From positions 14,638-78,637 of the forward strand of contig CAYVLY010000001.1 in NCBI GenBank assembly GCA_964452565.1: DNA of 64,000 bases, written 5' to 3'. This document shows, in pieces, positions 1-64,000 of the stretch. The DNA is from an uncultured Gammaproteobacteria bacterium. GTDB taxonomy: Bacteria > Patescibacteriota > Patescibacteriia > UBA9934. A program made the translations under genes and the position numbers. How positions within the stretch are numbered: the stretch's first letter is position 1; the number at the start of each line of letters is the position of its first letter. Under the pieces are notes generated by a model. The model saw only the letters and a program-made list of their open reading frames with translations. It was not told where the DNA came from and did not search any database.

Positions 1-1
1 T

Positions 2-835
2 TCAGATATTGAATATGAATTAGGTTTTTTGAAGTTTTATCACGAGCAAGGATTTCCAGTACCAAAAATTCATTCAACACTTGCTGGTAAATTTTTTGAA
101 ACAATTGAAATCGATGGGGTAGAAAGATTCTGTGCTGTGTTAGATTTTATTAACGGAGATCTTGAACAAGATTACACACCGCAGATGGTCAAAGAAGTAG
201 CGCGAGCAATGGCTGAGAAGCATAAAGTTGCCCACAAATTTATTGAGCCAAATACGCGTCGATATCCTGGAACGATCATGCAGATGACCATGCAACGTAT
301 TGATGATATTACTGAACTTGCAAAAGAACATGGTGTGAAGGATATTACCGATGAGTTGAACTTTTTTTTCGATCTCGCTCAAGAGTTTAAGGAAAAGCAT
401 GCAGCGGCAGATCTCGACAGTCTCCCGGGTGGGATCATCCATGGAGATATCATGTTTCAAAATGTCCGGTTCAAAGATGAGAAACTAGTTGGTATCTTTG
501 ATTATGATAATTGCCGTTGGTCCCACTTTCTTGAGGATATTGTCAAAAGCATCTTCGACGAACAGTTTAGAATCGACGAAGAGATTGTTATGACTGCAGA
601 GCGTAACCAGGATCACATTGGATTATTCCTTCGTGAATATGAGACAGTGCGACTATTTACTGAAAAAGAAAAGGAATACCTACCGCTATTTTTCCAATCC
701 CGATTTATTTATCAAATTGCTAGAAATTTCCAAAAATACATTACCAGGTCAGATGATATTGGGGACACAATTCCTGTTTTAGTAAAAAGATACAATGAAA
801 ACAAAACCTTCTTCACAGAGCCATTTTATCAGTAA
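2..835 (+). CDS. Kinase-like phosphotransferase (APH/ChoK/homoserine-kinase-II fold), 5' partial at window edge
   Basis: Frame is open from position 2 (annotated TTG at 29 is internal). Brenner motif HGDIMFQNVRF and downstream IFDYDNC (D-x-D) are typical of aminoglycoside/choline-kinase-type phosphotransferases. Terminator hairpin follows at ~862-890. Confidence 0.55.
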   Translation, partial: SDIEYELGFLKFYHEQGFPVPKIHSTLAGKFFETIEIDGVERFCAVLDFINGDLEQDYTPQMVKEVARAMAEKHKVAHKFIEPNTRRYPGTIMQMTMQRIDDITELAKEHGVKDITDELNFFFDLAQEFKEKHAAADLDSLPGGIIHGDIMFQNVRFKDEKLVGIFDYDNCRWSHFLEDIVKSIFDEQFRIDEEIVMTAERNQDHIGLFLREYETVRLFTEKEKEYLPLFFQSRFIYQIARNFQKYITRSDDIGDTIPVLVKRYNENKTFFTEPFYQ

Positions 836-1005
836 TTAAATTGTATTAGAGAGCAATCGACATTTGTCGGTTGTTTTTTGATAATTATGACTAAAGCTTT
901 ATCCTCAGGTGCCTGCATCTTTTTTCTGATCCAATGTTAGAATAATTATGTCAATCATTTTTAATAAAAACATGGCACAACGCGTGCCAATAATAAAAAC
1001 CGAGT

Positions 1006-4000
1006 ATGCAATCTAATAGGGGATTTTTTCGTGTTGATCGAAAAGACTGGGTAGCCAAGTTCATGGCTATTATCCTGGTTTTTATAATTACGAGCTCCAC
1101 GATTTTCTTAGCGTTTGACATTGATTTTGCAAATGCTACAGCGCCAACATTCTCAGTCATGGGATGGAAGGACGGACAAACAAAGGTTGTTCTGGAATTT
1201 GACAACCCTGTTGACAATGGGGCAGATTCAGCTCTGGACGCATCAGACTTTGTTGTATCAGGGGCAAATGCAATATCTATTAGCTCTGTTGATCATTATG
1301 CATGGGCAAATAGTATAATCATTACATTGTCAGGAAACCTTAATTCAGGGGGTGGAACAGATTTTACAATAGCTTGTGCTTCAAGTGCTGTTTATAATTC
1401 TGCTGATGAGGCATGTGGAGCAACAACCGTAAATGTTTATACTTCTGTTTCCGAAGATACAACTGGTCCGGTTGTCCAGCAGGTTGGAACAATGGGAACT
1501 GACGGTTTATATGTTGACTTTGATGAAATAGTTGCGCCAGCTACAATGGTTTCTGGAAACTTTACACTTACTACCTCTGCTGGTGGAGATGATTCAACGA
1601 TAACAGGATCCTCTGCATTTGATTTTGGAATAGATATACAAGCAAGTGGAGCAACTATTGCTTCAGGTTCTGGTAATACTATTCAAGTATCAACTAGCGT
1701 TACAGATATTTATGGCAATGCATCATTAGGAGAGACTATTACAATTTTGCCATCATTAGAGATTAGTGAGGTTAGTGTTGATGGAACAGGAAATGCAAAA
1801 AATGAGTTTATTGAGCTTTATAACTACGGCGATGCAGCTATCGATCTTTCAAACTTGAAGCTTCATATTTACACACACTCAGGCACATCTGATGTAAATG
1901 TGACACTCACACAGTTTGAAACATCAATTCCTTCAAATGGTTATTATTTGATTGGATCTAACTATTATTCATCTTCGACAGGGGTTGAAGCTGATGCTAC
2001 GTATTCATCTAGCGAGGCTACTATGGTTGCAGATGGGGCGGTTTATATTAGCTATTCAGCATCAGCAGACACAGATTTGATTGATATGGTTGGATGGGGA
2101 ACTTCTACAAAGAAAGAGGGTACCGCATTATCTAATGTAACAGCTGGTAGTAGTGTAGAGAGAATTTCTGATTTTGGTGCAACAGCTGCAACAATGGCCT
2201 CAGGTGGTATAGATGAATATAAGGGTAATGGATATGATGATTCAGAAAATTCAACAGATTTTGTAGTTCAAGCTACACCGGTTCCGCAAAATGCAAGCTC
2301 TGCAACAGAGTTTGCATATGGAACATCATTTAATGATGAGGGTGGAGATACATCAGCGCCTACTGTTTTGGATTCATACCCAAGTGCCTCTAGCGCATCA
2401 TATATACCTGCAGATCTGGACATGGCCGGAGTTTCATTTAGTGAGTCGATGGATGACACTTCTTTAACAACCTCAACGATCCAGCTATATCTAGATAGCG
2501 CACCAGGAGTTAATCTGTGTCAAACAGTGAGCTATGATTCAGCAAGTGGTTATGTGATGTGTTATATAAACAGTGCATCATTGCCACTAGCCAGCTCCGC
2601 GCATACTTTCAAAGTTACTACAGGAGCTACTGATATAACTGGAAATGCTCTTGGGTCAGAATATTCAGTAGGGTTTACACCTCTTTCAGGTGAATCATTT
2701 GATTCAACAGCAGCGCCTTATATGATTGGCTCATATCCAATGGATGGATCATCAAGTTTTCCACCAAGCTCAGACTACATGACGATTGATTTTTCTGGAT
2801 CTTTGAGTGCTGCGACTGTCACAACAAGCAATATTACTTTGACAAATCAGGATACAAGTGAAGCAGTTGTGCTTACAGGTATTTCAACACAGACGCTAGA
2901 AGATGCAGATGATTCAGTTATGATAGATGTTTCAGGTGTTACCCTTGGAACAGGAACTAATTATAGGTTGGCAGTTACATCTGATGTTACATCTGCCACT
3001 GGAGTCGCACTGGCGGCCTTTAACATTGATTTCCAAACTGACAGCACTAGCGATCTCACTGGACCACAGGTTATGGGAAGTGAGCCAAGCTCTGCAGAAA
3101 CTGGAGTTGCGGTTGGTAATACGGCGATTCTTATATCATTTGACGAGGGTCTTGACACATCTAGTGTAGATACTGATTCAGTTAAGCTTTATCAAAGTTC
3201 AGATGAAATGTCTGTCTCAGTTAATTACTATTCTTCCTATAATGAGATCGAGATTGTATCAGGGACAGTATTTGAGGCTAGTACGATCTATACTGTAAGA
3301 CTTGACGCTTCTGGAGCAGCAAATCAGATTACAAACACCTCAGGCCTGGCACTTCAAGATACAGACGGTGTTAGTGATAATTACTATTCATTTAGCTTTA
3401 CAACTGGATCAGCAGACTCGACAGCGCCAGATGTAATGTATGCGACCGCTACGCAAAGCAATGTTTCTGTTACATTTACAGAGTCAATGCGTGAATCAAA
3501 GATAACTGACCTGGATAACTGGTCATTAGAAAGTCCGGTTGGTACATCAGTCCCATTGTCGGCGTTAGCTGGAGGTTCTGTTAGTTGGGATGCGGATTCA
3601 TTTACTGCAGAAATTACAGGGATTAGTCTTACGGCAGATGATACATTTCAGATTACGGCCACAACTGCACTTCAGGACATGTCAGGAAATGCATTATCAA
3701 CAAGCAAGGTATTTGGTGGAACGGTTTTCGACTCTGCAGTTTATGGAGATTCAATGGGCCCAGATGATGGATTTAGTGGAGAGATCTACGATTTCCCAGC
3801 AGGATATAGTACTGATGATTTTGGATATGTGCCCCAGGCATCTGTATTCCCAATGAATGCGATGGCAGGTACATCATCCAACTATATTGTTGATTTCCCA
3901 ATTTCAGAGCAAATTAGATCAAGCGCAAATAACGGAAAGGTAGTCCTAACATTCCCTTCAGGATTTGATGTAACAAACGTTGCTGGAGTTACAGGTAACT

Positions 4001-7000
4001 ATGTAAACGATGACGTTAATGGTTATGCACCAGGAACAGTGGCTGTGAATAGTGTTACAGCAAACGTATCTGCAAGGACTGTAACTGTTGATTTTTCAAT
4101 AGCTACTACTTGTGGGTCAGGTAATACAGATCCTTGTGTATCAGGAGATGAGTATGATTACATTAGCTTTGATTTGGAGGGAATTGTGAATACAGATCAG
4201 CCAAGAGACTGGGAGACTTCAGGATATACAATTGATGTTAAGACAATGACAAGTACAACGGTTAATGAAACATTAACCTCAATGCCGTTTTATATAACAG
4301 CAGCTGGAGATAGTTCTTTGGTGGTTGATTTGACTGCTGCTGCTCAGACAAGTGGAACAACAGATGTTCACATCTGGTCTCCGACAACTGGTGAGATGGT
4401 TCAGGCTATAAACTTTGCGACTGAAGCAGATGGAACTGCTCAAACAACATTCACAGGATTGCCTGATGATTACTTTGAGGTTTGGACAGAAGACAGCATT
4501 CTTTCACTAGGAGGGGCTACTGATAACTTTCTGGGAGTGTCAGGTGATCAAGTTTATGTAACGGGCGCCACAACCAAGAGCATTACACTTCTTGCAACAA
4601 GTGGACTTACCGATGTTACTGTGAATATCACAGGGGCAACTGAAAAGTCTATAGATATATGGGCTAGTGGACCTAATGGATTCCAAGAAAAAGAAGTTGC
4701 AAGCACTGATGGATCTGATACATTAACCTTCAAGTTATCAGATGGAGATTGGTTCTTTGGTGTTGGTCCTCACATGCCAGACGATGGTGGATATATGATG
4801 CCTGAACCGCCAGACTATGTTATTTCACCTAATGATGTTCAAGTGAATGTAGATGGAGCAACTGTTACTGAAACTAGTGGAACAGCAAATGACGGTACAG
4901 TTGCATTTGCACTTACAGCAGCGGATTATGCTGTAGTAGTGAATGTTGTTGATGATTCAGGAAATGCAATAATGGACGCAATGGTTTATATGGACTCTAC
5001 CCAGGCTGGGTGGGGAACGTTTGGTCAAACTTCTGGAGCTGGATCAGCAACTTTAAATGTAAATGAAGGAACATATCGTGTTGGAGCATTCCTTGATGGT
5101 GTTCCACCGACTCGTGAGGTTCAAGTCAGAATAGATAGCACTGGAACAATATTCCAAGAAGGTACAGAGGTTTCAACTATCACACTAGAGCTTTCAAAGG
5201 GAGCCCAAGCTATCAGTGGAACGGTCACAGACGGAACAAATGCTGTATCAGGAGCATCAGTTCACGCATTTTGTACTGCAAACTGTGTTGGATACTTTGA
5301 TGCAGGAACTATAACTTCATCGAACGGAACTTACTCGCTTTATGTTGGAAATGGAACCTGGAAAGTTGAAGCATACATTCCAGGCTATGGTCCAACAGCA
5401 CAAACTACAGTAACAATAAACAATGCTGATGAAGATGGAATAAACTTAGCGCCAGACAGTACAGCTACGTTTAGAACTATTTCAGGAACAGTGTGCGAAG
5501 TGGCTGGCGGTGGATCTGATTGTACTGCGGCAACTGGGCTTGATGGAATTGAAGTTTATGCATGGAGCCCTAATGGAGGAAGTAACTTTGTACAAACTGG
5601 AGATGATGGAACTTATTCTTTGCGCGTCCCTGCTGCCTCAGGATACACGGTTGAGGCCTGGGACCCACACAGTGGACCACTTCCAATACTGACAAGTGTT
5701 GATACAACCTCTGCAAATCAAAGCAGCCAGGATATTGTTATTGACACACCAGAAACTGTAACGGTTAATCTTAAGGATTCATCAGGTTCTGCTGTGACCA
5801 TGGGTGAGGTATTTGTAGAGTTCTTTGATGATTCTGCAGATATTAGACAGCATTTATTTATTGAAAGTGCCAGCACTGCAGATATTGATTTACCTGAAGG
5901 GACTTATGATGTGTTTGTCTATACACATGGAGTTGAGGTTGATGAAAGCTCAGATGTATTAACAGACGATGCCGGTACAACAACAGTGTCAGCTGGAGTC
6001 TTGACAGTTGATGGAGCTGAAACAATGCAGATTCAGATGCCAGATCTAAGCACTGTATCAGGAACATTGACTGATGGAACAGATCCTATTACCAATGCTT
6101 ATGTTGAGCTTTCTGATTCGACTAATGGTGTATATATTGGAACTGAGACAGATTCATCAGGAGATTATTCAATTTCAGTGCCAGATGGAACATATCAGGT
6201 AAATGCTTTTAACCCAGGTCTAGTTCTAACTCCAGAAACTATAACTGTGGCAGGTGCTAATGTTGTAAATACTGATCTCGCAGGTTCAATATCTGACCAA
6301 ACAATTAGCGGTACTATCACAGATTTGAATGGTTCAGCTGTTCCATATGCCTTTGTTGAAGCTATAAAAGAAGGTGGTGGATTTACTGCAGTTCAAGCTG
6401 ATGCTGATGGAGAATATTCATTGCCAGTAGATGATGGAACATGGGAGCTAGCTGCAATTGGACATGGATACGATGCTGTATCAGTAGCAACAGAGGTATC
6501 TATCAGCGGAAGTTCATCAACATCAAACGACATTCAGTTTACTACGCTTGCAACTGGACTTAATGAGCCTACTATAAAATCAATTACTCCAGCAGATGGT
6601 GGTACAGTACAAGATTCAGATCTAGGGCTTACTGTGAGCATTCCAGGAAATGCAACAAGTAATTCTGAAAGCGCGGGAACTGTTACTGTAAAAGAGACAA
6701 ATAATGTTGTAAATACTGCAACAGTGGATGTGATTGGAAATGGATTTGAAGTATCAATGGTAGATGCTGGAGGAACAGTTCTTTCTTCAGGATTTGATGA
6801 AGAGGTAACAATCACACGAACTATATCAGTTGTAGACCTAGTAGCAGCAAATAGTATTGATACATATGCAGAAGCAGAAGATCTGACAATTTCATACTTC
6901 TCAGGAAATGGAACATGGATTCCAGAAAACACAACAACAACATATCTTGATGCAAGTGGTGATACAGTTGCATCACCTGCGACAGATTTGTCAAATGTTA

Positions 7001-8187
7001 CAGATGTGCAATTTACAATGGCTGTAGATCACTTTACTGTGTTTTCTATCACGGTCCCATCTGATGGGCTTGCACCAGCAGCGCCAACAGGTGTTGCAGT
7101 CTCTGATAATATGCTGGGAGGTGTACTAGTTTCATGGAGCGCTGTAACTACAAACTCAGATTCTTCAGCAATTTCAGATTTGCTTGGATATGAGGTGTAT
7201 CGCGATACTAGCGCTGGTGGTTCGTTTACAACACAGGTAAATACAGCGGATGTTCTCACCACATCGTTTACCGATTCTACTGTCTCGGTTGGAACAACAT
7301 ATTATTATAAGGTTACTGCAGCAGATACAGGTGGTCTTGAGTCTTCAAAGTCAACTGCTTCAAGTGGTATTGCAGCTGCAGCCGCAAGCCCGGCTGCTTC
7401 AAGTGGAGGTAGTAGTAGCTCGTCAAGTTCTGATACTAGCGATGATGAAGATGACGAGGTAGAAGAAGTTATAGAAACTGAAGAGGACGAAGAAGAGAGT
7501 GATTCAGAAGCTTTATCAGACATAGTGTCAGAGCTATATCCATCGATCGAAGATGCAGAAGCAATGTTGCCAGAAAGTACAGATATTGGGGATCTAGTAA
7601 AATCAGAATCATTATCAACGGTATATGTATTAGGTGGTGATGGAAAGCGACATCCATTCCCTAATGAACTCACATTCTTCTCTTGGTACACAACATTTGA
7701 GAGTGTGAAAGTTGTATCAGATTCTGACTTAAGTTCAATATCTCTAGGAGGCCCTGTGCGAGTTCGTCCAGGAACTTGGATGATAATGATTCAAAGTGAT
7801 CCAAAAGTCTATGCAGTGGAGCCTGGTGGCGTTATACGATGGGTTGAGACTGAAGAGGTAGCAACGGCGTTGTGGGGAGATACATGGAATCAAAAGATTA
7901 TAGATGTAGAACCAACATTCTTTAATAAGTACACAATTGGAGAGTCAATCTCAGATTCAACACTACATCCGCTCGGATCAGTTGTGCGATCGTCAGATGA
8001 CTCTGCATATTATCTTGCAGAAGATGGAACGATTAGATTGTTTGAGGATGAAGATGCTGTTCGTGATAATAATATTCAAACAAGGTTTGAATTACATGCA
8101 ACAACAGAAGATCTGGCAAAAACGATTGGGGATGTAATCTCTGGGCTAGAAGATGTGCTATTCATCTATCAAGACATTGGACGATAG
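1006..8187 (+). CDS. Giant (2393 aa) secreted/surface-anchored protein: N-terminal signal anchor, lamin-tail domain (LTD), multiple CarboxypepD_reg-like and Ig-like beta-sandwich repeats, FN3 domain, poly-Ser/acidic linker, conserved C-terminal ~150-aa module
   Basis: Single uninterrupted ORF. N-terminal TM segment (VAKFMAIILVFIITSSTIFLAF). LTD signature NEFIELYNYGDAAIDLSNLKL. Repeated ISGTVTDG...YSL..DGTY modules. FN3 segment GYEVYRD...YYYKVTAADTGGLESS. Linker SSSSSSSDTSDDEDDEVEEV. C-terminal STVYVLGGDG...WGDTWNQKIIDVEPTFF shared with the 37.4-43.8 kb paralogs. Confidence 0.8.
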   Translation: MQSNRGFFRVDRKDWVAKFMAIILVFIITSSTIFLAFDIDFANATAPTFSVMGWKDGQTKVVLEFDNPVDNGADSALDASDFVVSGANAISISSVDHYAWANSIIITLSGNLNSGGGTDFTIACASSAVYNSADEACGATTVNVYTSVSEDTTGPVVQQVGTMGTDGLYVDFDEIVAPATMVSGNFTLTTSAGGDDSTITGSSAFDFGIDIQASGATIASGSGNTIQVSTSVTDIYGNASLGETITILPSLEISEVSVDGTGNAKNEFIELYNYGDAAIDLSNLKLHIYTHSGTSDVNVTLTQFETSIPSNGYYLIGSNYYSSSTGVEADATYSSSEATMVADGAVYISYSASADTDLIDMVGWGTSTKKEGTALSNVTAGSSVERISDFGATAATMASGGIDEYKGNGYDDSENSTDFVVQATPVPQNASSATEFAYGTSFNDEGGDTSAPTVLDSYPSASSASYIPADLDMAGVSFSESMDDTSLTTSTIQLYLDSAPGVNLCQTVSYDSASGYVMCYINSASLPLASSAHTFKVTTGATDITGNALGSEYSVGFTPLSGESFDSTAAPYMIGSYPMDGSSSFPPSSDYMTIDFSGSLSAATVTTSNITLTNQDTSEAVVLTGISTQTLEDADDSVMIDVSGVTLGTGTNYRLAVTSDVTSATGVALAAFNIDFQTDSTSDLTGPQVMGSEPSSAETGVAVGNTAILISFDEGLDTSSVDTDSVKLYQSSDEMSVSVNYYSSYNEIEIVSGTVFEASTIYTVRLDASGAANQITNTSGLALQDTDGVSDNYYSFSFTTGSADSTAPDVMYATATQSNVSVTFTESMRESKITDLDNWSLESPVGTSVPLSALAGGSVSWDADSFTAEITGISLTADDTFQITATTALQDMSGNALSTSKVFGGTVFDSAVYGDSMGPDDGFSGEIYDFPAGYSTDDFGYVPQASVFPMNAMAGTSSNYIVDFPISEQIRSSANNGKVVLTFPSGFDVTNVAGVTGNYVNDDVNGYAPGTVAVNSVTANVSARTVTVDFSIATTCGSGNTDPCVSGDEYDYISFDLEGIVNTDQPRDWETSGYTIDVKTMTSTTVNETLTSMPFYITAAGDSSLVVDLTAAAQTSGTTDVHIWSPTTGEMVQAINFATEADGTAQTTFTGLPDDYFEVWTEDSILSLGGATDNFLGVSGDQVYVTGATTKSITLLATSGLTDVTVNITGATEKSIDIWASGPNGFQEKEVASTDGSDTLTFKLSDGDWFFGVGPHMPDDGGYMMPEPPDYVISPNDVQVNVDGATVTETSGTANDGTVAFALTAADYAVVVNVVDDSGNAIMDAMVYMDSTQAGWGTFGQTSGAGSATLNVNEGTYRVGAFLDGVPPTREVQVRIDSTGTIFQEGTEVSTITLELSKGAQAISGTVTDGTNAVSGASVHAFCTANCVGYFDAGTITSSNGTYSLYVGNGTWKVEAYIPGYGPTAQTTVTINNADEDGINLAPDSTATFRTISGTVCEVAGGGSDCTAATGLDGIEVYAWSPNGGSNFVQTGDDGTYSLRVPAASGYTVEAWDPHSGPLPILTSVDTTSANQSSQDIVIDTPETVTVNLKDSSGSAVTMGEVFVEFFDDSADIRQHLFIESASTADIDLPEGTYDVFVYTHGVEVDESSDVLTDDAGTTTVSAGVLTVDGAETMQIQMPDLSTVSGTLTDGTDPITNAYVELSDSTNGVYIGTETDSSGDYSISVPDGTYQVNAFNPGLVLTPETITVAGANVVNTDLAGSISDQTISGTITDLNGSAVPYAFVEAIKEGGGFTAVQADADGEYSLPVDDGTWELAAIGHGYDAVSVATEVSISGSSSTSNDIQFTTLATGLNEPTIKSITPADGGTVQDSDLGLTVSIPGNATSNSESAGTVTVKETNNVVNTATVDVIGNGFEVSMVDAGGTVLSSGFDEEVTITRTISVVDLVAANSIDTYAEAEDLTISYFSGNGTWIPENTTTTYLDASGDTVASPATDLSNVTDVQFTMAVDHFTVFSITVPSDGLAPAAPTGVAVSDNMLGGVLVSWSAVTTNSDSSAISDLLGYEVYRDTSAGGSFTTQVNTADVLTTSFTDSTVSVGTTYYYKVTAADTGGLESSKSTASSGIAAAAASPAASSGGSSSSSSSDTSDDEDDEVEEVIETEEDEEESDSEALSDIVSELYPSIEDAEAMLPESTDIGDLVKSESLSTVYVLGGDGKRHPFPNELTFFSWYTTFESVKVVSDSDLSSISLGGPVRVRPGTWMIMIQSDPKVYAVEPGGVIRWVETEEVATALWGDTWNQKIIDVEPTFFNKYTIGESISDSTLHPLGSVVRSSDDSAYYLAEDGTIRLFEDEDAVRDNNIQTRFELHATTEDLAKTIGDVISGLEDVLFIYQDIGR

Positions 8188-8198
8188 AATTCAATCAG

Positions 8199-8260
8199 AA
8201 ACAACCGCCCAAAAGGCGGTTGTTTTGCTTTAAGCAGTGAACCCCGCCAAGTGGCGGGGG
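8199..8260. terminator. Back-to-back rho-independent terminators between convergent genes
   Basis: Hairpin aaacaaccgcc-caaaa-ggcggttgttt plus T-run for the + gene (8199-8230). Hairpin ccccgcc-aagt-ggcgggg (8242-8259) lies 20 nt past the stop of the minus-strand gene. Confidence 0.65.
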
Positions 8261-8279
8261 TGTGAGGTAGTAGAGACCT

Positions 8280-8765
8280 CTAGGTGAGGCGTGCATCGAG
8301 GTCAATCAGCCGGGGCGCTCCAGGTCCTTGCCACCAGAGCATTCCTCGAGACTGCTCAGGAGTCAGTACGACCTGTGCGATAGCCCATTCGAAAAAAGGG
8401 TAGTCGTCGAACCGTTCGAACATTCCTCCAATGCACCAGCGGATGAGCATGACGAGCTGAGCATCCTGACGCCTGCGATAGAGCTCAATCCAGGTCATGT
8501 CCTGGCCTGCTGGCATACGGGTGTAGAACGCACGATATCTTCTGGGGTACTGTGCGCGACCATCCCGCCACCAGAGCCAGTCTTCAGGACCGAGGTTGAC
8601 TCGCTCACCGAGGTGAAGAGGAAGAAGGTGCAGGCGGGCGCATCTAAGGTCGGGGGTCTCCTGCCATAGCAGGGGTACCCGGACCCCATCGACCTGGGCC
8701 ACGAGTCGATTCCAAAGCCTGCCCATTTTGTGATCATCAGTTTCTATCTGTGCGGTGATATCCAT
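8280..8765 (-). CDS. Hypothetical Trp-rich protein in a ~60% GC island (probable horizontally acquired ORFan)
   Basis: 161-aa ORF. GGAGG lies 7 nt upstream of its ATG (reverse complement of 8771-8777). Own terminator hairpin downstream. GC is well above the flanking ~40%. No motif recognised. The antisense ORF 8328..8669 is taken as a GC-compositional artefact. Confidence 0.45.
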   Translation of the reverse strand: MDITAQIETDDHKMGRLWNRLVAQVDGVRVPLLWQETPDLRCARLHLLPLHLGERVNLGPEDWLWWRDGRAQYPRRYRAFYTRMPAGQDMTWIELYRRRQDAQLVMLIRWCIGGMFERFDDYPFFEWAIAQVVLTPEQSRGMLWWQGPGAPRLIDLDARLT

Positions 8766-8852
8766 GGTTCCTCCAGGTTTGGGTGCTATATTTAGCTTAG
8801 CAGCGGATCGTAAAGCTGTAAAATCGTTTTAGCTGTGATACCATAAGCCCGT

Positions 8853-9659
8853 ATGAAGCCCAGCCAAAAGAAGGATCTCAATTATATAAAAGATAAGGTC
8901 GACAACATGGTTGTTGATTTGGGTGAGCGGATTGAGGATCTTGTCAGTATCACGCCAGTGGGGTCTTGCGTAGAGGGTGGTGAGTACTCTGAGTTAAATG
9001 ACTATGATCTTGTTTTTGTTTTTAATACACTAAAAAAGAACTATTACGACAGGGTTGTTGATGAATTGAGCAAACTTGCTAAAGAACTTTCAACAGATGA
9101 GATCGGTGTTATTGTCGAGACTCGTGCTGGATCAGTAAAAACAAAAACAGATAGGCCGATCACTTTTCAAATCCATGCAGTTTTTTTAGATCGGGCTGGG
9201 CTTCGATTATATGAAGATGAGTGTCCAATTGTTTTATATGATTGGTATCGATCAGATTCCATATATGGCAAGCGTCTTGATGAGATTTCATCATGCCAGA
9301 GAACTGTTGAAGATGTGATTCGGTCTTTTGGTGGGATAAATCAATGGGAGAATCGATTACGATCTAAGATGCAGGGTGCGTATAAGATTGTTTTTCAAGA
9401 GGACGGTTCGTATACAGTTAAAGATTCCGTGTTTCCAGTTGAAGATTGGCAAATGGAATCTGAGATCAAGAAAGCAGTCACAATGCCCATGAGGCATCTC
9501 TATAAGGTTGTAAAAGAAAAGAATGAGCGCCCGAGTAATGAAGAGCTGCAAGTGTTTGCACAAGAGACCTTTAATATTGATCTTGAGAAGATAACAACAG
9601 TTGATCTTGCATTAGAGGCCTTGGAGACAATAAAGAAAAGGCTAGATAAAGAATTATGA
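8853..9659 (+). CDS. Pol-beta superfamily nucleotidyltransferase (268 aa), NTase core plus C-terminal helical domain
   Basis: Motif VGSCVEGGEYSELNDYDLVFVF is the G[SG]x9-13Dh[DE]h NTase signature. Size and two-domain layout resemble ANT/Lnu-type or minimal CD-NTase-type enzymes. Family not resolvable by eye. Confidence 0.6.
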   Translation: MKPSQKKDLNYIKDKVDNMVVDLGERIEDLVSITPVGSCVEGGEYSELNDYDLVFVFNTLKKNYYDRVVDELSKLAKELSTDEIGVIVETRAGSVKTKTDRPITFQIHAVFLDRAGLRLYEDECPIVLYDWYRSDSIYGKRLDEISSCQRTVEDVIRSFGGINQWENRLRSKMQGAYKIVFQEDGSYTVKDSVFPVEDWQMESEIKKAVTMPMRHLYKVVKEKNERPSNEELQVFAQETFNIDLEKITTVDLALEALETIKKRLDKEL

Positions 9660-9696
9660 AAGAAGAATCAAATTAAGTAATTTTAACCTATAAATT

Positions 9697-10071
9697 ATGT
9701 CAGGATTTTACGTTGATCTTGAGCAAAAGACGCTTGAGAATGAGAATTACCGCGAGGTTTTGTTTACTGGACCTAAAAGTCAGTTGGTTGTAATGAGTAT
9801 TGAGCCAGGTGATGAGATTGGAATGGAAGTTCATGAGGATCATGATCAGTTTATACGTATCGAGGCGGGTGAGGGAAAAGCAAGTATCGACGGCGAGGAA
9901 TTTGATTTTAAAGACGGCGGTGCGATAGTCGTACCGGCAGGCGCAGAGCATAACGTCTGGAACGTATCGGGCGAATCGAAACTAAAGCTTTATACAGTCT
10001 ATACACCGCCAGAGCATGCTGATGGAACGATACACGCGACAAAAGCAGATGATACAGGGCATGGTCATTAG
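9697..10071 (+). CDS. Cupin-domain protein (cupin_2)
   Basis: Cupin motif 1 G-x5-HxH-x3-E-x6-G (GMEVHEDHDQFIRIEAGEG) and motif 2 PAGAEHNVWN. Terminator hairpin at 10078-10110. Confidence 0.7.
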   Translation: MSGFYVDLEQKTLENENYREVLFTGPKSQLVVMSIEPGDEIGMEVHEDHDQFIRIEAGEGKASIDGEEFDFKDGGAIVVPAGAEHNVWNVSGESKLKLYTVYTPPEHADGTIHATKADDTGHGH

Positions 10072-10077
10072 TTCAAT

Positions 10078-10110
10078 AAAAATCGCGGTTCGATCGAATC
10101 GCGATTTTTT
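10078..10110 (+). terminator. Rho-independent terminator
   Basis: aaatcgcg-gttcgatcgaa-tcgcgatttttt. Confidence 0.7.
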
Positions 10111-10324
10111 GGTTGAACCAACCCAGCTGAACCAAGTTTTCTTGACTTTTTGGTAGTTCCCCCCTATTTTTAAAGGGCTGTTGGGGGTGTCTGACCCCCT
10201 ACGGAAGACAGCGCGTTGTTGGATGCTGGGGCATTTTCGACAGTTCGGTCGATTTTGTTCTGTCTGCCAAGGCGCGTATTCCAACTTGTTGCCTGCACGG
10301 CAGGGGCAAGGAGAGGAGTCGGAA

Positions 10325-11380
10325 ATGAGTGAGAGCAAGTCGGGCGCTCAGCCCATGGTCTCAGTCCCAGAGTGGTGGTTCCACCGTAATATCATGGTGA
10401 TTCCAGTCATCATCCTTGCCCTCTGCATCCTTTTGGTCGTTGTGATGGCTGGTATGTTTGCAGCGTGGCCAGAAGCGATAGATTCTGAGGGTGGCAGGCT
10501 AGCTATCATCTGGGGTGTCACAATCCTAGCAGTTGCAGGTATCTTGACTGCCTTTCTGGGTTTCCATAGGAGATACTGGCAAAGGCGCGAGGCAGCGATC
10601 GTGGCCAACTATGATCTGCAGATCGCAGAGCTGCGGGGGGAGTTGAGGGAATTTGATCAGACCAGGCAGAAGCTCGGGAAGGCGCGCGAGGCCTTGCGCG
10701 GCGCTCAGAAGGAGCATAACGAGCTTTGGAAGTGCATCAAGTTGCTGTTCGAGCGATCAGTAGACTTCCAGGACTTCACCCGCTGGCTGCTCGATGATCC
10801 TGAGCTGCTTGACAAGCTCTGCCAGCGAGTAGGTTCTGCCAATGTATCCGGGTTTGCTGAGATGCTCGAGCAGGCGCATGAGAGCTTCAAGCCTGATCGG
10901 GAGGAGTGGCGGCTGCGCAAGTCACGGGAAGAGCAAGAGCTGGATCGCAAGCGTAGACGGTCGCACGTATGGATGCGCCGACTCATGCACCAGATTTTCT
11001 GGGCAGCCGGACAGCTGGAAAACATGAACCGTGCATCCCCAGAACTTCTTAGGGCGGTACGGCGCGTTCAGGATGAGCTCGTGCTCAAGGTACTCGAGGC
11101 GCTCGCTGACGTGATCCATGTCCACCGCGAGCTCAACGGGCTTCACGAAGCTCACATCGACAGCGGCGACGCCTGGCCCACTGACCTGCCACAAGAGGGT
11201 GTCCAGTACGTGCTGGCAGCTGGGCACAACGACACCGAGGATCTCCGCTGTATCTTGCGGGGTCTACAGGATCACAGAGCCGGCGATTTGGAGGCTCATA
11301 TGGCTGGCATGCCCGAAGATGTCCGCTGGTACCTCATGAAGGTGCTGCTCGGAACGACCGGGCCTGAAATTCCAGAATAG
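10325..11380 (+). CDS. Hypothetical two-TM membrane protein with long coiled-coil/charged C-terminal region, in a ~60% GC island
   Basis: Start chosen at ATG 10325 (GGAGAGGAG 5-13 nt upstream); the ORF track starts at 10181. Two hydrophobic helices (IMVIPVIILALCILLVVVMAGMF; LAIIWGVTILAVAGILTAFLGF) then an R/E-rich helical region. Terminator hairpin at 11403-11431. Confidence 0.5.
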   Translation: MSESKSGAQPMVSVPEWWFHRNIMVIPVIILALCILLVVVMAGMFAAWPEAIDSEGGRLAIIWGVTILAVAGILTAFLGFHRRYWQRREAAIVANYDLQIAELRGELREFDQTRQKLGKAREALRGAQKEHNELWKCIKLLFERSVDFQDFTRWLLDDPELLDKLCQRVGSANVSGFAEMLEQAHESFKPDREEWRLRKSREEQELDRKRRRSHVWMRRLMHQIFWAAGQLENMNRASPELLRAVRRVQDELVLKVLEALADVIHVHRELNGLHEAHIDSGDAWPTDLPQEGVQYVLAAGHNDTEDLRCILRGLQDHRAGDLEAHMAGMPEDVRWYLMKVLLGTTGPEIPE

Positions 11381-11436
11381 CTCGCCTCAAAGGCGATTCG
11401 TACAGCCTGCCCCTTGCGGCAGGCTTTTGGCTTAAA

Positions 11437-11474
11437 ACAAAAAACCGCAGTTCAATAGAATCGCGGTTTTTTGA
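11437..11474. terminator. Bidirectional terminator hairpin
   Basis: aaaaccgc-14 nt loop-gcggtttttt. Serves the minus-strand RRM gene (T-run on the reverse strand) and possibly + strand transcripts. Confidence 0.6.
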
Positions 11475-11480
11475 TGAGGA

Positions 11481-11735
11481 CTAGTCCTCCTTAGGTCGCG
11501 CAACGTTTACTGAGATTGGACGACCCATGAAATCCTTGTCGTTCAAAGCCTCAATAGCAGCTTGTGCTTCCTCAGCTGTGCCCATTTCTACAAAACCGAA
11601 TCCTCGGCTTTTGTTTGTGAATTTGTCCATCACAATTCGGGCTGAAGTAACTTCTCCGAACTCTGCGAAAAGGTTCTTAAGATCCTCATCGCTAGCATCC
11701 CAAGAGATGTTACCTACAAATAGCTTGTTTTCCAT
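11481..11735 (-). CDS. RRM-type RNA-binding protein (glycine-poor, single RRM)
   Basis: RNP-2 LFVGNI and RNP-1 RGFGFVEM in an 84-aa protein. Confidence 0.9.
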   Translation of the reverse strand: MENKLFVGNISWDASDEDLKNLFAEFGEVTSARIVMDKFTNKSRGFGFVEMGTAEEAQAAIEALNDKDFMGRPISVNVARPKED

Positions 11736-11864
11736 AAAGGGAAAGTAGCTTAGTTGTCATCCTATGATGACTGTGAATTAACGTTCTGAGCCAATTACCT
11801 TTTAGGGAAAACGGGCCAGGACACGGAAAGAATAGCATAATGTTAGCAAAATGTCAATGGGGGA

Positions 11865-11978
11865 GCAGAACCCAGAATGCAGAACCCAGAATACAGTCTA
11901 GTTATGCTGCGTTCTGCTTTCTGCGTTCCAGCCGACGCTACTTCGTAGCTATGGCCGGCAGGCTGTATTCTGCGTTAT
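11865..11978. repeat. Palindromic repeat element, family A (cagaacccaga units in an imperfect inverted arrangement)
   Basis: cagaacccagaatgcagaacccagaatacag ... ctgcgttctgctttctgcgttc ... ctgtattctgcg. Related copies at 30376-30392, 32041-32134, 32690-32782 and 48041-48068. Confidence 0.7.
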
Positions 11979-11989
11979 AATCACAACAT

Positions 11990-12295
11990 ATGAAAAAACA
12001 TCCTATTTTAATTGGGCTATTGCAGGCCCTTGGCGTGGCTGGTTATGTGGCCATTATTAGTGTAGTTCTTTACGGACTTGAAAATATCTCAGCAGAACCG
12101 CCATTATATCTTTCAATGGTTACTATACTATTGCTGTTGGTTTTTTCAGCAGCTGTAACTGGGTCATTAATCTTTGCATATCCCGCAGTGCTTGCAATGA
12201 ATAAGAAGGTCAAAGCCGCACTTCAGGTGCTTGGGAGCACTCTTGCTTGGTTGGTGGTATTTCTGATCATATTCTTGCTCATCGTTTTGATTTAA
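11990..12295 (+). CDS. Small integral membrane protein (3 TM), hypothetical
   Basis: 101 aa, three hydrophobic helices. Immediately upstream of the ZIP transporter. Confidence 0.5.
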   Translation: MKKHPILIGLLQALGVAGYVAIISVVLYGLENISAEPPLYLSMVTILLLLVFSAAVTGSLIFAYPAVLAMNKKVKAALQVLGSTLAWLVVFLIIFLLIVLI

Positions 12296-12299
12296 CATT

Positions 12300-13100
12300 A
12301 TGACATTGCTGTACATAATTATTGCGACAGTTGCAGTTAGTTTAATTTCATTCATTGGAGCTTTGACATTGAGCTTCTCAAAAAAGGTTCTTGAGAAGAT
12401 AATCTTGATCCTTGTTGCCCTTGCTGCTGGAGGATTGCTAGGAGGCGCGTTTTTGCATCTGATTCCAGAGGCGCTTCATGAGTTCTCAGAAAGTCGTGGT
12501 CATGAGGCATCATCGATGATATTTTTATTTGTACTAATCGGCTTTTGTCTCTTTTTACTAACTGAGCAGTTCCTACATTGGCATCACGGGCATCATGGTG
12601 AGCATTGCTGTGGAGATGGGTGTGATAAACGTGCCAAAAAAGAACTGTCAACATTGATTTTATTTGGTGATGGAATTCATAATCTTATCGATGGATTAGT
12701 GATCGGAGCGGCATTCATGGTTAATATCGAAACCGGAATCATCGCAACCATCGCTGTAGCGCTTCATGAGATTCCACAGGAGATTGGAGACTTTGGTGTA
12801 TTGGTTTATAGCGGGTTGAAGCGCGCAAAGGCACTTATGTTTAACTTTCTGTCCGGACTTACTGCAGTGCTTGGTGGTGTGATCGGCTTTTTCTTTGCAC
12901 AAGCGTCAGAGGGTATTGCGCTCTACATTATTCCGATCGCTGCGGGCGGCTTTATTTACTTGGCAGCGTCTGATCTTATTCCAGAGATTAAACATGGCGA
13001 AAGTCTTAAGCGTATGGCAGTGCACTTTGGAGTTATGCTTCTGGGAATAGCGGTTATGTATTTATTACTTCACATTCCTTTTTTAGAGCATTCACATTAA
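12300..13100 (+). CDS. zupT: ZIP-family divalent metal transporter (ZupT-like)
   Basis: ZIP signature HEIPQEIGDFGVLV. His-rich loop HWHHGHHGEHCCGDGC. Eight predicted TM helices. Confidence 0.85.
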   Translation: MTLLYIIIATVAVSLISFIGALTLSFSKKVLEKIILILVALAAGGLLGGAFLHLIPEALHEFSESRGHEASSMIFLFVLIGFCLFLLTEQFLHWHHGHHGEHCCGDGCDKRAKKELSTLILFGDGIHNLIDGLVIGAAFMVNIETGIIATIAVALHEIPQEIGDFGVLVYSGLKRAKALMFNFLSGLTAVLGGVIGFFFAQASEGIALYIIPIAAGGFIYLAASDLIPEIKHGESLKRMAVHFGVMLLGIAVMYLLLHIPFLEHSH

Positions 13101-13107
13101 ATGAAAT

Positions 13108-13143
13108 AAAAAACACCCGTGAGATAATCGCGGGTGTTTTTTT
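13108..13143. terminator. Bidirectional terminator between convergent genes
   Basis: acacccg-tgagataatcg-cgggtgt flanked by A-run and T-run. Confidence 0.7.
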
Positions 13144-13147
13144 GACC

Positions 13148-13621
13148 TTATTTAACAGTTGAGTATTCAGCTACAAGCTCAAATCCGAGATCATCTGAAG
13201 TTAGAACCAGCATATCATCGACTAGTTCGTATTCATATTCAATGGTCTCAAACCCAGCAACAATGTCACAGTTATGCTCAGTTATCGTCATTGTCATAAG
13301 AGCACCTTCCACAAAAAGAGTACCTGAGTTAGTACAATCTCCTGATACACTTGTGAAAGCTCCATCTTCCAAAGTTAGCATTGCTTCTGACTCATCAAAT
13401 AGGTCGCCATTAGCATATGTTGCAACCTTTTCCCAGGTTCCATAGTAGTCTTCTGCATCTGCGATAGCATCTTCCTCAGCTTCGATTTCGACTTCTACCT
13501 CTGTAGTCGTTGTGTCTCCAACTTCAACATCTTCAGAAGTATCTACATCTGCAACTGGACCACATCCAGCTAGAGTTAGAGCGAAAATCGCAAAGAGTCC
13601 GAATAATTTAAGTGAACGCAT
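13148..13621 (-). CDS. Putative lipoprotein, acidic, function unknown
   Basis: Signal peptide with lipobox LTLAGC. D/E-rich mature protein. Confidence 0.6.
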   Translation of the reverse strand: MRSLKLFGLFAIFALTLAGCGPVADVDTSEDVEVGDTTTTEVEVEIEAEEDAIADAEDYYGTWEKVATYANGDLFDESEAMLTLEDGAFTSVSGDCTNSGTLFVEGALMTMTITEHNCDIVAGFETIEYEYELVDDMLVLTSDDLGFELVAEYSTVK

Positions 13622-13761
13622 ATAGTTTGTTATGAATAATCATCATAAGTTTATCAGTTGTTTTTAGATCTTGCCAGATTGATTGGTAAAACGATTTAGT
13701 TATCCACGTTTTGCCGCGAAGAAAAGACAAGAACTGATATAATAAAAACAAATAAATACAT

Positions 13762-14130
13762 ATGGCAAAGAACAAAAAAATTCTCATCGTGGAGGACGAG
13801 AAGTCTATTGCAAATGCTCTCAAGTTGAAACTTGAGAACTCTGGCTATGAGTCAGATATTGCGCTAAATGGCAGGGAGGCACTCGAGATGCTCGAGGGCA
13901 ACGGCTATTCATTGGTTCTCCTTGACCTGGTCATGCCAGTCATGGATGGCTTTGGTGTATTGGAGGAAATGAAAAAAAAGGGGATCACAACTCCTGTGCT
14001 CATCTCTACTAACTTGAGCCAAGAGGAAGACGAAAAGCGTGCAAAAGAGCTTGGTGCAAAAGACTTTTTCGTAAAGTCTGATACGCCGATTACGGAAGTA
14101 ATAAATCAAGTAGATAAGTACTTAGACTAA
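13762..14130 (+). CDS. Stand-alone response-regulator receiver domain (CheY-like)
   Basis: ILIVEDE ... LVLLDLVMPVMDG ... KDFFVK. Paralog of 22555..22929. First gene of the T4P cluster. Confidence 0.8.
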   Translation: MAKNKKILIVEDEKSIANALKLKLENSGYESDIALNGREALEMLEGNGYSLVLLDLVMPVMDGFGVLEEMKKKGITTPVLISTNLSQEEDEKRAKELGAKDFFVKSDTPITEVINQVDKYLD

Positions 14131-14133
14131 TGC

Positions 14134-15885
14134 ATGGTTGAGGAGGGTAAGATTTTAGAGCTTCTTGTTGCCCAGCACTATGTATCAAAAGAAGATGTAG
14201 AAAGTGCTAAGCGTGCAGCAGCAACTGGTCAAATGAGTGAGCTGGAGTTTTTGCTTTCCCAGAATATTGTTACCAAGGATCTTGTCGGTCAAGCAATTGC
14301 AGAAAATTATAAGGTGATGTATGCGGACCTTAATACATATATTCCAACAAAGGATCAGGTTTTGAAGATACCACTTATAGTTGCACAAAAGTATCGCACT
14401 GTTTTGTTTAGCGCAGACGGCAAGGGAACTATTGTTACAACAGATGATCCAACACAAACAGGTCTTTTGCCTGCAGTTCAAAAAGCGCTAGGTGTTAAGG
14501 ATGTAAAGATCGCATTTTCACTCCCAGATGATATTGATCAGGTAATGCTCTACTATAAGAAGCCATTGAAAGAGCGGTTAGATAATATCATCGAGACCCA
14601 CGATAAGATTACACCAGATATTGTGACTGAAATTCTGGATGAAGCAGTTGTGTTAAGGGCTTCTGATATTCACTTTGAGCCACAAGAAAAGCAGGTGTTA
14701 ATTAGATATCGTATTGATGGTGTGATGCAAATAGTAGCAACACTTAAGAAAGATCAATACATGAATGTAGTGAATCGCGTTAAGGTAATGTCTCATCTTC
14801 GCACTGATCAGCATTTAGCAGCACAGGATGGCGCGATTCGATATAAAACACCAAAAGAGACTGTTGATATTCGTGTCTCAATTGTTCCGATTTTTGATGG
14901 TGAAAAGGTTGTGATGCGACTGCTCTCTGCTTATGCACGTAGCTTTGCATTGAGTGATTTAGGGCTGCAGCCCAAAGATGAGAAGATGATCGTTGCTGAG
15001 TCAAAAAAGCCGTTTGGGATGATTCTTGTAGCCGGCCCTACTGGATCTGGAAAAACAACAACACTTTATGGTGTTTTAAAGCTTTTAAATAGGCCTGAGG
15101 TAAATATTGCAACCATTGAGGATCCAGTTGAGTACAAAATCCAGGGAGTGAACCACATTCAGGTTAATATTCAAACTGAACTAACATTTGCACGTGGATT
15201 GCGCTCAATTGTTCGTCAAGATCCAGATGTTATTCTTGTTGGAGAGATTCGCGATGTAGAGACTGCAGAGATATCAGTTAACGCAGCATTAACTGGGCAC
15301 CTTCTCCTATCAACATTCCATGCAAACGATGCTGCAACATCGATTCCGCGGCTTTTGGATATGAATATTGAGCCGTTCCTGCTTTCATCAACATTGCAGG
15401 CGATTTTGGCTCAGCGACTTGTGCGAAAGATTTGTGATCATTGTCGACACTCAGAGGTTGTTTTAAATGCTGAACTTAAGAGTCGATCTGCTGTTGCAGC
15501 TCAATTTTTTGGCGCAAAAGCAACGCTTTATAAAGGTAAGGGATGTGTGAGTTGTGCAGATACTGGGTATAAGGGTCGAGTGGGAATATTTGAGTTGATC
15601 AGAATGACATCTGAGATGCAGGAGTTAATCATGACAAACCCAACCTCGCAGGATGTATGGAAGTTAGCTATGAGCCAAGGTGCAAGTTCAATGTTTGAAG
15701 ATGGGATTCAAAAAGTTAAAGAAGGATTAACAACGATCGAAGAACTGGAGCGTGTTGTTGCGCCTCCAATTTATTTACGTTATGGCAAAGCCCAAGGGCA
15801 AAATCAAAAAGCCGTTGCCCAAGCCCCAAGTAAAGAAGCCGGTCAAGGAATTGAAAAAAACAAAGCAGAAGCAGAGAAAGCGTAG
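14134..15885 (+). CDS. pilB: Type IV pilus assembly ATPase PilB (GspE family)
   Basis: N-terminal GspII_E_N-like domain, Walker A GPTGSGKTTT, Asp/His boxes, tetracysteine CDHC...CVSC. A ~45-aa low-complexity C-terminal tail (KAQGQNQKAVAQAPSKEAGQ...) extends beyond the usual ...ELERVV end. Confidence 0.9.
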   Translation: MVEEGKILELLVAQHYVSKEDVESAKRAAATGQMSELEFLLSQNIVTKDLVGQAIAENYKVMYADLNTYIPTKDQVLKIPLIVAQKYRTVLFSADGKGTIVTTDDPTQTGLLPAVQKALGVKDVKIAFSLPDDIDQVMLYYKKPLKERLDNIIETHDKITPDIVTEILDEAVVLRASDIHFEPQEKQVLIRYRIDGVMQIVATLKKDQYMNVVNRVKVMSHLRTDQHLAAQDGAIRYKTPKETVDIRVSIVPIFDGEKVVMRLLSAYARSFALSDLGLQPKDEKMIVAESKKPFGMILVAGPTGSGKTTTLYGVLKLLNRPEVNIATIEDPVEYKIQGVNHIQVNIQTELTFARGLRSIVRQDPDVILVGEIRDVETAEISVNAALTGHLLLSTFHANDAATSIPRLLDMNIEPFLLSSTLQAILAQRLVRKICDHCRHSEVVLNAELKSRSAVAAQFFGAKATLYKGKGCVSCADTGYKGRVGIFELIRMTSEMQELIMTNPTSQDVWKLAMSQGASSMFEDGIQKVKEGLTTIEELERVVAPPIYLRYGKAQGQNQKAVAQAPSKEAGQGIEKNKAEAEKA

Positions 15886-15961
15886 AAAGGGTCCGCACAT
15901 TCCTTGGTACAAAAAACTGACCGCAATCTCGTTTGGTGGTGGAGCGCAAAAAGAGTATGTC

Positions 15962-17353
15962 ATGGAAGATTTGGCAATGCTTGTTGATGCTGGAATGGAT
16001 GCGTCCACTGCTTTGACTGCGATTGAAAAGGATGTTCGCGCACCATGGATGAAGTATTTATTGATGCGTGCGCAGTATCATATTGAAGCCGGATCTCCGA
16101 TCTGGGACGCATTTGCTAAAACAAAATTTGCAGCACCGCACATTGTAGCGCTCATAAGAATTGGTGAAGCTGCTGGAAGGTTGCCAGACAATCTAAGAAC
16201 TGTAGTGCTCCAACAGCAGAAGGAGCGGATCTTTAGATCAAAGATTCAGGCTGCAATGACATATCCTGTCTTTGTTCTTGGACTAACAGTGATTGTTGGA
16301 CTCGGAGTTGCCTGGTTTATCTTGCCACGTTTAGCAACTGTGTTTGGGTCGCTTGATATGGATCTACCGCTTGTAACAGAGATATTGATGGCGCTTGGTG
16401 CTTTCCTTCAAGAATATGGTTCATACGCAGTTCCAATTGCAGTGGTCATTTTCATTTTTTTAATGTGGGTTATTTTTGCTGCACCAAAAACAAAAGTAAT
16501 CGGCCAGTGGATGCTTTTCGCCATGCCTGGAGTAAGAAAGTTGATTCGTGAGGTTGAGGTTTCTCGCTTAGGGTTTGTTACAGGAACACTTTTGCAGTCT
16601 GGCTTACCAATTGTTGAGGCAATTAATGCACTTGAGAAGGCGGCAATATTCCATAGGTATAAAAAGTTTTATCAATTTTTAGGTGAGAAAGTCGAAGAAG
16701 GGGGTACGTTTGCTGAGGCGTTTAAAGAAAAGAAGCGATCATATGTGATGATACCATCATCAATCCAGCAGATGATTGTAACTGCAGAACAATCAGGTCA
16801 TTTGCCAGATGTATTACTCCAAATCGGAAAAACATTTGAAGAAAAAATTGACACTACAACAAAGAATCTTTCAGTTATTCTTGAACCGATCCTATTGGTT
16901 ATTGTGTGGCTTGGTGTTGTTGCAGTTGCAATGGCGATCATCCTACCGATTTATAGTTTGGTTGGAGGGCTTACTGCAGCATCAACTCCAGGTATTGAGA
17001 TTCAAGAGGAGGAAGTTGTAGAGGTTGAACTTTCGCTTGAGGATGTTTTAGCAACAGTTGGAGATGTAGTAGAAGATTCTTTTGGACCAGAGCAGCCGTT
17101 GGGACCAGAGCAGCAAGAGCAAAATCCAGTTATTGTGATTAGTTCGCCAACTGGTGTAGTAAATGTGCGCGTTGGGCGAGGCACTGATAACGAAATTCTT
17201 TTTCAAGCAATAAATGGATGGAGGTATGAGGTCATTGGCGAGGATAATGGCTGGTATGAAATCGAACTTAGTGATGAAACCGGAGAGATTGGATGGGTTG
17301 CAATAGAATACGTTGAGCTGTATGAACCAGAAGAAAATCCAGACGAAGATTAG
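15962..17353 (+). CDS. pilC: Type IV pilus platform protein PilC (GspF) with C-terminal acidic linker + SH3b (SH3_3) domain
   Basis: Two GspF repeats and three TM helices. After the last TM: an acidic linker, then VVISSPTGVVNVRVGRGTDNEILFQAINGWRYEVIGEDNGWYEIELSDETGEIGWVAIEYVEL, a clear bacterial SH3 pattern. Start uncertain: ATG 15962, or GTG 15752/ATG 15782 overlapping the pilB 3' end by >100 nt. Confidence 0.8.
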   Translation: MEDLAMLVDAGMDASTALTAIEKDVRAPWMKYLLMRAQYHIEAGSPIWDAFAKTKFAAPHIVALIRIGEAAGRLPDNLRTVVLQQQKERIFRSKIQAAMTYPVFVLGLTVIVGLGVAWFILPRLATVFGSLDMDLPLVTEILMALGAFLQEYGSYAVPIAVVIFIFLMWVIFAAPKTKVIGQWMLFAMPGVRKLIREVEVSRLGFVTGTLLQSGLPIVEAINALEKAAIFHRYKKFYQFLGEKVEEGGTFAEAFKEKKRSYVMIPSSIQQMIVTAEQSGHLPDVLLQIGKTFEEKIDTTTKNLSVILEPILLVIVWLGVVAVAMAIILPIYSLVGGLTAASTPGIEIQEEEVVEVELSLEDVLATVGDVVEDSFGPEQPLGPEQQEQNPVIVISSPTGVVNVRVGRGTDNEILFQAINGWRYEVIGEDNGWYEIELSDETGEIGWVAIEYVELYEPEENPDED

Positions 17354-17792
17354 TAAAAAGCAACTCTCAGGATTCACACTTCCTGAGTTGCTTTTATCAG
17401 TGGCGCTTTTAGGCATGCTTGTGGCATTGTCAATTCCTGTTTTTTATTCTGTGCAAGTTCAGGATGATCTTTCTGTTGCAGTTGCGCAAACTGGTCAGTC
17501 TTGGCGGCGCGCGCAAACATTGTCGATTGCATCAAAAGATGATGAGACTTGGGGAGTGTATGTTCAGACCGGAAGCATTACTCTGTTCCAGGGCGCAAGT
17601 TATGCAGCGCGCGATGCAGACTATGATGAGGTTTTTGATATTGCGGATTCGATTAGCGCGAGCGGGCCGACTGAGATTGTGTTTGATCAGATGACAGGAG
17701 ATCCAGATACAACAGGAACGTTAACGTTTACAGGTATGAATGCGCAGGAGTTTACAGTTTCGATTAATTCAAAAGGCATGGTTGAGTACTAA
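17313..17792 (+). CDS. Prepilin-type (type IV pilin-like) minor pilin/pseudopilin
   Basis: Class III signal ...KKQLSGFTLPELLLSVALLGMLVA (G|FTLPE, E at +5). Overlaps the pilC 3' end by ~40 nt; ATG 17322 is an alternative start. Confidence 0.7.
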   Translation: MSCMNQKKIQTKISKKQLSGFTLPELLLSVALLGMLVALSIPVFYSVQVQDDLSVAVAQTGQSWRRAQTLSIASKDDETWGVYVQTGSITLFQGASYAARDADYDEVFDIADSISASGPTEIVFDQMTGDPDTTGTLTFTGMNAQEFTVSINSKGMVEY

Positions 17793-17793
17793 T

Positions 17794-20220
17794 ATGCGAT
17801 TGCGTGGTTTTGTTGAAGCTGAAGTTCTATTGGCAGCAGCTCTGCTGTCCATGTTTGTAGTTGCGATTACTGGATCTTTCTATTATGCGCAACAAAGTGC
17901 AGTTTTATTTGGTGGGCGAACAGCTGCTATTCGATTGCTTGACGAGGGCGCAGAAGCTGCGCGCAATATCCGCGATGGAGCGTTTAATGAGCTTATTTAC
18001 GATCAAAGCGCTGTTGAGACAAGTGGCGGTCAATGGATATTCTCAGGAGAGGGAACTGACGAGACGATAGGAGACTATACCCGCACAATCACATTCGAGG
18101 AGGTATGTCGCGACGCCTCAGAAGCGATCACTACTTGCCCGGGCGATCACGTTGATATTGAAACGCAAGAGGTAACTGTAACAATTGATTACACAACATT
18201 CCTAGGCGTTACACAGAGTCTATCTCGTGATTTTTACGTTACTAACTGGCGGGGTGTTGACTGGGTGCAGTCGGACTGGTCTGGAGGAGATGGGCAAACA
18301 ATTTGGGTTAGTCAGAACAAGTATGACAATGATGACGGAAATCTTGAGGTCCAGGCTGCCGGCGAAGTTACTCTCCTCAACGGAGAGCCAGATGATCCAG
18401 GGTTTGATGTAACATCAGATACTGATTCATACGACTGGCCGTTCACGACCCCGAGTAATTACATTTATGACACGGCTGATATTGAAGTAACGGGCGGCGT
18501 TGCTCAACTTAAGTCTGGGGCCGCAACTTTAGAAGGAGATACATTGAACCCAGATTTTGATGTGGATTCATCTTATTGGACTTATAACGACTGGGAAGAA
18601 ACTGGTGGTCGAGTTATTGGCTCGCATCAGGCAACCGGCGGAAGTCCCAATGGATACGTTGATATAACCATTGATGAAGCTAAAAACAGGACACTTTCAG
18701 GATACTGGGAGCAGCCGTTCACAACGCTTGTGGATAATCCAACTACGGCTACATTAGACCTAGATTGGATAATCGATACCTATGACGGCAGTTTTGTCAC
18801 TTCATTTCAAGTCTATGCTTTTGTTGATTCTTCATCTGGATCTCCAAGTGTTGGCACCCAGGTTTGGTCAAGCGGAGAGATAACCGGAACAACGTCTTGG
18901 GCAAGTATTTCAACCGTTGACGTTTCTTCGTCACTGGGAGCGGCTGGTACTTACTACTTAAAGATTGCAGCGCGTGTGATTACAGGTGGTGGTGGAGGTC
19001 CGGCAAGTGGTGAGCAGGTTATTGGCTTTGACAATGTGGATCTCCACTGGGAGTCGGCCACAACTGCATATCCAACAGATGAGCCTGAAATTTATCCAAC
19101 AACAGATTTTACTGTTGCAACTTCTGGAACATGGAGTGCATTTGTGGAGACATCTTCAAAGGGTACGGGTGAGATTTATTATCAGCTTTCTGATGACAGC
19201 GGAACAACTTGGCAATATTGGAATGGCTCCTCCTGGGCCACGGCCGGGGCCGCGGATTACAATACAGCGACAGAAGTTAATTCAAACATAGCCAGTTTTA
19301 ACTCAGCTGCTGGAACGATAAGGTTTAAGGCATTTTTGGAAAGTAACGGTGTTCAGCAGATTCAATTAGATAATGTATATATTGAGTTTACTGAGAGTGG
19401 ATCGCCATGGACCTTTGTCACATGGGATGTGGATGGTGGAGAAGAGACGCCAACTGGCAGCTTACAAACAACAGGCGGAAATCCAGATGGATACGCAGAT
19501 GTTACAGTACTTGCTGGAAATAACGACGAAGTCGGAGGTCTCTGGAAGCAGTCTTTTACAAACTATAAAACAAATCCAACACCAGTAACGCTTGATTTTG
19601 ATTACAAAGTTTTTACATACACTGGCACCCCGGATTTAGCAGAAATCCGTATTTACATTGATACAGCTGACGGAGATCCTGTAACACAAGTTGGCAGTTC
19701 GATTAGTTTGACAGGAACGGGTTCGTGGATAGCGGCATCGCAATACGACCTATCAAGTGCCGTGACTGCAACAGGAGATTACTATCTTAAAGTTGTTCTT
19801 TATGTTGAAACTGGAACTGGTGGAGGTTCAGGTCCGTTTAATGTTGGATTCGACAATGTGAGTTTGGACCTTGGAGATGGCGCGCATCCTTTGAGTGGAA
19901 CTCTTACATCTTCTGCGTTTGATACAGGCGCAACTTCACAGATCCAGATTATTGAATGGGATGAGGATATGAGTATCTGCGACCCAAATTGCGATATTGA
20001 CTTTGAAGTTCGTGCAGCGCCTGATTCTGGCGGATCACCTGGAACATGGTCAAGTTGGTATGGTGCAACTGGATCTGGAACAACGTTTGATGACGCAAAC
20101 GGTACCCTGATCTCAACCGATCTGAACGGCAATCAATGGATTCAATATCGTGTTGAGCTAACCTCAGACGGTGTTGAAACACCTGTTCTTGATGAGGTTC
20201 GAATAAACTACTTGCAATAG
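17794..20220 (+). CDS. Giant (808 aa) pilin-like protein: prepilin N-terminus plus two ~270-aa tandem beta-rich repeat modules (candidate pilus-associated adhesin)
   Basis: Start at ATG 17794, right after the upstream stop (MRLRGFVEAEVLLAAALLSMFVVAITG). Internal repeats: GGSPNGYVDITIDE...YYLKIAARVITGGGGGPASGEQVIGFDNVDL versus GGNPDGYADVTVLAG...YYLKVVLYVETGTGGGSGPFNVGFDNVSL. Confidence 0.7.
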   Translation: MRLRGFVEAEVLLAAALLSMFVVAITGSFYYAQQSAVLFGGRTAAIRLLDEGAEAARNIRDGAFNELIYDQSAVETSGGQWIFSGEGTDETIGDYTRTITFEEVCRDASEAITTCPGDHVDIETQEVTVTIDYTTFLGVTQSLSRDFYVTNWRGVDWVQSDWSGGDGQTIWVSQNKYDNDDGNLEVQAAGEVTLLNGEPDDPGFDVTSDTDSYDWPFTTPSNYIYDTADIEVTGGVAQLKSGAATLEGDTLNPDFDVDSSYWTYNDWEETGGRVIGSHQATGGSPNGYVDITIDEAKNRTLSGYWEQPFTTLVDNPTTATLDLDWIIDTYDGSFVTSFQVYAFVDSSSGSPSVGTQVWSSGEITGTTSWASISTVDVSSSLGAAGTYYLKIAARVITGGGGGPASGEQVIGFDNVDLHWESATTAYPTDEPEIYPTTDFTVATSGTWSAFVETSSKGTGEIYYQLSDDSGTTWQYWNGSSWATAGAADYNTATEVNSNIASFNSAAGTIRFKAFLESNGVQQIQLDNVYIEFTESGSPWTFVTWDVDGGEETPTGSLQTTGGNPDGYADVTVLAGNNDEVGGLWKQSFTNYKTNPTPVTLDFDYKVFTYTGTPDLAEIRIYIDTADGDPVTQVGSSISLTGTGSWIAASQYDLSSAVTATGDYYLKVVLYVETGTGGGSGPFNVGFDNVSLDLGDGAHPLSGTLTSSAFDTGATSQIQIIEWDEDMSICDPNCDIDFEVRAAPDSGGSPGTWSSWYGATGSGTTFDDANGTLISTDLNGNQWIQYRVELTSDGVETPVLDEVRINYLQ

Positions 20221-20222
20221 CT

Positions 20223-20729
20223 ATGCTTTCCAAGTGCAAAGGATTCACACTGGTAGAGATGTTGCTGTATTCGGTTACGGTTAGTTTTGTTATGTTTGGA
20301 ATTGTGGCTTTTCTGACTCTTTCTTTAGAGAATCGAGTTGAAAACACTGTTATTTACGAAGTAGAGCAGCAAGGGAATTACGTTATGAATCTTATAATGC
20401 AAACCATTCGAAATGCAGAGAACGTGACTGCGCCGACTTCTGGAAGCTCAGGATCGTCATTGACTCTCGATGTTTTTGATGTCGGAGTTGATCCAACTGT
20501 GTTTTCATTGTCAGGAACGACTTTGCAGGTGACTGAAGCAGGCGGGGGTGCTGTTGACTTAACATCAGATCAAATCGAAGCCTCGAGTTTAAGCTTTGAG
20601 CATTTATCAAACGGATTTGACCATTCAAGTGTACGGATCGAATTTACACTAACTCACATCAATCCAATTAACAGGCAAGAGTGGGATTATGCAAAAACAT
20701 TCACCACAACAGCGTCACTGCGACAGTAG
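20223..20729 (+). CDS. Pseudopilin (prepilin-type N-terminal cleavage/methylation domain)
   Basis: MLSKCKGFTLVEMLLYSVTVSFVMFGIVAFL, a canonical G|FTLVE signal. Confidence 0.75.
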   Translation: MLSKCKGFTLVEMLLYSVTVSFVMFGIVAFLTLSLENRVENTVIYEVEQQGNYVMNLIMQTIRNAENVTAPTSGSSGSSLTLDVFDVGVDPTVFSLSGTTLQVTEAGGGAVDLTSDQIEASSLSFEHLSNGFDHSSVRIEFTLTHINPINRQEWDYAKTFTTTASLRQ

Positions 20730-21204
20730 ATCGGCGAGTAGATTCTTCGGCCTGTGGCCTCAGAATGACAAAACGACTTGTCATCCTGAGCGAGCCGTAG
20801 GCGAGTCGAAGGATCTACTGGAGGGCTTCACAACATTAGTGGCTGTTTTGATTGTGGGAGCAGTTGCAACAGCCGCAGTTGTCTCAATGCTTGTGTCTGG
20901 TGTTGGTTCACTTCAATCCAGTTTAGCGATCCAAAGATCAGGACTTGCCCGTCATTATGCCGACACGTGTGCAGAAGAGGCACTTCACCAGCTTTCAGAA
21001 GACACGTCGTATGCAGCTGGTGCAACTCTTGTGTTTGATTATGGAAATTGTGCGGTAAATGCCATAAGTGGCTCGGGTGCTACGAATCGAGTTATACAAG
21101 TTACGGGTGCTGTGGATACAGTTGCTAGAAGAGTTGAAGTAGATGTCTCTGACCTTAGCGGACCAGTTATCCTCAATTCATGGCAAGAAGTAGCAAGTTT
21201 TTAG
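20689..21204 (+). CDS. Pilin-like/pseudopilin protein whose N-terminal (leader) region is largely encoded by an in-frame palindromic repeat element
   Basis: Hydrophobic pilin-type helix EGFTTLVAVLIVGAVATAAVVSMLVSG follows an unusually long leader. The leader overlaps the family-C palindrome at 20726-20819. Start is ambiguous: ATG 20689 overlaps the upstream gene by 41 nt; GTG 20839 is an alternative. Confidence 0.45.
   Translation: MQKHSPQQRHCDSRSASRFFGLWPQNDKTTCHPERAVGESKDLLEGFTTLVAVLIVGAVATAAVVSMLVSGVGSLQSSLAIQRSGLARHYADTCAEEALHQLSEDTSYAAGATLVFDYGNCAVNAISGSGATNRVIQVTGAVDTVARRVEVDVSDLSGPVILNSWQEVASF
20726..20819. repeat. Palindromic repeat element, family C (H2-loop-H1 arrangement), inside the 5' end of a pilin-like CDS
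   Basis: agtagattcttcggcctgtggcctcagaatgaca-aaacgactt-gtcatcctgagcgagccgtaggcgagtcgaaggatctact. Same arms as the copy in ugd at 36340-36402. Confidence 0.75.
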
Positions 21205-21235
21205 TATAATGAAAACATATTATTGAACTATTTTT

Positions 21236-21685
21236 ATGAGAAAGGGTTTTACTCTCCTAGAGATTCTTCTAGTTGTTGCAGCGATTGGTATTTTGGCAGG
21301 GATTGTCATCTTAGCACTTAACCCAGGAAAGCAGTTGGCAGACACACGAAATGCTCAACGTCAGGCTGATGTCAACACAATTCTAAATGCTGTTTATCAA
21401 TACGCTATCGATAATGATGGTGATCTTCCCGGTTCAATCCCATCAGATGCAACATGTGGTGATACTGCAACAGAGGAGATTTGCGTGACAGGTGGAACAT
21501 GCACGAGCTTGGTTGATCTTTCAGATTTGACGACGAGCGAGACGTATCTGGTCACGATGCCAGAAGATCCAACAGGTGCAACTACGAATGGTGCTGGATA
21601 TCACATTGTTCAAAGTACAAATGGGCGTGTCACGGTTTGTGCGCCTGATGCAGAAGAAAGCTTGACTATTTCGGTAACACGATAA
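21236..21685 (+). CDS. Type IV pilin (candidate major pilin), tandem paralog 1
   Basis: MRKGFTLLEILLVVAAIGILAGIVILALNP. Cys pair in the C-terminal region. Confidence 0.85.
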   Translation: MRKGFTLLEILLVVAAIGILAGIVILALNPGKQLADTRNAQRQADVNTILNAVYQYAIDNDGDLPGSIPSDATCGDTATEEICVTGGTCTSLVDLSDLTTSETYLVTMPEDPTGATTNGAGYHIVQSTNGRVTVCAPDAEESLTISVTR

Positions 21686-21686
21686 T

Positions 21687-22133
21687 ATGAAAAAAGGATT
21701 TACATTAATGGAAATCTTATTAGTAGTGGCAGCAATAGGAATATTGGCTGGAATTGTGATTTTGGCATTAAATCCTAGCAAACAACTTGCAGATACTCGC
21801 AACGCGCAGCGTTGGTCAGATGTCAACACGATTTTAAATGCAATCTACCAATATTCGATTGATAATGATGGCGATCTACCAACAAGCATCCCATCTTCTT
21901 CAAATTGTAATGCCGCTACTCAGGAAATTTGCAAGACAGATACGTCTTGCACAGGTTTAACAGATTTATCAGATCTAACTGACGGAGAGGTTTACTTGGT
22001 TGCAATGCCATATGATCCATCTGAAGCAACAACAACCTCAACAGATTACGGTGTAGTTAAAAGTGATGACGGACGAATAACAGTTTGTGCTCCTAGCGCT
22101 GAAGAGAGTGAAACAATCGAAGTAACCCGATAA
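21687..22133 (+). CDS. Type IV pilin (candidate major pilin), tandem paralog 2
   Basis: MKKGFTLMEILLVVAAIGILAGIVILALNP. ~60% identical to the preceding gene. Confidence 0.85.
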   Translation: MKKGFTLMEILLVVAAIGILAGIVILALNPSKQLADTRNAQRWSDVNTILNAIYQYSIDNDGDLPTSIPSSSNCNAATQEICKTDTSCTGLTDLSDLTDGEVYLVAMPYDPSEATTTSTDYGVVKSDDGRITVCAPSAEESETIEVTR

Positions 22134-22143
22134 TAACTATCAT

Positions 22144-22554
22144 ATGGCTGAAGATTTCCTAAGCGATAAAGTCATTCTCATTATCGAAGATGAGGAGGCT
22201 TTATATAAAGCCATTAAGAAAAAGCTTGATAATTTGGGCTGCAATACTCTCACGGCTCGGAGTGTTAAGCAGGCATTGGATTATCTTGAAGAAGGCGTAC
22301 AGGTAGATGCTGTGTGGCTTGATCATTATCTTCTTGGAGGTGAGAGCGGACTTGATTTTGTTGTTAAGGTAAAAGAGCCAGATTCGCCTTGGCATAATAT
22401 TCCAGTGTTTGTGATCTCAAACAGCTCATCTGGAGACAAAGTCGAAGCATATTTAAAGTTGGGTGTGTCTAAGTATTATGTTAAGGCAGAGCACTCGCTA
22501 ACAGAGATTGTTGAGGATCTTAAAAAAACAATGATGGAGGCTGATAAAACCTAA
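22144..22554 (+). CDS. Receiver-domain protein (atypical CheY-like)
   Basis: VILIIEDEE ... AVWLDHYL ... ISNSS ... KYYVK. Possibly a degenerate phospho-acceptor site. Confidence 0.6.
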   Translation: MAEDFLSDKVILIIEDEEALYKAIKKKLDNLGCNTLTARSVKQALDYLEEGVQVDAVWLDHYLLGGESGLDFVVKVKEPDSPWHNIPVFVISNSSSGDKVEAYLKLGVSKYYVKAEHSLTEIVEDLKKTMMEADKT

Positions 22555-22929
22555 ATGATTCATATGGATAAAAAGAAAATTCTAATCGTGGAGGACGAAG
22601 ATGTGCAGGCTAAGGCCATGGAGATGAAGCTTACCGATAGGCATGAGCTTATGATTGCAAAGGACGGAGACGAGGGACTTAAGATGGCTCTTAAAGAGCA
22701 CCCGGATTTGATCATTCTCGATCTTGTAATGCCAAAGATGGATGGATTCATGATGTTTGAGGAGTTACGAAAAGATAACTGGGGAGCAACAGTAAAGGTC
22801 TTGGTTCTTACCAACCTGAGTAATCGTGAGGAAGATTTCATCAATAAGGGTGACGTTGAGTATATCGAGAAGACAGACATAAGTTTGCAAAAGCTTGGGG
22901 AAAAGGTGGAGAAAATGTTAGGTGCATAA
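22555..22929 (+). CDS. Stand-alone response-regulator receiver domain (CheY-like)
   Basis: ILIVEDED ... LIILDLVMPKMDG ... TNLS ... K. Confidence 0.8.
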   Translation: MIHMDKKKILIVEDEDVQAKAMEMKLTDRHELMIAKDGDEGLKMALKEHPDLIILDLVMPKMDGFMMFEELRKDNWGATVKVLVLTNLSNREEDFINKGDVEYIEKTDISLQKLGEKVEKMLGA

Positions 22930-23674
22930 TGTGCTGATCGGGGTTTACATTTTTAGTTTTATAGTTGGGACAAGTTTTGGTAGCGCACTTTTGTGCGCTG
23001 CTATGCGTTATGCTGATAAAAAGCCTTGGTGGCGTGGAAGATCGGTTTGTGATCATTGCAGTAAAAAACTTGATTGGGATCAGTTGATTCCCATTGTGAG
23101 TTTTTTGATCTATGCAGGTAGGTGCAAGCAATGCAAAAAGAAGTTGAGGTGGTTTTATTTAGTATTTGAAGTTGTTACAGGGTTGGCAGCTCTGATCGTG
23201 GCTGCTCGATTCATCGAATTCGGTGATTATTGGATACTTGCACGAGATATTGTGATCGTACTTATCGGACTTTTTGCAATGGCTTTAGATTGGCACAAGA
23301 TGCTTGTAAGTGCTCGGCTTATGTTGATTGGATCGATTCTCGTGTTTTTAATCCCATCAACACTCACGGTTGTGGATATGTTGGCAGGTGCTAGTGTAGG
23401 TATTGCATTTTTCGGGATTCAGTATCTTTTGACGCGTGGAAAGGGGATTGGATCGGGTGACACATTCTTGGGGCTTTTTATGGGTTTTGCCTTGGGTTGG
23501 CCTTCAGTGATCATTTCGATATTTATTGGATACATACTAGGAGCAGGACATGCTATTTATCTTCTTGGAACAAAGAAAGCAAATAGAAAAACCAAGCTTT
23601 CGCTTGGGATGTACCTAATGATGGGGCTGATTTTAACGCTCGCAGTTCAACTGCTATCACTTTCGATTTTTTGA
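22922..23674 (+). CDS. pilD: Prepilin peptidase PilD (A24 family)
   Basis: N-terminal CDHC...CKQC zinc motif. Catalytic-region motif GIGSGDTFLGLFMGFALGW. Multi-TM protein. Confidence 0.85.
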   Translation: MHNVLIGVYIFSFIVGTSFGSALLCAAMRYADKKPWWRGRSVCDHCSKKLDWDQLIPIVSFLIYAGRCKQCKKKLRWFYLVFEVVTGLAALIVAARFIEFGDYWILARDIVIVLIGLFAMALDWHKMLVSARLMLIGSILVFLIPSTLTVVDMLAGASVGIAFFGIQYLLTRGKGIGSGDTFLGLFMGFALGWPSVIISIFIGYILGAGHAIYLLGTKKANRKTKLSLGMYLMMGLILTLAVQLLSLSIF

Positions 23675-23853
23675 AAACATCCCGACGATAGGAAGGGCCT
23701 CGGTTGGCCTGACGGAATTATCAGCCAACCGATGAAAATTGGATGCAGTTTACCCCAGGCTGAGAGCCTGGGGGTTGAGGTTGAGGTTGACACCAAGTCC
23801 TACGGAAATTGCATCTTTTCAGATGCCTTTTCTGCATTGCTTGGGGTCTGTTC

Positions 23854-24495
23854 TCATTGAGTGTAGACGGTCATCGCTTCTGTGTGCTTGAGTTCTTTCT
23901 TAACACGCTGCATTCGCTGATCAGCACGGTTGATGATCGAAGTCACGGTTTCTTGTGAGGTTTCAGCGATCGCCCATCCGATGCTGGCACTTTGATTGTG
24001 TTCAGTGCCTTCGTTGGTTGTTATCGGAGTTCTGGCGATTGCCTTGTACACCGAGACTGCCAGTCCCTGAGCACGTTCAGGTCCTGGACATGCGAAGAAG
24101 ATGAGAAACTCCTCTCCACCAAAGCGAACCACAAGGTCGCCTGGTCGGGCGGTTATGAGGATGCGTTTGGCTACTTCGCGAAGGACGAAGTTGCCAACAT
24201 CCTGACCAAAGCGCTTGTTGACTTGTCCGAAGTCGTTGATGTCGATGAACAGGACTCCCAGGGAAGTGGAGGCCCTACCCTCGATGACGAACTCAGCGCG
24301 TTTGCGGAAGTGCTCGATCCTCTCTTCCATGCCACGCATGTTGAGTAGACCTGTAAGGAAGTCATGGCGCGCCTCTTTGAAGTACCTGTCCCGCTGGCGT
24401 AGGAGATACAGGCAGAAGATTCCCAGGCAGATCATGACAACCACCTGAACTCCATTCGCAGCCAGAGAGACTTTGAGGTCGATGAGAGTCTCCAT
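23854..24495 (-). CDS. Membrane-anchored GGDEF-domain diguanylate cyclase
   Basis: N-terminal TM helix. RFGGEEFLIFF (GGEEF) active site. Substrate-binding residues DINDFGQVN conserved. Confidence 0.85.
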   Translation of the reverse strand: METLIDLKVSLAANGVQVVVMICLGIFCLYLLRQRDRYFKEARHDFLTGLLNMRGMEERIEHFRKRAEFVIEGRASTSLGVLFIDINDFGQVNKRFGQDVGNFVLREVAKRILITARPGDLVVRFGGEEFLIFFACPGPERAQGLAVSVYKAIARTPITTNEGTEHNQSASIGWAIAETSQETVTSIINRADQRMQRVKKELKHTEAMTVYTQ

Positions 24496-24889
24496 GAGGA
24501 CTCCTTCTGCCCATTGGGCGATGGTAGGTTGAGAAATAGATTTGGGGGAGAAATAAGATGGTACGGTCTAGAAATATAGCAAAAATTAGGGGTTTTGTCA
24601 ATCCTGTGATTTGACAAGTGAAAACGAATCTGCACTGATTTGTACACAGGAACCCCTTTGTTTATTGAGTAATCAAAAGAAAAGTGCTACGATTTAAGTG
24701 GTATAGCTTTATCAAAACAAGATTGCACATTTTAACTTTATCTTTTTACCTGTAGCACACTTTCAAAATACTCAATGTAGCTAAGGCTATATGTCGCATT
24801 TTGCAAGCGCACTACAGGCAAAAATATTTTGTAAAAAGGCGCAACTTTGTTTTGAAAAAGCTAAAAAACAATTATTAACCTATTTTGTT

Positions 24890-25174
24890 ATGGATAAGCG
24901 ACTTACAAAATCCCAGCTCATGACCGCTATGGCTGAGAAGTGGGGTGTATCTAAGAAAGAGGCAATTGAGACATACGAAAGTCTTGTTGGTCTAATTTAT
25001 GAAGAGATCGGACGGTGTGGAGAGATAATGATGCCAGGTCTTGGAAAGATGGCTAAGAAGCATCGAAAGGCTCGAATGGGACGCAATCCTGCTACAGGTG
25101 AAGCAATCCACATTCCTGCAAAGACAGTTCTAAAGTTTGGAGTTAATAAGGCAGCAAAGGACGCACTTTTGTAA
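24890..25174 (+). CDS. hup: HU/IHF-family nucleoid DNA-binding protein
   Basis: MDKRLTKSQL ... arm RMGRNPATGEAIHIPAKTVLKFGVNKAAKD. The ORF track extends upstream to 24791; ATG 24890 gives the canonical 94-aa size. Confidence 0.85.
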   Translation: MDKRLTKSQLMTAMAEKWGVSKKEAIETYESLVGLIYEEIGRCGEIMMPGLGKMAKKHRKARMGRNPATGEAIHIPAKTVLKFGVNKAAKDALL

Positions 25175-25183
25175 GAAAAGATG

Positions 25184-25213
25184 AAAATCAGCCCGAAAGG
25201 GCTGATTTTTGAT
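25184..25213 (+). terminator. Rho-independent terminator
   Basis: aatcagccc-gaaa-gggctgatttttg. Confidence 0.7.
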
Positions 25214-25300
25214 TTACCCACATCTTGATTAGATTTTAGTTGGGGGCACTCCGTCCCCCAAACCCCTGCCTACCGGCAGGCAGGCCCAGGGCCCCATTTC
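25214..25300. repeat. Cluster of GC-rich perfect hairpins (includes family-B palindrome cctgcctaccggcaggcagg)
   Basis: gggggcactccgtccccc; ccctgcctaccggcaggcagg; ccccatttctttg-aagcagc-aaagaaatgggg. Lies within a 320-nt non-coding stretch. Confidence 0.6.
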
Positions 25301-25531
25301 TTTGAAGCAGCAAAGAAATGGGGAAAAGAAAGGGCGGCCACAGTGCTGCGCTGTCCAGGTATTACCTCAGGCATACGAACGGGCATTTTGAGCTCCATTT
25401 GCATATATGGATAAATGTCACGCAAAATGCTATTCCATTCTCCTGCCCGAGGATAGACCTGGACGTGCTCACAGTGTGGCTGAGATCAGAATCTTGATCT
25501 AAATATAAAAAAGCAGTAATCTATTGCCAGT

Positions 25532-26701
25532 ATGCAGCGCAAGGGACTACTATTTCTGACGTCATTAATCATCTTAGCGGTTCTTGTGTTTGGTTTAAGT
25601 GCCATTGCAGAAGATTGGTCGTGGAACGATGCTCAGATGGCACAGGTTGATAATATTCTTAATGAAGTCTCTGCAGCTAGATTAGATGCAGACGACTCTG
25701 AGATTAATTTCGGGGAGAGCTCTCAAGTAAATGTCTTGCTTTTGGGCCTTGATTCTCGCAAAGAAGACGAAGAACCACATTGTGATGCCATCCACATGTT
25801 CACGCTTGATCTAGTTGATTGGGACATTGTGATAACCACTGTGCCACGTGGGACCTATGCATATATTCCACAGTATCTTGAGGAGACTGAATACTATCTG
25901 GCCAATGCCTGTTCTTATGAAGGGCTTGAGTATGGGATAGATCAAATTGAAAAAGTTGTTGGTGTACAGGCCGACTATGTAGCAACTGTAAACTTTTCAC
26001 AAACACTTGGCATCCTTCGATTGCTCGATTTGCCAACTACTGAAACACTGCAGTGGCTTCGCCATCGTCAAAGTTATCAGATCGGAGAGCCACAACGTGC
26101 TCATAATCAGGCAGTATTTTTGAAGGACATGATCATTGACCATCTTCAAAAGTTTGAAAGTAGCTTTACATTGCCTATGCAGTATCTCTTATATTCTTTT
26201 GTAGATACTGACATGGATTTCTCTACTGCACGCGCTTTGCTGCAAGGGTATATCGATGCGGACATTGATGAGAATCCAGACGAGATTTGGCTCACAATGC
26301 GACCATACTACGAGACTGTGGACTATCATTATGACCCAGAAACTGTAGGCGAGCAGATTGAGGATTGGATTGAGTTTTTGCGACCATACTTATCCTCAGA
26401 TGATTTAACTGAGCTGTCGTTGGATGAGATCCAGGCATCAATCATTGCGTACATGTGGGACTCGATTGAATCTCTTGAGTCGATTGAAGACATTGTGGAC
26501 GATCAACTATGGTTACAAGTTGAAGACGATGATACTCGGGAGGAGCTTCATTATGCAGCAATTGAAGCATACGTAGGACAGCTTGATGATCAAGAAGTAA
26601 TTATCGATACGCTGAGTTTATATATTTTAGAAAAGGAAACACTAGAGCTCGAAGATTGGGCACAAAAGGGAAAAGAGCTATTAGCAAATATGGTAGAATA
26701 G
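25532..26701 (+). CDS. LytR-CpsA-Psr (LCP) family cell-envelope glycopolymer transferase, signal-anchored, with acidic C-terminal extension
   Basis: VLLLGLDSR ... HCDAIHMFTLD ... ITTVPRGTYAYIPQ ... LRHRQSYQIGEPQRAHNQ match LCP core motifs. Terminator hairpin at 26701-26730. Confidence 0.65.
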   Translation: MQRKGLLFLTSLIILAVLVFGLSAIAEDWSWNDAQMAQVDNILNEVSAARLDADDSEINFGESSQVNVLLLGLDSRKEDEEPHCDAIHMFTLDLVDWDIVITTVPRGTYAYIPQYLEETEYYLANACSYEGLEYGIDQIEKVVGVQADYVATVNFSQTLGILRLLDLPTTETLQWLRHRQSYQIGEPQRAHNQAVFLKDMIIDHLQKFESSFTLPMQYLLYSFVDTDMDFSTARALLQGYIDADIDENPDEIWLTMRPYYETVDYHYDPETVGEQIEDWIEFLRPYLSSDDLTELSLDEIQASIIAYMWDSIESLESIEDIVDDQLWLQVEDDDTREELHYAAIEAYVGQLDDQEVIIDTLSLYILEKETLELEDWAQKGKELLANMVE

Positions 26702-26739
26702 ACACGTAATGAGCGTGTCTGTTTTATTTTGAGTTCTAA

Positions 26740-26761
26740 CCCCTTCCTTACGAAGGAGGGG
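26740..26761 (+). promoter_or_regulatory. SD/anti-SD hairpin (family D) in 5' leader of the DUF559 gene
   Basis: ccccttcctt-acg-aaggagggg pairs a Shine-Dalgarno-like AAGGAGG with a 16S-3'-end-like CCTCCTT. A second free SD (gataggggagg) follows immediately, before the ATG. Confidence 0.45.
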
Positions 26762-26776
26762 ATAGGGGAGGTTTTC

Positions 26777-27130
26777 ATGACTGAGTTATTTAACAAAAAA
26801 CAAGAAAAAGAGAAGCGGAGGAATTTACGTTTTAATCAGACATTTGCCGAAAAGACAATTTGGTCACATTTAAGGAGAAAACAGTTAGGGGTTCGATTCA
26901 GGAGGCAGTTTGGTATTGGTACTTATGTAGTTGATTTCTACTGCCCAAAGAAATATTTGATCATTGAGATAGACGGGGATACTCATTTTGAAGTTCATCA
27001 GATCGAATATGATCTAAAACGTTCGAAATACTTTGAAAGTCTTGGGATGAAAGTTGTTAGATTTACAAATCAGGAGATATATCAGGATCTTGATAGAGTA
27101 TTGTTAACAATTAGGAATTTAATTAACTAA
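26777..27130 (+). CDS. DUF559 / Vsr-like endonuclease-domain protein
   Basis: YVVDFYCPKKYLIIEIDGDTH ... KVVRFTNQEI, the PD-(D/E)xK very-short-patch-repair-like fold. Start placed after the hairpin; the ORF track starts at 26729. Confidence 0.7.
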   Translation: MTELFNKKQEKEKRRNLRFNQTFAEKTIWSHLRRKQLGVRFRRQFGIGTYVVDFYCPKKYLIIEIDGDTHFEVHQIEYDLKRSKYFESLGMKVVRFTNQEIYQDLDRVLLTIRNLIN

Positions 27131-27143
27131 TTACCCCCTCCAT

Positions 27144-27200
27144 CTCCCCCTTCGAAAGGGGGAGGGTTGAGAAGCTAACCCCCTCCTTACGAAGGAGGGG
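27144..27200 (+). promoter_or_regulatory. Duplicated family-D hairpin leader (two hairpins incl. SD/anti-SD stem) upstream of 27219 gene
   Basis: ctccccc-ttcgaaa-gggggag then cccctcctt-acg-aaggagggg-ataggggagg. Near-identical to the 26740-26775 leader. Confidence 0.45.
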
Positions 27201-27218
27201 ATAGGGGAGGTTATTGAT

Positions 27219-28052
27219 ATGTTCATAATAAAATCAAGTGGAGAGAAGGCTGAGTTTGATCCAGCCAAAGTAAAACGCAGCATGTTGCGCTCAGGTGCAG
27301 ATGAAAAAACTGCAGATGAAGTTCTGAAGGATTTAGAAAAGAAGTTGCACAGTGGCATGACCACAAAGCAAGTCTATAAGATTGTTTTTGACGAGCTTAA
27401 GAATCGAAAGGCGTGTATTGCATGTCGGTATGACCTTCGCAATGCTCTGCTTCGATTGGGCCCGGCTGGTTACAAGTTTGAAAAATACGTTGCATCGATT
27501 TTGAACGCTTATAGTTATGAAGCATTTGTGCCAGAAGAAGAATATGAGGGATCATGCGTGATGCATGAAGTTGATGTTGTAGCAGAGAAGGATCATAGAA
27601 GGATATTTATTGAGGCAAAGTTTCGGAATCGTTTTAACGATTCTGTAAATCTAAAGGACACAATGGCAACATGGGCCCGGTTTCTCGACTTAGTTGATGG
27701 ATCAACTGTTGGCAAGTGTCCACATTTTGATGAGCCATGGATTGTAACTAATGCGAGGTTTTCTGATCGTGCGCGTCAATTTGGCATATGCAAGGGTATA
27801 CATATGATAGGTTGGAATGTTCCAAAGGAAAGAACTTTTGCGCAAATGGTAGATATCAATGCTGTATATCCTGTTACAGTTCTTGATGAATTAACGCAGG
27901 TCGAACTTGATAAGCTATCACATCATGGAATCATGCTTTGTAAGGAAATGTCGGAAATGGATTCAAATGAACTACAAGAAAAGCTTGATATATCTGAGCA
28001 TCGGGTTTTGGAGCTTATGCAAATGTGCTCAGATGTGATAGGGGAGGAATAA
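27219..28052 (+). CDS. ATP-cone domain fused to PD-(D/E)xK (restriction-endonuclease-like) nuclease domain
   Basis: N-terminal FIIKSSGEKAEFDPAKVKRSMLRSGADEK matches the ATP-cone. Central HEVDVVAEKDH...IFIEAKFR provides the D...EAK catalytic triad. Confidence 0.6.
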   Translation: MFIIKSSGEKAEFDPAKVKRSMLRSGADEKTADEVLKDLEKKLHSGMTTKQVYKIVFDELKNRKACIACRYDLRNALLRLGPAGYKFEKYVASILNAYSYEAFVPEEEYEGSCVMHEVDVVAEKDHRRIFIEAKFRNRFNDSVNLKDTMATWARFLDLVDGSTVGKCPHFDEPWIVTNARFSDRARQFGICKGIHMIGWNVPKERTFAQMVDINAVYPVTVLDELTQVELDKLSHHGIMLCKEMSEMDSNELQEKLDISEHRVLELMQMCSDVIGEE

Positions 28053-28103
28053 ATAATTACCATCCCGACGTTAGGACCTGCCTGCCGGCAGGCAGGGGGA
28101 TCC

Positions 28104-28143
28104 CGGCCGGCCTTATGAGATTCGCAGTCGGCCGTTTATTTTC
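28104..28143 (+). terminator. Terminator hairpin with T-run (preceded by family-B palindrome at 28062-28100)
   Basis: cggccg-loop-cggccg-tttattttc. Upstream: catcccgacg...cctgcctgccggcaggcagg. Confidence 0.5.
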
Positions 28144-28200
28144 TACAAAGCATGAACACCCCGTCGAGGCGGGGTGTTGTGTGTACGTTGCTAGTCATTA

Positions 28201-28491
28201 CTAGCAGGTATCTTTCAGGATGAAGAAGAGGGCGTTGTCACTCTCGAGGGCTACATAGTTGGCCAGCATCAGGTTCGAGACGCTCGCGATCAGGTGGGCG
28301 ATAGCCTCGTACTGGTGGGGCTCAAGCCCAGCGACAGTGAAGCCCTCGTTGCCGTTGTTGAGGATCAGTTGACCTTCAGCATCCCTCAGGATGATGCGGC
28401 CCCGGATCTGCTTGTCGAAGCAGATACGACATCCGGCAACTAGCTGCGTGCCCTCGCAACGCAGACTTCCCGTGTCCTTCGTGGTGAGCAT
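28201..28491 (-). CDS. Hypothetical protein, ~58% GC ORFan
   Basis: 96-aa ORF with higher GC than its surroundings. Hairpin acaccccg-tcgag-cggggtgt lies ~25 nt past the stop. No motif recognised. Confidence 0.35.
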   Translation of the reverse strand: MLTTKDTGSLRCEGTQLVAGCRICFDKQIRGRIILRDAEGQLILNNGNEGFTVAGLEPHQYEAIAHLIASVSNLMLANYVALESDNALFFILKDTC

Positions 28492-28601
28492 GGTCGCTCC
28501 TTTCCGGGTTTCATGCCGGAGTTCGGGGTCGAGGTATTCGACGCGTAATATTAGGCGAATTTCGAGATTTTGTCAATAGTTTTAGCTTTGGTGGTAGTTT
28601 G

Positions 28602-28630
28602 TTGACAGAATCTGGAGTATCCGTTACTAT
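28602..28630 (+). promoter_or_regulatory. Sigma70-like promoter for rpmB
   Basis: TTGACA-17 nt-TACTAT, ~25 nt upstream of the L28 ATG. An inverted TGTCAA...TTGACA pair at 28571-28607 may be an operator. Confidence 0.45.
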
Positions 28631-28652
28631 TACGCCTGTGAATACACCAACT

Positions 28653-28883
28653 ATGGCAAAGAAATGTGCTTTAACTGGCAAGAAACCACTAACTGGACAC
28701 AACGTCAGTCACTCAAAAGTAAAAACAAAGCGACGACAGAACCCAAACCTTCAAAAGAAGCGTTTGCTTAATCCTGCGACTGGAAGGCTGAAAACTGTCT
28801 TGATCTCAGCTCGAGGACTGCGAACACTTGCAAAGTGGCAGAAGGAAGGAAAGAAGTACGACCTGCGAGACCTGAAAGTATAA
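28653..28883 (+). CDS. rpmB: 50S ribosomal protein L28
   Basis: MAKKCALTGKKPLTGHNVSHSKVKTKRRQNPNLQ. Start at the internal ATG; the ORF track begins at 28599. Confidence 0.85.
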   Translation: MAKKCALTGKKPLTGHNVSHSKVKTKRRQNPNLQKKRLLNPATGRLKTVLISARGLRTLAKWQKEGKKYDLRDLKV

Positions 28884-28925
28884 ACAAAAAAGCATCCGGC
28901 AATAGCTGGGTGTTTTTGTTTTACC

Positions 28926-28960
28926 TGAGGACTGTGCACTGAGCACTGCGTACTGTATAC
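28926..28960 (+). promoter_or_regulatory. Conserved ~35-nt upstream motif (ACTGYGTACTGTRTACT)
   Basis: actgtgcactgagcactgcgtactgtatactatgag, immediately upstream of the 28982 start. Near-identical sequence at 54510-54550 and reverse-complemented at 52951-52988. Confidence 0.4.
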
Positions 28961-28981
28961 TATGAGTATAGAAGGAGGAAT

Positions 28982-30334
28982 ATGTCTAAAACAAAAAAAT
29001 CACTAGCGCATGTTGTAGCCGTAAACATGGGATATGGTCATGAACGACCAGCGCACTCACTTCGCCACTTGGCAACAAGAGGTAAAGTTGTGATTGCAAA
29101 TGACTATAATGGAATCCCAGAGGCCGATCAAAAGTTGTGGGAGGATGGTCGTAAGTTGTACGAAAAGATTTCTAGATTTAAGAAAGTTCCGATTCTTGGA
29201 AAAGTTGTTTTTGGAATCATGGATGAGTTACAAAAGATCCCTGAGTTTTATCCGAGACGTGATCTTTCAAAGTCGTCTCTTCAGGTGTGGCAATTTTATC
29301 AATTGATCCGACGTAAGCATTGGATGAAACATTTGATTGATGAGCTTGCAAAAAATCCAAAGCCATTAATCTGCACATTCATGACACCAGCATTTGCGGC
29401 AGAAGAGCATGGATACCCAGGTGAGATTTTTGTACTAGCAACAGATGCAGACATTTCCAGAGCTTGGGCTCCATTACACCCAAAGAAGTCACGTATTAAA
29501 TACCTGGCTCCAACTGGTCGCGTGCAGGAGCGCCTTAAGTTATATGGGGTTCCAGAGGAGAATATCGAACTAACTGGATTTCCACTTCCGATTAGTGCAG
29601 TTGGTGGTCCAGAGCCAAGGGCGATTTATAAAGATCTCGCCCGACGTATTTGCCACCTAGATCCAAAGGGTATATTTCTTCCAAGAGCATCAAAGACATT
29701 AGAGGCTCACATGGGGGTGAAGTTTTGCCCGTCATTGAAAAAGAAGAATGGAAAAGCGATTTCGCTTGCATTTTTAGTAGGGGGAGCTGGTGCACAGCGT
29801 GAGATCGGAGCTACAATAGCGCATAGTCTTAGACGTGAGATTAAGCAGGGTAAGATCAAGTTTACTCTTGTAGCTGGAACTAGACCTGAAGTAGCACAGT
29901 ATTTTGAAGACGCTATTCGAAAAGCTGGATTATCAAAAGAGCGGAAGAAGCAGCAGATCGATGTGCTTTATGAGACAGATCGTCAAAAGTATTTCACTGA
30001 GTTTGAAAAGCAGATTCGATTATTTGATATTATGTGGACTAAGCCGTCTGAAATCTCATTCTATACCGGATTAGGAATTCCGATCATCATGGCCCCAACC
30101 GTTGGGTCGCAAGAGGACTTTAATCGCCAGTGGATTGTGCAGATGGCAGGAGGTATGGAACAGTTTGATCCAAAGTATGCAAATGAATGGCTGTTTGACT
30201 GGATCAACTCCGGGGCACTAGCGCGTATGGCGTGGAATGGATACATTGAAGCACCAACACATGGAGCCTATCGAATTGAAGACGTTGTTGCGGGAAGGCC
30301 AAATACAATTCATGATTTACCGTTGGTGGTTTAG
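28982..30334 (+). CDS. GT28-family glycosyltransferase (MGDG-synthase/MurG-like fold)
   Basis: N-terminal VVAVNMGYGHERPAHSL (G-x-GH-xxA-xxL). C-terminal LAFLVGGAGAQ and GLGIPIIMAPTVGSQEDFNRQWIVQMAGG resemble the GT28 C-domain. Confidence 0.55.
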   Translation: MSKTKKSLAHVVAVNMGYGHERPAHSLRHLATRGKVVIANDYNGIPEADQKLWEDGRKLYEKISRFKKVPILGKVVFGIMDELQKIPEFYPRRDLSKSSLQVWQFYQLIRRKHWMKHLIDELAKNPKPLICTFMTPAFAAEEHGYPGEIFVLATDADISRAWAPLHPKKSRIKYLAPTGRVQERLKLYGVPEENIELTGFPLPISAVGGPEPRAIYKDLARRICHLDPKGIFLPRASKTLEAHMGVKFCPSLKKKNGKAISLAFLVGGAGAQREIGATIAHSLRREIKQGKIKFTLVAGTRPEVAQYFEDAIRKAGLSKERKKQQIDVLYETDRQKYFTEFEKQIRLFDIMWTKPSEISFYTGLGIPIIMAPTVGSQEDFNRQWIVQMAGGMEQFDPKYANEWLFDWINSGALARMAWNGYIEAPTHGAYRIEDVVAGRPNTIHDLPLVV

Positions 30335-30342
30335 CAGCCGAA

Positions 30343-30392
30343 GGTCCTGAGCGACTGAAGGGAGTCGAAGGGAATACAGAACCCAGAATGCA
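30343..30392. repeat. Composite repeat: family-C arm (cctgagcga...gagtcgaaggg) fused to family-A unit (cagaacccagaatgcaga), at left edge of GC-rich island
   Basis: gtcctgagcgactgaagggagtcgaagggaatacagaacccagaatgcaga. Confidence 0.6.
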
Positions 30393-30395
30393 GAT

Positions 30396-30423
30396 AAAAC
30401 CGGTTAAAAAACCGGTTTTTTTG
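30396..30423 (+). terminator. Rho-independent terminator
   Basis: aaaaccgg-ttaaaaa-ccggtttttttg. Confidence 0.7.
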
Positions 30424-30432
30424 TTTAATCTG

Positions 30433-30461
30433 TTGACATTTTTGCTAATGTTTGGTTAAAT
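30433..30461 (+). promoter_or_regulatory. Sigma70-like promoter at start of GC-rich island
   Basis: TTGACA-17 nt-TTAAAT, ~80 nt upstream of ATG 30540, which carries a strong SD AAAGGAGGAGGG. Confidence 0.35.
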
Positions 30462-30539
30462 CACCTGTTCCCACAAACCTTCGTGAGAGGGGCGTGAGTG
30501 GGATTGTACAACCCCAGCCCCCCGAAAGGAGGAGGGACT

Positions 30540-31352
30540 ATGAGAATCATCAGGAAGAGAATGCCCGAAGACTGGGCGCCCGACATTCCGGAATGGATGG
30601 ACCGTGACGATGCGCTCGAGCTCTACTGGCAGGCAGCGCTCAGGCACATGGCTTCGACGATGTTGAAGGTCTTCGCCCTCGGCGTGCTGGCCCCCATCGC
30701 TCTGCTGGTCATGCTCTGGCTCGGCTACAAGGGGATCGAGTGGAACTACAGCCTGTACTCGCTCGATCCGGTCGAGGTCTGCAGTGATGCGGACATGGAG
30801 CTCTGGCGTCACTTCGACCAGGACGGCAAGCGCACCGTGGCATGCATCATGGGTATCAAGCTTGATGACTTCGAGGACGACGTCTACGAGCACGATCTCT
30901 ATTTCTACAGCCAGGCCAAGTCCGACTTCTGGCCCTGGCCTGCGGAAGAGCTCTACTCCGAGAGCTTCGTGGTGCTCGAGACTGGAGAGCAGACCGATAA
31001 GTACCTCGAAGGAGAAGACATCGATCAGTTCATGGCTATGTGTTCAATCGGCGGTGGCGAGCTCATCGCTCGCAGTGGCGGGCAGTTGGAGATCGATGCC
31101 AAGATACTGGAGGGCACCCTCTCGGTCGAGGGCATCCAGCTCCACACCCGTGCTATGACCTGGTGCGAGAGTACCGGCGCCGGCGTTTTCTTCTACAGCG
31201 CTGATGCCCTGCGTCCGATCTGGGTGTGTGAGGGTGACGAGCCTGAGGAGGGTGAGTCGGACGAGCGCGAGTGCGACTGGAAGGTGACGGGCGACGACAA
31301 CAACGCTCAGCATCGCACGGTCGTCTCCGAAGATACGACCAGCGAATCCTAG
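30540..31352 (+). CDS. Hypothetical membrane protein (GC ~60%), island gene 1
   Basis: ATG with a canonical SD; the ORF track starts at 30498. One TM helix (VFALGVLAPIALLVMLWLGY), acidic Cys-containing C-terminal region. Terminator hairpin at ~31370-31420. Confidence 0.5.
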   Translation: MRIIRKRMPEDWAPDIPEWMDRDDALELYWQAALRHMASTMLKVFALGVLAPIALLVMLWLGYKGIEWNYSLYSLDPVEVCSDADMELWRHFDQDGKRTVACIMGIKLDDFEDDVYEHDLYFYSQAKSDFWPWPAEELYSESFVVLETGEQTDKYLEGEDIDQFMAMCSIGGGELIARSGGQLEIDAKILEGTLSVEGIQLHTRAMTWCESTGAGVFFYSADALRPIWVCEGDEPEEGESDERECDWKVTGDDNNAQHRTVVSEDTTSES

Positions 31353-31432
31353 CTGCAGGGCTAGAGGATGTCTACAACAGACACCGCCAAGGGAAGCTCC
31401 CTGTGGCGGTGTTCGTGCTTTTTGGCTAATAC

Positions 31433-31491
31433 TTGATTTATTTGGCGATTAATGTAAAACTAATGCGTCGAATCCGGAACTCAAACCGGCG
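31433..31491 (+). promoter_or_regulatory. Cassette promoter + conserved leader, copy 1
   Basis: TTGATT-16 nt-TAAAAC then leader gcgtcgaatccggaactcaaaccggcg (small hairpin ccgg-aactcaaa-ccgg). 43/45 identical to the copy at 32136-32194. Confidence 0.45.
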
Positions 31492-31513
31492 ACTAGCGGA
31501 TCCAGAGGATCGC

Positions 31514-31981
31514 ATGGGAAATAGCAAGTCCGGACGCATGCCGGCCCACAAGGCACTCATCGAGGGTCTTGACTACTTCATCGGCTGCGGTGGTATCGGT
31601 GAACCCCACAAACACGGCCAGCTCGAAAGGAGCAAGGGTGAGGATTGCGAGGTTCGCGAGGTCAACCATCTCGACGTGCTCGAGCCCTGGGTCAGGTATG
31701 TGATCCTGCCCAACGGCAAGGGTGAGGCACGCGGCATCGCTGAGCAAATCATTGGTCGTCTCGGTGAGCTGCATGAGATGGCGCTCTCCGAGGTATCCAA
31801 GAGCTTGATCTCGGGCATGATCCAGTCCCTGCAGGCCGACTACCTCAAGTCCGACAGCGACGCCGATGGGCACAGCGACAGCCACGTAGGTGAGGATCAC
31901 CTCGGGCCTGGCGAGTGCTCGCCTGGCATGGGGCAGGCTGCTGCGGCCATGATCGAGGACGAGCTCGAGCGGCAGGGCTGA
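31514..31981 (+). CDS. Hypothetical protein (GC ~60%), island cassette gene 2
   Basis: ATG 31514 downstream of the conserved leader. The opposite-strand ORF 31493..32020 has an L/A/V/R-rich composition typical of GC antisense and was rejected. Confidence 0.4.
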   Translation: MGNSKSGRMPAHKALIEGLDYFIGCGGIGEPHKHGQLERSKGEDCEVREVNHLDVLEPWVRYVILPNGKGEARGIAEQIIGRLGELHEMALSEVSKSLISGMIQSLQADYLKSDSDADGHSDSHVGEDHLGPGECSPGMGQAAAAMIEDELERQG

Positions 31982-32002
31982 GCGGCCTCGATCAGCGCGC
32001 AA

Positions 32003-32134
32003 GCGCACTACTACGTACACATCCCCGGTTATCGCGACCGGGGATTGAAGCTTTTTACAGAATGCAGAACCCAGAAGACAGAACCCAGATTGGAGTTTGC
32101 GGGTTCTGGTGTCTGGCGTCTGGGTTCTGTTATG
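32003..32134 (+). repeat. Cassette 3' module copy 1: terminator hairpin + family-A imperfect palindrome (~130 bp)
   Basis: cgcactactacgtacacat-ccccggttatcgcgaccgggg-attgaagcttttt then cagaacccagaagacagaacccagat-tggagtttg-cgggttctggtgtctggcgtctgggttctgttatg. >95% identical to 32652-32782. Confidence 0.75.
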
Positions 32135-32135
32135 C

Positions 32136-32194
32136 TTGACTTATGATCCGGCTAATGTAAAACTAACACGTCGAATCCGGAACTCAAACCGGCG
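32136..32194 (+). promoter_or_regulatory. Cassette promoter + conserved leader, copy 2
   Basis: TTGACT-16 nt-TAAAAC plus leader ...cacgtcgaatccggaactcaaaccggcgg. Confidence 0.45.
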
Positions 32195-32232
32195 GCAGGA
32201 AATTCATGAAGTGGCAAATAGGAGGAGAAAGC

Positions 32233-32640
32233 ATGGAATTTCAAGGTGGGCATTGGGATGTCACAGTTCTGTTAAAGGGACTGAGCGAGAGTGACGGCTT
32301 GGTGGGAATAGATCCGCGTATCGATACCTGTACAGGTCCCGAAGCCGGTACGTTGGAGGTAGTATGTTGCCTCTTGGGAACAGAACGCATTCCCAGGGAT
32401 CAGCTGTTGGGGTCAGTTCCGATTATGGTCCACTATCTTGAGCGTCTTATTGATGTGGCGATTGCAGAGAGAACCAAGTTGAAGCTTCTGCAAGAGATCC
32501 ACATCCTGCGTGATCAATGCGCACGGGCAGGCTTGGTGATTCTCACTGGGATCATCGATGACACTTTGAACTCTCTCAAGCTCAAGATCGCGGGTTGTGG
32601 TGAGGTCCGTTGCCATCGACATCGCAGAGGCCTTGGCTGA
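32233..32640 (+). CDS. Hypothetical protein (GC ~58%), island cassette gene 3
   Basis: ATG 32233 with SD AGGAGGAGAAAGC. No recognisable motif. Confidence 0.4.
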   Translation: MEFQGGHWDVTVLLKGLSESDGLVGIDPRIDTCTGPEAGTLEVVCCLLGTERIPRDQLLGSVPIMVHYLERLIDVAIAERTKLKLLQEIHILRDQCARAGLVILTGIIDDTLNSLKLKIAGCGEVRCHRHRRGLG

Positions 32641-32651
32641 TACACCCTGCG

Positions 32652-32782
32652 CGCACTACTACGTACACATCCCCGGTCATCGCGACCGGGGATTGAAGCT
32701 TTTTACAGAATGCAGAACCCAGAAGACAGAACCCAGATTGGAGTTTGCGGGTTCTGGAGTCTGACGTCTGGGTTCTGTTATG
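32652..32782 (+). repeat. Cassette 3' module copy 2 (terminator hairpin + family-A palindrome); right edge of GC-rich island
   Basis: Near-identical to 32003-32134. Its end overlaps an extended -10 (TGATAAAAT) for uvrD. Confidence 0.75.
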
Positions 32783-32798
32783 ATAAAATGCACAAGCT

Positions 32799-34895
32799 AT
32801 GAGCGAGTTTGTTTTATCCCCAAAACCAACAAAAGACCTAAAAATCGACTATGCAAATGATCTGAATGATCAGCAGTTTGATGTTGTACAGCAGGGTGAC
32901 GGCCCTGTTTTAGTGTTAGCAGGCGCTGGATCGGGTAAGACTCGCACTATTACTTATCGAGTGGCATGGCTCCTTGAACACGGTGTACAGCCAAACAATA
33001 TTTTGCTTTTGACATTTACAAATAAAGCAGCTCGAGAAATGATTTCACGCGTTGAAGGCTTGCTGGGCGACTCAGCTCAGGGTCTGTGGGCTGGAACATT
33101 TCACTCAGTAGCAAATCGACTACTTCGAAAGTACGCACCGAAATTAGGGTTTGAATCTAACTTTTCGATATTGGATCAAGAAGACTCGCGCGACCTTATC
33201 TCTTTGTGTGTTAAAGAGCTCAAGATCGATACAAAAGCTAAACGATTTCCATCAGCTAGAGTTTTGCAGGAGATCTTATCGTATTCTAGAAACTCGGGTA
33301 TATCGATTCCTGAAATGGTTGAGACGCGTCGACCGCATTTTGTAGCGCTTGTAAATGACATTACAGCTGTTGCCGATGCATACGAAGCTTACAAAAAGGT
33401 AAATAACTCAATGGACTTTGATGATCTGCTTTTGAAACTCTTGATGTTATTGGAAATCGATCCACAGGTCCGCGAGCGTTTAGCATCACAATTCCAATAC
33501 GTTTTAGTCGACGAGTTTCAAGATACCAATCATATCCAAGCGCGGATTGTGCAATGGCTTTCAAGCGTACATAGGAATATCTTTGTTGTTGGAGACGATG
33601 CACAGAGCATTTATTCGTTCCGCGCGGCTGATATTCAGAACATTTTGCAATTTCCAAACTCGTTTCATGATACAAAAACTTTTCATCTGACTCGTAATTA
33701 TCGATCAACTCCGCAGATTTTGGATATTGCAAACGATGTTATCGCATACAACACAAAACAGTTTGAGAAAAACCTCGAAGCAATGGCTGAGAGTGGTGAG
33801 GCTCCGCAGTTTGTTCCAGCCAATAGTCAAGGTCAGGAGGCGCATTATATTGTTGATCAAATATCAAAATTGCAACTACGAGGTGAATCACCAACTGAGA
33901 TCGCAGTTTTGTTCCGTGCTGCGTTTCACTCGCAGGCTTTGGAGTTCGAACTTATGCGGCGGGACATTTCTTATGAGTACCGCGGTGGTTTGAAGTTTTT
34001 CGAGCGCGCACATGTTAAGGATGCTATTGCTCATCTTAGATTGATTCACAATACAAAGGATGTATCTGCTTGGATGCGAGCTCTTAGGATTCATCCAGGG
34101 ATTGGAATGGTAACAGCGCAAAAGATTGCTCAGGCTGCATCAGAAGTTGATTATATTGACACAGTTTTCGAAATCATGCCTGTGAAAGGTGCAAAAGCTC
34201 TCCAAGGTTGGCAGTTATTTTTGAATTTATTGCGCGAGTTGCGATCGTCACTTCAAACTCCAGCTGATTATATTCGAGCACTTGCAGGATCAGGCACCTA
34301 TAAGGACTATTTAGAACATGAGTATCCAAATGCACCAGAGCGCTTGGATGATCTAGAGCAGTTCATCACCTTTGCAGAGCAGTATACTGATCTTCAAAGT
34401 TTTCTTGATGATGTGGCGCTTACACAAGAGTATGGTCAAGACGATGATCAGGATGTTTCAGATCGAATTATTTTATCAACCGTGCATCAGGCAAAGGGCC
34501 TTGAGTGGAACCATGTCTTTGTGATCAATGTCGCAGAAGGTGCTTTTCCGCATAAGAACTGCTCGTCTGATGAGGAGATCGAAGAGGAGCGTCGATTGTT
34601 CTATGTAGCTATAACACGTGCACGCAGCCAATTATATCTGACTTATCCAATGACAAGTGGTAGAGGCTATGACTATCAGCAGCATTCGATGTTTATTGAT
34701 GAAATCGAGGATAATCGATTAGATCGAGTTCAGCTTAAGACTTCTGGGCTTCGATTCAGCCAAGGCTTGAAGCAAAGATCAAACTCTGACAAGATGTACG
34801 ATGAACCTACAATTGTTCTTAGTGATGATGGGGAGGTTATAAGTCGGCCAAAACCAGCGTCATTTTTAAAAGATGTAGATGATTTGGGATGGTGA
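32799..34895 (+). CDS. uvrD: UvrD/PcrA-family ATP-dependent DNA helicase
   Basis: Motif I AGAGSGKTRTITYR, Ia LLLTFTNKAAREM, II VDEFQDTN, and C-terminal helicase motifs. 698 aa. Confidence 0.9.
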   Translation: MSEFVLSPKPTKDLKIDYANDLNDQQFDVVQQGDGPVLVLAGAGSGKTRTITYRVAWLLEHGVQPNNILLLTFTNKAAREMISRVEGLLGDSAQGLWAGTFHSVANRLLRKYAPKLGFESNFSILDQEDSRDLISLCVKELKIDTKAKRFPSARVLQEILSYSRNSGISIPEMVETRRPHFVALVNDITAVADAYEAYKKVNNSMDFDDLLLKLLMLLEIDPQVRERLASQFQYVLVDEFQDTNHIQARIVQWLSSVHRNIFVVGDDAQSIYSFRAADIQNILQFPNSFHDTKTFHLTRNYRSTPQILDIANDVIAYNTKQFEKNLEAMAESGEAPQFVPANSQGQEAHYIVDQISKLQLRGESPTEIAVLFRAAFHSQALEFELMRRDISYEYRGGLKFFERAHVKDAIAHLRLIHNTKDVSAWMRALRIHPGIGMVTAQKIAQAASEVDYIDTVFEIMPVKGAKALQGWQLFLNLLRELRSSLQTPADYIRALAGSGTYKDYLEHEYPNAPERLDDLEQFITFAEQYTDLQSFLDDVALTQEYGQDDDQDVSDRIILSTVHQAKGLEWNHVFVINVAEGAFPHKNCSSDEEIEEERRLFYVAITRARSQLYLTYPMTSGRGYDYQQHSMFIDEIEDNRLDRVQLKTSGLRFSQGLKQRSNSDKMYDEPTIVLSDDGEVISRPKPASFLKDVDDLGW

Positions 34896-34946
34896 TAAAA
34901 AGTGATAAGAGGTGATGAAAGGTTAAAAAAGTGGTAAGAGGATAAT

Positions 34947-35303
34947 ATGACGAGATGGCAGCCATATCACAAGCTAGTAGCATACAAAGAGGCAGATGCA
35001 TTTTTGAAGAAAGTCTATGGGGCGACTGCATGTTTTCCAAAATCGGAAATGTATAATTTGACATCGCAGTTTAGAAGAGCAGCGCTGTCTGTCGTTTTGA
35101 ATATAGTAGAAGGTCAGGCAAGGGGTTCTAAGGCAGATATGAGAAGGTTCCTGTTTATATCCAGAGGTTCATTAGCTGAGTGCGCTTACCTACTAGAATT
35201 TTCTCGAGAAATAGGATATATAGATGCCAGTAAATACGAGGAGTTGGAGTCACAAAGGCGTAAAGCTGGATATCTTTTGCAAAGACTGGTTGATAGCCTC
35301 TAA
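34947..35303 (+). CDS. Four-helix-bundle protein (TIGR02436 / Avd-like, '23S rRNA intervening-sequence protein' family)
   Basis: YKLVAYKEADAFLKKVY ... NLTSQFRRAALSVVLNIVEGQARGS ... FLFISRGSLAECAYLLEF is the characteristic family pattern. Flanked by short inverted repeats (tgataagaggt) at 34891-34941 and 35301-35345. Confidence 0.8.
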   Translation: MTRWQPYHKLVAYKEADAFLKKVYGATACFPKSEMYNLTSQFRRAALSVVLNIVEGQARGSKADMRRFLFISRGSLAECAYLLEFSREIGYIDASKYEELESQRRKAGYLLQRLVDSL

Positions 35304-35345
35304 TCACTTCTGATCACTTCTAAAACCTCTTATCATTTTCATAAC

Positions 35346-35924
35346 ATGAAATACGCGCAGCATAGGTCGAACATGAGGAAATCAAGTAGAAAAGTGCCAT
35401 GGAAGATCATTGGCGGAATTTTTGGTGGATTGATTGTCATCCTTATTCTGTTTATTGTTTTTTCAGGGGGCGAAAATACACAGGAGATAGATCAAGTGGT
35501 AGAAGTGGATGATTCAAACCAAGACTTAACAGTTGAAGTTATCCAATCAGATTCGTCAGATGATGCAAGTGTTGAGTATGAAGAGATTGAGTTAATTGTT
35601 GTAGATGGTTCGGGAAGCTCTGGGATTGCTCGTATAGGATACACTGGCGATTTGTTCACTCATGTTGTTGTAGCCTCTTTGCCAGGGATTGACACAGGGT
35701 TTTATTTTTATGAAGGTTGGTTGGTTAAGCCTGGCATTGTAGATTTCTTTTCAACAGGTGAAATGTTTCCACGCGAAGATGGTAAGTGGGGACTTGTTTG
35801 GGAGGTTGATGAATTAAATGCTCTGGATGATCTTGATGAATATACTCAAGTTGTTATTACTCTTGAGCCGCGAGACGATAATCCAGCACCTGCGGCACAT
35901 CATATACTTGAGGGGGAGTTCTAA
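35346..35924 (+). CDS. Signal-anchored hypothetical protein with acidic linker and C-terminal beta-rich domain
   Basis: TM WKIIGGIFGGLIVILILFIVF, then a D/E-rich segment, then YEGWLVKPG...STGEMFPREDGKWGLVWEV (weakly RskA-C-like). Confidence 0.5.
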   Translation: MKYAQHRSNMRKSSRKVPWKIIGGIFGGLIVILILFIVFSGGENTQEIDQVVEVDDSNQDLTVEVIQSDSSDDASVEYEEIELIVVDGSGSSGIARIGYTGDLFTHVVVASLPGIDTGFYFYEGWLVKPGIVDFFSTGEMFPREDGKWGLVWEVDELNALDDLDEYTQVVITLEPRDDNPAPAAHHILEGEF

Positions 35925-35927
35925 TTT

Positions 35928-37271
35928 ATGAAAATCGCAATCATCGGAACCGGCTATGCCGGATTAGTTACAGGAGCATGTCTTGCATCGCGCGGACATG
36001 AGGTTGTTTGTGTTGATATTGATGAGAGTAAGATCAATGCGCTGAAGAATGGTGAGATACCAATCTACGAGCCAGGTCTCACAGAAATCGTGCAAGAGGG
36101 CATTGATCGAAATTTGCTAACATTCACTACTTTGGCTTCTGAAGCTATTCCAGGGGTTCAGGTTGTGTTTTTGGCAGTAGGAACTCCGCCAGCTGACGAT
36201 GGTTCTGCAGATCTAAAGTATGTATTTCAGGCAGTTGAGGATATTGCACCATATTTATCAGAATCATGCGTGGTTGTTAGTAAAAGTACTGTGCCAGTTG
36301 GTACAAATGCGAAAATCAAGGATAGGATTCTCATACTCCGTCATCCTGAACGCAGTGAAGGATCTACTCGAGTAGATTCTTCGGCAGTGCCTCAGAATGA
36401 CAGTGGCGATATTTTTGTAGCATCAAACCCTGAGTTTTTGCGCGAAGGTAAGGCAATAGATGATTTTATGAAGCCTGATCGTATTGTGTTGGGTGTTGAC
36501 TCACCGCAGGCGACAGCTGTTCTAAAAGAGGTTTATAAGGATTTTGACTGTCCGATCTTGGACGTCTCAATCGAATCAGCTGAGATGATCAAGTACGCAT
36601 CAAATGCATTTTTGGCTGCAAAGATTTCATTTATTAACGAGATTGCCAATATTTGTGAAGGAGTTGGAGCAGATGTGAAGGATGTGGCGCGTGGGATGGG
36701 GTCAGACCCAAGAATCGGACCTGCATTTTTAAATGCAGGAATTGGATATGGGGGTTCCTGTTTTCCCAAGGATGTGCGAGCGCTTGATCAGATCGCTGGT
36801 GTGAATGGCTACGATTTCAAGCTTTTAAAGTCAGTTATCCAAGTCAACAATGACCAGCGCTGGAGATTTTATAAAAAGGTAGAAAAGGTTTTAAAGGGGG
36901 TAGAGGGAAAAAAGATCGCAATTCTTGGCTTGGCATTCAAGGCAGGAACTGATGATATTCGTGAATCAATTGGAATTGACTTTGCTCAAAAGTTTATCGA
37001 AAATGGCGCGCGAGTTTCAGTTTACGATCCTCAAGCTATGGATAATGCTCGTGAGGTTCTTGAAAGAGTTGGGTTTTACGATTCGATCGAAGAAGCTGCT
37101 AAAGGATCAGATGCGATCGTAATTACCACTGAGTGGAATGAATTTAAAGACTTTGATTTTTCAAAAGTCGCGGATCAAGTTAGCCAAAAACTAGTATTTG
37201 ACGGCCGTAATATCTTGTCTAGAAAAAATATCGAGAATCAAGGATTTAGGTACTTTGGAATCGGTCGTTAG
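35928..37271 (+). CDS. ugd: UDP-glucose 6-dehydrogenase carrying an in-frame 63-nt palindromic element insertion
   Basis: N-terminal MKIAIIGTGYAGLVTGACLA Rossmann motif, SNPEFLREGKA, catalytic GGSCFPKD. Between VPVGT and NPEFLREG it carries ~20 extra residues (LRHPERSEGSTRVDSSAVPQNDS) encoded by the family-C palindrome. Confidence 0.9.
   Translation: MKIAIIGTGYAGLVTGACLASRGHEVVCVDIDESKINALKNGEIPIYEPGLTEIVQEGIDRNLLTFTTLASEAIPGVQVVFLAVGTPPADDGSADLKYVFQAVEDIAPYLSESCVVVSKSTVPVGTNAKIKDRILILRHPERSEGSTRVDSSAVPQNDSGDIFVASNPEFLREGKAIDDFMKPDRIVLGVDSPQATAVLKEVYKDFDCPILDVSIESAEMIKYASNAFLAAKISFINEIANICEGVGADVKDVARGMGSDPRIGPAFLNAGIGYGGSCFPKDVRALDQIAGVNGYDFKLLKSVIQVNNDQRWRFYKKVEKVLKGVEGKKIAILGLAFKAGTDDIRESIGIDFAQKFIENGARVSVYDPQAMDNAREVLERVGFYDSIEEAAKGSDAIVITTEWNEFKDFDFSKVADQVSQKLVFDGRNILSRKNIENQGFRYFGIGR
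36340..36402. repeat. Palindromic repeat element, family C (H1-H2 arrangement), inserted in-frame in ugd
   Basis: gtcatcctgaacgcagtgaaggatctact-cg-agtagattcttcggcagtgcctcagaatgaca. 63 nt = 21 codons. Confidence 0.8.
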
Positions 37272-37356
37272 AGTGTGGACAAGTTTCTTTAGAAAAACCA
37301 GCAAAAAACGTATAATAGTCACGTAAATTTAAATACATTTTTAATTAAATTGTTTT

Positions 37357-39498
37357 ATGTCAGAAACATTAAGAAAACGACTTACATCCTATCTTGGCAT
37401 TGCGGTCATTGCTATGATGGTGTTTGGCGTTCTAGCTTCAACCTTCCAGGTGCCGACAGCGAGGGCAGTTGCAGGTGACGGAGCATCAAGTGCTATAACA
37501 TTACTTGATACAAATGCAAACGGAAAACTTGACCGAATTACATTTAGTGTTGCAAATCCAAACACAGAAACCTGGTCATTGACAGGAGCCTCACCTAATG
37601 GATTTTCAGTAACTGACGATGGTGCAGATATTACTATTACTACAGTTTCAATTACATCTGCAGCTGATGCTAACCCAGTTCTCGTGCAGGTAAATCTTGA
37701 TGAGTCAGATACGGACTTAAGTGTAGATACAGCCAATACAGGTGCAACTGGATTGGAGCTTATCTATACTCAGGGGAATTTAGGGTCAAACTGTGTGGCT
37801 CAGGCTTGTCTAACAGATGACACAGATGAAGAGCTTAATGTTATAGCAACTGGGGATAGCGGCGGAACGGATACAGAGGCAGATGGTGCCGCACCGCAGA
37901 TTGCGTCATTCTCATATGCTGATGGTGGAACAGGAGATGGAAAGGTGAGTGCAATGACTGTTACATTTACTGAGACTCTTGATACAGCATCAGTCTTGGG
38001 AGCAAATGATCTCACTTTTACTAATGTTGGAGATTTTACAGCAGCAGCTTTTGGAAGTGATGCAACAGATCTGGTAACGTCTGGTGTTTCTAGTGTTACT
38101 GTGACATTAGGTACAGGTTCAACAGCAGTGGATACTCGTGAAAATTCTGGAACAATCGCTGTTAGTTCACAAAATTTATTCTCACTAACAGATGGGACTA
38201 CTGCCAACACCACACTGGGAGCTCAGACGCAGGCAACATTCCTAGATACAATGAAACCAGTTATAACCTCAACTACACCAACAGATGCTTCCTCAGTACA
38301 GTCACGAACAAATGCACTTGTTTGGAACTTCTCAGAGGCTATGGCTACTGCCGGAGGATGGACAGAGGGTGCAGCTGCAGCTGCTGAGTTTGAGGCATCT
38401 CCAGATCCAGGAGGATGGGGAACTCCAGCATGGAGTAACAGTGACAAGACGGTTACTATCTCTCACGCACCATTCTTGTGTATTACAGATTACACAATGA
38501 CAACCGACGATACTCAAATCAATGCTGCAAACGGTGAAAGCGGATTTGTAGCGCTTAATGATGCGGCCACAACTCCAGTAGGTGTTGCATCAACCTTCAC
38601 AACAATGTCTTGTGGAACAGCATCAACATCTGCGGCTGAAGATACAGAGACAACCTACGAAATAGATGTTCTTACACCAAACGGCGGCGAAACTCTTACA
38701 GAAGGTGAAGAGTATGAGATCACATGGGAAGCAGATCCTGAAGGAGAATATTACATTGATCTTTACTATCTAGACGGCGAGGATTACGTGGAGATTGCAA
38801 CACAAGAAACAAACGATGGATCGTACACATGGGAGGTCCCAGCAGATGTTGAGGATTCATTAGTGAAAGTTGTATGGACAGACCTCGCAGATGAGCTAGA
38901 TTCAGATACATCAGATGCTGATTTTAATGATACAGACGGAGTTAGCGAAGCTGAAGAAGAGGAAGTAGCAGACGAAGAAGAGGAAGTAGCAGACGCTGAA
39001 GCAGCAGAAGCACCATCTGGAACAGGAATATCTCCTGTGACAGGTGAAGAAGAAGAGATAACAGCTGTAGAACCAGGAGATTTCATCACAAGCCCTTCAT
39101 TCTCTACTGTCTACTATGTAACAGAAGACTTTGAACGAAGAGCGTTCATAAGTTCAGCAGTATTCTTCACATATGCTGATTCATACGATGAAATCAAGGA
39201 TGTAACAGATGCAACACTTACAGCATTAACTCTTGGAGACAACATGCTTCCAAACCCAGGAGTAGTACTAGTGAAAGTACAGTCTGATGCTAAGACATAT
39301 GCTGTAGATGACAGCTATAACCTAAGATGGATTACATCTGAGGAAGTAGCAGAAGATCTATACGGAACAGACTGGGCAGATTACATCATTGATATAGAAG
39401 CAACATTCTTTGCATCATTTGGAGCAGGAGACGATGTTGATTCAACTGATGACCTTACCGTGGGTGATATGAAGACACGGGAGGAAGTCTCACAATAA
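37357..39498 (+). CDS. Large secreted surface protein, paralog 1 of tandem family (beta-sandwich repeats, acidic linker, conserved C-terminal module)
   Basis: Signal peptide MSETLRKRLTSYLGIAVIAMMVFGVLASTFQVPTARA. Shares an N-terminal region with the 41750 gene and a Kre9/KNH-like small beta module (GEEYEITWEADPEGEYYIDLYY...GSYTWEVP). Its E-rich linker and C-terminal module are identical over ~100 aa to the 39626 gene. Confidence 0.75.
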   Translation: MSETLRKRLTSYLGIAVIAMMVFGVLASTFQVPTARAVAGDGASSAITLLDTNANGKLDRITFSVANPNTETWSLTGASPNGFSVTDDGADITITTVSITSAADANPVLVQVNLDESDTDLSVDTANTGATGLELIYTQGNLGSNCVAQACLTDDTDEELNVIATGDSGGTDTEADGAAPQIASFSYADGGTGDGKVSAMTVTFTETLDTASVLGANDLTFTNVGDFTAAAFGSDATDLVTSGVSSVTVTLGTGSTAVDTRENSGTIAVSSQNLFSLTDGTTANTTLGAQTQATFLDTMKPVITSTTPTDASSVQSRTNALVWNFSEAMATAGGWTEGAAAAAEFEASPDPGGWGTPAWSNSDKTVTISHAPFLCITDYTMTTDDTQINAANGESGFVALNDAATTPVGVASTFTTMSCGTASTSAAEDTETTYEIDVLTPNGGETLTEGEEYEITWEADPEGEYYIDLYYLDGEDYVEIATQETNDGSYTWEVPADVEDSLVKVVWTDLADELDSDTSDADFNDTDGVSEAEEEEVADEEEEVADAEAAEAPSGTGISPVTGEEEEITAVEPGDFITSPSFSTVYYVTEDFERRAFISSAVFFTYADSYDEIKDVTDATLTALTLGDNMLPNPGVVLVKVQSDAKTYAVDDSYNLRWITSEEVAEDLYGTDWADYIIDIEATFFASFGAGDDVDSTDDLTVGDMKTREEVSQ

Positions 39499-39520
39499 AA
39501 TCTGACATAGATTAAAAGTA

Positions 39521-39548
39521 AAAACCCCCGCTCTTGCGGGGGTTTTTG
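39521..39548 (+). terminator. Rho-independent terminator
   Basis: aaaacccccgc-tctt-gcgggggttttt. Confidence 0.7.
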
Positions 39549-39583
39549 TATCCACACATTAACTCAAGCGCAAGTGAATATCT

Positions 39584-39592
39584 TGTTATAAT
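39584..39592 (+). promoter_or_regulatory. Extended -10 element (TGtTATAAT) upstream of paralog 2; same motif at 41723-41731 upstream of paralog 3
   Basis: cttgTTATAATgat is duplicated in front of both downstream paralogs. Confidence 0.35.
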
Positions 39593-39625
39593 GATCAATG
39601 AAGTATTACTCTGAACCACCAACTT

Positions 39626-41671
39626 ATGTTGAAAATTCTATCAGGAAGTTTTTTTGCGATCATACTGTGTATGATCTGGTTTGTATTGCCAGCAGGAAAT
39701 GCTCATGCTGCAAATGCAATTTCGGCAAAGGTATGGATAGATGCAGATGCAGATGGGACAGTCGATCACATCAAGCTTACCTGGGATGCAAACATTACCC
39801 AGTGTACTTATGAAGCAGGGGATTGGACGGTTAATAATGCCAGTCCCCTGACCATTGCGATTACTGGAATTAATACTTCCGATCCAGAAGGGAATGGCGA
39901 TGGAGCCTGTGACGGAAACGATGCAGTTATTTATGTATCTGTCACAGCAGACGCTGGTGAGACAAGCTCTGGAGCTGCTCCAGTTATTTCATATACTAAT
40001 CAGGGAACAGCTAATTCACTTCAAGACTCCGGCGTTATTACAAACAAGCCGAGTATTTCATGTCTAGACGGGGCTCCCCCGCAAATAATCACAGCTAAAT
40101 ATTCAGATCTAGACGCAGACGGAATGATTGATCAGTTTACAATTGATTTTTCAGAGGTTCTGGTTGCGGCATCTGTTTTAGCGGCAGATAATCTCACATT
40201 AACAAATGTAGGAGATTTCACTTCTGCGGCATTTGGAAGCAGTACAACTGATTTAATTACAGGCGTTGTCGGTAATGCAAATGTGACACTTGGCACTGAG
40301 GCGTCTGTCAAAGATACGTTTGAAGGTTCTAGTAATATTGCTATTACAACGGTAGATGGAAACGCAGCTTTTACATTAGAAGATACAAATGGGAACATAA
40401 ATACAACTCCAAAGCTAGAGACGCAGATTACTTTTGAGGACAATGCTAAGCCAATTATTACAAGTGTGACTCCAGATGTAGGCTCTGTTGCTCAATCAAG
40501 AACAGACGCGTTTGTATGGAATTTTTCAGAGCAAATAGATTCATCAGGGGGTTGGGTAAGTGGCGCCGAGTTTTTACCAATACAATCTATAAGTGGCTTT
40601 GGAGCCGCTGTTTGGAGTAATAGCGATACAACAGTAACTATCACACATGCACCACTATTATGTGTAACTAACTATGTTATCGATACTATACCCATGGAGA
40701 TTGATGCTGTTAATGGCAGTGTTGGGTATACACAGCTGCAACCAGGTTTTGGTATGGATTTCACAACCATGTCCTGTTCCACAGATTCAGACTCAGATTC
40801 ATCAACAGCAGTTGAGGTGACCTATGACATCGAGGTACTCACACCAAACGGGGGCGAGACTCTAACAGAAGGTGAAGAGTATGAGGTCACATGGGAAGCA
40901 GATCCTGAAGGTGAGTATTATATTGATCTTTACTACCTAGACGGCGAGGATTATGTAGAGATTGCTACACAAGAAGCAAATGATGGATCATACACATGGG
41001 AAGTGCCAGAGGGTGTCGAAGATTCGATGATTAAGGTTATATGGAATGATTTGGCCGATGAGTTAGATTCAGACACGTCAGATTCAGTATTTAATGCAAC
41101 CGAGGATGCTACTGATACAGATGATGATGCTGATACAACCGATGATGAAGACACCACTGAGGACGCAGACGAAGAGGCAGCAGAAGCACCATCTGGAACA
41201 GGAATATCTCCTGTGACAGGTGAAGAAGAAGAGATTACAGCTGTAGAAGCAGGTGACTTCATCACAAGCCCTTCATTCTCTACTGTCTACTATGTAACAG
41301 AAGACTTTGAGAGACGAGCATTCATTAGCTCAGCAGTATTCTTCACATATGCTGATTCATACGATGAGATCAAAGATGTAACAGATGCAACGCTTACAGC
41401 ATTAACACTGGGTGACAACATGCTTCCAAATCCAGGAGTAGTACTAGTTAAAGTGCAATCTGATGCTAAGACGTATGCTGTGACTAGTGATTCTCAGCTC
41501 GGGTGGATTGAGAGCGAGGACGATGCCATTGAGATTTATGGAGAGGATTGGGCGGATTATGTTATTGACATCGAATCTGTTTTCTTTGGTCAATTTACGA
41601 TCGGAGACGATGTTGATGACCCAGAAGATGTTGAGCTTATCGAAATGAAGACACGTGAGTCCTTACAATAG
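39626..41671 (+). CDS. Large secreted surface protein, paralog 2
   Basis: Signal peptide MLKILSGSFFAIILCMIWFVLPAGNAHA. 40830-41470 is ~85-90% nt-identical to 38660-39300 in paralog 1 (gene conversion). Confidence 0.75.
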   Translation: MLKILSGSFFAIILCMIWFVLPAGNAHAANAISAKVWIDADADGTVDHIKLTWDANITQCTYEAGDWTVNNASPLTIAITGINTSDPEGNGDGACDGNDAVIYVSVTADAGETSSGAAPVISYTNQGTANSLQDSGVITNKPSISCLDGAPPQIITAKYSDLDADGMIDQFTIDFSEVLVAASVLAADNLTLTNVGDFTSAAFGSSTTDLITGVVGNANVTLGTEASVKDTFEGSSNIAITTVDGNAAFTLEDTNGNINTTPKLETQITFEDNAKPIITSVTPDVGSVAQSRTDAFVWNFSEQIDSSGGWVSGAEFLPIQSISGFGAAVWSNSDTTVTITHAPLLCVTNYVIDTIPMEIDAVNGSVGYTQLQPGFGMDFTTMSCSTDSDSDSSTAVEVTYDIEVLTPNGGETLTEGEEYEVTWEADPEGEYYIDLYYLDGEDYVEIATQEANDGSYTWEVPEGVEDSMIKVIWNDLADELDSDTSDSVFNATEDATDTDDDADTTDDEDTTEDADEEAAEAPSGTGISPVTGEEEEITAVEAGDFITSPSFSTVYYVTEDFERRAFISSAVFFTYADSYDEIKDVTDATLTALTLGDNMLPNPGVVLVKVQSDAKTYAVTSDSQLGWIESEDDAIEIYGEDWADYVIDIESVFFGQFTIGDDVDDPEDVELIEMKTRESLQ

Positions 41672-41682
41672 AAAGTATAAAT

Positions 41683-41725
41683 AATAAGCACCGAGTGTCC
41701 ACAGGGCATTAGGTGCTTATTTTGT
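41683..41725 (+). terminator. Terminator hairpin
   Basis: aataagcacc-19 nt loop-ggtgcttatttt. Confidence 0.55.
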
Positions 41726-41749
41726 TATAATGATTAAAGATTACGGCCT

Positions 41750-43813
41750 GTGAATTGCGCAGTTTTTGAATATTACAAATCGTTTATCGCCTCAGTCCTC
41801 ATGTTTGGGCTTGTTTTTGGTTTTGTAATCCAGATTGAGTCAAATCAGGTACATGCAGCAGGTGGAGATGGCGCAACAAGTGATATCTCTTTGTTAGATA
41901 CTGATGCAGACGGTGTACTTGACAGAATAACGTTTAGAATTGCAAATCCAAATACTGAGACATGGAGCCTAACTGGACTATCACCACATGGTCTTCAGGC
42001 CCAGTGGAGCGGATCAGACGTAACAATAAATAGCGTTTCAATAACTTCAGCAGCTGATGCGAATCCAGTTTTAATTCAAGTCGATTTAGATGAGAGTGAT
42101 GCAGATTTGTTAGCAGATACATCAAATACGAATTTGGAGCTTGGCTATGTTCAGGGTAATCTCGGATCGAATTGCACAACAGAAGCTTGTATCACTGATG
42201 ATACAGACGAGGAGATGAATGCCATAGTCTTAGGCTCTAATACTGGTCCAACAAACATCGAAAACGATGGAGCAGCGCCCGTAATAGCACAATTTCGATA
42301 TAAAGACCGTTCAGGTGATGGGATTGTTGATCGTGTTCAGCTGAGGTTCACAGAGACAATAACAGCTGCATCATCTTTAGCCAGGAATGACTTATTAATA
42401 ACAAATGTTGGTGATTTTACTGATGCTGCGTTTGGAGGAAATACTGATGATCTGGTTACTGGGTCTTTGCAAGAAGTAAACATTAACTTGGGCACGGATG
42501 CTTCAGTGGTTGATACATATGACGATACTGCAACCTTTGCAATAAGTACTCAAAATGGATTTTCAATTACAGACGGAACAAACACCAATAGCACTCTTGG
42601 TGCACAAACACAGGCATCGGTGAGGGATAGGGCAAATCCAGTTATCACAAGCACAACTCCAACCGATGATACTACAGTACAATCAAGAACAAACTCTGTT
42701 GTGTTCAACTTTTCAGAGCCGATGGTGACGACCTTTGCGGAGGGAACCCAGTTTGAATCAACCCCAGATCCAGGAAACTGGAGTGCAACAGCTAGTAATG
42801 GTGATGAGACGATCACACTTACTCACAATAACTTCCTATGCATAACCGATTATGTAATCACAACAACTGAAGCATTTGTTCTTTCTGCGAATGGTGACGC
42901 ATTATTTAAGCCATTAATTGAAACCGGACCATTTGATGGAACGCTGTCTTTTACAACAATGTCATGTGGCTCAGAGTTTATCGAGGCACCTGAGTATTCA
43001 TTAGAAGTTGATGATCTATCTTGTGATGCTCAATTGCTCGAAGGGGATGAATACGAGATAACCTGGAGCAGTTCACATGATGATCAGTACTATATTGATC
43101 TCTTTTATACTGATTCGAGCGGTGAATATGTAGAGATTGCAACAAATGAGTCAAATGATGAGAGTTACACATGGATTGTCCCTGAAGATCTAGATTCAAC
43201 AACTATCAAGGTTGTGTGGCAAGATCTGGCAGATGAGATTGACTCAGGTGAGGTGGAGCTCACATGCGGGGATCAGGTCGTCGATGACCAAGATGACCAA
43301 GAAGATGGCGATCAAAGTGGTGACGGGGAGCTTGACGATGAGGAAGAAGAGGAAGTTGAGGTTGAAGAAGGTGAATTTAGTGAAGGTGATCTACTGCGCC
43401 TAGATTTCTCCCCGATTGTTTATCATGTGACCTCGGAAGGTACTCGGCGGCCGTTTGCAGACCCGTATACCTATTTCACGCATTATGATTCATTTGAAGG
43501 CGTACAAGTGGTTAGTACTGATCAGATTAGTCAGTTAGAAATTGGAATGCCAATGATGCCAGCGCCTGGAATAGTTTTGGTTAAGACCCCATCAAATCCT
43601 CAAGTATTTGCTATTAATGAGGCTGAAGAGCTGCAATGGGTTGTTTCAGAAGAGCTTGCAATTGTGTTATTTGGAGATAATTGGGCTGACTATGTAATTG
43701 ATATAAACTCCGCAATACTATTTAGATTTACCAAGGGGCAATCAATAGTAACGATTGAAGATTGGAGGTTAGAAGGAAAAGAGATGAAGAGGCGCATAGA
43801 TTTAGCAGGATAA
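41750..43813 (+). CDS. Large secreted surface protein, paralog 3
   Basis: GTG start. Hydrophobic N-terminus ...SVLMFGLVFGFVIQIESNQVHA. N-terminal 250 aa parallel paralog 1 (AGGDGATSDISLLDTDADGVLDRITFRIANPNTETWSLTG...). C-terminal module IVYHVTSEGTRRPF...FGDNWADYVIDINSAILF. Confidence 0.7.
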   Translation: MNCAVFEYYKSFIASVLMFGLVFGFVIQIESNQVHAAGGDGATSDISLLDTDADGVLDRITFRIANPNTETWSLTGLSPHGLQAQWSGSDVTINSVSITSAADANPVLIQVDLDESDADLLADTSNTNLELGYVQGNLGSNCTTEACITDDTDEEMNAIVLGSNTGPTNIENDGAAPVIAQFRYKDRSGDGIVDRVQLRFTETITAASSLARNDLLITNVGDFTDAAFGGNTDDLVTGSLQEVNINLGTDASVVDTYDDTATFAISTQNGFSITDGTNTNSTLGAQTQASVRDRANPVITSTTPTDDTTVQSRTNSVVFNFSEPMVTTFAEGTQFESTPDPGNWSATASNGDETITLTHNNFLCITDYVITTTEAFVLSANGDALFKPLIETGPFDGTLSFTTMSCGSEFIEAPEYSLEVDDLSCDAQLLEGDEYEITWSSSHDDQYYIDLFYTDSSGEYVEIATNESNDESYTWIVPEDLDSTTIKVVWQDLADEIDSGEVELTCGDQVVDDQDDQEDGDQSGDGELDDEEEEEVEVEEGEFSEGDLLRLDFSPIVYHVTSEGTRRPFADPYTYFTHYDSFEGVQVVSTDQISQLEIGMPMMPAPGIVLVKTPSNPQVFAINEAEELQWVVSEELAIVLFGDNWADYVIDINSAILFRFTKGQSIVTIEDWRLEGKEMKRRIDLAG

Positions 43814-43863
43814 AAATATGCATCCGGTGTTCTGGGGACATCGGATGTTTTGTTTCGTGATAA

Positions 43864-45000
<1,137 letters not shown>

Positions 45001-45015
45001 TGATATACTTAGCTT

Positions 45016-45387
45016 ATGCAAACCTTTTTACTGGGGTTACGATATTTCTTTATTGACCTCGTCGGAGGAATTGTGCGTTGGCCAGTGTGGTGGTACACGC
45101 GCGGTCTTTTGTTTGTAGCAAAAGGCGGCGGAGGCTGGATTGGTGGTTATGCAAAATCACTAGCATTAAAGGTGTGGGTGAAGAATCTTTTTGTTCCAAT
45201 GTATGGGATGTATGACTGGCAGAGTAGATTGATCAGCTTTTTAATGCGCTTGGCACAGATTGTTTTCCGTGCGATTGGAGTTTTCCTTTTAAGTATTCTA
45301 GTTTTGGTTGCGATTGTGGTTTATGTTATTGCACCGCCGCTAACCATTGTCACACTGTTTTATCAAATAGTAGCACTTTATGGTTGA
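45016..45387 (+). CDS. Small membrane protein, hypothetical
   Basis: 123 aa, two or three TM helices. 8-nt overlap with the downstream clpC-like gene. Confidence 0.5.
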   Translation: MQTFLLGLRYFFIDLVGGIVRWPVWWYTRGLLFVAKGGGGWIGGYAKSLALKVWVKNLFVPMYGMYDWQSRLISFLMRLAQIVFRAIGVFLLSILVLVAIVVYVIAPPLTIVTLFYQIVALYG

Positions 45388-48028
45388 GGAAATGGAACAA
45401 GTTGAGAAGCCGATTGTTGATCAAAGCGGGGTCCCTGGAGTTTCAGTCCAAGGTGTGTTTTGGTATTGGAAGGAAAAACTAACAGAACCTTCGATTGCAT
45501 TGCGTAAAGTCCGCGATAAGATCGAAAAGGTAATAAATGGAGTTGTTGCAGCGTTGCTATTGGCGTCATTAGTTGTGGTTGTTTTGACAGTTGTATTTGG
45601 GGAAGCTGACGAGATTTTTGTCATTGATTATTGGACAAAGCCGAATATCACGAGCATCGTCGGACTTTTCGGGCTTTTATGTTTATATTTTTTGTTCTTT
45701 CGTTTTCAGGACAAGAAAATGCGCGTGGAGCATTTACCTCGAGATGTGAAACAGATCGGAGAGGTTCAAAGCATTCCTTCACTTGATGTTGTTGAAAAGC
45801 GCAAAGACATTGGCACCGTGCTTTCCCAAGAGTCTAGAGATGCTATTGAAGATGCTTATCACATTGCAAGAAAGGGTGGTCATGCACAAGTAACAGCAGT
45901 TCATTTGTTCCTTGGGTCGCTTTCGACTAGGTCAGTCTCATTACTGTTCGTTAGGTTGGGAATTACTTTTGATCAAATTAGAGACGCTTTGCGACGTAGA
46001 TTGTCTACTCTTGAAAAAGCTGACACAGTCTTTGGATATGAGGCGCAAGATATTATAGCCAATGCTTTGAAAAATGCAATGACTTTTCGAAAGTCGCAGA
46101 TAAGTGCTGTGGAGGTCTTTATGGCCGCTTATACCAAGGATGAGTTTTTGCAGGAGCTATTGTTTTCATTGGACATTGAACCAAAGGAACTTGAAAACGC
46201 TGTGATGTGGATACGTATCAATGAAGAGCTACGTGATAGATATGAAGAGTTCCGTAAGGCAGCAAGCTTTAAGCCAACAAAGGGAATGGACAGGGCAATG
46301 ACAGCAGTCGCAACGCCATTTTTGGATAAAGTATCCGAGGATCTCACCAGATCTGCTGTGTTTGGTGCATTGCCAATGTTGATTGGTAGAGATCGTGAGA
46401 TGGAAAATCTTTTGCGTGCGATCGAGGGTGGACGTCAAAGTATCGTACTTGTTGGTCCGTCTGGTGTTGGAAAAGACGCAATCGTTTATGGCTTGGCTCA
46501 GCGTATGGTTGAGGAGCGAGTCCCAAAGAGTCTTGAAGATAAGCGCTTGATAAAGATTTCAGTCCCGCATATTGCATCAGCACAAGGTGGTGCAGGAGCT
46601 GAAGAGCGGTTGCTCTATGCTATGAGCGAGGTAGCACGTGCAGGTAATGCTATTTTAGTTATCGAAAACATTGATCAACTTGTTGGTGCTGGAGGTATGG
46701 ATTTATCCGCAGTGCTTTCATCAGAGCTCGAAAAGGGCTATACGTTCGTGATTGCCACTACAACACCTCAAGGTTACTCTGGAGCGCTTGAGCAGTCTGC
46801 ATTAGGTCAAAAGCTTGAGAAGGTTGTTGTAGAAGAGCCTGGACGTGATGACGCGATTCAAGTGCTTGAGTCAAAGATCGGTGGAATCGAGAATAAAGAA
46901 AAGGTTGTATTCACTTATGAGGCTGTGGCTAGCATTGTTGATCTTTCAAGTCGCTACATGCATGATCAGTACTTGCCGCATAAAGCAATCATCCTAGCCC
47001 AAGAAGTTGGGCATATGGTTGGTGCGCAATCTCAGGATTGGGCACGTGTGGATAAGTCTCATGTTGCAAAGATGATTTCAGATAAGACAAATATCCCAGT
47101 TACTCAGGTTTCACAAGAAGAAAGTGAGAAACTTTTGAATCTAGAGGCTCGCATGCATGAGCGAATCATTGGTCAAGATGATGCAGTTAAGGCAGTATCG
47201 TCTGCGCTTCGACGTGCGCGAGTCGAGTTGCGATCTCAAGGTCGGCCGATCGCAAACTTTTTATTCTTAGGACCTACTGGAGTTGGAAAAACTGAGCTAG
47301 CAAAGACTACTGCTGAAGTCTACTTTGGAAGTGAGAATACGATGTTGCGTTTTGATATGTCTGAGTATCAGGACAAGGCATCTATATCGCGCTTGATAGG
47401 TGCTGCTGGTCAAGGTGGATTGTTAACTGAGGCTGTTCGAAAGGAGCCGTTCTCATTATTGCTGCTTGATGAGCTTGAAAAGGCGCATCCTGATATTCTT
47501 AATCTATTTTTGCAGGTTATGGATGATGGACGATTAACAGATGGCGCGGGTCGCACAGTAGACTTCACAAATGTCATTCTTATTTCAACCTCAAACGCTG
47601 GAACGCAATATATTCAAGACGAGGTCGCAAAAGAAACGCCAATGGAGCAGATTAAACAGCATTTGATGGAAGAGGAGTTAAAGCAAGTATATCGTCCAGA
47701 GTTTTTGAACCGTTTTGATGGCATCATGGTCTTTAAGCCGTTGTCACAGGAAGATGTGGTAGCAATCGCTTACTTGATGATCAAAAAGGTTGCACAGCGA
47801 CTTGATGCAAAGGGAATTAGGTTCGAAGCTTCCGATGAGGCTGTGCATGAGCTTGCAAAGCTTGGATATGATCCTAAGTTTGGAGCGCGACCTTTACGAC
47901 GTGTGATTCAAGAACGTGTTGATAATGCGATCGCTGAGTTCTTACTTCAAGGGAAGGTATCGCGCAGAGATACGCTTCTACTGCAAGCCGGCGGAGCAAT
48001 CGAAGTCCAAAAGGCCGAGGCTCTCTAA
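45380..48028 (+). CDS. ClpC/ClpA-like double-AAA+ chaperone ATPase with N-terminal membrane anchor and apparently degenerate D1 active site
   Basis: Two N-terminal hydrophobic helices, two Clp_N repeats. D1 Walker A is GPSGVGKDAI (Thr->Asp) and D1 Walker B is ILVIENIDQL (DE->EN). D2 is intact (GPTGVGKTELAKT, LLLLDELEKAH, sensor/arginine finger GARPLRR). Confidence 0.85.
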   Translation: MVEEMEQVEKPIVDQSGVPGVSVQGVFWYWKEKLTEPSIALRKVRDKIEKVINGVVAALLLASLVVVVLTVVFGEADEIFVIDYWTKPNITSIVGLFGLLCLYFLFFRFQDKKMRVEHLPRDVKQIGEVQSIPSLDVVEKRKDIGTVLSQESRDAIEDAYHIARKGGHAQVTAVHLFLGSLSTRSVSLLFVRLGITFDQIRDALRRRLSTLEKADTVFGYEAQDIIANALKNAMTFRKSQISAVEVFMAAYTKDEFLQELLFSLDIEPKELENAVMWIRINEELRDRYEEFRKAASFKPTKGMDRAMTAVATPFLDKVSEDLTRSAVFGALPMLIGRDREMENLLRAIEGGRQSIVLVGPSGVGKDAIVYGLAQRMVEERVPKSLEDKRLIKISVPHIASAQGGAGAEERLLYAMSEVARAGNAILVIENIDQLVGAGGMDLSAVLSSELEKGYTFVIATTTPQGYSGALEQSALGQKLEKVVVEEPGRDDAIQVLESKIGGIENKEKVVFTYEAVASIVDLSSRYMHDQYLPHKAIILAQEVGHMVGAQSQDWARVDKSHVAKMISDKTNIPVTQVSQEESEKLLNLEARMHERIIGQDDAVKAVSSALRRARVELRSQGRPIANFLFLGPTGVGKTELAKTTAEVYFGSENTMLRFDMSEYQDKASISRLIGAAGQGGLLTEAVRKEPFSLLLLDELEKAHPDILNLFLQVMDDGRLTDGAGRTVDFTNVILISTSNAGTQYIQDEVAKETPMEQIKQHLMEEELKQVYRPEFLNRFDGIMVFKPLSQEDVVAIAYLMIKKVAQRLDAKGIRFEASDEAVHELAKLGYDPKFGARPLRRVIQERVDNAIAEFLLQGKVSRRDTLLLQAGGAIEVQKAEAL

Positions 48029-48040
48029 CCCGCGTTATCT

Positions 48041-48068
48041 CGACTGGGTTCTGTGTTCTGGGTTCTGA
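48041..48068. repeat. Family-A repeat copy (reverse orientation) followed by bidirectional terminator hairpin ccacgcc-tcaagg-ggcgtgg (48081-48100)
   Basis: gactgggttctgtgttctgggttctg is the reverse complement of cagaacccagaacacagaacccagtc. Adjacent to the GC-rich pentapeptide-repeat gene. Confidence 0.6.
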
Positions 48069-48126
48069 AAAGCATTGAACCACGCCTCAAGGGGCGTGGT
48101 TTCGCGTACGTGCTGGCTCTCCAGCA

Positions 48127-48867
48127 CTAGTCGATCAGTTCGAGGCGCTTGTGCCGATGAGCGTCTGGGTCCCACTTGAACAGGATCGCGCCGCGCGTGT
48201 TGGCTTCATCGAAGTCGCGTTGGTACATCCGAGCTCCGGCCAGTTTGGCGCGCACGAGCTCGGTCTCGAAGTTGAACCGGGCGCCGCACATGTTAGCATC
48301 CTCAAGGCTAGCATTGGTGAGGTCCGTACCACGCAAGTCCTGCGTGCCCAGATGGAGGCCGTCGAGCTTGCAGCCCTGCAGGTCCGCATCAGGCGGGAGC
48401 CTGCTGCCAGAGGCGATCCCGCGCAGGTCTGCACCAGCCAGTCTTGCTTGCGCAAAGTTCTCGTCGATGCATACGCCCTTGAGGATTGCCCATTGCATGG
48501 TTGTTTTATCGAGCGAGGCATCACGGAAGCTCGCGTTGGTCAGGTCGGCCTCCATCAGCGTGGCGCCGTCGAGCGTTGCACGATCGAAGATCGTTCCGTG
48601 GCACTTGGCGCCGGTAAGATGCGCGCCAGTCAGGTCAGATCCGAAAAGGTTCATGCCTGAGATGTCGATCCCGCTGAGGTCGATGCCGCGCAGCCGATTG
48701 GTACCGATCCCACGGCCCTTGAAGTCGATCTCACAGTCTGGGTTGAGATGCCGGAAGCGGTTGAACCAATCAGCACCATGCTTATTGACCATGCTTGCGA
48801 AGTTGGGCAGGTCCTTGCGATACCGGGCCTTTCTTTCGTCTGGGGACTTGAAGCGGTCTTTCCTCAT
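48127..48867 (-). CDS. Pentapeptide-repeat protein (GC ~60%)
   Basis: Consecutive A(D/N)LxG pentapeptides (ADLTNASFRDASLDKT...AGADLRGIASG...). Plus-strand ORFs 48151..48660 and 48176..48925 have R/S/A-rich antisense composition and were rejected. Confidence 0.7.
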   Translation of the reverse strand: MRKDRFKSPDERKARYRKDLPNFASMVNKHGADWFNRFRHLNPDCEIDFKGRGIGTNRLRGIDLSGIDISGMNLFGSDLTGAHLTGAKCHGTIFDRATLDGATLMEADLTNASFRDASLDKTTMQWAILKGVCIDENFAQARLAGADLRGIASGSRLPPDADLQGCKLDGLHLGTQDLRGTDLTNASLEDANMCGARFNFETELVRAKLAGARMYQRDFDEANTRGAILFKWDPDAHRHKRLELID

Positions 48868-49001
48868 GTGCGTTCCTTGTCTTGTCTTTGGGTTTTTCTT
48901 GGCTGAGGATAGCGCTCTCTCGTAAAACGATACGAGTTTTTAAGCTATCACAAAGAAGGGCTTTTGTCAATCCCGCTCTGGTACGTTAAACTATATGCAT
49001 T

Positions 49002-50036
49002 ATGCCTTCATGGTGGATATATCCAGTAATACTTAGTTTTCTGATCTCATTGCTTTTGTGTGATGTGGGACGTACTTTGGGTCGTAAGTGGGGGTTTATT
49101 GATGAGCCGCGTGTTAGCCGTAAAAAACAAAAAGGCGGGGTATCGACTCTTGGTGGAGTTGCGATTTTTATTGCGGTTTCGATTAGTTCGATTGGCGTCT
49201 TGCTATTTTCAGATGTTTTAACTGGTGGCGCGATGAAAAACCTTCATTTTATTGGGTATCTCCTTGGAGGTTCAACCTTGGTGATTGGAGGCTTGATTGA
49301 TGATAGGTTCGATCTCAGAGCGCGATATTCGATCTTATTCCCGATCGCAGCAGCTTTGATCGCGGCAGGCTTTGGTATCGGTGTATCAAAAATAACAAAC
49401 CCTCTTGGTGGTTTTTTCGAAGTCGGAGATCTCTTGTCGTTTGGTGTGACTTTTGTGTGGCTTTTGGGTATGACGTACGTGACCAAGTTGCTCGATGGAC
49501 TCGATGGCCTTGCATCAGGGGTAAGTTCAATCGCAGGCCTTATGATGGGCTTTCTGGCGCTCTCTGTTGCGTTTTACCAACCAGATGCGGCACTACTCTC
49601 GTTTTTGATCGTTGCGGCATTCCTAGGCTTTTTAGTGTGGAATTGGAACCCTGCAAGTATTTATCATGGTGAAGCAGGAAGTACCTTTGTTGGTTATTCA
49701 ATTGGAGTTTTAGCTGTGATTGGAGGAGGGAAGTTTGCTACTGCTTTACTAGTCGTTGCGATTCCGTTATTTGATATTCTTTTCGTGCTTTGGGACCGAT
49801 ATCGTAGCGGGGTACCACTTTTTGCAGGAGATAGGCGGCATTTACATTTCAGACTTCGTGATCTTGGGCTTAGTACACGTTCGATAGTCTTGATCTACTA
49901 TGGAGTCGCGCTTTTGTTTGGACTTTCAACATTGGTTTTTGAAAGTTGGCAAAAGATAGTGGCGCTTGCAGTTCTGTTTGTCGGTTTACTCATTTCGATT
50001 TATTACATTCAAAAATGTCAAAAGAAGACGCGCTAA
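49002..50036 (+). CDS. MraY/WecA-family polyprenyl-phosphate N-acetylhexosamine-1-phosphate transferase (GT4 family)
   Basis: Multi-TM protein. IDDRFDL and TKLLDGLDGLASG are hallmark MraY/WecA motifs. 344 aa is closer to WecA/TagO than to MraY. Confidence 0.75.
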   Translation: MPSWWIYPVILSFLISLLLCDVGRTLGRKWGFIDEPRVSRKKQKGGVSTLGGVAIFIAVSISSIGVLLFSDVLTGGAMKNLHFIGYLLGGSTLVIGGLIDDRFDLRARYSILFPIAAALIAAGFGIGVSKITNPLGGFFEVGDLLSFGVTFVWLLGMTYVTKLLDGLDGLASGVSSIAGLMMGFLALSVAFYQPDAALLSFLIVAAFLGFLVWNWNPASIYHGEAGSTFVGYSIGVLAVIGGGKFATALLVVAIPLFDILFVLWDRYRSGVPLFAGDRRHLHFRLRDLGLSTRSIVLIYYGVALLFGLSTLVFESWQKIVALAVLFVGLLISIYYIQKCQKKTR

Positions 50037-50476
50037 AAATCGCTTTGGTGATAATGGGATTGGTTATCGCAGCAATTTTGGTGATGTTTGTGTTTCTACA
50101 GGAGCAGGAAATAGAAAGAACACAGATTATAATCAATGATCATGTACTTGATGTGTACATTGCGCAGACTTCAGCTGAACATGCGCAGGGGTTATCAGGC
50201 ATTGATTTATCTGAATTCGATGCCGATGGAATGTTATTTATATTTGAGGATCCAATCGAGCGAACGTTTTGGATGAAGGATATGGAGTTTGCAATAGATA
50301 TAGTATGGATCAGAGACAGTGAAATAGTTGAGATCGAAGAGGGGCTTTCTGTTCCTAATAATCAAGATATTCTATATATGTACTCTGATCCATACAAGGT
50401 CGACGCTGCCCTTGAGCTGCCTGCCGGGGATGTGGATAAGTATGGTATTGACTTAAATCAAAAAGTGAGCTTTTGA
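50015..50476 (+). CDS. DUF192-family protein (signal-anchored)
   Basis: ATG 50015 overlaps the upstream gene by 22 nt. TM LKIALVIMGLVIAAILVMFVFL then FWMKDMEFAIDIVWI, typical of DUF192. Confidence 0.6.
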   Translation: MSKEDALKIALVIMGLVIAAILVMFVFLQEQEIERTQIIINDHVLDVYIAQTSAEHAQGLSGIDLSEFDADGMLFIFEDPIERTFWMKDMEFAIDIVWIRDSEIVEIEEGLSVPNNQDILYMYSDPYKVDAALELPAGDVDKYGIDLNQKVSF

Positions 50477-50482
50477 ATGAGT

Positions 50483-50550
50483 AAATGCCAACTCTCGGTG
50501 TTGGCATTTAAAAAAGCAGTGAAGCCGCCCCGTGCGGGCGGCTTTTGGGG
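50483..50550. terminator. Bidirectional terminator region (two hairpins)
   Basis: aaatgccaac-tctcggt-gttggcattt and aagccgccc-cgtgc-gggcggcttttgggg. On the reverse strand it reads hairpin + ttttttaaa for the 50564..50788 gene. Confidence 0.65.
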
Positions 50551-50563
50551 TTCGCGAGTTAGG

Positions 50564-50788
50564 CTATATAAGGAATGCTACGGGCATGAGCAGCAATCCG
50601 AGGATCGCGAGTACGATCGAAGCGATCCGCTTGCGTCGGATCGAACGCTTGGCGCCGCTCCAACACATTCCACGGCTTGAGGAGCCCTCGAATGCTTCAT
50701 CAAGCCTGATCTCGTCATCTGCAGCATCGAGCCATAGGTAGACGGCGGCACCAATGGCCAAGAGAGAAGCTATTATGAGCCAGAGCAT
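50564..50788 (-). CDS. Small GC-rich membrane protein, hypothetical
   Basis: 74 aa, two hydrophobic helices separated by a charged loop. GC-rich. May instead be non-coding. Confidence 0.35.
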   Translation of the reverse strand: MLWLIIASLLAIGAAVYLWLDAADDEIRLDEAFEGSSSRGMCWSGAKRSIRRKRIASIVLAILGLLLMPVAFLI

Positions 50789-50848
50789 ATTTCACCTGAA
50801 GAGATTGGGGTTGAAGATGGGACAAAGACTTCAACAACCTTATCACTA

Positions 50849-50877
50849 TTGACGAAGTTTGGCTATTTTGTTACTAT
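50849..50877 (+). promoter_or_regulatory. Sigma70-like promoter for rplU
   Basis: TTGACG-17 nt-TACTAT, ~85 nt upstream of the ATG. Confidence 0.35.
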
Positions 50878-50961
50878 TTCGGCGTTAAATAAGTAAGGCT
50901 CGCAGGTGGTATCAACATATCGATTCAGATCGATAGACCCTATGCGGCCGTAAAAAACTAT

Positions 50962-51276
50962 ATGTTCGCAATTATTCAAACTGGTGGAAAACAGTACTTG
51001 GTCGAGGAAGGTCAGACCTTGAAGGTCGAAAAGCTCGATAACAAGGACGGTGATAAGATCGAGTTCGATGCATTGCTAGTTTCTGATGACAAAGGAAAAG
51101 AAACAAAAGTAGGGACTCCACTTGTACCAAATGCAAAGGTAACGGCTTCAGTAATCGAAACTGGAAAAGGCAAGAAGATTACAATCATCAAGTATAAGCC
51201 AAAGTCAAAGTATAGACGAAAGTCTGGTCACCGACAGCCATACACGGCTATCAAGATCGAAAAGATCACAGCATAA
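50962..51276 (+). CDS. rplU: 50S ribosomal protein L21
   Basis: MFAIIQTGGKQYLVEEGQTLKVEKL ... KITIIKYKPKSKYRRKSGHRQPYTAIKIEKI. Confidence 0.9.
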   Translation: MFAIIQTGGKQYLVEEGQTLKVEKLDNKDGDKIEFDALLVSDDKGKETKVGTPLVPNAKVTASVIETGKGKKITIIKYKPKSKYRRKSGHRQPYTAIKIEKITA

Positions 51277-51290
51277 ACACACAAGCAAAA

Positions 51291-51326
51291 AAGCACCCGT
51301 TCGATATTCTCGAGCGGGTGTTTTGT
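51291..51326 (+). terminator. Terminator hairpin, left copy of an inverted-repeat pair
   Basis: gcacccg-ttcgatattctcgag-cgggtg-ttttg. Its reverse complement recurs at 52010-52047. Confidence 0.7.
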
Positions 51327-51375
51327 TGAGCCTAATGTAAAAAAGTTATATTATGTACCCAATTAACAGTGATTT

Positions 51376-52005
51376 ATGGGTAAGGTACTAAGTTTTCCTG
51401 GGTCTGGAGGTGTTGCAGGGGAAGGGGCTGGCAGGCGTCCAGGTGAGGATGATCGAAAGCAGGCCGAAGATGAGCGTCTGGATGGAGGTGAGTTAAAAGA
51501 AGACGCTGGCGAAGGTCAAGAAGCTTATGAAGATGGAGGGGTGGATTTAGGGCCCGAGGAAGAGGATAAGGAGCGTGGTCAGCTTATTTCGTTTGCTGAT
51601 GCAGCTAGGGCTGAAGCCCAGGCCCGTCAAGATGAGCAAGACGAAGATCCACTTGATCTTGATCAGTATGGCGACGATATGCTTTTTGGTTTGGGCTCTT
51701 TGAGGGGTGGAGGTGCCTTTGAGGGTAGTCACGGTGCCTATATGTCACGATTAATGGATGCATTGGAGCATGGCTCGAGATGGAGTAAGAAGGGTCAGAT
51801 AATGTCGGTATTGAGAACTTTACAAAGAGGATCGGCCTCACAAGTCGCAAGGAACGTGGCTCTTAGAAGAGACATGATTAAAGAATACAAAACAGAAGAG
51901 TTAGCAGATATCCTCGAAGGCAGCAAAGAACCTGATTGGACGGCCCAACCTAGTTACTATCAGGCAGTAATCCAGGAGCTAGATTCGCGTGATTATAGAG
52001 AATAG
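51376..52005 (+). CDS. Hypothetical acidic protein (disordered D/E/G-rich N-half, structured C-half), bracketed by inverted identical terminator hairpins
   Basis: 209-aa ORF, moderately GC-enriched (~52-55%). No recognisable motif. Sits between rplU and recR. Confidence 0.5.
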   Translation: MGKVLSFPGSGGVAGEGAGRRPGEDDRKQAEDERLDGGELKEDAGEGQEAYEDGGVDLGPEEEDKERGQLISFADAARAEAQARQDEQDEDPLDLDQYGDDMLFGLGSLRGGGAFEGSHGAYMSRLMDALEHGSRWSKKGQIMSVLRTLQRGSASQVARNVALRRDMIKEYKTEELADILEGSKEPDWTAQPSYYQAVIQELDSRDYRE

Positions 52006-52009
52006 AGAC

Positions 52010-52047
52010 AAAAAAACACCCGCTCGAGAATATCGAACGGGTGCTTT
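52010..52047 (-). terminator. Terminator hairpin for recR, right (inverted) copy of the pair
   Basis: Reverse strand reads cacccg-ttcgatattctcgag-cgggtg-ttttttt. Stem and loop match 51294-51320 on the other strand. Confidence 0.7.
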
Positions 52048-52050
52048 GTA

Positions 52051-52650
52051 TTACATTTCAGATCTACCGAGAAGCGCGTCGCCGAGGGTTACCTCGTCGG
52101 TATATTCGAGATCTGCGCCGATTGGGAGTCCGCGGGCTAATCGGGTCGCGCGTCGATCTAACTCTTTCACCTTACGCGCTAAGAACATCATGGTTGTCTC
52201 TCCGTGAACATCTGGAGAAAATGCAAGAATCACCTCTCGGATATCCGGATTCGATTCGATTCGATCAACCATCTCCTCAACCTTTAGCGTTTCCGGAGTC
52301 ATCCCATCGATCGGATTCAAGACCCCACCCAAGACGAGATACCTTCCATTATATGCATTAGCCGCCTCGATAGTTGAGATGTCTCGAGATTCCGACACAA
52401 CGCACAGCACGTCGCTCGATCGTTTATCATCAGTACATATCGAACAAATCGGATCTTCTGCATGCGCAAAACATTGTGAGCAGGTTTGAACATGCTGCAA
52501 ATCAACAATGGCGCGAGCTAATTGCTCGCGCTCATCTTGCCGCATCCGCAATAGAGTAAAGGCGTATCGAAGAGCTGTCTTTGGTCCTACGCCTGGAAAT
52601 CGAGTTAACGCTGCAACAACATTGTGAATTGGAGCAGGGAATTTTCGCAT
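52051..52650 (-). CDS. recR: Recombination protein RecR
   Basis: HhH FPGVGPKTALRYAF, C4 zinc finger CSQCFAHAEDPICSIC, Toprim VLCVVSESRD ... DGE. Confidence 0.9.
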   Translation of the reverse strand: MRKFPAPIHNVVAALTRFPGVGPKTALRYAFTLLRMRQDEREQLARAIVDLQHVQTCSQCFAHAEDPICSICTDDKRSSDVLCVVSESRDISTIEAANAYNGRYLVLGGVLNPIDGMTPETLKVEEMVDRIESNPDIREVILAFSPDVHGETTMMFLARKVKELDRRATRLARGLPIGADLEYTDEVTLGDALLGRSEM

Positions 52651-52651
52651 G

Positions 52652-52945
52652 TTAGCCCATCATGTCTTTAAGAGCATCAAGCCCTCCCATGTCTTTCATC
52701 TTTGCAGCCATTTCTTGCTGAAGTTTCTTTGACGCATCATTAAAAGCGTCTTGGACACCCTTTTCAATCTTTTCACGCTCAAGCTCTGGATTTATCTTAA
52801 CACCTTGAACCTTTTGATTTCCATCAACTGTGATCATGATCTTACCGCCCATGGCTTTCCCCACAATCATAATCTCAGCAAGTGCTGCCTGCATAGTTTT
52901 TGCCTGCGAACGCATGTCTTTTATCTGTTTGATCTTGTTGAACAT
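52652..52945 (-). CDS. ybaB: YbaB/EbfC nucleoid-associated protein
   Basis: MFNKIKQIKDMRSQAKTMQAALAEI...ITVDGNQKVQGVKINPEL...DAFNDASKKLQQEMAAKM. The adjacent ybaB-recR pair is conserved. Confidence 0.85.
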   Translation of the reverse strand: MFNKIKQIKDMRSQAKTMQAALAEIMIVGKAMGGKIMITVDGNQKVQGVKINPELEREKIEKGVQDAFNDASKKLQQEMAAKMKDMGGLDALKDMMG

Positions 52946-52950
52946 AGTAT

Positions 52951-52988
52951 ATTGTTAATTTAAGTATGCAGTAGGCAGTATACAGTAT
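52951..52988 (-). promoter_or_regulatory. Conserved upstream motif copy (reverse strand) immediately 5' of ybaB
   Basis: Reverse complement reads actgcatactgtatactgcctactgcatact, matching the ACTGYGTACTGTRTACT element at 28926-28960 and 54510-54550. Confidence 0.4.
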
Positions 52989-52992
52989 GCAG

Positions 52993-54450
52993 TTATTTTT
53001 GTGGAATATCAGCTCCTTTTGGCGGAACTCCTGGTGGCAGACCCACATTTGCAGGATTTGATTCAACTTGTTGCGTTTGAGCAGGAGGAGCAATGTGCTT
53101 TGTATCAAGGTTTTTGAAACTTGCGCGTTTCGCATCCCAAAATAGCTTTACCATTCCTGTTGGTCCGTTACGATGCTTTGCAATATGTACTTCTCCAGAG
53201 TTTCGCTCCTCAGGAGTAAGCTCTTCAAGCGAATAGTTTCTGTCCGCTGCTTTTCGATATAGGAACATCACCACATCAGCGTCTTGCTCAATGGATCCAG
53301 ATTCACGCAAATGTGAAAGTTTTGGAATTGCTGGTTTAGTTTGCTCAACTGCACGAGATAGCTGCGCCAATGCAAGAACTGGGACTTGAAGCTCACGACC
53401 GATCTGCTTGAGGCCTCTGCTGATTTCCGCAACTTCGTTAACACGGTTGTCGCTATTATTTGTTCGACCCTCCATAAGCTGGAGATAATCAATAACGATC
53501 ATTGACAGGCCGTGTTCTGCCTTGAGTCTACGAGCCTTAGCTCTAATATTCATGATATTAGCTGCAGGTGTGTCATCAATGTAAATCGGCGCGTCTGATA
53601 GTTTTGCAAGCGCATCGCCGATTCGAGGAAAATCATCATCACGATCAGATAGCCGTCCTGTGCGAAGTTTCCAAAGGTCGATATTACCTTCTGCGCAAAT
53701 CAAACGATCAACAAGCTGTTCCTTTGCCATTTCCAAAGAGAAGAGTCCGACAGGTTCTTTTGAGCGAAGTGCACAGTTGCGAATAATATCAAGCGCGAGT
53801 GATGTCTTACCAACAGAAGGGCGAGCTGCAAGAATAACAAGATCAGATTTCTGAAGTCCAGCAAGCAAGTTGTCAATTCCAGTGAATCCAGTGGGAATAC
53901 CGCGCAATTTACCTCGTTCTTTGTGAAGTTTATCAATTCGATCAAATGCGTCAGTCAGAATCGATCGAATTGGAGTAAATGCCTTTTGGATAAAGTTTGA
54001 AGAAACGTCAAACAGTTTTTGCTCAGCTTCATCAATAATTGAATCAATCTCATCGGTTTCGTTATATCCAAGTTCAGTAATTCGAGATGCTGCACCTAAA
54101 AGCCTGCGTAAAGTCGCTTTCTTTTGGATGATCTTTCCATAGTTTGCAACATGCGCCGAGGTAGTAACCCGATTGGTGATCTCAACAAGTGCTGTACGAC
54201 CGCCGATTCGATCAAGCATTTTCTTTTCCTCAAGCCTATTTCCAACAGTTAAGACATCTATCGGTTCGTGTCGCTCAAACAAGTCCAGCATTGTTTCAAA
54301 GATGATGCGGTGCGATTCTTTGTAAAAGTCATCTCCACGCACAACATCCATGACCCTAGCTAAGGATTCTTGATCAATGAAAATACTACCCAAAAGCGAC
54401 TCTTCAGCCTCTAGGTTGTGTGGAGGGATTTTTGATAATTCGCTCGGCAT
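52993..54450 (-). CDS. dnaB: Replicative DNA helicase DnaB
   Basis: N-terminal PPHNLEAEESLLGSIF, Walker A AARPSVGKTSLAL, H3/H4 motifs. 485 aa, no intein. Confidence 0.9.
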   Translation of the reverse strand: MPSELSKIPPHNLEAEESLLGSIFIDQESLARVMDVVRGDDFYKESHRIIFETMLDLFERHEPIDVLTVGNRLEEKKMLDRIGGRTALVEITNRVTTSAHVANYGKIIQKKATLRRLLGAASRITELGYNETDEIDSIIDEAEQKLFDVSSNFIQKAFTPIRSILTDAFDRIDKLHKERGKLRGIPTGFTGIDNLLAGLQKSDLVILAARPSVGKTSLALDIIRNCALRSKEPVGLFSLEMAKEQLVDRLICAEGNIDLWKLRTGRLSDRDDDFPRIGDALAKLSDAPIYIDDTPAANIMNIRAKARRLKAEHGLSMIVIDYLQLMEGRTNNSDNRVNEVAEISRGLKQIGRELQVPVLALAQLSRAVEQTKPAIPKLSHLRESGSIEQDADVVMFLYRKAADRNYSLEELTPEERNSGEVHIAKHRNGPTGMVKLFWDAKRASFKNLDTKHIAPPAQTQQVESNPANVGLPPGVPPKGADIPQK

Positions 54451-54509
54451 GTGTGTATCTTACCGAAGACCGTGCGATTATCAAGTGTGAACTGTGTAGA
54501 GAGTGGGGA

Positions 54510-54555
54510 TCCCCTGTGAACTGAGCACCGTGTACTGTGTACTGTGATATAATTA
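54510..54555 (+). promoter_or_regulatory. Conserved upstream motif copy + -10 (GATATAAT) for permease gene
   Basis: cctgtgaactgagcaccgtgtactgtgtactgtgatataat is ~85% identical to 28926-28960. Confidence 0.4.
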
Positions 54556-54563
54556 AGTCAATT

Positions 54564-55703
54564 ATGACCACAAAATCAAAGAAATTTATTAGTGGCGCGC
54601 AGTCATTGATCGGTGCAGTAATTGGGGTTGGGATCTTTGGATTGCCTTACATTTTTTCGCAAGCAGGTTATGCGATAGGACTTACCCATTTGATTGTTAT
54701 TGGCGCTGTTAGTCTTACAATAGTCTTAGCATATGCTGAGATTGTACTGCATGCTAATGGACATCATCGACTATCTGGAAATGTAGAAGGTTTTTTGGGT
54801 CATTTTTGGGGACATGTCACAAGTATATCCCTATTTGCTGCAAACTGGGGGGCAATGCTTGCTTACATTATTTTGGGCGGAGAGTTTTTACATGCGCTTA
54901 CCGCATGGTTTTTTGGTGGAAGTGTTCTCATATTCCAGTTTGTATTTTTTGCAATCTGTGCCGCAATTTTGATTGGTGGCCTTGGATTTGTTTCACGCAC
55001 AGAATCAATATTTGTGTTTATTCTTATTGCGCTGTTGATTATCATAATCGGTGGCTCAGCACCTTATGTCGATGTCTCAAACTTGATGACAATCGAGCCC
55101 GCGCTTGCTTTTGCACCATTTGGAGTGGTGTTCTTTGCATTTGGTGGAACTGCAACTGTACCAGAAATGAAGGCCATATTGGGGCGACATAAGAGGCTAC
55201 TTAAAAAAGCAATTCTTTTGGCTTTTGGTGTTATAACAGCGGTTTATGTTTTGTTTACTGCGGCGGTTGTGAGTGTGACTGGAAATGATACGACTGAGGA
55301 GGCCATTCTCGGATTAGGAGATTATCTTGGCGATTGGGCAGTAATAGTTGGATCTTTGATAGGATTATTTGCAGTGTTTACAAGCTTCTTGATTCTTGGC
55401 GTGCAAGTGATGGATACGGCAATATACGATTACAAGGCTCGATACATGACTGGATGGGCTTGGGCCATCGCAGCTCCGTTCATTCTTTTTATCGTGGGCG
55501 CACGTGATTTCATTGGAGTAATCGGGTTCACTGGAGGTGTGTTTGGTGTGATTATTGGGTTGGTGGTAGTTTCAATGTACAAGAAGGCTAAAAAGAGTGC
55601 ACTGGCAACTAAGCGAAGATTCACAATCCCAAATTGGCTTTTGAATGTTGTGATTGTAATACTACTTCTAGGTATGGTCTCAACAATTGCAGGTGTGCTA
55701 TAG
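54564..55703 (+). CDS. Amino-acid permease, aromatic amino acid (Mtr/TnaB/TyrP-like) transporter family
   Basis: N-terminal SLIGAVIGVGIFGLPYIFSQAGY. ~11 TM helices. ATG 54564 chosen over GTG 54537 because the promoter motif overlaps the latter. Confidence 0.7.
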   Translation: MTTKSKKFISGAQSLIGAVIGVGIFGLPYIFSQAGYAIGLTHLIVIGAVSLTIVLAYAEIVLHANGHHRLSGNVEGFLGHFWGHVTSISLFAANWGAMLAYIILGGEFLHALTAWFFGGSVLIFQFVFFAICAAILIGGLGFVSRTESIFVFILIALLIIIIGGSAPYVDVSNLMTIEPALAFAPFGVVFFAFGGTATVPEMKAILGRHKRLLKKAILLAFGVITAVYVLFTAAVVSVTGNDTTEEAILGLGDYLGDWAVIVGSLIGLFAVFTSFLILGVQVMDTAIYDYKARYMTGWAWAIAAPFILFIVGARDFIGVIGFTGGVFGVIIGLVVVSMYKKAKKSALATKRRFTIPNWLLNVVIVILLLGMVSTIAGVL

Positions 55704-55757
55704 ATTGACGGCCCAGGTTGTCCATTTCTAAAAACCAAACACCCAGCCACACCCCCT

Positions 55758-55812
55758 CCATCCCGAGCGAGCGGAGACCCGTCCGACGGGTCGGAGCGAG
55801 TCGAGGGATCTC
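55758..55812. repeat. Palindromic repeat, family C-related (catcccgagcgag...gagcgagtcgagggatct)
   Basis: ccatcccgagcgagcggagacccgtc-cga-cgggtcggagcgagtcgagggatctc. A partial partner (agatccctcggcgttgctcgggatgg) lies at 56111-56136 on the other side of the GIY-YIG gene. Confidence 0.65.
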
Positions 55813-56095
55813 AAGTTATATCTTCATACAAATCGCGAAATAGCAGATTCATTTGTCTAATGAGTCTATTTTTCTTTTTCCTACTCCAGCGTTTGATTTG
55901 GTACTCGCGATGGATTGCTTCATTTATATCGTCATATGTCTCGTAATAGATTAACTTGTGTACATTGTATTTTTCAGTAAAACCTTTAACAAAATTATTT
56001 TTGTGTTGATAAACACGTCTAATTAAGTCGGCAGTTGATCCGCAGTACACCACCACATTGTTCTTGTTTGCGAGTATGTAGAAATAGCCTTGCAT
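55811..56095 (-). CDS. GIY-YIG nuclease-domain protein (UPF0213/YhbQ-like), flanked by palindromic repeats
   Basis: YFYILANKNNVVVYCGSTADLIRRVYQHK ... KGFTEKY ... LIYYE ... EYQIKRWSRKKK. Three alternative ATGs sit between 56095 and 56110. Confidence 0.75.
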   Translation of the reverse strand: MQGYFYILANKNNVVVYCGSTADLIRRVYQHKNNFVKGFTEKYNVHKLIYYETYDDINEAIHREYQIKRWSRKKKNRLIRQMNLLFRDLYEDIT

Positions 56096-56166
56096 AGACA
56101 TAAGCTTCAAGAGATCCCTCGGCGTTGCTCGGGATGGAAAGAATTAAGATTAGGACAAAATAAAAA

Positions 56167-56193
56167 CCAGGAACGCGTCCTGGAATTTATTTT
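56167..56193. terminator. Bidirectional terminator hairpin
   Basis: ccaggaacgcgtcctgg flanked by A-run and T-run. Confidence 0.6.
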
Positions 56194-56255
56194 GACATCG
56201 AAAGTTGACTTTCGCCTCGTCCGTAATTATATTTCAGCATCTTGAATCCCCCATG

Positions 56256-56483
56256 TCAATCGTTATTGTGGAGAAGTTTGTTGTATATTTCGTTAAGTAC
56301 GTTTTTGCCAAGGTTCCTGGTTATCCATTCATCCCACTCTCCAGATTTAAACTCCTCATAGCTCATCATCTTGGCGTTATCAGTGTGGCCACTGCCTTGA
56401 TGACTGCCGATGGTTACACTGTTGCGATCGATATGCACGTAATGCGTTGTGTTTCCCTTAACTTTTTCCCAGACACCATTCAT
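56256..56483 (-). CDS. Small hypothetical protein downstream of folD
   Basis: 75 aa. Its start abuts the folD stop (operonic). Confidence 0.45.
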   Translation of the reverse strand: MNGVWEKVKGNTTHYVHIDRNSVTIGSHQGSGHTDNAKMMSYEEFKSGEWDEWITRNLGKNVLNEIYNKLLHNND

Positions 56484-56484
56484 A

Positions 56485-57312
56485 CTATTTCTGCATCTCA
56501 GCTGCCTCGGTAACGTTCTTTAAAAGAAATGCAACTGTAAGCGGCCCAACACCTCCTGGAACTGGACTTATAAAACCTGCAATGTCGTGAGTATCTTCTG
56601 CAACATCGCCGACATTCTTCCCGTCTTTCTTATTAGTACCAACATCGATAATTATTGCACCCTCTTTGACCATGTCAACTTTCACGAAGTCGGCTTCACC
56701 AACAGCTACTACGATTATATCTGCTGCACGAGTCTTACTAGCTAGAGCAGATTCATCTTTTCCAAAACGCTGAGATTCTATCTTATTTTCACTAAGAAGT
56801 ACTTTTATCGGTTCTGCAAAGATATCGCTATTACTGATAATCACAGCCTGCTTTCCTTCAAGTGGTTGATGGCTAGCTTTGATCAATTTTTCGATCGCGA
56901 GCGCTACAGGCGGAAAAATGGCCTCGTCTTTTTTACCCCAACGTGTTTTGTTCTCATCATGAAAGCCGTCAATGTCTTTTTTAGGGTCAAGCGCCGCAAT
57001 TATTTTATCTTCATCCTGATTTGGAAGAGGGAACTGTACAAGTATTCCATGAATATCATCGCGATCATTAAGTTCTTTGATTTGATCAATGAGTTCTCCA
57101 TTGCTCACATTCTCATCAAACTCAAAACGTTCAAAGTACATTCCAACCTCTTTAGCTGCTTTTTCTTTCAGTAATACATACAGCTTTGACGCTGGATTAT
57201 TGCCAACCAAAATAGCTGCAAGTCCCAATGGCTTATCATGCTTCTTTATTTCCTTTGCAACCTTGTCGCGGATTGTTTGTGCTAATTGTTTTCCTTGTAA
57301 TATTTCGGACAT
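56485..57312 (-). CDS. folD: Bifunctional methylenetetrahydrofolate dehydrogenase/cyclohydrolase
   Basis: LAAILVGNNPASKLYV..K, GILVQFPLP, and C-terminal dinucleotide fold GRSKIVG-like region. Confidence 0.9.
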   Translation of the reverse strand: MSEILQGKQLAQTIRDKVAKEIKKHDKPLGLAAILVGNNPASKLYVLLKEKAAKEVGMYFERFEFDENVSNGELIDQIKELNDRDDIHGILVQFPLPNQDEDKIIAALDPKKDIDGFHDENKTRWGKKDEAIFPPVALAIEKLIKASHQPLEGKQAVIISNSDIFAEPIKVLLSENKIESQRFGKDESALASKTRAADIIVVAVGEADFVKVDMVKEGAIIIDVGTNKKDGKNVGDVAEDTHDIAGFISPVPGGVGPLTVAFLLKNVTEAAEMQK

Positions 57313-57313
57313 A

Positions 57314-58555
57314 CTAGTATTTAAGCTCTGGATATAGCGGGAACTTATCTGTTAGTTCTTTAACCGCAGAGCGAATACTAGCAAGTTTCTCTGTATTTTG
57401 CCAGTCTGTAATAGCTTCATCGATCCATCCTGCTATCTGTTTCATTTCTTCTTCTTTAAGACCGCGAGTAGTAATCGCGGGTGTTCCAAGCCGAATCCCA
57501 GAAGGATCCATTGGTGAACGTGGGTCATCTGGGATCATGTTTTTGTTAACTGTGATACCAGCTTCATCAAGCGCATGTTCAGCCTCGGCTCCTGATAAGT
57601 TCTTATTTGATACATCGATCAAAAGCAGATGATTATCAGTTCCGCCAAACATAAGCCTGTAGTCACGCGATCGAAGTTCTTCTTCAAGGACCTTGGCATT
57701 CTTCCGGATCTGAGCTGCATATTCTTTGAAAGACGGATCGAGGATCTCTTTAAATGCAACTGCTTTGGCAGCAATCACATTCTCATGGGGTCCGCCTTGA
57801 AGTCCAGGGAACACAGCTTTGTTCACAGCCTTTGCATGTTTTTTCTTACACATAATCATTCCACCACGTGGACCACGCAATGTTTTATGTGTTGTTGTTG
57901 TGACAACATCAAATATTGGCACTGGATTGTCCATCTCACCTCCAGCAATCAATCCAGCAATGTGTGCAATGTCTGCCATTGTGTAAGCACTAACCTCGTC
58001 TGCTATTTTTTTGATCTTTTCGTATTCAATCTCGCGAGAGTAAGCAGAGTAGCCAACAAGTACCAGCTTAGGCTTATGTTCTTGTGCAATCTCGCGCAAG
58101 TTATCAAGATCGATCAATCCTTCGGCATCTGTTTTGTATCGAACAAAGTTGTAGATTTTCGAAGATTGAGTTACTGGATGTCCGTGGGTTAAATGCCCAC
58201 CATGCGAGAGGTCCATTCCTAAAACAGTATCTCCAGGTTTGAGTAATGCTTCGTAAGCAGCGATGTTTGCTGGTGCTCCTGAAAGCGGCTGCACATTAAC
58301 ATGTTCAGCGCTAAAGATTTGTTTCGCGCGATCAATTGCAAGTGACTCAAGTGTATCAATGTGTATACACCCACCATAATAGCGTTTTCCAGGATAGCCT
58401 TCTGAGTATTTGTTTGTTGCAACAGATCCAAGTGCTTCGAGCACAGCCTCACTGACAAAGTTTTCTGACGGAATCATCTCAAGCCCTTCACGCTGTCTCC
58501 CAAGTTCACATTCAAGCGCGGTCGCAACATCAATATCGTAGTTTCGTAGTTTCAT
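57314..58555 (-). CDS. glyA: Serine hydroxymethyltransferase
   Basis: LEMIPSENFVSEAVLEALGSVATNKYSEGYPGKRYYGGC and PLP site TTTTHKTLRGPRGG. Confidence 0.9.
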   Translation of the reverse strand: MKLRNYDIDVATALECELGRQREGLEMIPSENFVSEAVLEALGSVATNKYSEGYPGKRYYGGCIHIDTLESLAIDRAKQIFSAEHVNVQPLSGAPANIAAYEALLKPGDTVLGMDLSHGGHLTHGHPVTQSSKIYNFVRYKTDAEGLIDLDNLREIAQEHKPKLVLVGYSAYSREIEYEKIKKIADEVSAYTMADIAHIAGLIAGGEMDNPVPIFDVVTTTTHKTLRGPRGGMIMCKKKHAKAVNKAVFPGLQGGPHENVIAAKAVAFKEILDPSFKEYAAQIRKNAKVLEEELRSRDYRLMFGGTDNHLLLIDVSNKNLSGAEAEHALDEAGITVNKNMIPDDPRSPMDPSGIRLGTPAITTRGLKEEEMKQIAGWIDEAITDWQNTEKLASIRSAVKELTDKFPLYPELKY

Positions 58556-58726
58556 AAATAAAATTATCGGTCAGCTAAGTCCAATAGGACCAGTAGGACC
58601 AGTGAATCAAGTAGATCAGATAGAAGTCGGATCACGTTGCATAATGAACTTATTGTACCTTCTGATCTTTCATTGTCCAACTCCCGGTGTTGGACAGAAC
58701 AGAAATCTGCTAAAATAGAGATAGAT

Positions 58727-60046
58727 ATGATGAATGCGAAAAAGGTACATATTATTGGGCTCGGTGGCATTGGAACGTCTGCTGTAGCTCGTTTATTTTT
58801 GGCTAAGGGTGCTAAGGTTAGTGGCTCTGACGTTGATCAAAGTTCTATCATCGATGATCTGCAGAATGAAGGGGTTGAGTTTCGTCTTGGGCACTTTGCG
58901 GAGAATGTTCCGCGCGAGTGTGATTTGGTTGTGTATTCACGTGCAGTTCCAGCTGACAATGTTGAGCGTCAGATTGTATTTGAGCGTTCGATTAGGGAGT
59001 TTTCATATCCTGAGTTCTTGGGAGAGTTTGCAAAAACAAAAAAGACAATTGCTGTGAGTGGGACAAATGGAAAAAGTACAACAACGGCGATGATAGCATC
59101 GATCCTCATCGAAGCGGGTTTAGATCCAACTGCAATAGTTGGGACACAGGTTCCAGGATGGGAAAAGCACAACTTACAAATCGGTGAGTCAGAATGGTTT
59201 GTAGTTGAGGCATGTGAACACATGGCGAGCATGCTTGAAATTACACCTGACATTGCTGTGATCACAAACATTGCTGAGGATCATCTTGACTTTTATTCTG
59301 ATCTTGATCAGATTGTCGATACGTTTCAAAAGTGGGCATCAAGCATTGAGCCTGGAGGCACATGCGTATTGAACGCGCAGGATAAGGAATCGCAGAAGAT
59401 AAAATTCGATCAAATTATTAAGTTCGAAGTTGGAGATCGTCACATAGACGGTGAGCATCAATCATTCATGGTTGACGGTGATCCGTACAAGCTTATGATC
59501 CCTGGTGACTTTAACGCACAGAATGCAGCAGCAGCTATCATGGCAGCAAAGCACATTGGCGTATCAGCTGGAGTTTGCGCGCAGGCTTTGGAGAAGTTTA
59601 AAGGCACGTGGCGGCGATTTGAATACTTGGGAGTTTGGCAGGATGCTGATATATACTCTGACTATGCCCATCATCCAGAGGCTGTTCGGGGTGCTATTGA
59701 GGCTTTTAGAGAGGCTTATCCACAACGTCGAATTGTTTTAGTTTTTGAACCGCATCAGCAGTCAAGGACTCAGGAGTTGTTTGATGATTTTGTGAAATGC
59801 TTTGATGGTGTGCAGGAATTAGTATTATCGGAAATCTACGAAGTTGAGGGCCGTAATGAGGATGATAAGATTTCATCAAAAGATCTGGCTGATAAGATCG
59901 AAGCCCGCAGATCGATACCACATGTACATTTCGCCCAGGATCACGATGCAGCTGAAAAGATTTTGGCTGACCGAGTACAACCAAACGACCTTGTAATAAT
60001 CATGGGCGCAGGTGACATTGATAATTTAGCTCGTAAGTTGGTTTAG
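58727..60046 (+). CDS. murC: UDP-N-acetylmuramate--L-alanine ligase
   Basis: VHIIGLGGIGTSAVARLF, GTNGKSTTTAMIA (P-loop), C-terminal Mur ligase domain. ATG 58727 chosen; the ORF track starts at 58637. Confidence 0.85.
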   Translation: MMNAKKVHIIGLGGIGTSAVARLFLAKGAKVSGSDVDQSSIIDDLQNEGVEFRLGHFAENVPRECDLVVYSRAVPADNVERQIVFERSIREFSYPEFLGEFAKTKKTIAVSGTNGKSTTTAMIASILIEAGLDPTAIVGTQVPGWEKHNLQIGESEWFVVEACEHMASMLEITPDIAVITNIAEDHLDFYSDLDQIVDTFQKWASSIEPGGTCVLNAQDKESQKIKFDQIIKFEVGDRHIDGEHQSFMVDGDPYKLMIPGDFNAQNAAAAIMAAKHIGVSAGVCAQALEKFKGTWRRFEYLGVWQDADIYSDYAHHPEAVRGAIEAFREAYPQRRIVLVFEPHQQSRTQELFDDFVKCFDGVQELVLSEIYEVEGRNEDDKISSKDLADKIEARRSIPHVHFAQDHDAAEKILADRVQPNDLVIIMGAGDIDNLARKLV

Positions 60047-60047
60047 T

Positions 60048-61010
60048 ATGACTGAAGAATTAAAAGAAATTTTTGGTGATCGATTGCTTGAAAACGAGCC
60101 ACTCTCAAAGCACTTGGTTTTCCGTGTTGGTGGGCCTGCAAAGTGGTTTGCTACAGCAGAGAGTGTTGATGAGGTGAAGGCTGCAATCGATCTGTGCCGT
60201 GAGAACAGTATACATTGGGAGATCCTTGGCGGAGGATCAAACGCAATTGCAAGCGATGAGGGTTATGATGGACTTGTAATGAAGATCGGCATGATGGGAG
60301 TCCAGATCGATAATTCAACTGCCACAGTTGATGCAGGTATGCCCTCAGTTGCATTGGCGCGGCAGATGGCCGATCAAGGACTCTCAGGTCTTGAATGGAT
60401 GGTGTCTCTTCCTGGAACTGTTGGAGGAGCTATTCGTGGTAATGCTGGATGCTTTGGTGGCGAAATAAAGGATAGTATAAAAAAAGTCACAGTATTGCGT
60501 GATGGTGAGATAGTCGAGGTTGATACAAAAGATTTACAGTTTGGTTATAGGCATTCGTTCTTTAAAGAGCATGAGAATCGTGATGTCATTCTAAGAGCAG
60601 CTTTCAAGCTTCAAAAGGATGAACCAATGATGATCAAAGAGCGCATGCACGTAATTCTCGACAAGCGCAAGGATTCACAGCCCATAGCTTCAGGAACTGC
60701 TGGATGTACGTTTAAGAATTTCGAAATACCGAGTGATAAAGAGCGAATGCGGCTTGAGGATGAGACTGAAATTCCTACTCAGATGCTTGATTCTGGTCGT
60801 GTTAGTGCTGGCTGGCTGGTAGATCAACAAAACCTGAAAGGAACAAAGATTGGCGGAGCGCATATTAGTGAAGATCATGCCAACTTCATCATTAATGATG
60901 GGTCAGCAAAAGCTGACGATGTTCTTCAGCTAATATCATTAATGAAAACCAAAGTTCGTAACGCTTATGGCATCCAGCTGGATGAGGAGATCCAATATAT
61001 TGGGTTTTAG
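60048..61010 (+). CDS. murB: UDP-N-acetylenolpyruvoylglucosamine reductase
   Basis: FAD-binding FRVGGPAKWF ... ILGGGSN, C-terminal MurB domain. Confidence 0.85.
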   Translation: MTEELKEIFGDRLLENEPLSKHLVFRVGGPAKWFATAESVDEVKAAIDLCRENSIHWEILGGGSNAIASDEGYDGLVMKIGMMGVQIDNSTATVDAGMPSVALARQMADQGLSGLEWMVSLPGTVGGAIRGNAGCFGGEIKDSIKKVTVLRDGEIVEVDTKDLQFGYRHSFFKEHENRDVILRAAFKLQKDEPMMIKERMHVILDKRKDSQPIASGTAGCTFKNFEIPSDKERMRLEDETEIPTQMLDSGRVSAGWLVDQQNLKGTKIGGAHISEDHANFIINDGSAKADDVLQLISLMKTKVRNAYGIQLDEEIQYIGF

Positions 61011-61018
61011 ATAATTAC

Positions 61019-61106
61019 AGGCAACCACCCCCAGCCCCTCCTTGGGAAGGAGGGGAAATTCGATCAAAGTCCTCCCCATTCCCAAGGGGGAGATAGAGGG
61101 GGTTGC
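61019..61106. repeat. Nested palindromic element, family D (SD/anti-SD-type hairpins inside an outer inverted repeat)
   Basis: ggcaaccaccccc-[cccctcctt-ggg-aaggagggg]-...-[ctcccc-attcccaa-ggggag]-...-gggggttgcc. Confidence 0.65.
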
Positions 61107-61154
61107 CATTTAGAATAAACATCTTAAACATTTCAACACTTAAACAATCATCAT

Positions 61155-61466
61155 ATGCGAATTACACAAATTAACGGAACAAACCTAGAGCTTACGCAAG
61201 CAATCAAGGATTATGTAGAAAAGCGATTGTTTAAACTGGAAAAGTTTGCACAAGGTATAGAGCCATGCGACTGTGCTGCTGACGTTGGAAAAACAACTGC
61301 TGGACAACAAAAGGGGCGCATCTTTCGTGCTGAGTTCAACCTAACAGTTCCAGGAACTCTTTTGAGAGCTGAGGAGGTAGAGGAAGATCTGTATGCAGCG
61401 ATCGACGGTGCAACTGATCAGCTTGCGCGGCAGATTAAAGCATATAAGGAGAAGCTCCAGGGATAG
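61155..61466 (+). CDS. hpf: Ribosome hibernation-promoting factor / RaiA (short form)
   Basis: MRITQINGTNLELTQAIKDYVEKRLFKLEKF ... EDLYAAIDGATDQLARQIKAYKEKL. Confidence 0.8.
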   Translation: MRITQINGTNLELTQAIKDYVEKRLFKLEKFAQGIEPCDCAADVGKTTAGQQKGRIFRAEFNLTVPGTLLRAEEVEEDLYAAIDGATDQLARQIKAYKEKLQG

Positions 61467-61504
61467 TTATAGAACATAGGGCATAGATTGGGACTGGTGC
61501 ATCA

Positions 61505-61583
61505 TTTTCCATCCCGAGCGTAGCCGAGGGATCTCCCTGCCTGCCGGCAGGCAGGTCGATTCGCTTCGCTCTCTCGAAATGGA
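61505..61583. repeat. Nested palindromic element combining family-C arm (catcccgagcg...cgagggatct) and family-B core (cctgcctgccggcaggcagg)
   Basis: ttccatcccgagcgtagccgagggatctc-cctgcctgccggcaggcagg-...-ctctcgaaatggaa. Confidence 0.65.
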
Positions 61584-61649
61584 AGTGTGGGTCAGTCTTT
61601 TTGAATCAAGCCTTGAAAAAAAGGCGTAAATAAGGCAGAATGCGAATGA

Positions 61650-64000
61650 TATGAACAAAGTTTTAACCAAGATTTTTGGCGATCCAAACGTTAAGATCCT
61701 CAAAAAGCTCAAAAGTGATACAGAAAAGGTGAATGCTCTCGAGGAGAGCATTTCTAAGCTTAGTGATGACGAGCTTAAGGCAAAGACTGCAGAGTTTAAG
61801 TCAAAGCTTGAGGCCGGGGCCAAACTTGAAGATATTCAGTATGAGGCTTTTGCGGTTGTTCGGGCAGCTGCACAGCGAACAATCAAACAGCGTCACTATG
61901 ATGTGCAAATCATTGGTGGAATGGCACTGCACCGTGGAATGATCGCTGAGATGCGTACTGGTGAGGGTAAGACTCTTACGTCAACATGTTCGATCTATCT
62001 TAATGCGCTTGAAGGCAAAGGCGCACATGTCATTACGGTAAACGACTATCTTGCCAAGCGCGACACTGTCTGGATGGGACAGATTTTTCATTTTCTAGGA
62101 CTTTCTATTGGATGCATTCAGCAAGAGAGTGGATATCTTTATGACGAAGGATTTACAGCTGATGCACAAGAGGAAGAAGAGCTGGATGAAGAGCGCGATG
62201 CAACTGGATCGTTCAAAGTTCAGATGGATTACTTGCGACCAGCGGAACGATCAGACGCTTACAACGCAGACGTTACATATGGAACAAACAACCAGTTTGG
62301 TTTTGATTACTTGCGCGACAACATGGCAATGGATCTAAAGCAAAAGGTTCAGCGTGATCTTCACTATGCAATCATCGATGAGGTTGATTCAATTTTGATT
62401 GATGAGGCGCGTACACCTTTGATCATCTCGGCTCCAGCTGAAGAGTCAGCTGATTTGTATTATCGGTTTTCACATATCGTGTTAGGGCTTAAGGAAAATT
62501 TAGACTATAACCTTGATGAAAAACTTCGAGTTGCAACTTTCACAGAGGCTGGGTTCAAGAAGGTTGAAGAACGTTTAGGAATCGAAAACCTGTACGCCGA
62601 GGGCTTGCAGATGATTCACCATGCCGAACAAGCGCTTAAAGCTTATGTGCTTTTCAAAAAGGATAAGCATTATGTTGTTGCAGACGGTGAGGTGAAAATC
62701 GTGGACGAGTTTACTGGTCGAATCCTTGAGGGTCGACGATACTCAGAGGGTCTACATCAGGCCATTGAGGCTAAAGAGGGTGTTGATATCAAAAAAGAAA
62801 GTCGAACACTGGCGACGATCACTTTCCAGAACTACTTCAGAATGTACAGAAAGTTGGCTGGAATGACTGGTACTGCTGAGACTGAAGCAGAGGAGTTTGC
62901 AAAGATTTACAACCTAGACGTTGCAGTTGTTCCAACAAATCGTGAGATTCGACGAAAAGACTCTGTGGATAAGATTTTTAAGACTGAAAAGGGTAAGTTT
63001 TTGGCTGTTGTTGAGGAGATAAAGCGGTTAAGAGAGACTGGTCAGCCGGTTTTGGTCGGAACTGCATCTATCGAAAAGAACGAACTTCTTGACCAGCTTC
63101 TTACTAAGGCTGGAGTTCCACATGCAGCATTGAATGCTAAGAACCATGAAGGTGAGGCGCAGATCATTGCACAGGCTGGTAAAAAAAGCGCTGTGACTCT
63201 AGCTACCAATATGGCTGGTCGTGGTGTGGATATTATTCTTGGTGGAAATCCTTGCACAAAAGAAGAGCAGAGTTCGATCAAAGACTTTGGAGGTTTGCAT
63301 GTTTTAGGAACTGAGCGTCATGAGTCTAGGCGCATCGACAATCAGTTGCGTGGACGATCTGGTCGTCAAGGTGACCCGGGAAGTACACAGTTCTTTGTAT
63401 CCCTCGAAGATGATCTAATGCGTATCTTTGCATCTGATCGAGTCAAAAAGATGATGGATACATTCCAGATTGATGAGACAACACCAATTGAAAGTAAGAT
63501 GATCACTCGCTCGATCGAAAAGGCACAGGAACGCGTCGAAGGTCAGCACTTTGATACTCGTAAGCATGTTCTTGAATACGACGATGTTCTGAACCGTCAC
63601 CGCATGCATGTTTACAACTGGCGTGATCGAGTTCTTGAGCATGCGCAAGGATCAGAGGATGCGATTCTTGAAATGATTGAAGATGAAGTAGAGCGCGTGG
63701 TTTATTTCCACACAGAGCCAAAAACTAAGGCTGATGTGCCAGATCAGTTTAAGGATGCAAAGCAAGATGAAAAGAAGCAGGGTGACTGGGATCCAAAAGA
63801 GATTGTCGAAAGCCTTGTTACAATACTGCCAGTCGACGGTAAGTTTGAAGAGCTTGTGAGGACCGAGTTCGCAACACGTGAAAAGGATCAGCTGGTTCTA
63901 GCTGGCAAGCGAACTAAAGTTATCGAAGCCTTCATGATGCTTGCTAAGGCGCGATTGAATGAGCTCAAAGAGCAGATCGAGGAAGAAGAGAAGTATCACC
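61650..64000 (+). CDS. secA: Preprotein translocase ATPase SecA, 3' partial (runs off window)
   Basis: [19 protein letters not shown]...[25 protein letters not shown] (Walker A), ...[11 protein letters not shown]...[12 protein letters not shown]. Absent from the ORF track because no stop occurs before 64000. Confidence 0.9.

Follow-up and report, generated by a model that had tools for sequence, protein, structure and literature searches.

The window analysed here is a stretch of 64,000 nucleotides with a GC content of 0.44 (mean 0.44, sd 0.056 in 200-nt windows), and the organism it comes from is Parcubacteria/Uhrbacteria-like. With a threshold of at least 0.53 in 200-nt windows, GC islands are found at 8151-8800, 10151-11500, 23951-24550, 28051-28550, 30451-32150 (with 32451-32750), 47951-48850 and 50501-50800. 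At least nine GC-rich single-gene units lie in the window. Five of them are ORFs that an earlier note on this DNA had listed as isolated GC-rich genes, and all five exist as described (10325-11380 on the plus strand; 8280-8765, 28201-28491, 48127-48867 and 50564-50788 on the minus strand). The list missed a sixth, a GGDEF gene (23854-24495, minus strand; Pfam E = 1.6e-32), and a three-gene island completes the set. The units occur one at a time among core genes, spread over 42 kb, in gaps between conserved genes (cupin, RRM, L28, UvrD, ClpB, L21 and similar) and in either orientation; five of the nine run against the local gene direction, versus two of 40 host genes (p = 0.0012). Judged from the sequence, the GC-rich ORFs are genuine coding genes, part of the accessory gene content of a Parcubacteria/Uhrbacteria-like clade, and each unit has its own consensus sigma-70 promoter, leader, ORF and GC-hairpin terminator, which makes it a predicted moron-like autonomous cassette.

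Cassette 1, on the minus strand, comprises an upstream region (8766-8852) in which a Shine-Dalgarno sequence, GGAGGAA, can be read, an ORF (8280-8765; GC 0.58, GC3 0.62) encoding 161 aa with 10 Trp and no known domain, and a terminator (8232-8259) with the hairpin CCCCGCC-ACUU-GGCGGGG followed by TTCACTGCTT. The lone homologue of its protein, P0002, is 54% identical (dN 0.38, pS saturated) and is encoded on a GC-rich contig, L001. The promoter of cassette 2, on the plus strand, was located by a consensus scan (10142-10170; TTGACT-17-TATTTT), and its equivalent, TTGACA-17-TATATT, is present in the related contigs L002 and L127. It is followed by a structured 5' leader (10180-10324) with three predicted hairpins (z = -2.6, -1.3 and -3.5) and by an ORF (10325-11380; GC 0.57, GC3 0.67) for a 351-aa protein with two TM helices and a coiled coil. 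The leader is conserved much better than the ORF: a 26-nt block is identical between the window and L002 and differs by one base in L127, the identity to L127 is 62-77% in 60-nt windows, and nine of the 49 predicted pairs show compensatory changes. No Rfam family matched the leader at gathering score in the window; a hit to GP_knot1 (E = 0.17), on the opposite strand, was rejected as a chance match. The terminator of cassette 2 (11404-11432) reads TTCGTACA, then AGCCTGCC-CCTTGC-GGCAGGCT, then TTTGGCTT. Similar terminators (T1 and T2) flank the gene at 10325-11380, and the same type occurs in L002 and L135.

The four remaining single cassettes are all on the minus strand. Cassette 3 (ORF 23854-24495, GC3 0.61; promoter near 24573-24601) encodes a predicted membrane-anchored GGDEF diguanylate cyclase with an intact GGEEF motif. 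The gene is absent beside the HU orthologue in L130, where an RRM gene is the neighbour. Cassette 4 has a promoter and leader at 28492-28598 (TTGACA-17-TAATAT; the leader begins GCGTCGAAT), an ORF at 28201-28491 (96 aa, GC3 0.77) and a terminator at 28145-28195, in which ACGTACAC and the hairpin ACACCCCGCCTCGACGGGGTGT are followed by TCATGCTTT. In cassette 8, the promoter (TTGACA-17-TAGCTT) lies within 48868-49001, the ORF (48127-48867, GC3 0.74) encodes a 246-aa pentapeptide-repeat protein (Pfam E = 1.6e-25), and the 3' module (48029-48126) consists of CACGTACG, the hairpin CCACGCC..GGCGTGG, TTCAATGCTTTT and a CAGAACC heptamer array. The best plasmid matches of the GGDEF and pentapeptide proteins reach at most 37% and 38% identity, respectively, a likeness at the domain level only. 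Cassette 9 (50500-50788) holds an ORF for 74 aa with two TM helices (50564-50788) and a terminator GCCGCCC..GGGCGGC followed by TTCACTGCTTTTTT. The predicted products of the units are TM/coiled-coil, TM-anchored ectodomain, 2-TM peptide, membrane GGDEF cyclase, pentapeptide-repeat and small soluble proteins, and by their domains they look like envelope, signalling and interaction proteins; structure predictions for two of them were of low confidence (pLDDT ~50).

The three-gene island lies on the plus strand. Its first unit (30432-31424) consists of a promoter (TTGACA-17-TTAAAT), a leader, an ORF (30540-31352; 270 aa, TM anchor, GC3 0.80) and a terminator (31378-31424); no family and no viral homologue was found for the ORF, and its AF2 model is of low confidence. 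The other two units encode members of one family, family X. In the second unit (31429-32134), a promoter/leader (31429-31491) is followed by an ORF (31514-31981; 155 aa, GC3 ~0.72) that is 32% identical to a gene adjoining uvrD in L140 (E = 2e-12), and by a 132-nt terminator and family-A module (32003-32134). The third unit (32132-32782) has the same layout, with a promoter/leader (32132-32194), an ORF of intermediate codon usage (32206-32640; 144 aa, GC3 0.53) that shares 28% identity with the gene found at this locus in L129 (E = 6e-11), and a terminator and family-A module (32651-32782). Relative to the second unit, its promoter/leader is 84% and its terminator and module 98% identical. Within the island, identities are 70-88% for promoter/leaders, 17-55% for ORFs and 97-100% for terminators with family A, and the composite terminator and promoter junction at 32003-32194, made up of the repeats D5 (132 nt, 98%) and D12 (63 nt, 84%), recurs around ORFs that are 24% identical.

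The cassettes share a 3' architecture in which a GC hairpin is followed by TTCAnTGCTTTT, often with CGTAC upstream; all three copies of TTCANTGCTT in the window stand immediately 3' of a cassette hairpin. Host terminators differ in type (A-tract/stem/T-tract). The cassette leaders are conserved and partly structured, and a heptamer array follows the terminator in some units. Promoter/leader modules are also held in common by some cassettes: the leader start CGTCGAAT is common to three different ORFs, and a near match, GCGTCGAAAA, lies upstream of a distant member of the 351-aa family in L135.

The cassettes have a GC3 of 0.61-0.80 (0.53 for 32206-32640), whereas some 50 host genes lie at 0.24-0.45, with two at 0.51. 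It is therefore codon choice that deviates, and GC1/GC2 and the Arg/Lys ratio are shifted to a lesser degree. The claim that these genes look foreign in codon usage is borne out, and amino-acid composition fails as an alternative. By correlation of RSCU, the window cassettes share a single, coherent codon usage (r = 0.63-0.91 with one another, ~0-0.4 to the host), and the cassettes of five other genomes follow it as well (r = 0.80-0.91 to the pooled window cassettes, ~0 to the host). At third positions, A and T are depleted about equally (A3 0.12 and T3 0.17 versus 0.30 and 0.38).

The relatives are represented by short metagenomic contigs, of which L001 and L135 are short and lack clear context. 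At three loci, close relatives carry homologous or positionally equivalent GC-rich genes at the same places as the window. At the first locus, the cupin is 89% identical, versus 28-33% for the adjoining 351-aa protein (syntenic homologues in L002 and L124/L127). At the second, DUF6938 and UvrD are 86% and 84% identical, versus 28% for family X, which again adjoins uvrD in L140. At the third (ATP-cone/L28), GC-rich ORFs are present in L137 and L140 (GC3 0.66 and 0.64), whose likeness to the 96-aa protein is at E = 0.03-0.14; here the terminator and leader are conserved and the ORFs are unrecognisable, the hairpin of cassette 4 being identical in L140 and near-identical in L137. Overall, core neighbour proteins are 75-89% identical with saturated synonymous sites (pS 0.72-0.76 in core genes), whereas cassette proteins are 28-33% identical or unrecognisable, and dN is 0.06-0.21 in the core versus 0.38-0.9 in the cassettes. 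The cassettes have thus stayed at three loci with their flanks kept, while their coding parts changed 4-14 times faster than the core, or past recognition, over a span that brought core genes to 11-25% protein divergence and to saturation at synonymous sites. Selection on their products seems to be relaxed or diversifying. The expectation of a recent gain absent from close relatives did not hold: GC-rich cassettes are present in L127, L129, L137 and L140, and the sites are empty only in L130 and L132, more distant relatives of lower GC.

For the 161-aa protein, a single homologue was found among 5.8e9 proteins, and the 351-aa family counts four members among 1.84e9 representatives. ORFan homologues with known context are GC-rich genes in genomes of 0.40-0.45 GC with Parcubacteria-type neighbours. 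The GC-rich donor proposed in the earlier note was not found among cellular organisms, and the ORFan homologues are confined to the same low-GC lineage. The cassettes form one compositionally coherent, clade-restricted pool with GC3 of 0.6-0.9. No PHROG, PADLOC, viral or PDB relatives of the ORFans were found, and neither the window nor the related contigs showed a GC-rich replicon or a phage, integrase, transposase or reverse transcriptase gene; no Pfam scan revealed a recombinase. A transposon, IS or MITE was rejected, as there is no transposase and no terminal inverted repeats bound the units. A diversity-generating retroelement target was likewise rejected, since neither a reverse transcriptase nor a template repeat is present and the depletion of A and T is not adenine-specific. 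A lone Avd-like protein (34947-35303) is a stand-alone member of the 23S-rRNA-IVP family.

Family A is an inverted, hairpin-capable pair of (CAGAACC)n heptanucleotide arrays, often located just 3' of terminators. Its motif CAGAACCCAGA is found at 11866/11880, 30377, 32065/32079/32119, 32713/32727/32767 and 48057. The copy at 11865-11978 has inverted arrays (CAGAACC/CAGAAnn versus CTGCGTT) and is not adjacent to a cassette; a partial arm (30376-30392, plus strand) forms the left edge of the island. Period-7 arrays were detected by TRF at 11866, 11907, 28925, 32065, 32101, 32713, 48044, 52963 and 54514. They are almost wholly intergenic, two extending a few bases into an adjacent ORF, and other heptamer families in the window adjoin ordinary genes. 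Family A had been described as lying close to three of the GC-rich genes and as pointing to a common acquisition route. The count of three is generous, as an RRM gene parts the copy at 11865-11978 from 10325-11380. What the genes do have in common is the codon regime, the 3' architecture and, for some, promoter/leader modules. The association of family A with cassettes in the window is not significant (chance of placement 0.17-0.29 by intergenic length), and (CAGAACC)n occurs between genes on more than 120 contigs of many different phyla. Family-A palindromes often neighbour the cassettes but are neither their vehicle nor an element end.

Taken together, we tentatively favour, with a little less than even confidence, a pool of moron-like cassettes that is specific to the clade and in which conserved regulatory flanks mediate the shuffling. 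The flanks would act as portable regulatory modules and could also give homology for duplication, replacement and shuffling of ORFs, like the PeSL cassettes of T4-type phages. The GC-rich style may be imposed by the gene pool that the ORFs evolve in; this pool could be a GC-rich replicon of the clade that has so far escaped sampling, and slow drift to host composition would follow arrival (GC3 from 0.92 to 0.53). As the same family is found at the same locus between conserved flanks, vertical descent explains the persistence of the cassettes more simply, but it then needs a force that keeps GC high in place. The cassettes would have been acquired a single time, at the root of the clade, and kept GC-rich in the chromosome by GC-biased gene conversion at flank-bounded hot spots, or by selection on GC or C-ending codons. 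Such a history is possible, though on the unlikely side. It fits the occupation of the same three loci, with family homology at two and homologous leaders and terminators despite synonymous saturation of the core, the GC3 of 0.64-0.92 in every lineage and the failure to find an external element; rapid evolution together with a GC bias is what biased gene conversion classically leaves behind. However, the GC3 excess known from recombining bacterial genes amounts to a few percent, not to a rise from 0.35 to 0.75. The cassettes favour C-ending codons, whereas CCC, GCC, CTC and ACC are avoided by highly expressed host genes, so that their usage is not the host translational optimum, and they show no excess mRNA structure (z ~0). 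Also against vertical inheritance are the GC3 at one locus of 0.53 in the window versus 0.92 in L129, and the tandem units with 98%-identical flanks around 24%-identical ORFs.

No sampled high-GC cellular host is a recent source of the cassettes. Recent acquisition from a high-GC cell, for example the host of an episymbiont, with family A marking the route, would agree with the codon-level GC shift, the Arg-rich composition, the random orientation, the empty sites in more distant relatives, and the CAGAACC arrays that follow three cassette terminators in the window and those of the homologues in L002 and L124. It is nevertheless improbable and largely refuted: searches of 5.8e9 and 1.84e9 proteins found no homologue outside the clade (for the GGDEF and pentapeptide genes, matches are confined to the domain level), the same families already occur in synonymously saturated relatives, and promoters and leaders shared with equivalent cassettes there do not suit capture from an unrelated cell. 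The cassettes also under-use NCG codons, which typical high-GC bacteria do not, and the heptamer is widespread, with a placement in the window that is not significant. That the cassettes are morons or remains left by an integrated phage, plasmid or integron-like element is very improbable, even if the promoter-gene-terminator units have a deviant composition and terminator-promoter junctions conserved like those of PeSLs (PMC2839356, PMC4122927); the units are scattered singly among core genes, each with its own promoter and no attC-like site, phage, integrase and transposase genes are absent, and there is no IMG/VR match. It is hardly credible that the units are not genes at all, but chance ORFs in GC-rich ncRNA or repeats, or the product of a chimeric assembly. 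GC-rich DNA does yield long ORFs on either strand (48176-48925; L127 69-1478), and some positional counterparts lack detectable protein similarity. Against it stand strong codon periodicity (GC3 > GC1 > GC2), a Shine-Dalgarno sequence and ATG directly 3' of the leaders, Pfam domains in two units, homology of the proteins at E = 1e-27 to 1e-40 with conserved motifs, the lack of an Rfam family, and tblastn alignments that hold one frame over 150-277 aa. An assembly artefact as the source of the mosaic is ruled out by 100%-identical copies of the tested window proteins on two independently assembled Logan contigs (SRR8146440).

Hendrix and colleagues reportedly described morons as independent promoter-gene-terminator units of deviant composition between prophage genes. 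The window units resemble them in having their own promoter and terminator, an odd composition, a position between conserved genes in either orientation and mostly unknown functions. They differ in lying among the housekeeping genes of a cellular chromosome with no phage genes nearby, and in persisting at the same loci across diverged species with fast ORFs and conserved flanks. Another parallel is given by the PeSL (promoter-early stem-loop) cassettes that mediate modular ORFan shuffling in T4-type phages (PMC2839356, PMC4122927), in which a conserved composite terminator and promoter likewise surrounds unrelated or diverged small ORFs, as at the junction 32003-32194. Recombination with circular excision products is a feature of PeSLs, and the likeness of the window to them is one of sequence. 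The window units lie in a bacterial chromosome rather than a phage hyperplastic region, and a GC-rich codon regime is not a PeSL trait.

One study reported islands in the hundreds for Patescibacteria, which make up as much as 13% of genome length and stem mostly from transfers between Patescibacteria (PMC12455944). These are also atypical accessory genes in ultra-small CPR genomes and absent from more distant relatives, whereas the window units are single genes with shared regulatory modules, a higher rather than lower GC, no donor found and a GC-rich state kept at syntenic sites although synonymous divergence is saturated. Integron cassettes are similarly small and ORFan-rich and are followed by an imperfect palindrome; the window units, in contrast, bear promoters, are scattered, have no attI array or integrase, and their palindrome is a heptamer array, not attC. 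Cyanobacterial STRRs are intergenic heptanucleotide direct repeats. TAACTGA heptamer repeats are known from Beggiatoaceae (PMC4679880), and an excess of heptamers was noted elsewhere (PMC4692102). The window arrays share with such repeats the tandem 7-nt units and intergenic location, with (CAGAACC)n present in many phyla, but they often form inverted pairs able to fold into a hairpin, just 3' of terminators.

The GC-rich genes of this Parcubacteria/Uhrbacteria-like window are real, autonomous, lineage-restricted and fast-evolving, with conserved modular flanks and a codon regime of their own. Window GC is 0.44 (200-nt windows: mean 0.44, sd 0.056), and segments reaching at least 0.53 in 200-nt windows lie at 8151-8800, 10151-11500, 23951-24550, 28051-28550, 30451-32150 (with 32451-32750), 47951-48850 and 50501-50800. 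The GC-rich ORFs that the earlier note had named are all present, at 8280-8765, 10325-11380, 28201-28491, 48127-48867 and 50564-50788; the island holds the ORFs 30540-31352, 31514-31981 and 32206-32640. A GGDEF gene at 23854-24495(-) is a further isolated unit, absent from that note. The deviation claimed for them holds at the codon level: GC3 is 0.61-0.80 (one 0.53), compared with 0.24-0.45 (two 0.51) in about 50 other genes. GC1, GC2 and the Arg/Lys ratio (2.2 in cassettes vs 0.77) shift less than GC3, so codon usage deviates beyond what amino-acid content accounts for. C3 is 0.40 in the cassettes and 0.13 in host genes. RSCU correlates at 0.63-0.91 among the window cassettes, and at 0.80-0.91 between this pool and the cassettes of four other contigs (L001, L002, L124 and L129); in both cases the correlation to the host is about 0. 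One codon regime thus spans cassette families and genomes. Within it GC3 varies widely from cassette to cassette (0.53-0.92), and 32206-32640 has an intermediate codon usage.

Long antisense ORFs (up to 469 aa) cross the GC-rich genes at 48176-48925(+), 31493-32020(-), 8328-8669(+) and, on the contig L127, 69-1478(+). None of them is conserved from one genome to the next, and they arise simply because GC-rich DNA has few stop codons; on L129 and L137 they misled gene callers into picking the wrong strand.

Judged from its signals, every GC-rich ORF reads as a separate transcription unit, or cassette. A near-consensus promoter (TTGACA/TTGACT-N17-TAnAnT) precedes the ORFs, as at 10142-10170, 30432-30460, 31433-31461 and 32136-32164; the promoters of the cassettes at 28201, 23854 and 48127 were likewise read from the sequence. 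It is followed by a leader with a Shine-Dalgarno sequence and then by the ATG. A GC-rich hairpin lies 20-45 nt downstream of the ORF, often directly preceded by (A/T)CGTAC(A), and is followed by TTCAnTGCTTTT or a close variant. The module signatures are TGTAAAACTAnnnCGTCGAAT for promoter and leader and CGTACA-hairpin-TTCAnTGCTTTT for the terminator. Exact TTCANTGCTT occurs three times in the 64 kb (8232, 48070 and 50514), each time right after the hairpin of a GC-rich gene, whereas host terminators are of a different type (A-tract/stem/T-tract). Five of the nine cassettes oppose the otherwise uniform gene direction, as do only two of the 40 host genes found along that stretch (Fisher p 0.0012).

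The island at 30.4-32.8 kb consists of three cassettes in tandem. Between its second and third units, the 63-nt promoter/leader module is 84% identical and the 132-nt module of terminator and family-A palindrome is 98% identical, while the ORFs share 24% protein identity and 17-55% DNA identity. The 10325-11380 gene is flanked by two bidirectional terminators, T1 (10078-10110) and T2 (11436-11470), which are direct copies about 80% identical with a compensatory stem change between them. A target-site duplication was considered and rejected. The same terminator type recurs in the relatives L002 (~30-65) and L135 (~920-955 and ~1115-1150), so T1 and T2 belong to a dispersed terminator family. 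On the 1.3-kb contig L001, the 26-nt repeat GGGGTCGGGCCGTKACTTCTAACATT (1-26 and 586-611) lies ahead of each of two GC-rich cassettes; it may correspond to the flank modules in that genome or belong to a GC-rich element. Elsewhere in the window, a 39-nt inverted repeat of terminator hairpins (51290-51328/52009-52047, 97% complementary) brackets the ORFan 51376-52005, which encodes 209 aa without a Pfam domain and has a GC of 0.49 and a host-like GC3 of 0.39.

The CAGAACCCAGA motifs, called family A in the earlier note, were found where that note had placed them. In family A, two tandem arrays of heptanucleotides stand in inverted orientation, CAGAACC/CAGAAnn opposite its complement, and can form a hairpin. 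CAGAACC arrays come right after the terminator in the cassettes at 31514 and 32206, two copies of a single module, and at 48127; the same holds for the L002 and L124 genes homologous to the 10325 gene. In L140, other heptamers (GTAGGTC and TACTTTT) flank the equivalent cassette. The proposed link between family A and GC-rich genes did not reach significance, as the placement within the window has a probability of 0.17-0.29 by intergenic length. A scan with CAGAACCCAGAANNCAGAACCCAG over one genome per prokaryotic species matched at least 120 stretches, where chance would give an estimated 0.07 or so. Among the matches listed, (CAGAACC)n occurs in Vibrio/Photobacterium, Opitutales, Bacteroidota, Acidobacteriota, Nitrospirota, Desulfobacterota, Chloroflexota, a Saccharibacteria MAG and others. 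The arrays are intergenic in at least 120 contigs (L004-L123) of very different phyla, often at contig ends. This prokaryote-wide scan refutes the idea that family A is the end of a lineage-specific element. Other 7-nt arrays stand beside ordinary genes of the window, at 28925, 52963 and 54514, and short tandem arrays occur generally in the intergenic DNA of its genome: those at 28925-28955, 52963-52993, 54514-54546 and 58581-58603 (7-nt units, in one case 9-nt) lie just upstream of DUF6938, YbaB, an amino-acid permease and murC. Heptamer arrays are common neighbours of cassettes rather than a demonstrated vehicle. Heptamer repeats in intergenic DNA are already on record from earlier work (PMC4679880, PMC4692102).

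Relatives carry cassettes at syntenic sites if they belong to the clade members with a GC of 0.43-0.45; the lower-GC relatives sampled lack them. At the locus downstream of the cupin gene, the cupin of L127/L124 is 89% identical to that of the window and is followed by a GC-rich homologue (GC3 0.75) with just 30-33% identity. The 145-nt leader separating the two genes contains a 26-nt block that the window and L002 share exactly, with a single base changed in L127; between the window and L127 the leader is 62-77% identical in 60-nt windows. L002 has the same GC-rich gene with the same leader and a heptamer array within a 0.43-GC context. At the DUF6938/uvrD locus, DUF6938 and UvrD of L129 are 86% and 84% identical to those of the window and accompany one GC-rich gene (GC3 0.92), which shares 28% identity with 32206-32640 (E 6e-11); its promoter and leader are homologous as well. 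In L140 (75%), the GC-rich gene adjoining uvrD is 32% identical to 31514-31981 (E 2e-12) and its leader is near-identical to that of the window. The third locus, between the ATP-cone gene and rpmB (L28), holds a GC-rich ORF of 96-112 aa in the window, L137 (86%) and L140 (75%), with a GC3 of 0.77, 0.66 and 0.64, respectively. The window and L140 carry exactly the same terminator hairpin, ACACCCCGCCTCGACGGGGTGT, and leader sequence is common to the window and L137; the proteins have diverged beyond recognition (E 0.03-0.14). In the lower-GC relatives L130/131 (0.41) and L132/133 (0.37), cupin/RRM, ATP-cone/L28 and uvrD/DUF6938 are adjacent or are found with ORFans of host-like GC. RRM also adjoins HU in L130 (11810-12935); in the window the two are separated by a 12-kb block (11990-23674) that encodes a ZIP transporter and type IV pili, bounded by a family-A palindrome and the GGDEF cassette.

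Two leaders are conserved as structures. The 145-nt leader at 10180-10324, far better conserved than the ORF downstream, is predicted to form the same three hairpins in all three genomes (the window, L002 126-273 and L127 1314-1460(-)). Pairing is kept in P1 and P3 despite sequence differences, and 9 of 49 predicted pairs show compensatory changes, a count from three sequences only; the folding z-scores are -2.6, -1.3 and -3.5. No Rfam family matched the window or this leader, a covariance model found no further copies within the 142 kb of sequence searched, and the leader pattern has no relatives in IMG/VR. Three of five metagenome matches to the pattern were chance hits inside coding DNA. 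The leader is a candidate new cis-regulatory RNA. The leader of family X (ORFs 31514-31981 and 32206-32640) comprises a 5'-terminal hairpin (GUCG...CGAC) and a second hairpin that holds the Shine-Dalgarno sequence beside the AUG. Both hairpins are kept in the window (31462-31516), L129 (1843-1900) and L140 (1103-1157(-)), with proteins 21-32% identical; the second window copy (32165-32205) has the first hairpin only. The hairpins of both leaders may act as stabilising or translational-control elements. The N-terminus of a family-X protein, MGNSKSG (31514-31534), fits the eukaryotic N-myristoylation consensus MGxxxS, probably by chance.

Homologues of the products are few. The 161-aa protein has one among 5.8e9 proteins (54% identical, on the 1.3-kb contig L001 with its two GC-rich cassettes). 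One word-indexed homologue was found for the 351-aa protein, and a full HMMER profile search brings its family to only four members among 1.84e9 representatives. For both the 161-aa and the 270-aa protein, the AF2 model has a pLDDT of ~50. By domain, the products would be membrane or secreted proteins, a diguanylate cyclase (a TM helix and an intact GGEEF in the GGDEF protein), a pentapeptide-repeat protein and small soluble proteins, and a partner- or envelope-facing accessory set is plausible. The 2393-aa protein (1006-8187) and three tandem paralogous genes at 37357-43813 (about 700 aa each, Big_5/Kre9-like, with 300-nt blocks 80-92% identical at a spacing of 2.17 kb) make up a large surface repertoire. 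A DUF559/Vsr-like endonuclease gene (26729-27130, GC 0.35) is bracketed by the GC-rich palindromic 38-nt repeat CTAACCCCTTCCTTACGAAGGAGGGGATAGGGGAGGTT (at 26736 and at 27175, with related copies further along at 61030 and 61067), an arrangement that may represent a small selfish unit. The GIY-YIG nuclease gene at 55811-56110(-) (GC 0.34) stands alone and adjoins a repeat-rich spacer of 0.62 GC (55704-55810), and the relative L132 also carries a GIY-YIG gene (1287-1571).

The explanation that we tentatively prefer, at somewhat short of an even chance, is a gene pool with shuffling. The flanks would serve as portable regulatory modules and as homology for the duplication, replacement and shuffling of ORFs, and the GC-rich style would be set by the pool in which the ORFs evolve. 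Vertical descent under an in-place force that favours GC is rather unlikely. In comparisons of the window with L127/L129, core genes show saturated synonymous sites (pS 0.72-0.76) and a dN of 0.06-0.21, and the cassettes a dN of 0.38-0.90; simple fast evolution with dN/dS <1 can therefore explain the divergence of the cassette proteins. If the cassettes are orthologous, it would also follow from this saturation that their high GC3 is not the un-ameliorated relic of a recent transfer. The pool and vertical readings differ in one unobserved item, a GC-rich replicon as opposed to a local bias. The high-GC cellular donor proposed in the earlier note fits the foreign codon usage and is improbable beside the recurrence of the same style at syntenic sites; GC-rich islands as a pointer to the identity of a high-GC host are a tempting inference that is corrected here. 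A remnant of a phage, plasmid or integron, to which the modular flanks might point, seems more improbable still. The window encodes no integrase, transposase or reverse transcriptase, and the ORFans have no relatives in Pfam or PDB. A phage or defence origin was rejected, as they have none in PHROG, PADLOC or IMG/VR either; among the plasmids searched, the GGDEF and pentapeptide proteins have domain-level matches only (at most 38% identity). The homologues of a flanking core protein are labelled Parcubacteria, Uhrbacteria or Patescibacteria by their sources. Non-coding sequence or an artefact is very improbable. Two independently assembled Logan contigs of SRR8146440 encode 100%-identical copies of the tested window proteins, which rules out an assembly chimera.

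Several forces that could have shaped codon usage were also rejected. Translational selection fails because host genes shun the C-ending four-fold codons that the cassettes use: the L21, L28, RRM, HU, YbaB and HPF genes avoid CCC, GCC, CTC and ACC, and host ribosomal-protein, RRM and HU genes favour NNC in two-fold boxes only. Cassette usage is thus not the translational optimum of the host. Selection for mRNA structure was dismissed, as cassette mRNAs are not more structured than shuffled controls (z 0.42 and -0.03 for two cassettes, similar to 0.03 for a host gene). DGR-like adenine mutagenesis was set aside since A and T are depleted about equally. It is conceivable, if doubtful, that this clade of CPR bacteria keeps a second "codon dialect" in hyper-evolving genes with conserved structured leaders and terminators, maintained in place over the time in which synonymous sites saturate. 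It could be sustained by a GC-biased process specific to these loci, either targeted mutagenesis or strong biased gene conversion at cassette hot spots, or else by selection on the transcripts themselves. In the extreme form, the GC-rich mRNAs or proteins may be tuned to a GC-rich partner cell of the episymbiont.

ORFans of atypical GC are usually dismissed as recent foreign DNA drifting towards host composition. Here, in contrast, the same loci are GC-rich in diverged genomes, the regulatory RNA and DNA are conserved while the coding part is almost free, and the codon style remains far from that of the host. If this is true on closed genomes, it offers a tractable case of how compositional heterogeneity is kept up in a tiny genome, be it through a mobile gene pool that has escaped sampling, through biased gene conversion or through selection. 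It would also give a sequence-only route to the fast-evolving, probably partner-facing genes of uncultured CPR bacteria, and two new candidate cis-regulatory leaders. Morons are already known. HGT islands in Patescibacteria have been reported as well (PMC12455944). No description was found in the full-text literature searched of a cassette class that is persistently GC-rich and hyper-divergent, has conserved structured leaders and occupies syntenic loci in a low-GC CPR clade. The proposed shuffling of ORFs through the cassette flanks may be likened to that by the known promoter-early stem-loop cassettes (PeSLs) of T4-type phages (PMC2839356, PMC4122927).

Follow-up and report, generated by a model that had tools for sequence, protein, structure and literature searches.

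Architecture of the locus

The spacer between a DUF6938/GT28-like gene and uvrD on a Patescibacteria (CPR) chromosome holds three open reading frames, A, B and C, each within a unit of its own and surrounded by housekeeping genes (uvrD, L28, clpB, dnaB and others). The features are collected in Table 1; the window denotes the whole 64-kb stretch of DNA that was analysed. The block (30343-32798) has a GC content of 55.8%, as compared with 42.6% for the remainder of the window. The contrast reported in the first-pass annotation therefore stands, although its figures (58-60% vs about 40%) were slightly too high. Composition, three coding ORFs and the repeats of leader and 3' unit bear out the GC-rich block with repeated flanks that it had described, and the modular layout of promoter plus leader, ORF and 3' unit holds as well. 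The block is not the single island it was taken for: six additional GC-rich islets lie in the window (56.1% GC for the islets pooled), and at least nine GC-rich single-gene units account for 10.7% of it. The junctions between core genes and islets are reproduced in independent Logan assemblies of run SRR8146440, and an assembly chimera is ruled out because these contigs cross them. The same assemblies break within both 3' units, as expected from the repeat.

Table 1. Features of the spacer upstream of uvrD and of a similar islet (window coordinates).
Feature	Position	Strand	Details
Heptads after the DUF6938/GT28-like gene	30376..30392	+	2.5 heptads (CAGAACC CAGAATG CAGATAA)
Terminator of the DUF6938 gene	30396..30419	+	A-tract/T-tract, core-genome style
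Promoter of unit A	30433..30461	+	TTGACA-17-TTAAAT
ORF A	30540..31352	+	270 aa; GC3 0.80
3' hairpin and tail of unit A	31381..31424	+	tail GTTCGTGCTTTTT; conserved in L129 and L131; one compensatory pair
Promoter of unit B	31433..31460	+	TTGATT-16-TAAAAC
Leader of unit B	31467..31513	+	
Leader hairpin 1, unit B	31467-31493		GTCG-AAT-CCGG-loop-CCGG-CGAC
Leader hairpin 2, unit B	31496-31513		GCGGATCC-AGA-GGATCGC; encloses Shine-Dalgarno, abuts ATG
ORF B	31514..31981	+	155 aa; predicted helical; GC3 0.77
3' unit, copy 1	32003..32134	+	motif CTACTACGTACAC; GC hairpin 32023-32043; tail ATTGAAGCTTTTT; 75-nt palindrome
Palindrome of copy 1	32057-32131		five nnCAGAA heptads facing five TCTGGnn heptads
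Promoter and leader hairpin 1 of unit C	32136..32196	+	TTGACT-16-TAAAAC
ORF C	32233..32640	+	135 aa (144 aa from alternative start 32206); GC3 0.54
3' unit, copy 2	32651..32782	+	
uvrD promoter	32761-32789		CTGACG-17-TAAAAT; overlapped by distal arm of 3' unit copy 2
Islet of same design as units A, B and C	27983..28584	-	96-aa ORF 28201-28491

The islet that shares the design of these units carries a 24-nt 3' hairpin that is identical in relative L132. All nine islet genes have a common style of putative terminator, consisting of a GC hairpin and a GTTCAnTGCTTT-like tail, often with ACGTACRC before, unlike the A-tract/T-tract terminators of the core genes. These shared 3' motifs emerged from a pattern search; analysis of the islet 3' hairpins with MAFFT/RNAalifold gave no consensus structure or covariance model, as the stems are too variable. 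An intrinsic (Rho-independent) terminator comprises a GC-rich hairpin directly followed by a U-run. In the islets the hairpins are strong, but the U-run is either broken up or displaced (ATTGAAGCTTTTT, GTTCATGCTTTGT), and a simple terminator scan calls only 28155-28178 among them.

Leaders and 3' units

The promoter-leader segments of B and C, previously reported as a repeat, are 84% identical (31429-31491 vs 32132-32194), and their final 25 nt are identical. Hairpin 1 is the same in both; a different Shine-Dalgarno region takes the place of hairpin 2 in unit C. A covariance model of the leader scores the two copies at 84 and 63 bits, with the next match at 12 bits. The model thus finds two copies only, those of B and C, in the window (64 kb of a 709-kb contig, the scope of the 3' unit counts as well), which does not fit a general cassette border. 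The leader is also present 5' of B/C-type ORFs in L123, L129, L131 and L132, and appears from its distribution to be specific to the B/C family. The hairpin 1 of L123 and L131 is of another type. The leaders of these two genomes are identical over 54 nt; dS between their uvrD genes is about 2.7, and their ORF types differ. All four combinations of leader type and ORF type occur across the genomes, which points to recombination between modules. Across six sequences, 97% of the cells in the leader helices pair, with 0 compensatory double changes. Because this is conservation without covariation, an RNA role for the leader is unproven, and a function as a DNA operator is equally possible. A likeness to the 5'UTR of the islet with ORF 28201-28491 was rejected, since the two have only ACGCGTCGAAT in common and this islet is not picked up by the leader model. 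Nothing in the window matched Rfam at the gathering thresholds, and 30300-32850 gave only two hits, at chance level (E about 0.1).

The two 3' units, described earlier as >95% identical, share 98% of their 132 nt, and their hairpin CCCCGGTYATCGCGACCGGGG has these two occurrences and no other in the window. The fold of the 3' unit (-55.6 kcal/mol; z = -5.7 vs shuffles) is a long, imperfect hairpin interrupted by internal loops, in which there are no core sites to set an attC register. Spread of leader and 3' unit elsewhere found no support in the collections scanned: the exact leader (23-25 nt) and a degenerate promoter-plus-leader pattern both had 0 matches when searched in JGI metagenomes and IMG/VR, as had the 3' hairpin pattern in IMG/VR. 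What had been read as a further palindrome unit on the left border of the block consists of CAGAACC-type heptads and is not a palindrome. Heptads of this type also lie at 11866-11928 and 48043-48067, with heptad palindromes in intergenic DNA at 11866-11928 and 48018-48067, and further period-7 repeats are found upstream of ordinary genes in the window. Uninterrupted (CAGAACC)n arrays made up most of what a contig scan with CAGAACCCAGANNNCAGAACCCAGA returned, and they came from >120 contigs spread over many phyla. The heptads are a widespread class of intergenic heptamer repeats and the palindrome is a local form of it; with so generic a motif, it is not the specific element that had been supposed.

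Relationship of the three ORFs

ORFs A and B have clear coding signatures (GC1/2/3 of 0.60/0.39/0.80 and 0.67/0.41/0.77, respectively). De novo birth of the ORFs from heptad arrays was discarded, as the coding regions show period 3 only and no period-7 signal. For the protein encoded by ORF A a single membrane helix is predicted, and its C-terminal domain contains Cys. Among 1.84 billion representatives it has only two homologs, both at the syntenic CPR loci of relatives (38-39% identity by HMMER and 34-36% in alignments). Its unit has a GC-rich 5'UTR of ~78 nt that is about 70% conserved in L129. A homolog search of the protein collection with ORF B returned the self-hit only. None of the three ORFs has a match in Pfam, PHROG or PADLOC; PDB profile searches with the A and B families gave chance-level matches only, and AlphaFold2 models of A (three-sequence alignment, pLDDT 55.9) and B (single sequence, pLDDT 56.4) were too poor for a fold search.

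Each module had been thought to hold a different ORF. Direct BLASTP of B vs C is negative, and the two share 24% of residues in alignment. L123 contains a sole ORF between the DUF6938 gene and uvrD, with 30% identity to ORF C. The B-family HMM detects this C-type protein with E = 3.6e-7 (best decoy E = 3.2 among 8,963 ORFs), and Smith-Waterman comparison of it gives z-scores of 4-10 with every B member and of 14 with ORF C of the window. The C HMM finds the B-type protein of L132 with E = 0.002, and profile-profile comparison of the two families with hhalign gives 81% probability (E = 1.3e-5). Judged by this homology, which is transitive via the L123 protein, B and C are diverged tandem paralogs.

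Variation among relatives and rates of evolution

Content variation at the locus was confirmed, in that the spacer beside uvrD differs between genomes. The order is DUF6938 gene-A'-B' in L129 (whose contig stops within the B gene), A''-B''-uvrD in L131 and DUF6938 gene-C'-uvrD in L123. A B-type unit lies immediately upstream of uvrD in L132, as the B ortholog of L131 does. The spacer is empty (~130 bp) in L126-128 and L137, and that of L124/125 contains other ORFs of normal GC. Contents among the window and its relatives therefore range over A-B-C, A-B, C only, B only and none. Because the units occupy the same chromosomal position in the relatives, they are mainly inherited in place, which speaks against free mobility, and the spacer seems to be a hot spot of variation whose content is for the most part inherited vertically. 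The 3' regions of the orthologs in L123, L131 and L132 have strongly diverged from the 3' units of the window: the palindrome is absent in L123, and the heptads in L131 and L132 are of unrelated sequence. The flanks are more alike within the window than between orthologs, the hallmark of concerted evolution, and those of B and C would thus be young and the ORFs old.

The islet proteins evolve about 3-6 times faster than the neighbouring genes, with near-invariant short 5'/3' hairpin elements. The dN is 0.42-0.98 for islet genes (0.42-0.90 for orthologs) as compared with 0.10-0.24 for full-length neighbours, which are saturated at synonymous sites (pS 0.71-0.81). The B-type orthologs have a GC3 of 0.74-0.92 in four lineages, against 0.33-0.41 in the neighbours, where no mosaic GC is seen. 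GC3 also differs between orthologs (ORF C, 0.54 in the window vs 0.92 in L123; ORF A, 0.80 in the window vs 0.61 in L129). C occupies a fraction of 0.40 of four-fold sites in islet genes and 0.10 in core genes; the share of NNY codons with C in third position is 0.69 and 0.28, respectively.

Interpretation and alternatives

The block is probably a lineage-specific variable spot of autonomous 'moron-like' units, in which B and C are tandem paralogs whose flanks have been homogenised by homologous exchange. Each of the three units would run from a sigma-70-type promoter through a structured 5'UTR and a GC-rich, rapidly evolving orphan ORF to a GC-hairpin terminator, with B and C as old members of one small helical-protein family that has its own leader. 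In the leader, one hairpin would lie close to the predicted transcript's 5' end, and a second may occlude the ribosome-binding site; the 3' unit would combine a terminator with a stable insulating hairpin before the next promoter. The near-identity of the B and C flanks would reflect exchange between the tandem units in the recent past, by non-allelic gene conversion or by unequal crossing-over, to which the long heptad palindrome may contribute. Presence and absence of units among relatives could have the same source in homology-driven duplication, deletion and exchange, and a site-specific recombinase would not be needed. Anatomy, synteny, paralogy and rate contrasts are shown by the results above; gene conversion and the roles of the RNA elements are inferred. 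Inheritance in place with gene conversion is not a full account, because the identical 54-nt leader of L123 and L131, together with the four leader and ORF combinations, hints at exchange between lineages. The paralog model also leaves the high GC3 beside ordinary neighbours unaccounted for.

Composition could instead be that of a donor, if an unsampled GC-rich replicon or donor pool (plasmid, phage or CPR-clade host) has repeatedly supplied the units as foreign 'morons', either newly imported or as replacements, by homologous recombination via the conserved leader/3' elements or neighbouring genes, with no local process involved. The codon usage resembles that of a GC-rich genome in C at four-fold sites and in NNY codons, the terminator style of the nine islet genes is not that of core genes, the GC3 differences between orthologs are as expected from unequal residence times, two distant genomes have the identical 54-nt leader, and HGT islands are common in Patescibacteria (PMC12455944). 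However, no donor was found: the homologs of A are at syntenic CPR loci, B finds only itself, and there is no match in phage or plasmid records or PHROGs. The position beside uvrD is, moreover, kept in all lineages that have A/B/C-type units, and the neighbouring genes lack mosaic GC; we consider import possible but unlikely. GC-richness and fast divergence might also arise together in place from a long-lasting GC-favouring process such as GC-biased gene conversion at recombination hot spots, targeted mutagenesis or selection for GC-rich RNase-/Rho-tuned mRNAs. This would suit both the elevated GC3 of the B-type orthologs in four lineages despite synonymous saturation of the neighbours and the contrast in dN, and the conservation of the 5'/3' hairpins would fit selection acting on the mRNA. 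A process that is mutational alone would nevertheless have to spare the conserved UTRs in the same transcripts, and the basis is a handful of loci. Reported effects of GC-biased gene conversion are a few percent of GC3, and to our knowledge no GC-favouring process this strong is known in bacteria; we consider the proposal decidedly unlikely.

The first-pass annotation had proposed an integron-like, site-specific cassette system with the 3' palindrome as recombination site. An imperfect palindrome does lie 3' of both B and C, unit number varies among relatives, and the order 3' unit, leader, C, 3' unit is the topology expected from insertion of a circular unit at a 3' unit. Integron attC sites, however, have R'' (RYYYAAC) and R' (GTTRRRY) ends, with extrahelical bases and bottom-strand folding, and neither core site occurs in 31985-32140 or 32641-32800. 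The sizeable ORFs of the 64-kb window encode no integrase (as already noted) or other recombinase, no transposase and no reverse transcriptase. With units that have promoters and putative terminators of their own, a generic heptad motif, a palindrome that is absent or replaced by unrelated heptads in relatives, and B and C paralogous, this system is very improbable. The other suggestion, MITE-mediated mobilisation, would make the 3' unit plus leader a MITE/REP-like mobile repeat that landed twice. The long terminal-palindrome-like structure, the 98% identity of the copies and the heptad palindromes at the two other intergenic sites are in its favour. Such repeats are scattered in many copies, each bounded by terminal inverted repeats and target-site duplications, whereas the full unit has two copies only in the 64 kb examined, both at homologous positions of tandem paralogs, and no target-site duplication is visible at its borders. 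The other heptad sites share the generic heptamer and not the unit, and viral and metagenome collections gave no matches, so that this origin is extremely improbable.

A broader reading, which we hold to be quite unlikely, is that this Patescibacteria clade has dispersed single-gene units with a GC3 of roughly 0.8-0.9, divergence several-fold faster than in the rest of the genome and near-invariant 5'/3' hairpin modules. If true, either diversification or gene conversion that favours GC would act locally by a process not yet described, or the units would undergo continuous modular exchange with an unseen GC-rich replicon, in which case the hairpin modules would be portable recombination or expression borders. 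Deviant composition is normally taken as a sign of horizontal transfer that fades with time; at these syntenic loci it has been retained in species with synonymously saturated neighbours. Should the GC pattern be genome-wide, it would point to a hidden pool of GC-rich genes that supplies CPR genomes or to a local evolutionary regime undescribed in bacteria, and would mark a set of fast-evolving genes, possibly for host interaction, in organisms of largely unknown biology. If the conservative reading of tandem paralogs with homogenised non-coding flanks is right, such arrangements can mimic mobile cassettes. 'ORFan' neighbours may be paralogs past pairwise detection, which calls for caution in cassette and island calling in metagenome-assembled genomes.

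Comparison with known systems

Phage morons, associated with Hendrix and Juhala and with lambdoid phages, are reportedly single genes with their own promoter and terminator and of deviant composition, placed between conserved genes. The units described here share this promoter-gene-terminator organisation, deviant composition and placement. They differ in that they reside among the housekeeping genes of a bacterial chromosome, outside any prophage context and with neither PHROG nor phage-record matches, and in being inherited at the same position across species. The minimal mobile elements (MMEs) of Neisseria (Saunders and Snyder) are said to be variable spots between genes that are exchanged by homologous recombination without mobility genes. 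Here too the content between the same two conserved genes varies by strain and mobility genes are lacking, but the contents are related (A and B/C families) and not unrelated alternatives. Integron arrays adjoin the tyrosine recombinase IntI, attI and the promoter Pc, from which the mostly promoterless cassettes are expressed. The likeness consists of short ORFs, each with an imperfect palindrome 3', in numbers that vary among relatives. In contrast to integron cassettes, the present units have paralogous ORFs, a TTGAYN-16/17-TAnAAn promoter and a putative terminator hairpin each, no attC cores and no IntI or attI in the window, and a palindrome that is absent or different in relatives.

The lpl cluster of S. 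aureus (PMC2568036) and T7SS immunity gene arrays (PMC9484751) consist of tandem paralogs that evolve via a conserved '3' end-intergenic-5' end' junction unit. Near-identical junctions next to divergent ORF bodies are common to these arrays and the present block; homologous recombination drives gain, loss and shuffling in the arrays and would do so here. In the present case the conserved parts (leader and terminator unit) are purely non-coding, homology between the ORFs is barely detectable any more, and in base composition the units are alien to the genome. Direct heptamer repeats in intergenic DNA (TAACTGA) are found in Beggiatoaceae, Cyanobacteria and Bacteroidetes (PMC4679880), and intergenic heptanucleotide elements in Geobacter (PMC2700814). 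These are likewise short 7-nt intergenic arrays, often near start codons and in scattered phyla; the block differs in that five heptads face five inverted ones to form a 75-nt hairpin. Finally, compositionally deviant genomic islands of Patescibacteria have been attributed to HGT (PMC12455944). Here, as there, GC-deviant segments make up about one tenth of the sequence. The units of the window are, by contrast, single genes with no detectable donor, and they are syntenic and still GC-rich across species whose neighbouring genes are saturated.

Composition and integrity of the block

Positions 30343–32798, between the DUF6938 gene and uvrD, have a GC content of 55.8%, against 42.6% for the window outside its GC-rich islets (single-gene GC-rich units). 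The block carries three ORFs, A, B and C, and searches of Pfam, PHROG and PADLOC returned no match for any of them. GC at the three codon positions is 0.60/0.39/0.80 in A and 0.67/0.41/0.77 in B, versus 0.56/0.35/0.37 in uvrD; by this measure A and B are real genes with foreign-looking codon usage, and the long ORFs on the opposite strand result from the high GC3. Structure predictions for A and B were too poor in quality for use. Two independent Logan contigs (run SRR8146440), both ending inside the two 3′ units (the repeated 132-nt elements after B and C), reproduce the block junctions and therefore rule out an assembly chimera; the source contig spans 709,517 bp, of which the window covers 64 kb. 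The GC-rich modular block described by the first-pass annotation is confirmed, as are its repeats of the leader (the 5′ element after the promoter) and of the 3′ unit at B and C.

Features of the window, with coordinates
Feature	Position	Strand	Remark
DUF6938/GT28-like gene	28982–30334		left neighbour of block
ORF A	30540–31352	+	
ORF B	31514–31981	+	
ORF C	32233–32640	+	
uvrD	32799–34895		right neighbour of block
Leader copies	31429–31491, 32132–32194		84% identical; 25-nt core fully identical
3′ unit copies	32003–32134, 32651–32782		98% identical
GC-rich islet	8168–8811		
GC-rich islet	10150–11468		
GC-rich islet	23935–24540		
GC-rich islet	27983–28584		
GC-rich islet	47885–48888		
GC-rich islet	50475–50804		
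Period-7 repeats	11865–11928, 28925–28955, 48044–48067, 52963–52993, 54514–54546		intergenic
Short GC-rich palindrome repeats	26736, 27175, 61030, 61067 and 25265, 28077, 61536		

Architecture of the leader and the 3′ unit

In the 3′ unit the short motif CTACTACGTACAC is followed by a GC hairpin with the tail ATTGAAGCTTTTT, then by a 75-nt palindrome in which five nnCAGAA heptads lie opposite five TCTGGnn heptads; its two copies differ at 3 of 132 positions. In the leader, a two-tier hairpin 1 (GUCG...CCGG-loop-CCGG...CGAC) lies near the predicted transcript 5′ end, and hairpin 2 (GCGAU...AUCGC), missing from the leader of C, surrounds the Shine-Dalgarno sequence and borders directly on the AUG. 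Searched with a covariance model trained on six leaders, the window gives just the two copies (84 and 63 bits; next match 12 bits); the leader is thus a feature of the B/C family and no general islet border. Pairing across the six leaders is 97% compatible with zero compensatory double changes, so that an RNA role is plausible only, and a DNA operator would fit the data equally well. At gathering thresholds, Rfam gave no matching family in the window.

B and C as tandem paralogs

The first-pass annotation took B and C for different ORFs, and a BLASTP comparison of the two finds nothing. They are bridged by L123_C, the C-type protein of a relative's locus (L123), which is 30% identical to C. 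A four-member B-family HMM detects L123_C with E = 3.6e-7 (best decoy among 8,963 six-frame ORFs, E = 3.2), and the C HMM detects the B-type protein of locus L132 with E = 0.002. Alignment of two small B/C profiles by hhalign gives 81% probability (E = 1.3e-5) over 93 collinear columns, and Smith-Waterman z-scores of L123_C are 4–10 against all B members and 14 against C. Thus, on the basis of six sequences, B and C are old tandem duplicates; their age follows from C grouping with the L123 protein rather than with B.

The spot in relatives

Homologs of the DUF6938 protein number in the thousands, and the few with a named source carry the label Patescibacteria, Parcubacteria or Uhrbacteria. In L123, where this protein is 86% identical to that of the window, one plus-strand GC-rich ORF lies between the DUF6938 gene and uvrD. 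In L129/L130 (~90% over a 108-residue C-terminal fragment, by eye) the 3′ end of the DUF6938 gene is followed by homologs of A and B. The same pair, then heptad arrays of other sequence and uvrD, is found in L131, whose contig lacks the DUF6938 flank. L132 (75%, gene inverted) has a single B-type unit immediately upstream of uvrD; between its L28 and ATP-cone genes lies another GC-rich islet, at the same place as in the window. A spacer of ~130 bp occupies the spot in L126–128 (72%) and in L137 (73%; from uvrD to a 184-aa ORF preceding the DUF6938 gene), and two unrelated ORFs of normal GC occupy it in L124/125 (74%). The spot is thus variable in content (A–B, B only, C only, ~130-bp spacer), yet what it carries is orthologous and kept in place.

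Automatic gene calling on the Logan contig of L123 picked the wrong strand at 1853–2374, antisense to the GC-rich ORF. The actual gene lies on the plus strand and comes with a Shine-Dalgarno sequence and the conserved leader, and it is homologous to C. In these genomes, genes of high GC3 are prone to such mis-calls. The DUF6938 gene points the same way as L28 and uvrD in the window and in L123, L133 and L136, and is inverted relative to them in more distant relatives (L124–L128, L132, L137); this single-gene inversion is a subclade marker.

Other GC-rich islets and scattered elements

Six further islets of 53–58% GC lie between core genes, with one gene each on either strand; together with the block they make up 10.7% of the window. 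Two of the six products carry known domains, GGDEF in one and pentapeptide repeats in the other; the remaining four are orphans of 161, 399 (membrane/coiled-coil), 96 and 74 aa (a two-helix membrane peptide). Every gene carries a TTGACA-type promoter of its own and, at its end, a GC hairpin whose tail resembles GTTCAnTGCTTT; core genes have A-tract/T-tract terminators in its place. ACGTACRC precedes the terminal hairpin in four cases, which account for all four occurrences of this 8-mer in the window.

The promoter of the islet gene 28201–28491, at 28548–28576 (minus strand; TTGACAAAATCTCGAAATTCGCCTAATAT), closely resembles the L28 promoter of L136 (851–879, plus strand; TTGACAAAATCTCGCCATTTCGTTATCAT), a locus without this islet; the islet gene seems to have taken over its neighbour's promoter as an inverted copy. 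Elsewhere, two 97% complementary copies of a 39-nt terminator hairpin (51290–51328 and 52009–52047), in inverted orientation, flank an acidic 209-aa ORF (51376–52005; no Pfam match) between rplU and recR. Small stand-alone DUF559 (Vsr-like), 23S_rRNA_IVP/bAvd-like and GIY-YIG genes sit between core genes (26729–27130, 34947–35303, 55811–56110), accompanied by the short GC-rich palindromes CTAACCCCTTCCTTACGAAGGAGGGGATAGGGGAGG and CCTGCCTGCCGGCAGGCAGG, which recur in the window and in L133. Tandem paralogs occur in the window a second time, as three ~2.17-kb genes at 37357–43813 (713, 681 and 687 aa), with common stretches 70–92% identical.

Heptad repeats and the cassette reading

CAGAACC is a generic heptad: scanning one genome per species yields it on at least 120 contigs from many phyla, mostly as pure (CAGAACC)n arrays. 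These and mixed CAGAACC/CAGAACT/CGGAACC arrays (loci L002–L121) are intergenic and spread over very many unrelated phyla; the matches listed include Vibrio, Photobacterium, Opitutales, Acidobacteriota, Bacteroidota, Nitrospirota and Saccharibacteria. The period-7 repeats of the window use the words CAGAACC/CTGCGTT (a palindrome), CTGAGCA, CTGGGTT, AGTATGC and CTGTGTA, and several arrays lie immediately upstream of ordinary genes (DUF6938 gene, dnaB, amino-acid permease). Intergenic heptamer repeats in the literature have no assigned function (PMC4679880, PMC2700814). Heptad arrays also separate an islet unit from the next core gene in L131 (1440–1610), L132 (380–500, 1215–1335) and L133 (700–830), with the words GGTGATN, CTGCCTA, TAGGTCN, TACTTTY and ACCCTTT; in these loci the heptad habit is conserved and the repeated word not.

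The 3′ palindromes had been likened to the attC sites of integron cassettes, with MITE-mediated mobilisation as an alternative. No attC core sites were found in the 3′ units, and the palindrome is missing in L123, while in L131 and L132 heptads unrelated to it stand in its place. No integrase, transposase or reverse-transcriptase domain was found in any ORF of the 64-kb window, in keeping with the original remark that the window lacks an integrase. Each unit has its own promoter and terminator, and the full 3′ unit occurs in the window in two copies only, its heptad being generic. The further copies that had been anticipated were not found with leader patterns in JGI metagenomes and IMG/VR or with the 3′ hairpin pattern in IMG/VR. 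An integron, attC or MITE mechanism is not supported.

Rates and the source of GC-richness

By Nei-Gojobori counting, pS of the full-length DUF6938 gene and uvrD is 0.71–0.81 (dS > 2) even against the closest relatives, with dN of 0.10–0.24. Between orthologs of the A, B and C families dN is 0.42–0.90 (30–51% protein identity), and between B- and C-type genes 0.98. The non-coding islet elements are far better conserved than the islet proteins: the promoter and 5′UTR of A are ~70% identical between the window and L129, its 3′ hairpin is preserved and shows one compensatory pair, and the 24-nt 3′ hairpin of islet 28201–28491 is the same in L132, loop included.

Synteny suggests that the units were inherited in place, in which case any GC-richness left by one ancient transfer should have decayed by now. 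GC3 of B-type genes is 0.74–0.92 in four lineages, compared with 0.33–0.41 in neighbouring genes, and C at four-fold sites is 0.40 in islets versus 0.10 in core genes. Repeated import from an unsampled GC-rich pool would supply such composition; the homolog searches, for their part, returned for A two sequences among 1.84 billion representatives, both at syntenic loci of relatives, and for B only B itself, and no phage or plasmid record searched for a donor matched. We regard this import, the main rival reading, as unlikely. On balance we think it probable that three autonomous units of moron-like type occupy a variable spot here, and that two of these are tandem paralogs whose flanks were homogenised; import differs from this reading mainly in the origin of the GC-richness. 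The favoured reading does not account for the persistent GC-richness. The combination of this GC-richness with near-invariant hairpin modules around fast-evolving ORFs is unusual, on the evidence of a handful of loci.

Probable exchange between the B and C units

Leader hairpin 1 is the same in B and C of the window, and a second type occurs in L123 and L131. Type 1 precedes B in the window and L132 and C in the window, and type 2 precedes B in L131 and C in L123. All four combinations of leader and ORF type are present across the loci, so that recombination between leader and ORF must have happened; within-genome gene conversion followed by differential loss could generate them. A stretch of 54 nt is identical between the leaders of L123 and L131, genomes whose uvrD genes differ by a dS of ~2.7, and hints at some exchange between lineages.

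The orthologous 3′ regions of L123, L131 and L132 share with the 3′ units of the window their architecture only. Near-identical 3′ units and a common leader hairpin 1 in the window, diverged 3′ regions in relatives and old ORFs together fit a pattern of concerted evolution, through gene conversion or unequal crossing-over between tandem units. Such a pattern has been reported where clustered tandem paralogs are joined by conserved junction units (PMC2568036, PMC9484751).

What the first reader, a model, noticed from the sequence alone, without database searches (positions are those of the whole stretch)
36340..36402. Palindromic repeat element inserted in-frame inside UDP-glucose 6-dehydrogenase (RPE-like behaviour)
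A 63-nt palindrome (gtcatcctga...gaaggatctact / agtagattcttcgg...cctcagaatgaca) lies inside ugd between the conserved VPVGT and NPEFLREG segments. It adds ~20 residues (LRHPERSEGSTRVDSSAVPQNDS) without breaking the frame. Other Ugd proteins (E. coli Ugd, B. subtilis TuaD, recalled from memory) are shorter by about that much at this position. The same element, with its arms swapped, encodes most of the leader of a pilin-like gene at 20726-20819. Related copies are intergenic (30343-30375, 55758-55812, 61505-61530). In-frame proliferation of palindromic elements into protein genes is classically described for Rickettsia RPEs. Here it would be an independent case.
Basis: partly seen in the sequence, partly recalled or inferred. 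Interest (0 to 1): 0.75.

Follow-up and report, generated by a model that had tools for sequence, protein, structure and literature searches.

The report
Hairpin repeat inserted in-frame in ugd
A 64-base hairpin-forming repeat sits in frame inside the UDP-glucose dehydrogenase gene of a candidate-phyla-radiation bacterium and adds a 20-residue floppy loop, a real new example of something already described in Rickettsia and other bacteria.

Summary
Window 36339-36402 is a tail-to-tail dimer of two short hairpin units, each (C/T)GTC - ATYCT - GA - short stem/triloop - GA - AGRAT - CTAC. It lies in frame in ugd (35928-37271).

- **Indel:** three syntenic orthologs (74-78% identity) lack exactly 20 codons at this site. 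One ortholog (77%) carries the same insert.
- **Structure:** an AlphaFold model places the extra residues in an unstructured, low-confidence loop between a helix and a strand of the NAD-binding domain. All family-invariant residues are intact.
- **Second case:** the same units as a head-to-head dimer (20726-20819) add exactly 84 nt in frame to the cleavable leader of a pilin-like gene. An ortholog's empty site confirms this.
- **Clade pattern:** seven of the 12 closest Ugd orthologs carry palindromic inserts from at least four repeat families, at two loops. None of 108 more distant homologs does.
- **Likely partner enzyme:** sister-subfamily units bracket a 99-aa GIY-YIG nuclease gene (55811-56110). 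This matches the published Ssn nuclease/NTS-SRM repeat architecture, which includes CGTC-tagged REPs and Rickettsia RPE-4/-6.

I file it as a new member of a known kind. How the element moves is inferred, not shown.

The parts
35928..37271 (+). ugd (UDP-glucose 6-dehydrogenase), 447 aa, the host gene of the insert
   Evidence: ORF list. PDB hits at E 1e-112. Identical protein P0001 carries the Pfam UDPG_MGDP_dh N, central and C domains. All invariant family residues, including GGSCFPKD with C278, are present.
36339..36402 (+). Tail-to-tail dimer of two hairpin units. The net insertion against orthologs is 60 nt, about 36339-36398, encoding RHPERSEGSTRVDSSAVPQN (residues 138-157).
   Evidence: Sequence, fold, 20-codon indel against L002/L003/L004, low-pLDDT loop. 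Only 1 of 3 frames per orientation is free of stops.
36339..36367 (+). Left unit: CGTC tag, ATCCT-GA-AC-GCA-GT-GA-AGGAT hairpin, CTAC tail
   Evidence: Strict unit pattern; folding of the single unit.
36372..36402 (-). Right unit on the minus strand: TGTC tag, ATTCT-GA-GGC-ACT-GCC-GA-AGAAT hairpin, CTAC tail
20689..21204 (+). Pilin-like gene (GFTTLV prepilin-type N-terminus) with a leader lengthened from about 18 to 46 residues
   Evidence: ORF. Orthologs P0129 and P0130 and their alignment.
20726..20819 (+). Head-to-head dimer of the same units (20738-20770 on the minus strand, 20779-20818 on the plus strand) plus a partial GTAGATC. The net in-frame insertion is 84 nt, about 20729-20812.
   Evidence: Sequence, unit pattern, DNA alignment with the empty site of L128, open frame.
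55811..56110 (-). 99-aa single-domain GIY-YIG nuclease gene. It is the candidate partner enzyme (Ssn-like) of the repeat super-family.
   Evidence: Pfam PF01541, E 4.9e-16. Nearest solved structure is UPF0213 protein 1zg2. Units abut both ends of the gene.
55758..55812 (+). Long unit of the sister subfamily (CTCC-ATCCC-GA...GA-GGGAT-CTC) abutting the 3' end of the GIY-YIG gene
56111..56140 (-). Unit of the sister subfamily (TTCC-ATCCC-GA-GCAACGCC-GA-GGGAT-CTC) abutting the 5' end of the GIY-YIG gene
   Evidence: (I8).
61505..61535 (+). Single intergenic unit of the sister subfamily, downstream of the hpf-like gene

Best explanation
A dimer of short REP-type hairpin units inserted into ugd at a permissive loop, in the one reading frame of that orientation that has no stop codon.

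The gene stays functional. The element is transcribed and translated with it and gives a 20-residue disordered surface loop between helix 126-138 and strand 163-166 of the NAD-binding domain. It is tolerated rather than useful.

The units belong to a hairpin family found across many bacterial phyla: (C/T)GTC tag, a 5-bp AT-start stem, a tandem G.A internal loop, a short inner stem with a GNA triloop, then a CT tail. The family has the organisation of CGTC-tagged REPs and Ssn-related motifs. Units occur as singles and as head-to-head or tail-to-tail dimers, mostly between genes. A few bracket a small single-domain GIY-YIG nuclease gene.

By analogy with NTS-ssnA-NTS and REP-RAYT, that nuclease is the most likely agent that recognises the single-stranded hairpins and spreads or maintains them.

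Shown: the insertion, its frame, the empty orthologous sites, recurrence of the units, and the gene-bracketing architecture.

Inferred: translation of the insert, its neutrality, and any role of the GIY-YIG nuclease in mobility.
For: - Palindrome and frame.
- Exact 20-codon indel against three syntenic orthologs.
- The same insert is present in an independent assembly (GCA_900089805.1), so it is not an assembly artefact.
- Purifying selection on the rest of the gene. Window versus L001 is 77.5% identical at protein level but only 49.6% at third codon positions, and all family-invariant residues are kept.
- AF2 model with mean pLDDT 85.6; residues 146-160 are below 50 and unstructured.
- A second in-frame copy sits in a pilin leader, with an 84-nt empty site in an ortholog.
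- Only 2 of 6 frames are open for each dimer, and both copies use an open one.
- Seven of the 12 closest orthologs carry palindromic inserts from other families at the same two loops, against 0 of 108 more distant homologs.
- Six strict units in the window against 0.2 expected.
- Bona fide in-frame copies exist in other phyla.
- A GIY-YIG gene is bracketed by units in the window and in L008, L027 and L049.
- Published parallels: PMC3733652 (CGTC REPs, dimers, intragenic copies, RPE-4/-6) and PMC11893778 (Ssn/SRM).
Against: - No expression or protein data exist, so translation of the insert is assumed.
- The units fail the published SRM search pattern, and the CGTC-REP stem and loop dimensions.
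- The GIY-YIG gene in the window is bracketed by the sister subfamily, not by the exact units found in ugd.
- Only 3 of 120 scanned loci show a unit-bracketed GIY-YIG gene.
- No transposition activity is known for Ssn nucleases (PMC11893778).
- The insert is more conserved between the window and L001 than 95% of 20-codon windows elsewhere in the gene: 86.7% against 72.6% nt, and 75% against 49.6% at third positions. A purely neutral passenger of that age would not show this. Some DNA- or RNA-level constraint, or a more recent origin, is needed.
Confidence: 0.8

Rival explanations
1. The in-gene hairpin is kept because it does something at the DNA or RNA level. Possible roles: a target for the Ssn-like single-strand nuclease that modulates recombination or transformation of this locus, or an mRNA structure that slows translation or directs processing. 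The peptide would then be a by-product.
For: - The insert is markedly more conserved than the rest of the gene at third codon positions, 75% against 49.6%.
- Both units of the window copy are still perfect hairpins.
- The exact dimer centre was found nowhere else in the metagenome collection except the orthologous ugd copy. This suggests long retention of one insertion.
- NTS repeats modulate transformation in Neisseria (PMC11893778).
Against: - Sister lineages do without the insert (P0004, 88% identical to P0002).
- Different repeat families occupy the same loops in other orthologs, which fits permissive sites better than a specific function.
- One arm of the L001 copy is already degenerate.
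Confidence: 0.12
2. The 20 residues are an ordinary lineage-specific loop of Ugd, and the palindromy and the resemblance to repeats are coincidental.
For: This loop varies in length among Ugd structures. One ortholog shares the segment.
Against: - The DNA is a 64-nt hairpin made of two units. The same units recur in another gene and, as a sister subfamily, around a nuclease gene.
- The same unit sequence occurs across many phyla.
- Three of the four closest orthologs lack exactly 60 nt.
Confidence: 0.03
3. The element is removed or skipped at the RNA level (intron-like excision or ribosomal bypass), so the protein does not contain the insert.
For: The element forms a strong hairpin. Translational bypass elements carried by mobile DNA do exist (bioRxiv 10.1101/2022.08.31.505936, listed).
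Against: - Every observed intragenic copy is a multiple of 3 and free of stops: ugd in two genomes, the pilin leader, and the other families at two ugd loops in five orthologs. That is what selection on a translated insert predicts. It would be unnecessary if the element were removed.
- No Rfam family matches anywhere in the window.
Confidence: 0.03
4. Assembly or binning artefact: a repeat was wrongly joined into ugd.
For: The source is a metagenome-assembled genome, and repeats are known to cause mis-assembly.
Against: The same insert at the same codon occurs in an independent assembly from another sample. The frame is preserved. The flanks are collinear with the orthologs.
Confidence: 0.01

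Closest known systems
Rickettsia palindromic elements (RPE; Ogata et al. 2000, from my own knowledge; RPE-4/-6 as summarised in PMC3733652)
   Same: Palindromic repeats inserted in frame in housekeeping genes that stay functional. The added peptide lies in a surface or permissive region. The same families also occur between genes. RPE-4 and RPE-6 are CGTC-tagged REPs, the tag type seen here.
   Different: The host is a Patescibacteria/CPR bacterium, not an alphaproteobacterium. The classic RPE-1 is longer, about 100-150 bp. The hairpin here has a tandem G.A internal loop and a 3-nt loop. Sequence homology to any RPE was not tested.
CGTC-tagged REPs (Di Nocera et al. 2013, PMC3733652)
   Same: An unpaired CGTC/TGTC tag at one end. 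The stem starts with A-T, T-A. There is a short 3' tail. Units occur as singles and as head-to-head and tail-to-tail dimers. Intragenic dimers encode 20-30 residues.
   Different: The described families have contiguous 8-9 bp stems and 4-5 nt loops with a CCA tail. Here the stem is 5 bp, then G.A/A.G, then 2-4 bp, with a 3-nt loop and a CTN tail. The inserts of orthologs P0006, P0008 and P0012 do fit the canonical form (TGTC-ATCCCTGC-GAAA-GCAGGGAT-CCA).
NTS / Ssn-related motifs with Ssn single-domain GIY-YIG ssDNA nucleases (Chenal et al. 2025, PMC11893778)
   Same: Directional hairpin repeats carrying a CGTC-type upstream tag. Repeats bracket a ~100-aa single-domain GIY-YIG gene (repeat-gene-repeat). 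The distribution across phyla is wide, and a small fraction of copies lie inside genes.
   Different: The units do not match the published degenerate SRM pattern. Membership of the window nuclease in cd10448 and its ssDNA cleavage are untested. The paper does not describe in-frame copies or CPR genomes in its main text.
REPINs / REP-RAYT systems (Bertels & Rainey 2011, PMC3116915, seen as title and abstract only)
   Same: Inverted dimers of REP units forming one long hairpin, dispersed in the genome, with the cognate enzyme gene flanked by the repeats. The four dimer units here end in CTAC, which reads GTAG on the other strand.
   Different: No Y1 (RAYT) transposase was seen. The L001 copy has CTGC instead of CTAC. 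The bracketed gene is a GIY-YIG nuclease.
Bacterial MITEs found in frame in genes (Delihas 2007/2008, PMC2229807, seen as abstract only)
   Same: Small non-autonomous repeats found both between and inside genes, where they add peptide segments.
   Different: No terminal inverted repeats of an IS and no target-site duplication are detectable. The element is much shorter (64-94 nt) and built from REP-like units.

Membership tests
RPE-like in-frame palindromic insertion (behavioural class) | Palindromic repeat inside an intact protein-coding gene, its length a multiple of 3 and free of stop codons | tested here: met
   64-nt hairpin, 60-nt net gain, open frame.
RPE-like in-frame palindromic insertion (behavioural class) | Orthologs without the element lack exactly that segment | tested here: met
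   L002, L003 and L004 lack 20 codons in ugd. L128 lacks 84 nt in the pilin leader.
RPE-like in-frame palindromic insertion (behavioural class) | The same element family recurs elsewhere in the genome, including intergenic sites | tested here: met
   6 strict units in 64 kb against 0.2 expected. Only the window was available, not the whole genome.
RPE-like in-frame palindromic insertion (behavioural class) | The insert lies in a surface or permissive part of the protein | tested here: met
   AF2 loop with pLDDT below 50 between H126-138 and E163-166. The loop varies in length among solved Ugd structures. The second copy is in a leader of the prepilin type.
RPE-like in-frame palindromic insertion (behavioural class) | The insert is translated into the mature protein | not testable with these tools
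   Needs proteomics or expression data.
CGTC-tagged REP (PMC3733652) | Unpaired terminal CGTC (or TGTC/CCTC) tag | tested here: met
   CGTC at 36339-36342. TGTC on the other three dimer units.
CGTC-tagged REP (PMC3733652) | Contiguous stem of 8-9 bp beginning with A-T, T-A; loop of 4-5 nt | tested here: not met
   The stem begins with AT but is 5 bp, then a tandem G.A, then 2-4 bp, with a 3-nt loop.
CGTC-tagged REP (PMC3733652) | Organisation as head-to-head or tail-to-tail dimers, with some intragenic copies | tested here: met
   Tail-to-tail dimer in ugd and head-to-head dimer in the pilin leader.
Ssn-related motif / Ssn system (PMC11893778) | Match to the degenerate SRM search sequence HGTCWYN(0-2)YYVSBRHN(0-5)WNVSBRGN(0-2)RNCYNB | tested here: not met
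   0 matches in the window, and none for any tested unit.
Ssn-related motif / Ssn system (PMC11893778) | Repeats flank a single-domain ~100-aa GIY-YIG gene on both sides | tested here: met
   Window 55758-56140 for the sister subfamily. L008, L027 and L049 for GTCATYCTGA..GAAGRATCT units.
Ssn-related motif / Ssn system (PMC11893778) | The nuclease belongs to CDD cd10448 and cleaves ssDNA next to its repeat | not testable with these tools
   Only Pfam GIY-YIG and weak similarity to UPF0213 structures could be shown.
REPIN / RAYT | GTAG tag and an associated Y1 (RAYT) transposase gene flanked by the repeats | tested here: inconclusive
   CTAC tails (GTAG on the other strand) are present on the four dimer units but not in L001. 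No RAYT was looked for systematically. The bracketed gene is GIY-YIG.
MITE | Terminal inverted repeats of a parent IS and a target-site duplication | tested here: not met
   No target-site duplication is recognisable at either filled/empty pair.

The most novel reading that the evidence does not exclude
These hairpin dimers are actively mobile in CPR genomes. They insert into, and excise precisely from, coding DNA through single-stranded intermediates handled by the bracketed Ssn-like GIY-YIG nuclease.

The patchy pattern would then be direct evidence of codon-precise gain and loss. The window and P0002 carry the insert while P0004, the 88%-identical sister of P0002, has a clean empty site. 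P0006, P0008 and P0010 show the same patchiness at two loops.

That would make Ssn-type nucleases the long-missing mobilising enzymes of CGTC REPs and Rickettsia-type RPEs.
Probability: 0.2. Interest if true: 0.65.

Novelty: new member of a known kind. Interest (0 to 1): 0.4.

Why it matters
It extends selfish palindromes carried inside working proteins from Rickettsia and a few other lineages to the candidate phyla radiation. It shows one housekeeping enzyme hit repeatedly at two loops by several repeat families.

It also ties such inserts to the recently described Ssn nuclease and hairpin-repeat systems. If the patchy presence and absence reflects precise insertion and excision, these small genomes would be a good place to test how CGTC-type REPs move, which is still unknown.

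In practice, such inserts inflate protein lengths, create spurious peptide families (HPERSEGS, VILSEAKDL, QND-type) and mislead annotation and alignment of CPR proteins.

Tried and rejected
- **Four-helix-bundle link.** I suspected from memory that the units go with four-helix-bundle (23S rRNA IVS protein) genes. tblastn found such a gene in only 1 of 120 unit-bearing loci, and not adjacent, so I dropped the idea.
- **Peptide census.** A 30-aa query against 1.84 billion representatives gave only 7 weak hits, mostly spurious ORFs read across repeat arrays.
- **Rfam** at gathering thresholds found nothing in the window.
- **Literal sequence and peptide strings** in the paper library returned only unrelated primer matches. 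The supplements of PMC3733652 contain none of the signature strings. The supplements of PMC11893778 are not held.
- **Gain or loss.** An NJ tree could not resolve whether the window groups with P0002+P0004 (24% bootstrap). One gain plus one loss cannot be separated from two gains.
- **Insertion boundaries and target-site duplication** could not be fixed to the base, because filled and empty sites are only about 72-84% identical.
- **First tree script** timed out and was rewritten.
Full report
**1. The observation**

Window 36339-36402 reads CGTCATCCTGAACGCAGTGAAGGATCTAC-TCGA-GTAGATTCTTCGGCAGTGCCTCAGAATGACA.
- The 83 nt around it fold into a single long hairpin: -28.8 kcal/mol, z = -3.3, with 2 of 200 shuffles as good.
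- The inner 26 nt form a 94% palindrome.
- It lies in frame in a 447-aa ORF at 35928-37271.
- That ORF is a UDP-glucose 6-dehydrogenase. It matches PDB 4a7p, 3gg2 and 2y0e at E 1e-109 to 1e-112, and an identical database protein carries all three Pfam domains.
- The best homologs are named Candidatus Uhrbacteria or Patescibacteria. The identical protein sits on a 709,517-nt contig.

**2. The indel coincides with the repeat**

I fetched the DNA of the four closest orthologs. All lie in the same gene order: uvrD-like helicase, RskA-like membrane protein, ugd, large Ig-like protein.
- Between VPVGT and NPEFL the window and L001 (P0002) have 45 codons. L002 (P0004), L003 (P0003) and L004 (P0005) have 25. 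The difference is exactly 20 codons.
- The inserted peptide is RHPERSEGSTRVDSSAVPQN, residues 138-157.
- L001 comes from a different assembly (GCA_900089805.1), which rules out an assembly artefact.
- All residues invariant across 22 Ugd sequences are present in the window protein.
- Window versus L001 is 77.5% identical in protein but only 49.6% at third codon positions. So the gene has stayed under purifying selection while carrying the insert.

**3. Structure**

An AlphaFold2 model built on the 22-sequence alignment has mean pLDDT 85.6. Residues 146-160 fall below 50 and show no secondary structure. They lie between helix 126-138 and strand 163-166 of the N-terminal NAD-binding domain. Solved Ugd structures differ in length at this loop.

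**4. Anatomy of the element**

The two 'arms' are separate hairpin units.
- Each unit is (C/T)GTC, ATYCT, GA, a 2-4 bp inner stem with a 3-nt loop, GA, AGRAT, CTAC.
- In ugd the tagged ends face outward, giving a tail-to-tail dimer.
- At 20738-20818 the tagged ends face inward, giving a head-to-head dimer.
- A strict unit pattern finds 6 units in the window against 0.2 expected.
- For each dimer only one of three frames per orientation lacks a stop codon. Both copies sit in an open frame.

**5. A second in-frame copy in the window**

The ORF 20689-21204 has a prepilin-type N-terminus (…EGFTTLVAVLIV).
- Its orthologs P0129 and P0130 have short leaders.
- P0129 starts MKRLSQQQRRSGSNRKPGFTTLV. 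The window protein starts MQKHSPQQRHCDS, then 28 extra residues, then DLLEGFTTLV.
- At the DNA level the window has exactly 84 extra bases between CAGTA and ATC.
- The start codon is therefore genuine, and the head-to-head dimer is translated as part of a leader. From general knowledge, prepilin peptidase removes such a leader. That makes it a very permissive site.

**6. The clade as a whole**

Among the 120 best Ugd homologs, rare internal inserts occur only in the 12 closest. Seven of those 12 carry at least one.

Site 1 is the same loop as in the window.
- P0006 and P0008 carry TGTC-ATCCCTGC-GAAA-GCAGGGAT-CCA preceded by a second hairpin.
- P0012 carries ATTCCCGT-GAAA-ACGGGAAT-CCA.
- Both have the form of canonical CGTC-type REPs and NTS.

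Site 2 lies after RWRFYKKI.
- P0008, P0010 and P0012 carry CCCCTCCTT..AAGGAGGGG-type palindromes. This is the family found in the window at 26736-27212.
- P0005 carries CCTGCC..GGCAGG. This is the family found in the window at 25265, 28077 and 61536.
- All of these inserts are in frame.

**7. Gain or loss?**

- P0002 (filled) and P0004 (empty) are sisters: 88% identity, 100% bootstrap. The window protein is about 77% identical to all four.
- P0006 and P0010 are also sisters (100% bootstrap). P0006 has only site 1, P0010 has only site 2, and P0008 has both.
- So the distribution is homoplastic. It requires either repeated insertion at the same codon or codon-precise loss.
- The centre of the ugd dimer (GAAGGATCTNCTCGAGNAGATYCKTC) was found in the metagenome collection only on the L001 contig. 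This favours one origin for the two ugd copies and later loss in P0004.
- The insert is 86.7% identical between the window and L001, and 75% at third positions. The rest of the gene is 72.6% and 49.6%. Only 4.7% of 20-codon windows elsewhere in the gene reach the insert's identity.
- A neutral passenger of that age should have diverged more. Either the hairpin is constrained at the DNA or RNA level, or the copies are younger than the genes. I cannot separate these.

**8. The wider family and its likely partner enzyme**

Hits came from Chloroflexota, Acidobacteriota, Bacteroidota, Nitrospirota, Firmicutes, Proteobacteria, Planctomycetota, Saccharibacteria, Gracilibacteria and others.
- Inner-stem variants covary: GC..GC against AC..GT, and ATTCT/AGAAT against ATCCT/AGGAT.
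- Of 172 units, most are intergenic. Bona fide in-frame copies occur in three proteins:
  - a Bacteroidales sigma-54 response regulator, between the AAA-lid and HTH_8 domains;
  - a gammaproteobacterial methyltransferase;
  - a Helicobacter NuoG-like protein.
- In the window, a 99-aa GIY-YIG gene (55811-56110, Pfam E 4.9e-16) is abutted on both sides by inverted units of a sister subfamily.
- In L008 (Saccharibacteria), L027 (Cyclobacteriaceae) and L049 (Gracilibacteria), homologous GIY-YIG genes are abutted by units within 6-38 nt. In L008 and L027 units lie on both sides of the gene; in L049 a strict unit lies only downstream.

**9. Comparison with what is known**

- Di Nocera et al. (PMC3733652) defined CGTC-tagged REPs. 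They form head-to-head and tail-to-tail dimers, and intragenic dimers encode 20-30 residues. Rickettsia conorii RPE-4/-6 and Neisseria dRS3 belong to them. No transposase is known.
- Chenal et al. (PMC11893778) showed that dRS3/NTS (CGTCATTCCCGCGMAVGCGGGAATCYRG) and related 'SRM' hairpins bracket ssnA. This gene encodes a single-domain GIY-YIG nuclease that cuts single-stranded DNA next to the repeat. SRM-rich genomes include Rickettsia and Wolbachia. About 2% of NTS copies lie inside genes.
- The window units share the tag, the AT-start stem, the dimer organisation and the repeat-gene-repeat architecture.
- They fail the literal SRM pattern, and the stem and loop dimensions of CGTC REPs.
- I therefore say the element works like these systems and is probably related to them. 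I do not file it as a member of either family as defined.
- I found no paper describing such inserts in CPR genomes, or this unit sequence. That search covers only the held open-access library.

**10. Verdict**

It is a new member of a known kind, not a new kind.

The most interesting open point is the codon-precise patchiness of inserts among close relatives, together with the bracketed GIY-YIG nuclease. That combination could make the mobility of CGTC-type repeats testable.

Noticed in passing
window 55758-56140: A 99-aa single-domain GIY-YIG nuclease gene (55811-56110, minus strand) is abutted at both ends by inverted hairpin units (CCATCCCGAGCG...CGAGGGATCTC). This is the repeat-gene-repeat layout published for ssnA/NTS. 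Homologous genes in L008 (7110-7376), L027 (3422-3649) and L049 (6293-6562) are likewise abutted by GTCATYCTGA..GAAGRATCT units; in L049 a strict unit lies only downstream.
   Followed up: partly
window 26729-27212: A DUF559 (PF04480, E 4.7e-32) endonuclease-like gene is bracketed by another palindromic family (CCCCTYCCTT..AAGGAGGGG) at 26736-26773, 27133-27165 and 27175-27212. The same family sits in frame at the second ugd loop of orthologs P0008, P0010 and P0012. Each repeat family may have its own small nuclease gene.
   Followed up: partly
window 34947-35303; L003 4102-4407: A four-helix-bundle gene (TIGR02436, 23S rRNA IVS protein / bAvd-like) lies between the uvrD-like and RskA-like genes in the window and in L003. 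It is absent from the same spacer in L001, L004, L125 and L126. This is a presence/absence polymorphism of a small, possibly selfish, gene.
   Followed up: partly
window 8280-8765(-), 10181-11380, 28201-28491(-), 30498-31352, 31433-31981, 48176-48925: Orphan ORFs with 57-60% G+C and no Pfam match lie in a genome of 41-44% G+C. Several sit directly next to REP-like hairpins (8191-8260, 28066-28104, 30343-30395, 32057-32130, 48018-48067). They may be foreign or mobile cassettes.
   Followed up: no
window 32003-32134 and 32651-32782: Two 132-nt direct repeats, 98% identical, each contain a CAGAACCCAGAA-type palindrome. They flank a 144-aa ORF (32206-32640) with no Pfam match. A third and fourth copy of the palindrome lie at 11865-11928 and 48018-48067.
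   Followed up: no
window 20727-20729: The stop codon TAG of the upstream pilin-like gene (20223-20729) lies in the GTAG at the edge of the inserted dimer. That gene overlaps the start of the next gene by 41 nt. PMC3733652 notes that REP termini supplying stop codons is common.
   Followed up: partly
window 37357-43813: Three tandem paralogous genes (713, 681 and 687 aa) with Ig-like domains (Kre9_KNH, Big_5) and acidic low-complexity tracts are spaced about 2.17 kb apart, directly downstream of ugd. Their shared segments are 80-92% identical.
   Followed up: no
L088 1046-4415 (uncultured Helicobacter sp.): Two long ORFs contain long in-frame arrays of QND/DSS peptide repeats that look derived from tandem copies of the hairpin unit. 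One is 1012 aa with NuoG-type Fe-S domains. This would be a far more extreme case of repeat translation than the ugd insert.
   Followed up: partly
L113 (Bacteroidales MAG), sigma-54 response regulator: The peptide VILSEAKNL...DSSANGLRMT, derived from a unit dimer, lies in frame between the AAA-lid and HTH_8 domains. A second unit-like peptide (PPERSEES) lies in the receiver-AAA+ linker.
   Followed up: partly
P0002 N-terminus, P0044 C-terminus (alignment A1): Some database Ugd proteins have N- or C-terminal extensions (MRYAVLDFELPTAYCILPTV; ...SILAPLVGIEIASLRSQ). These look like gene calls running into flanking repeats rather than real protein.
   Followed up: no
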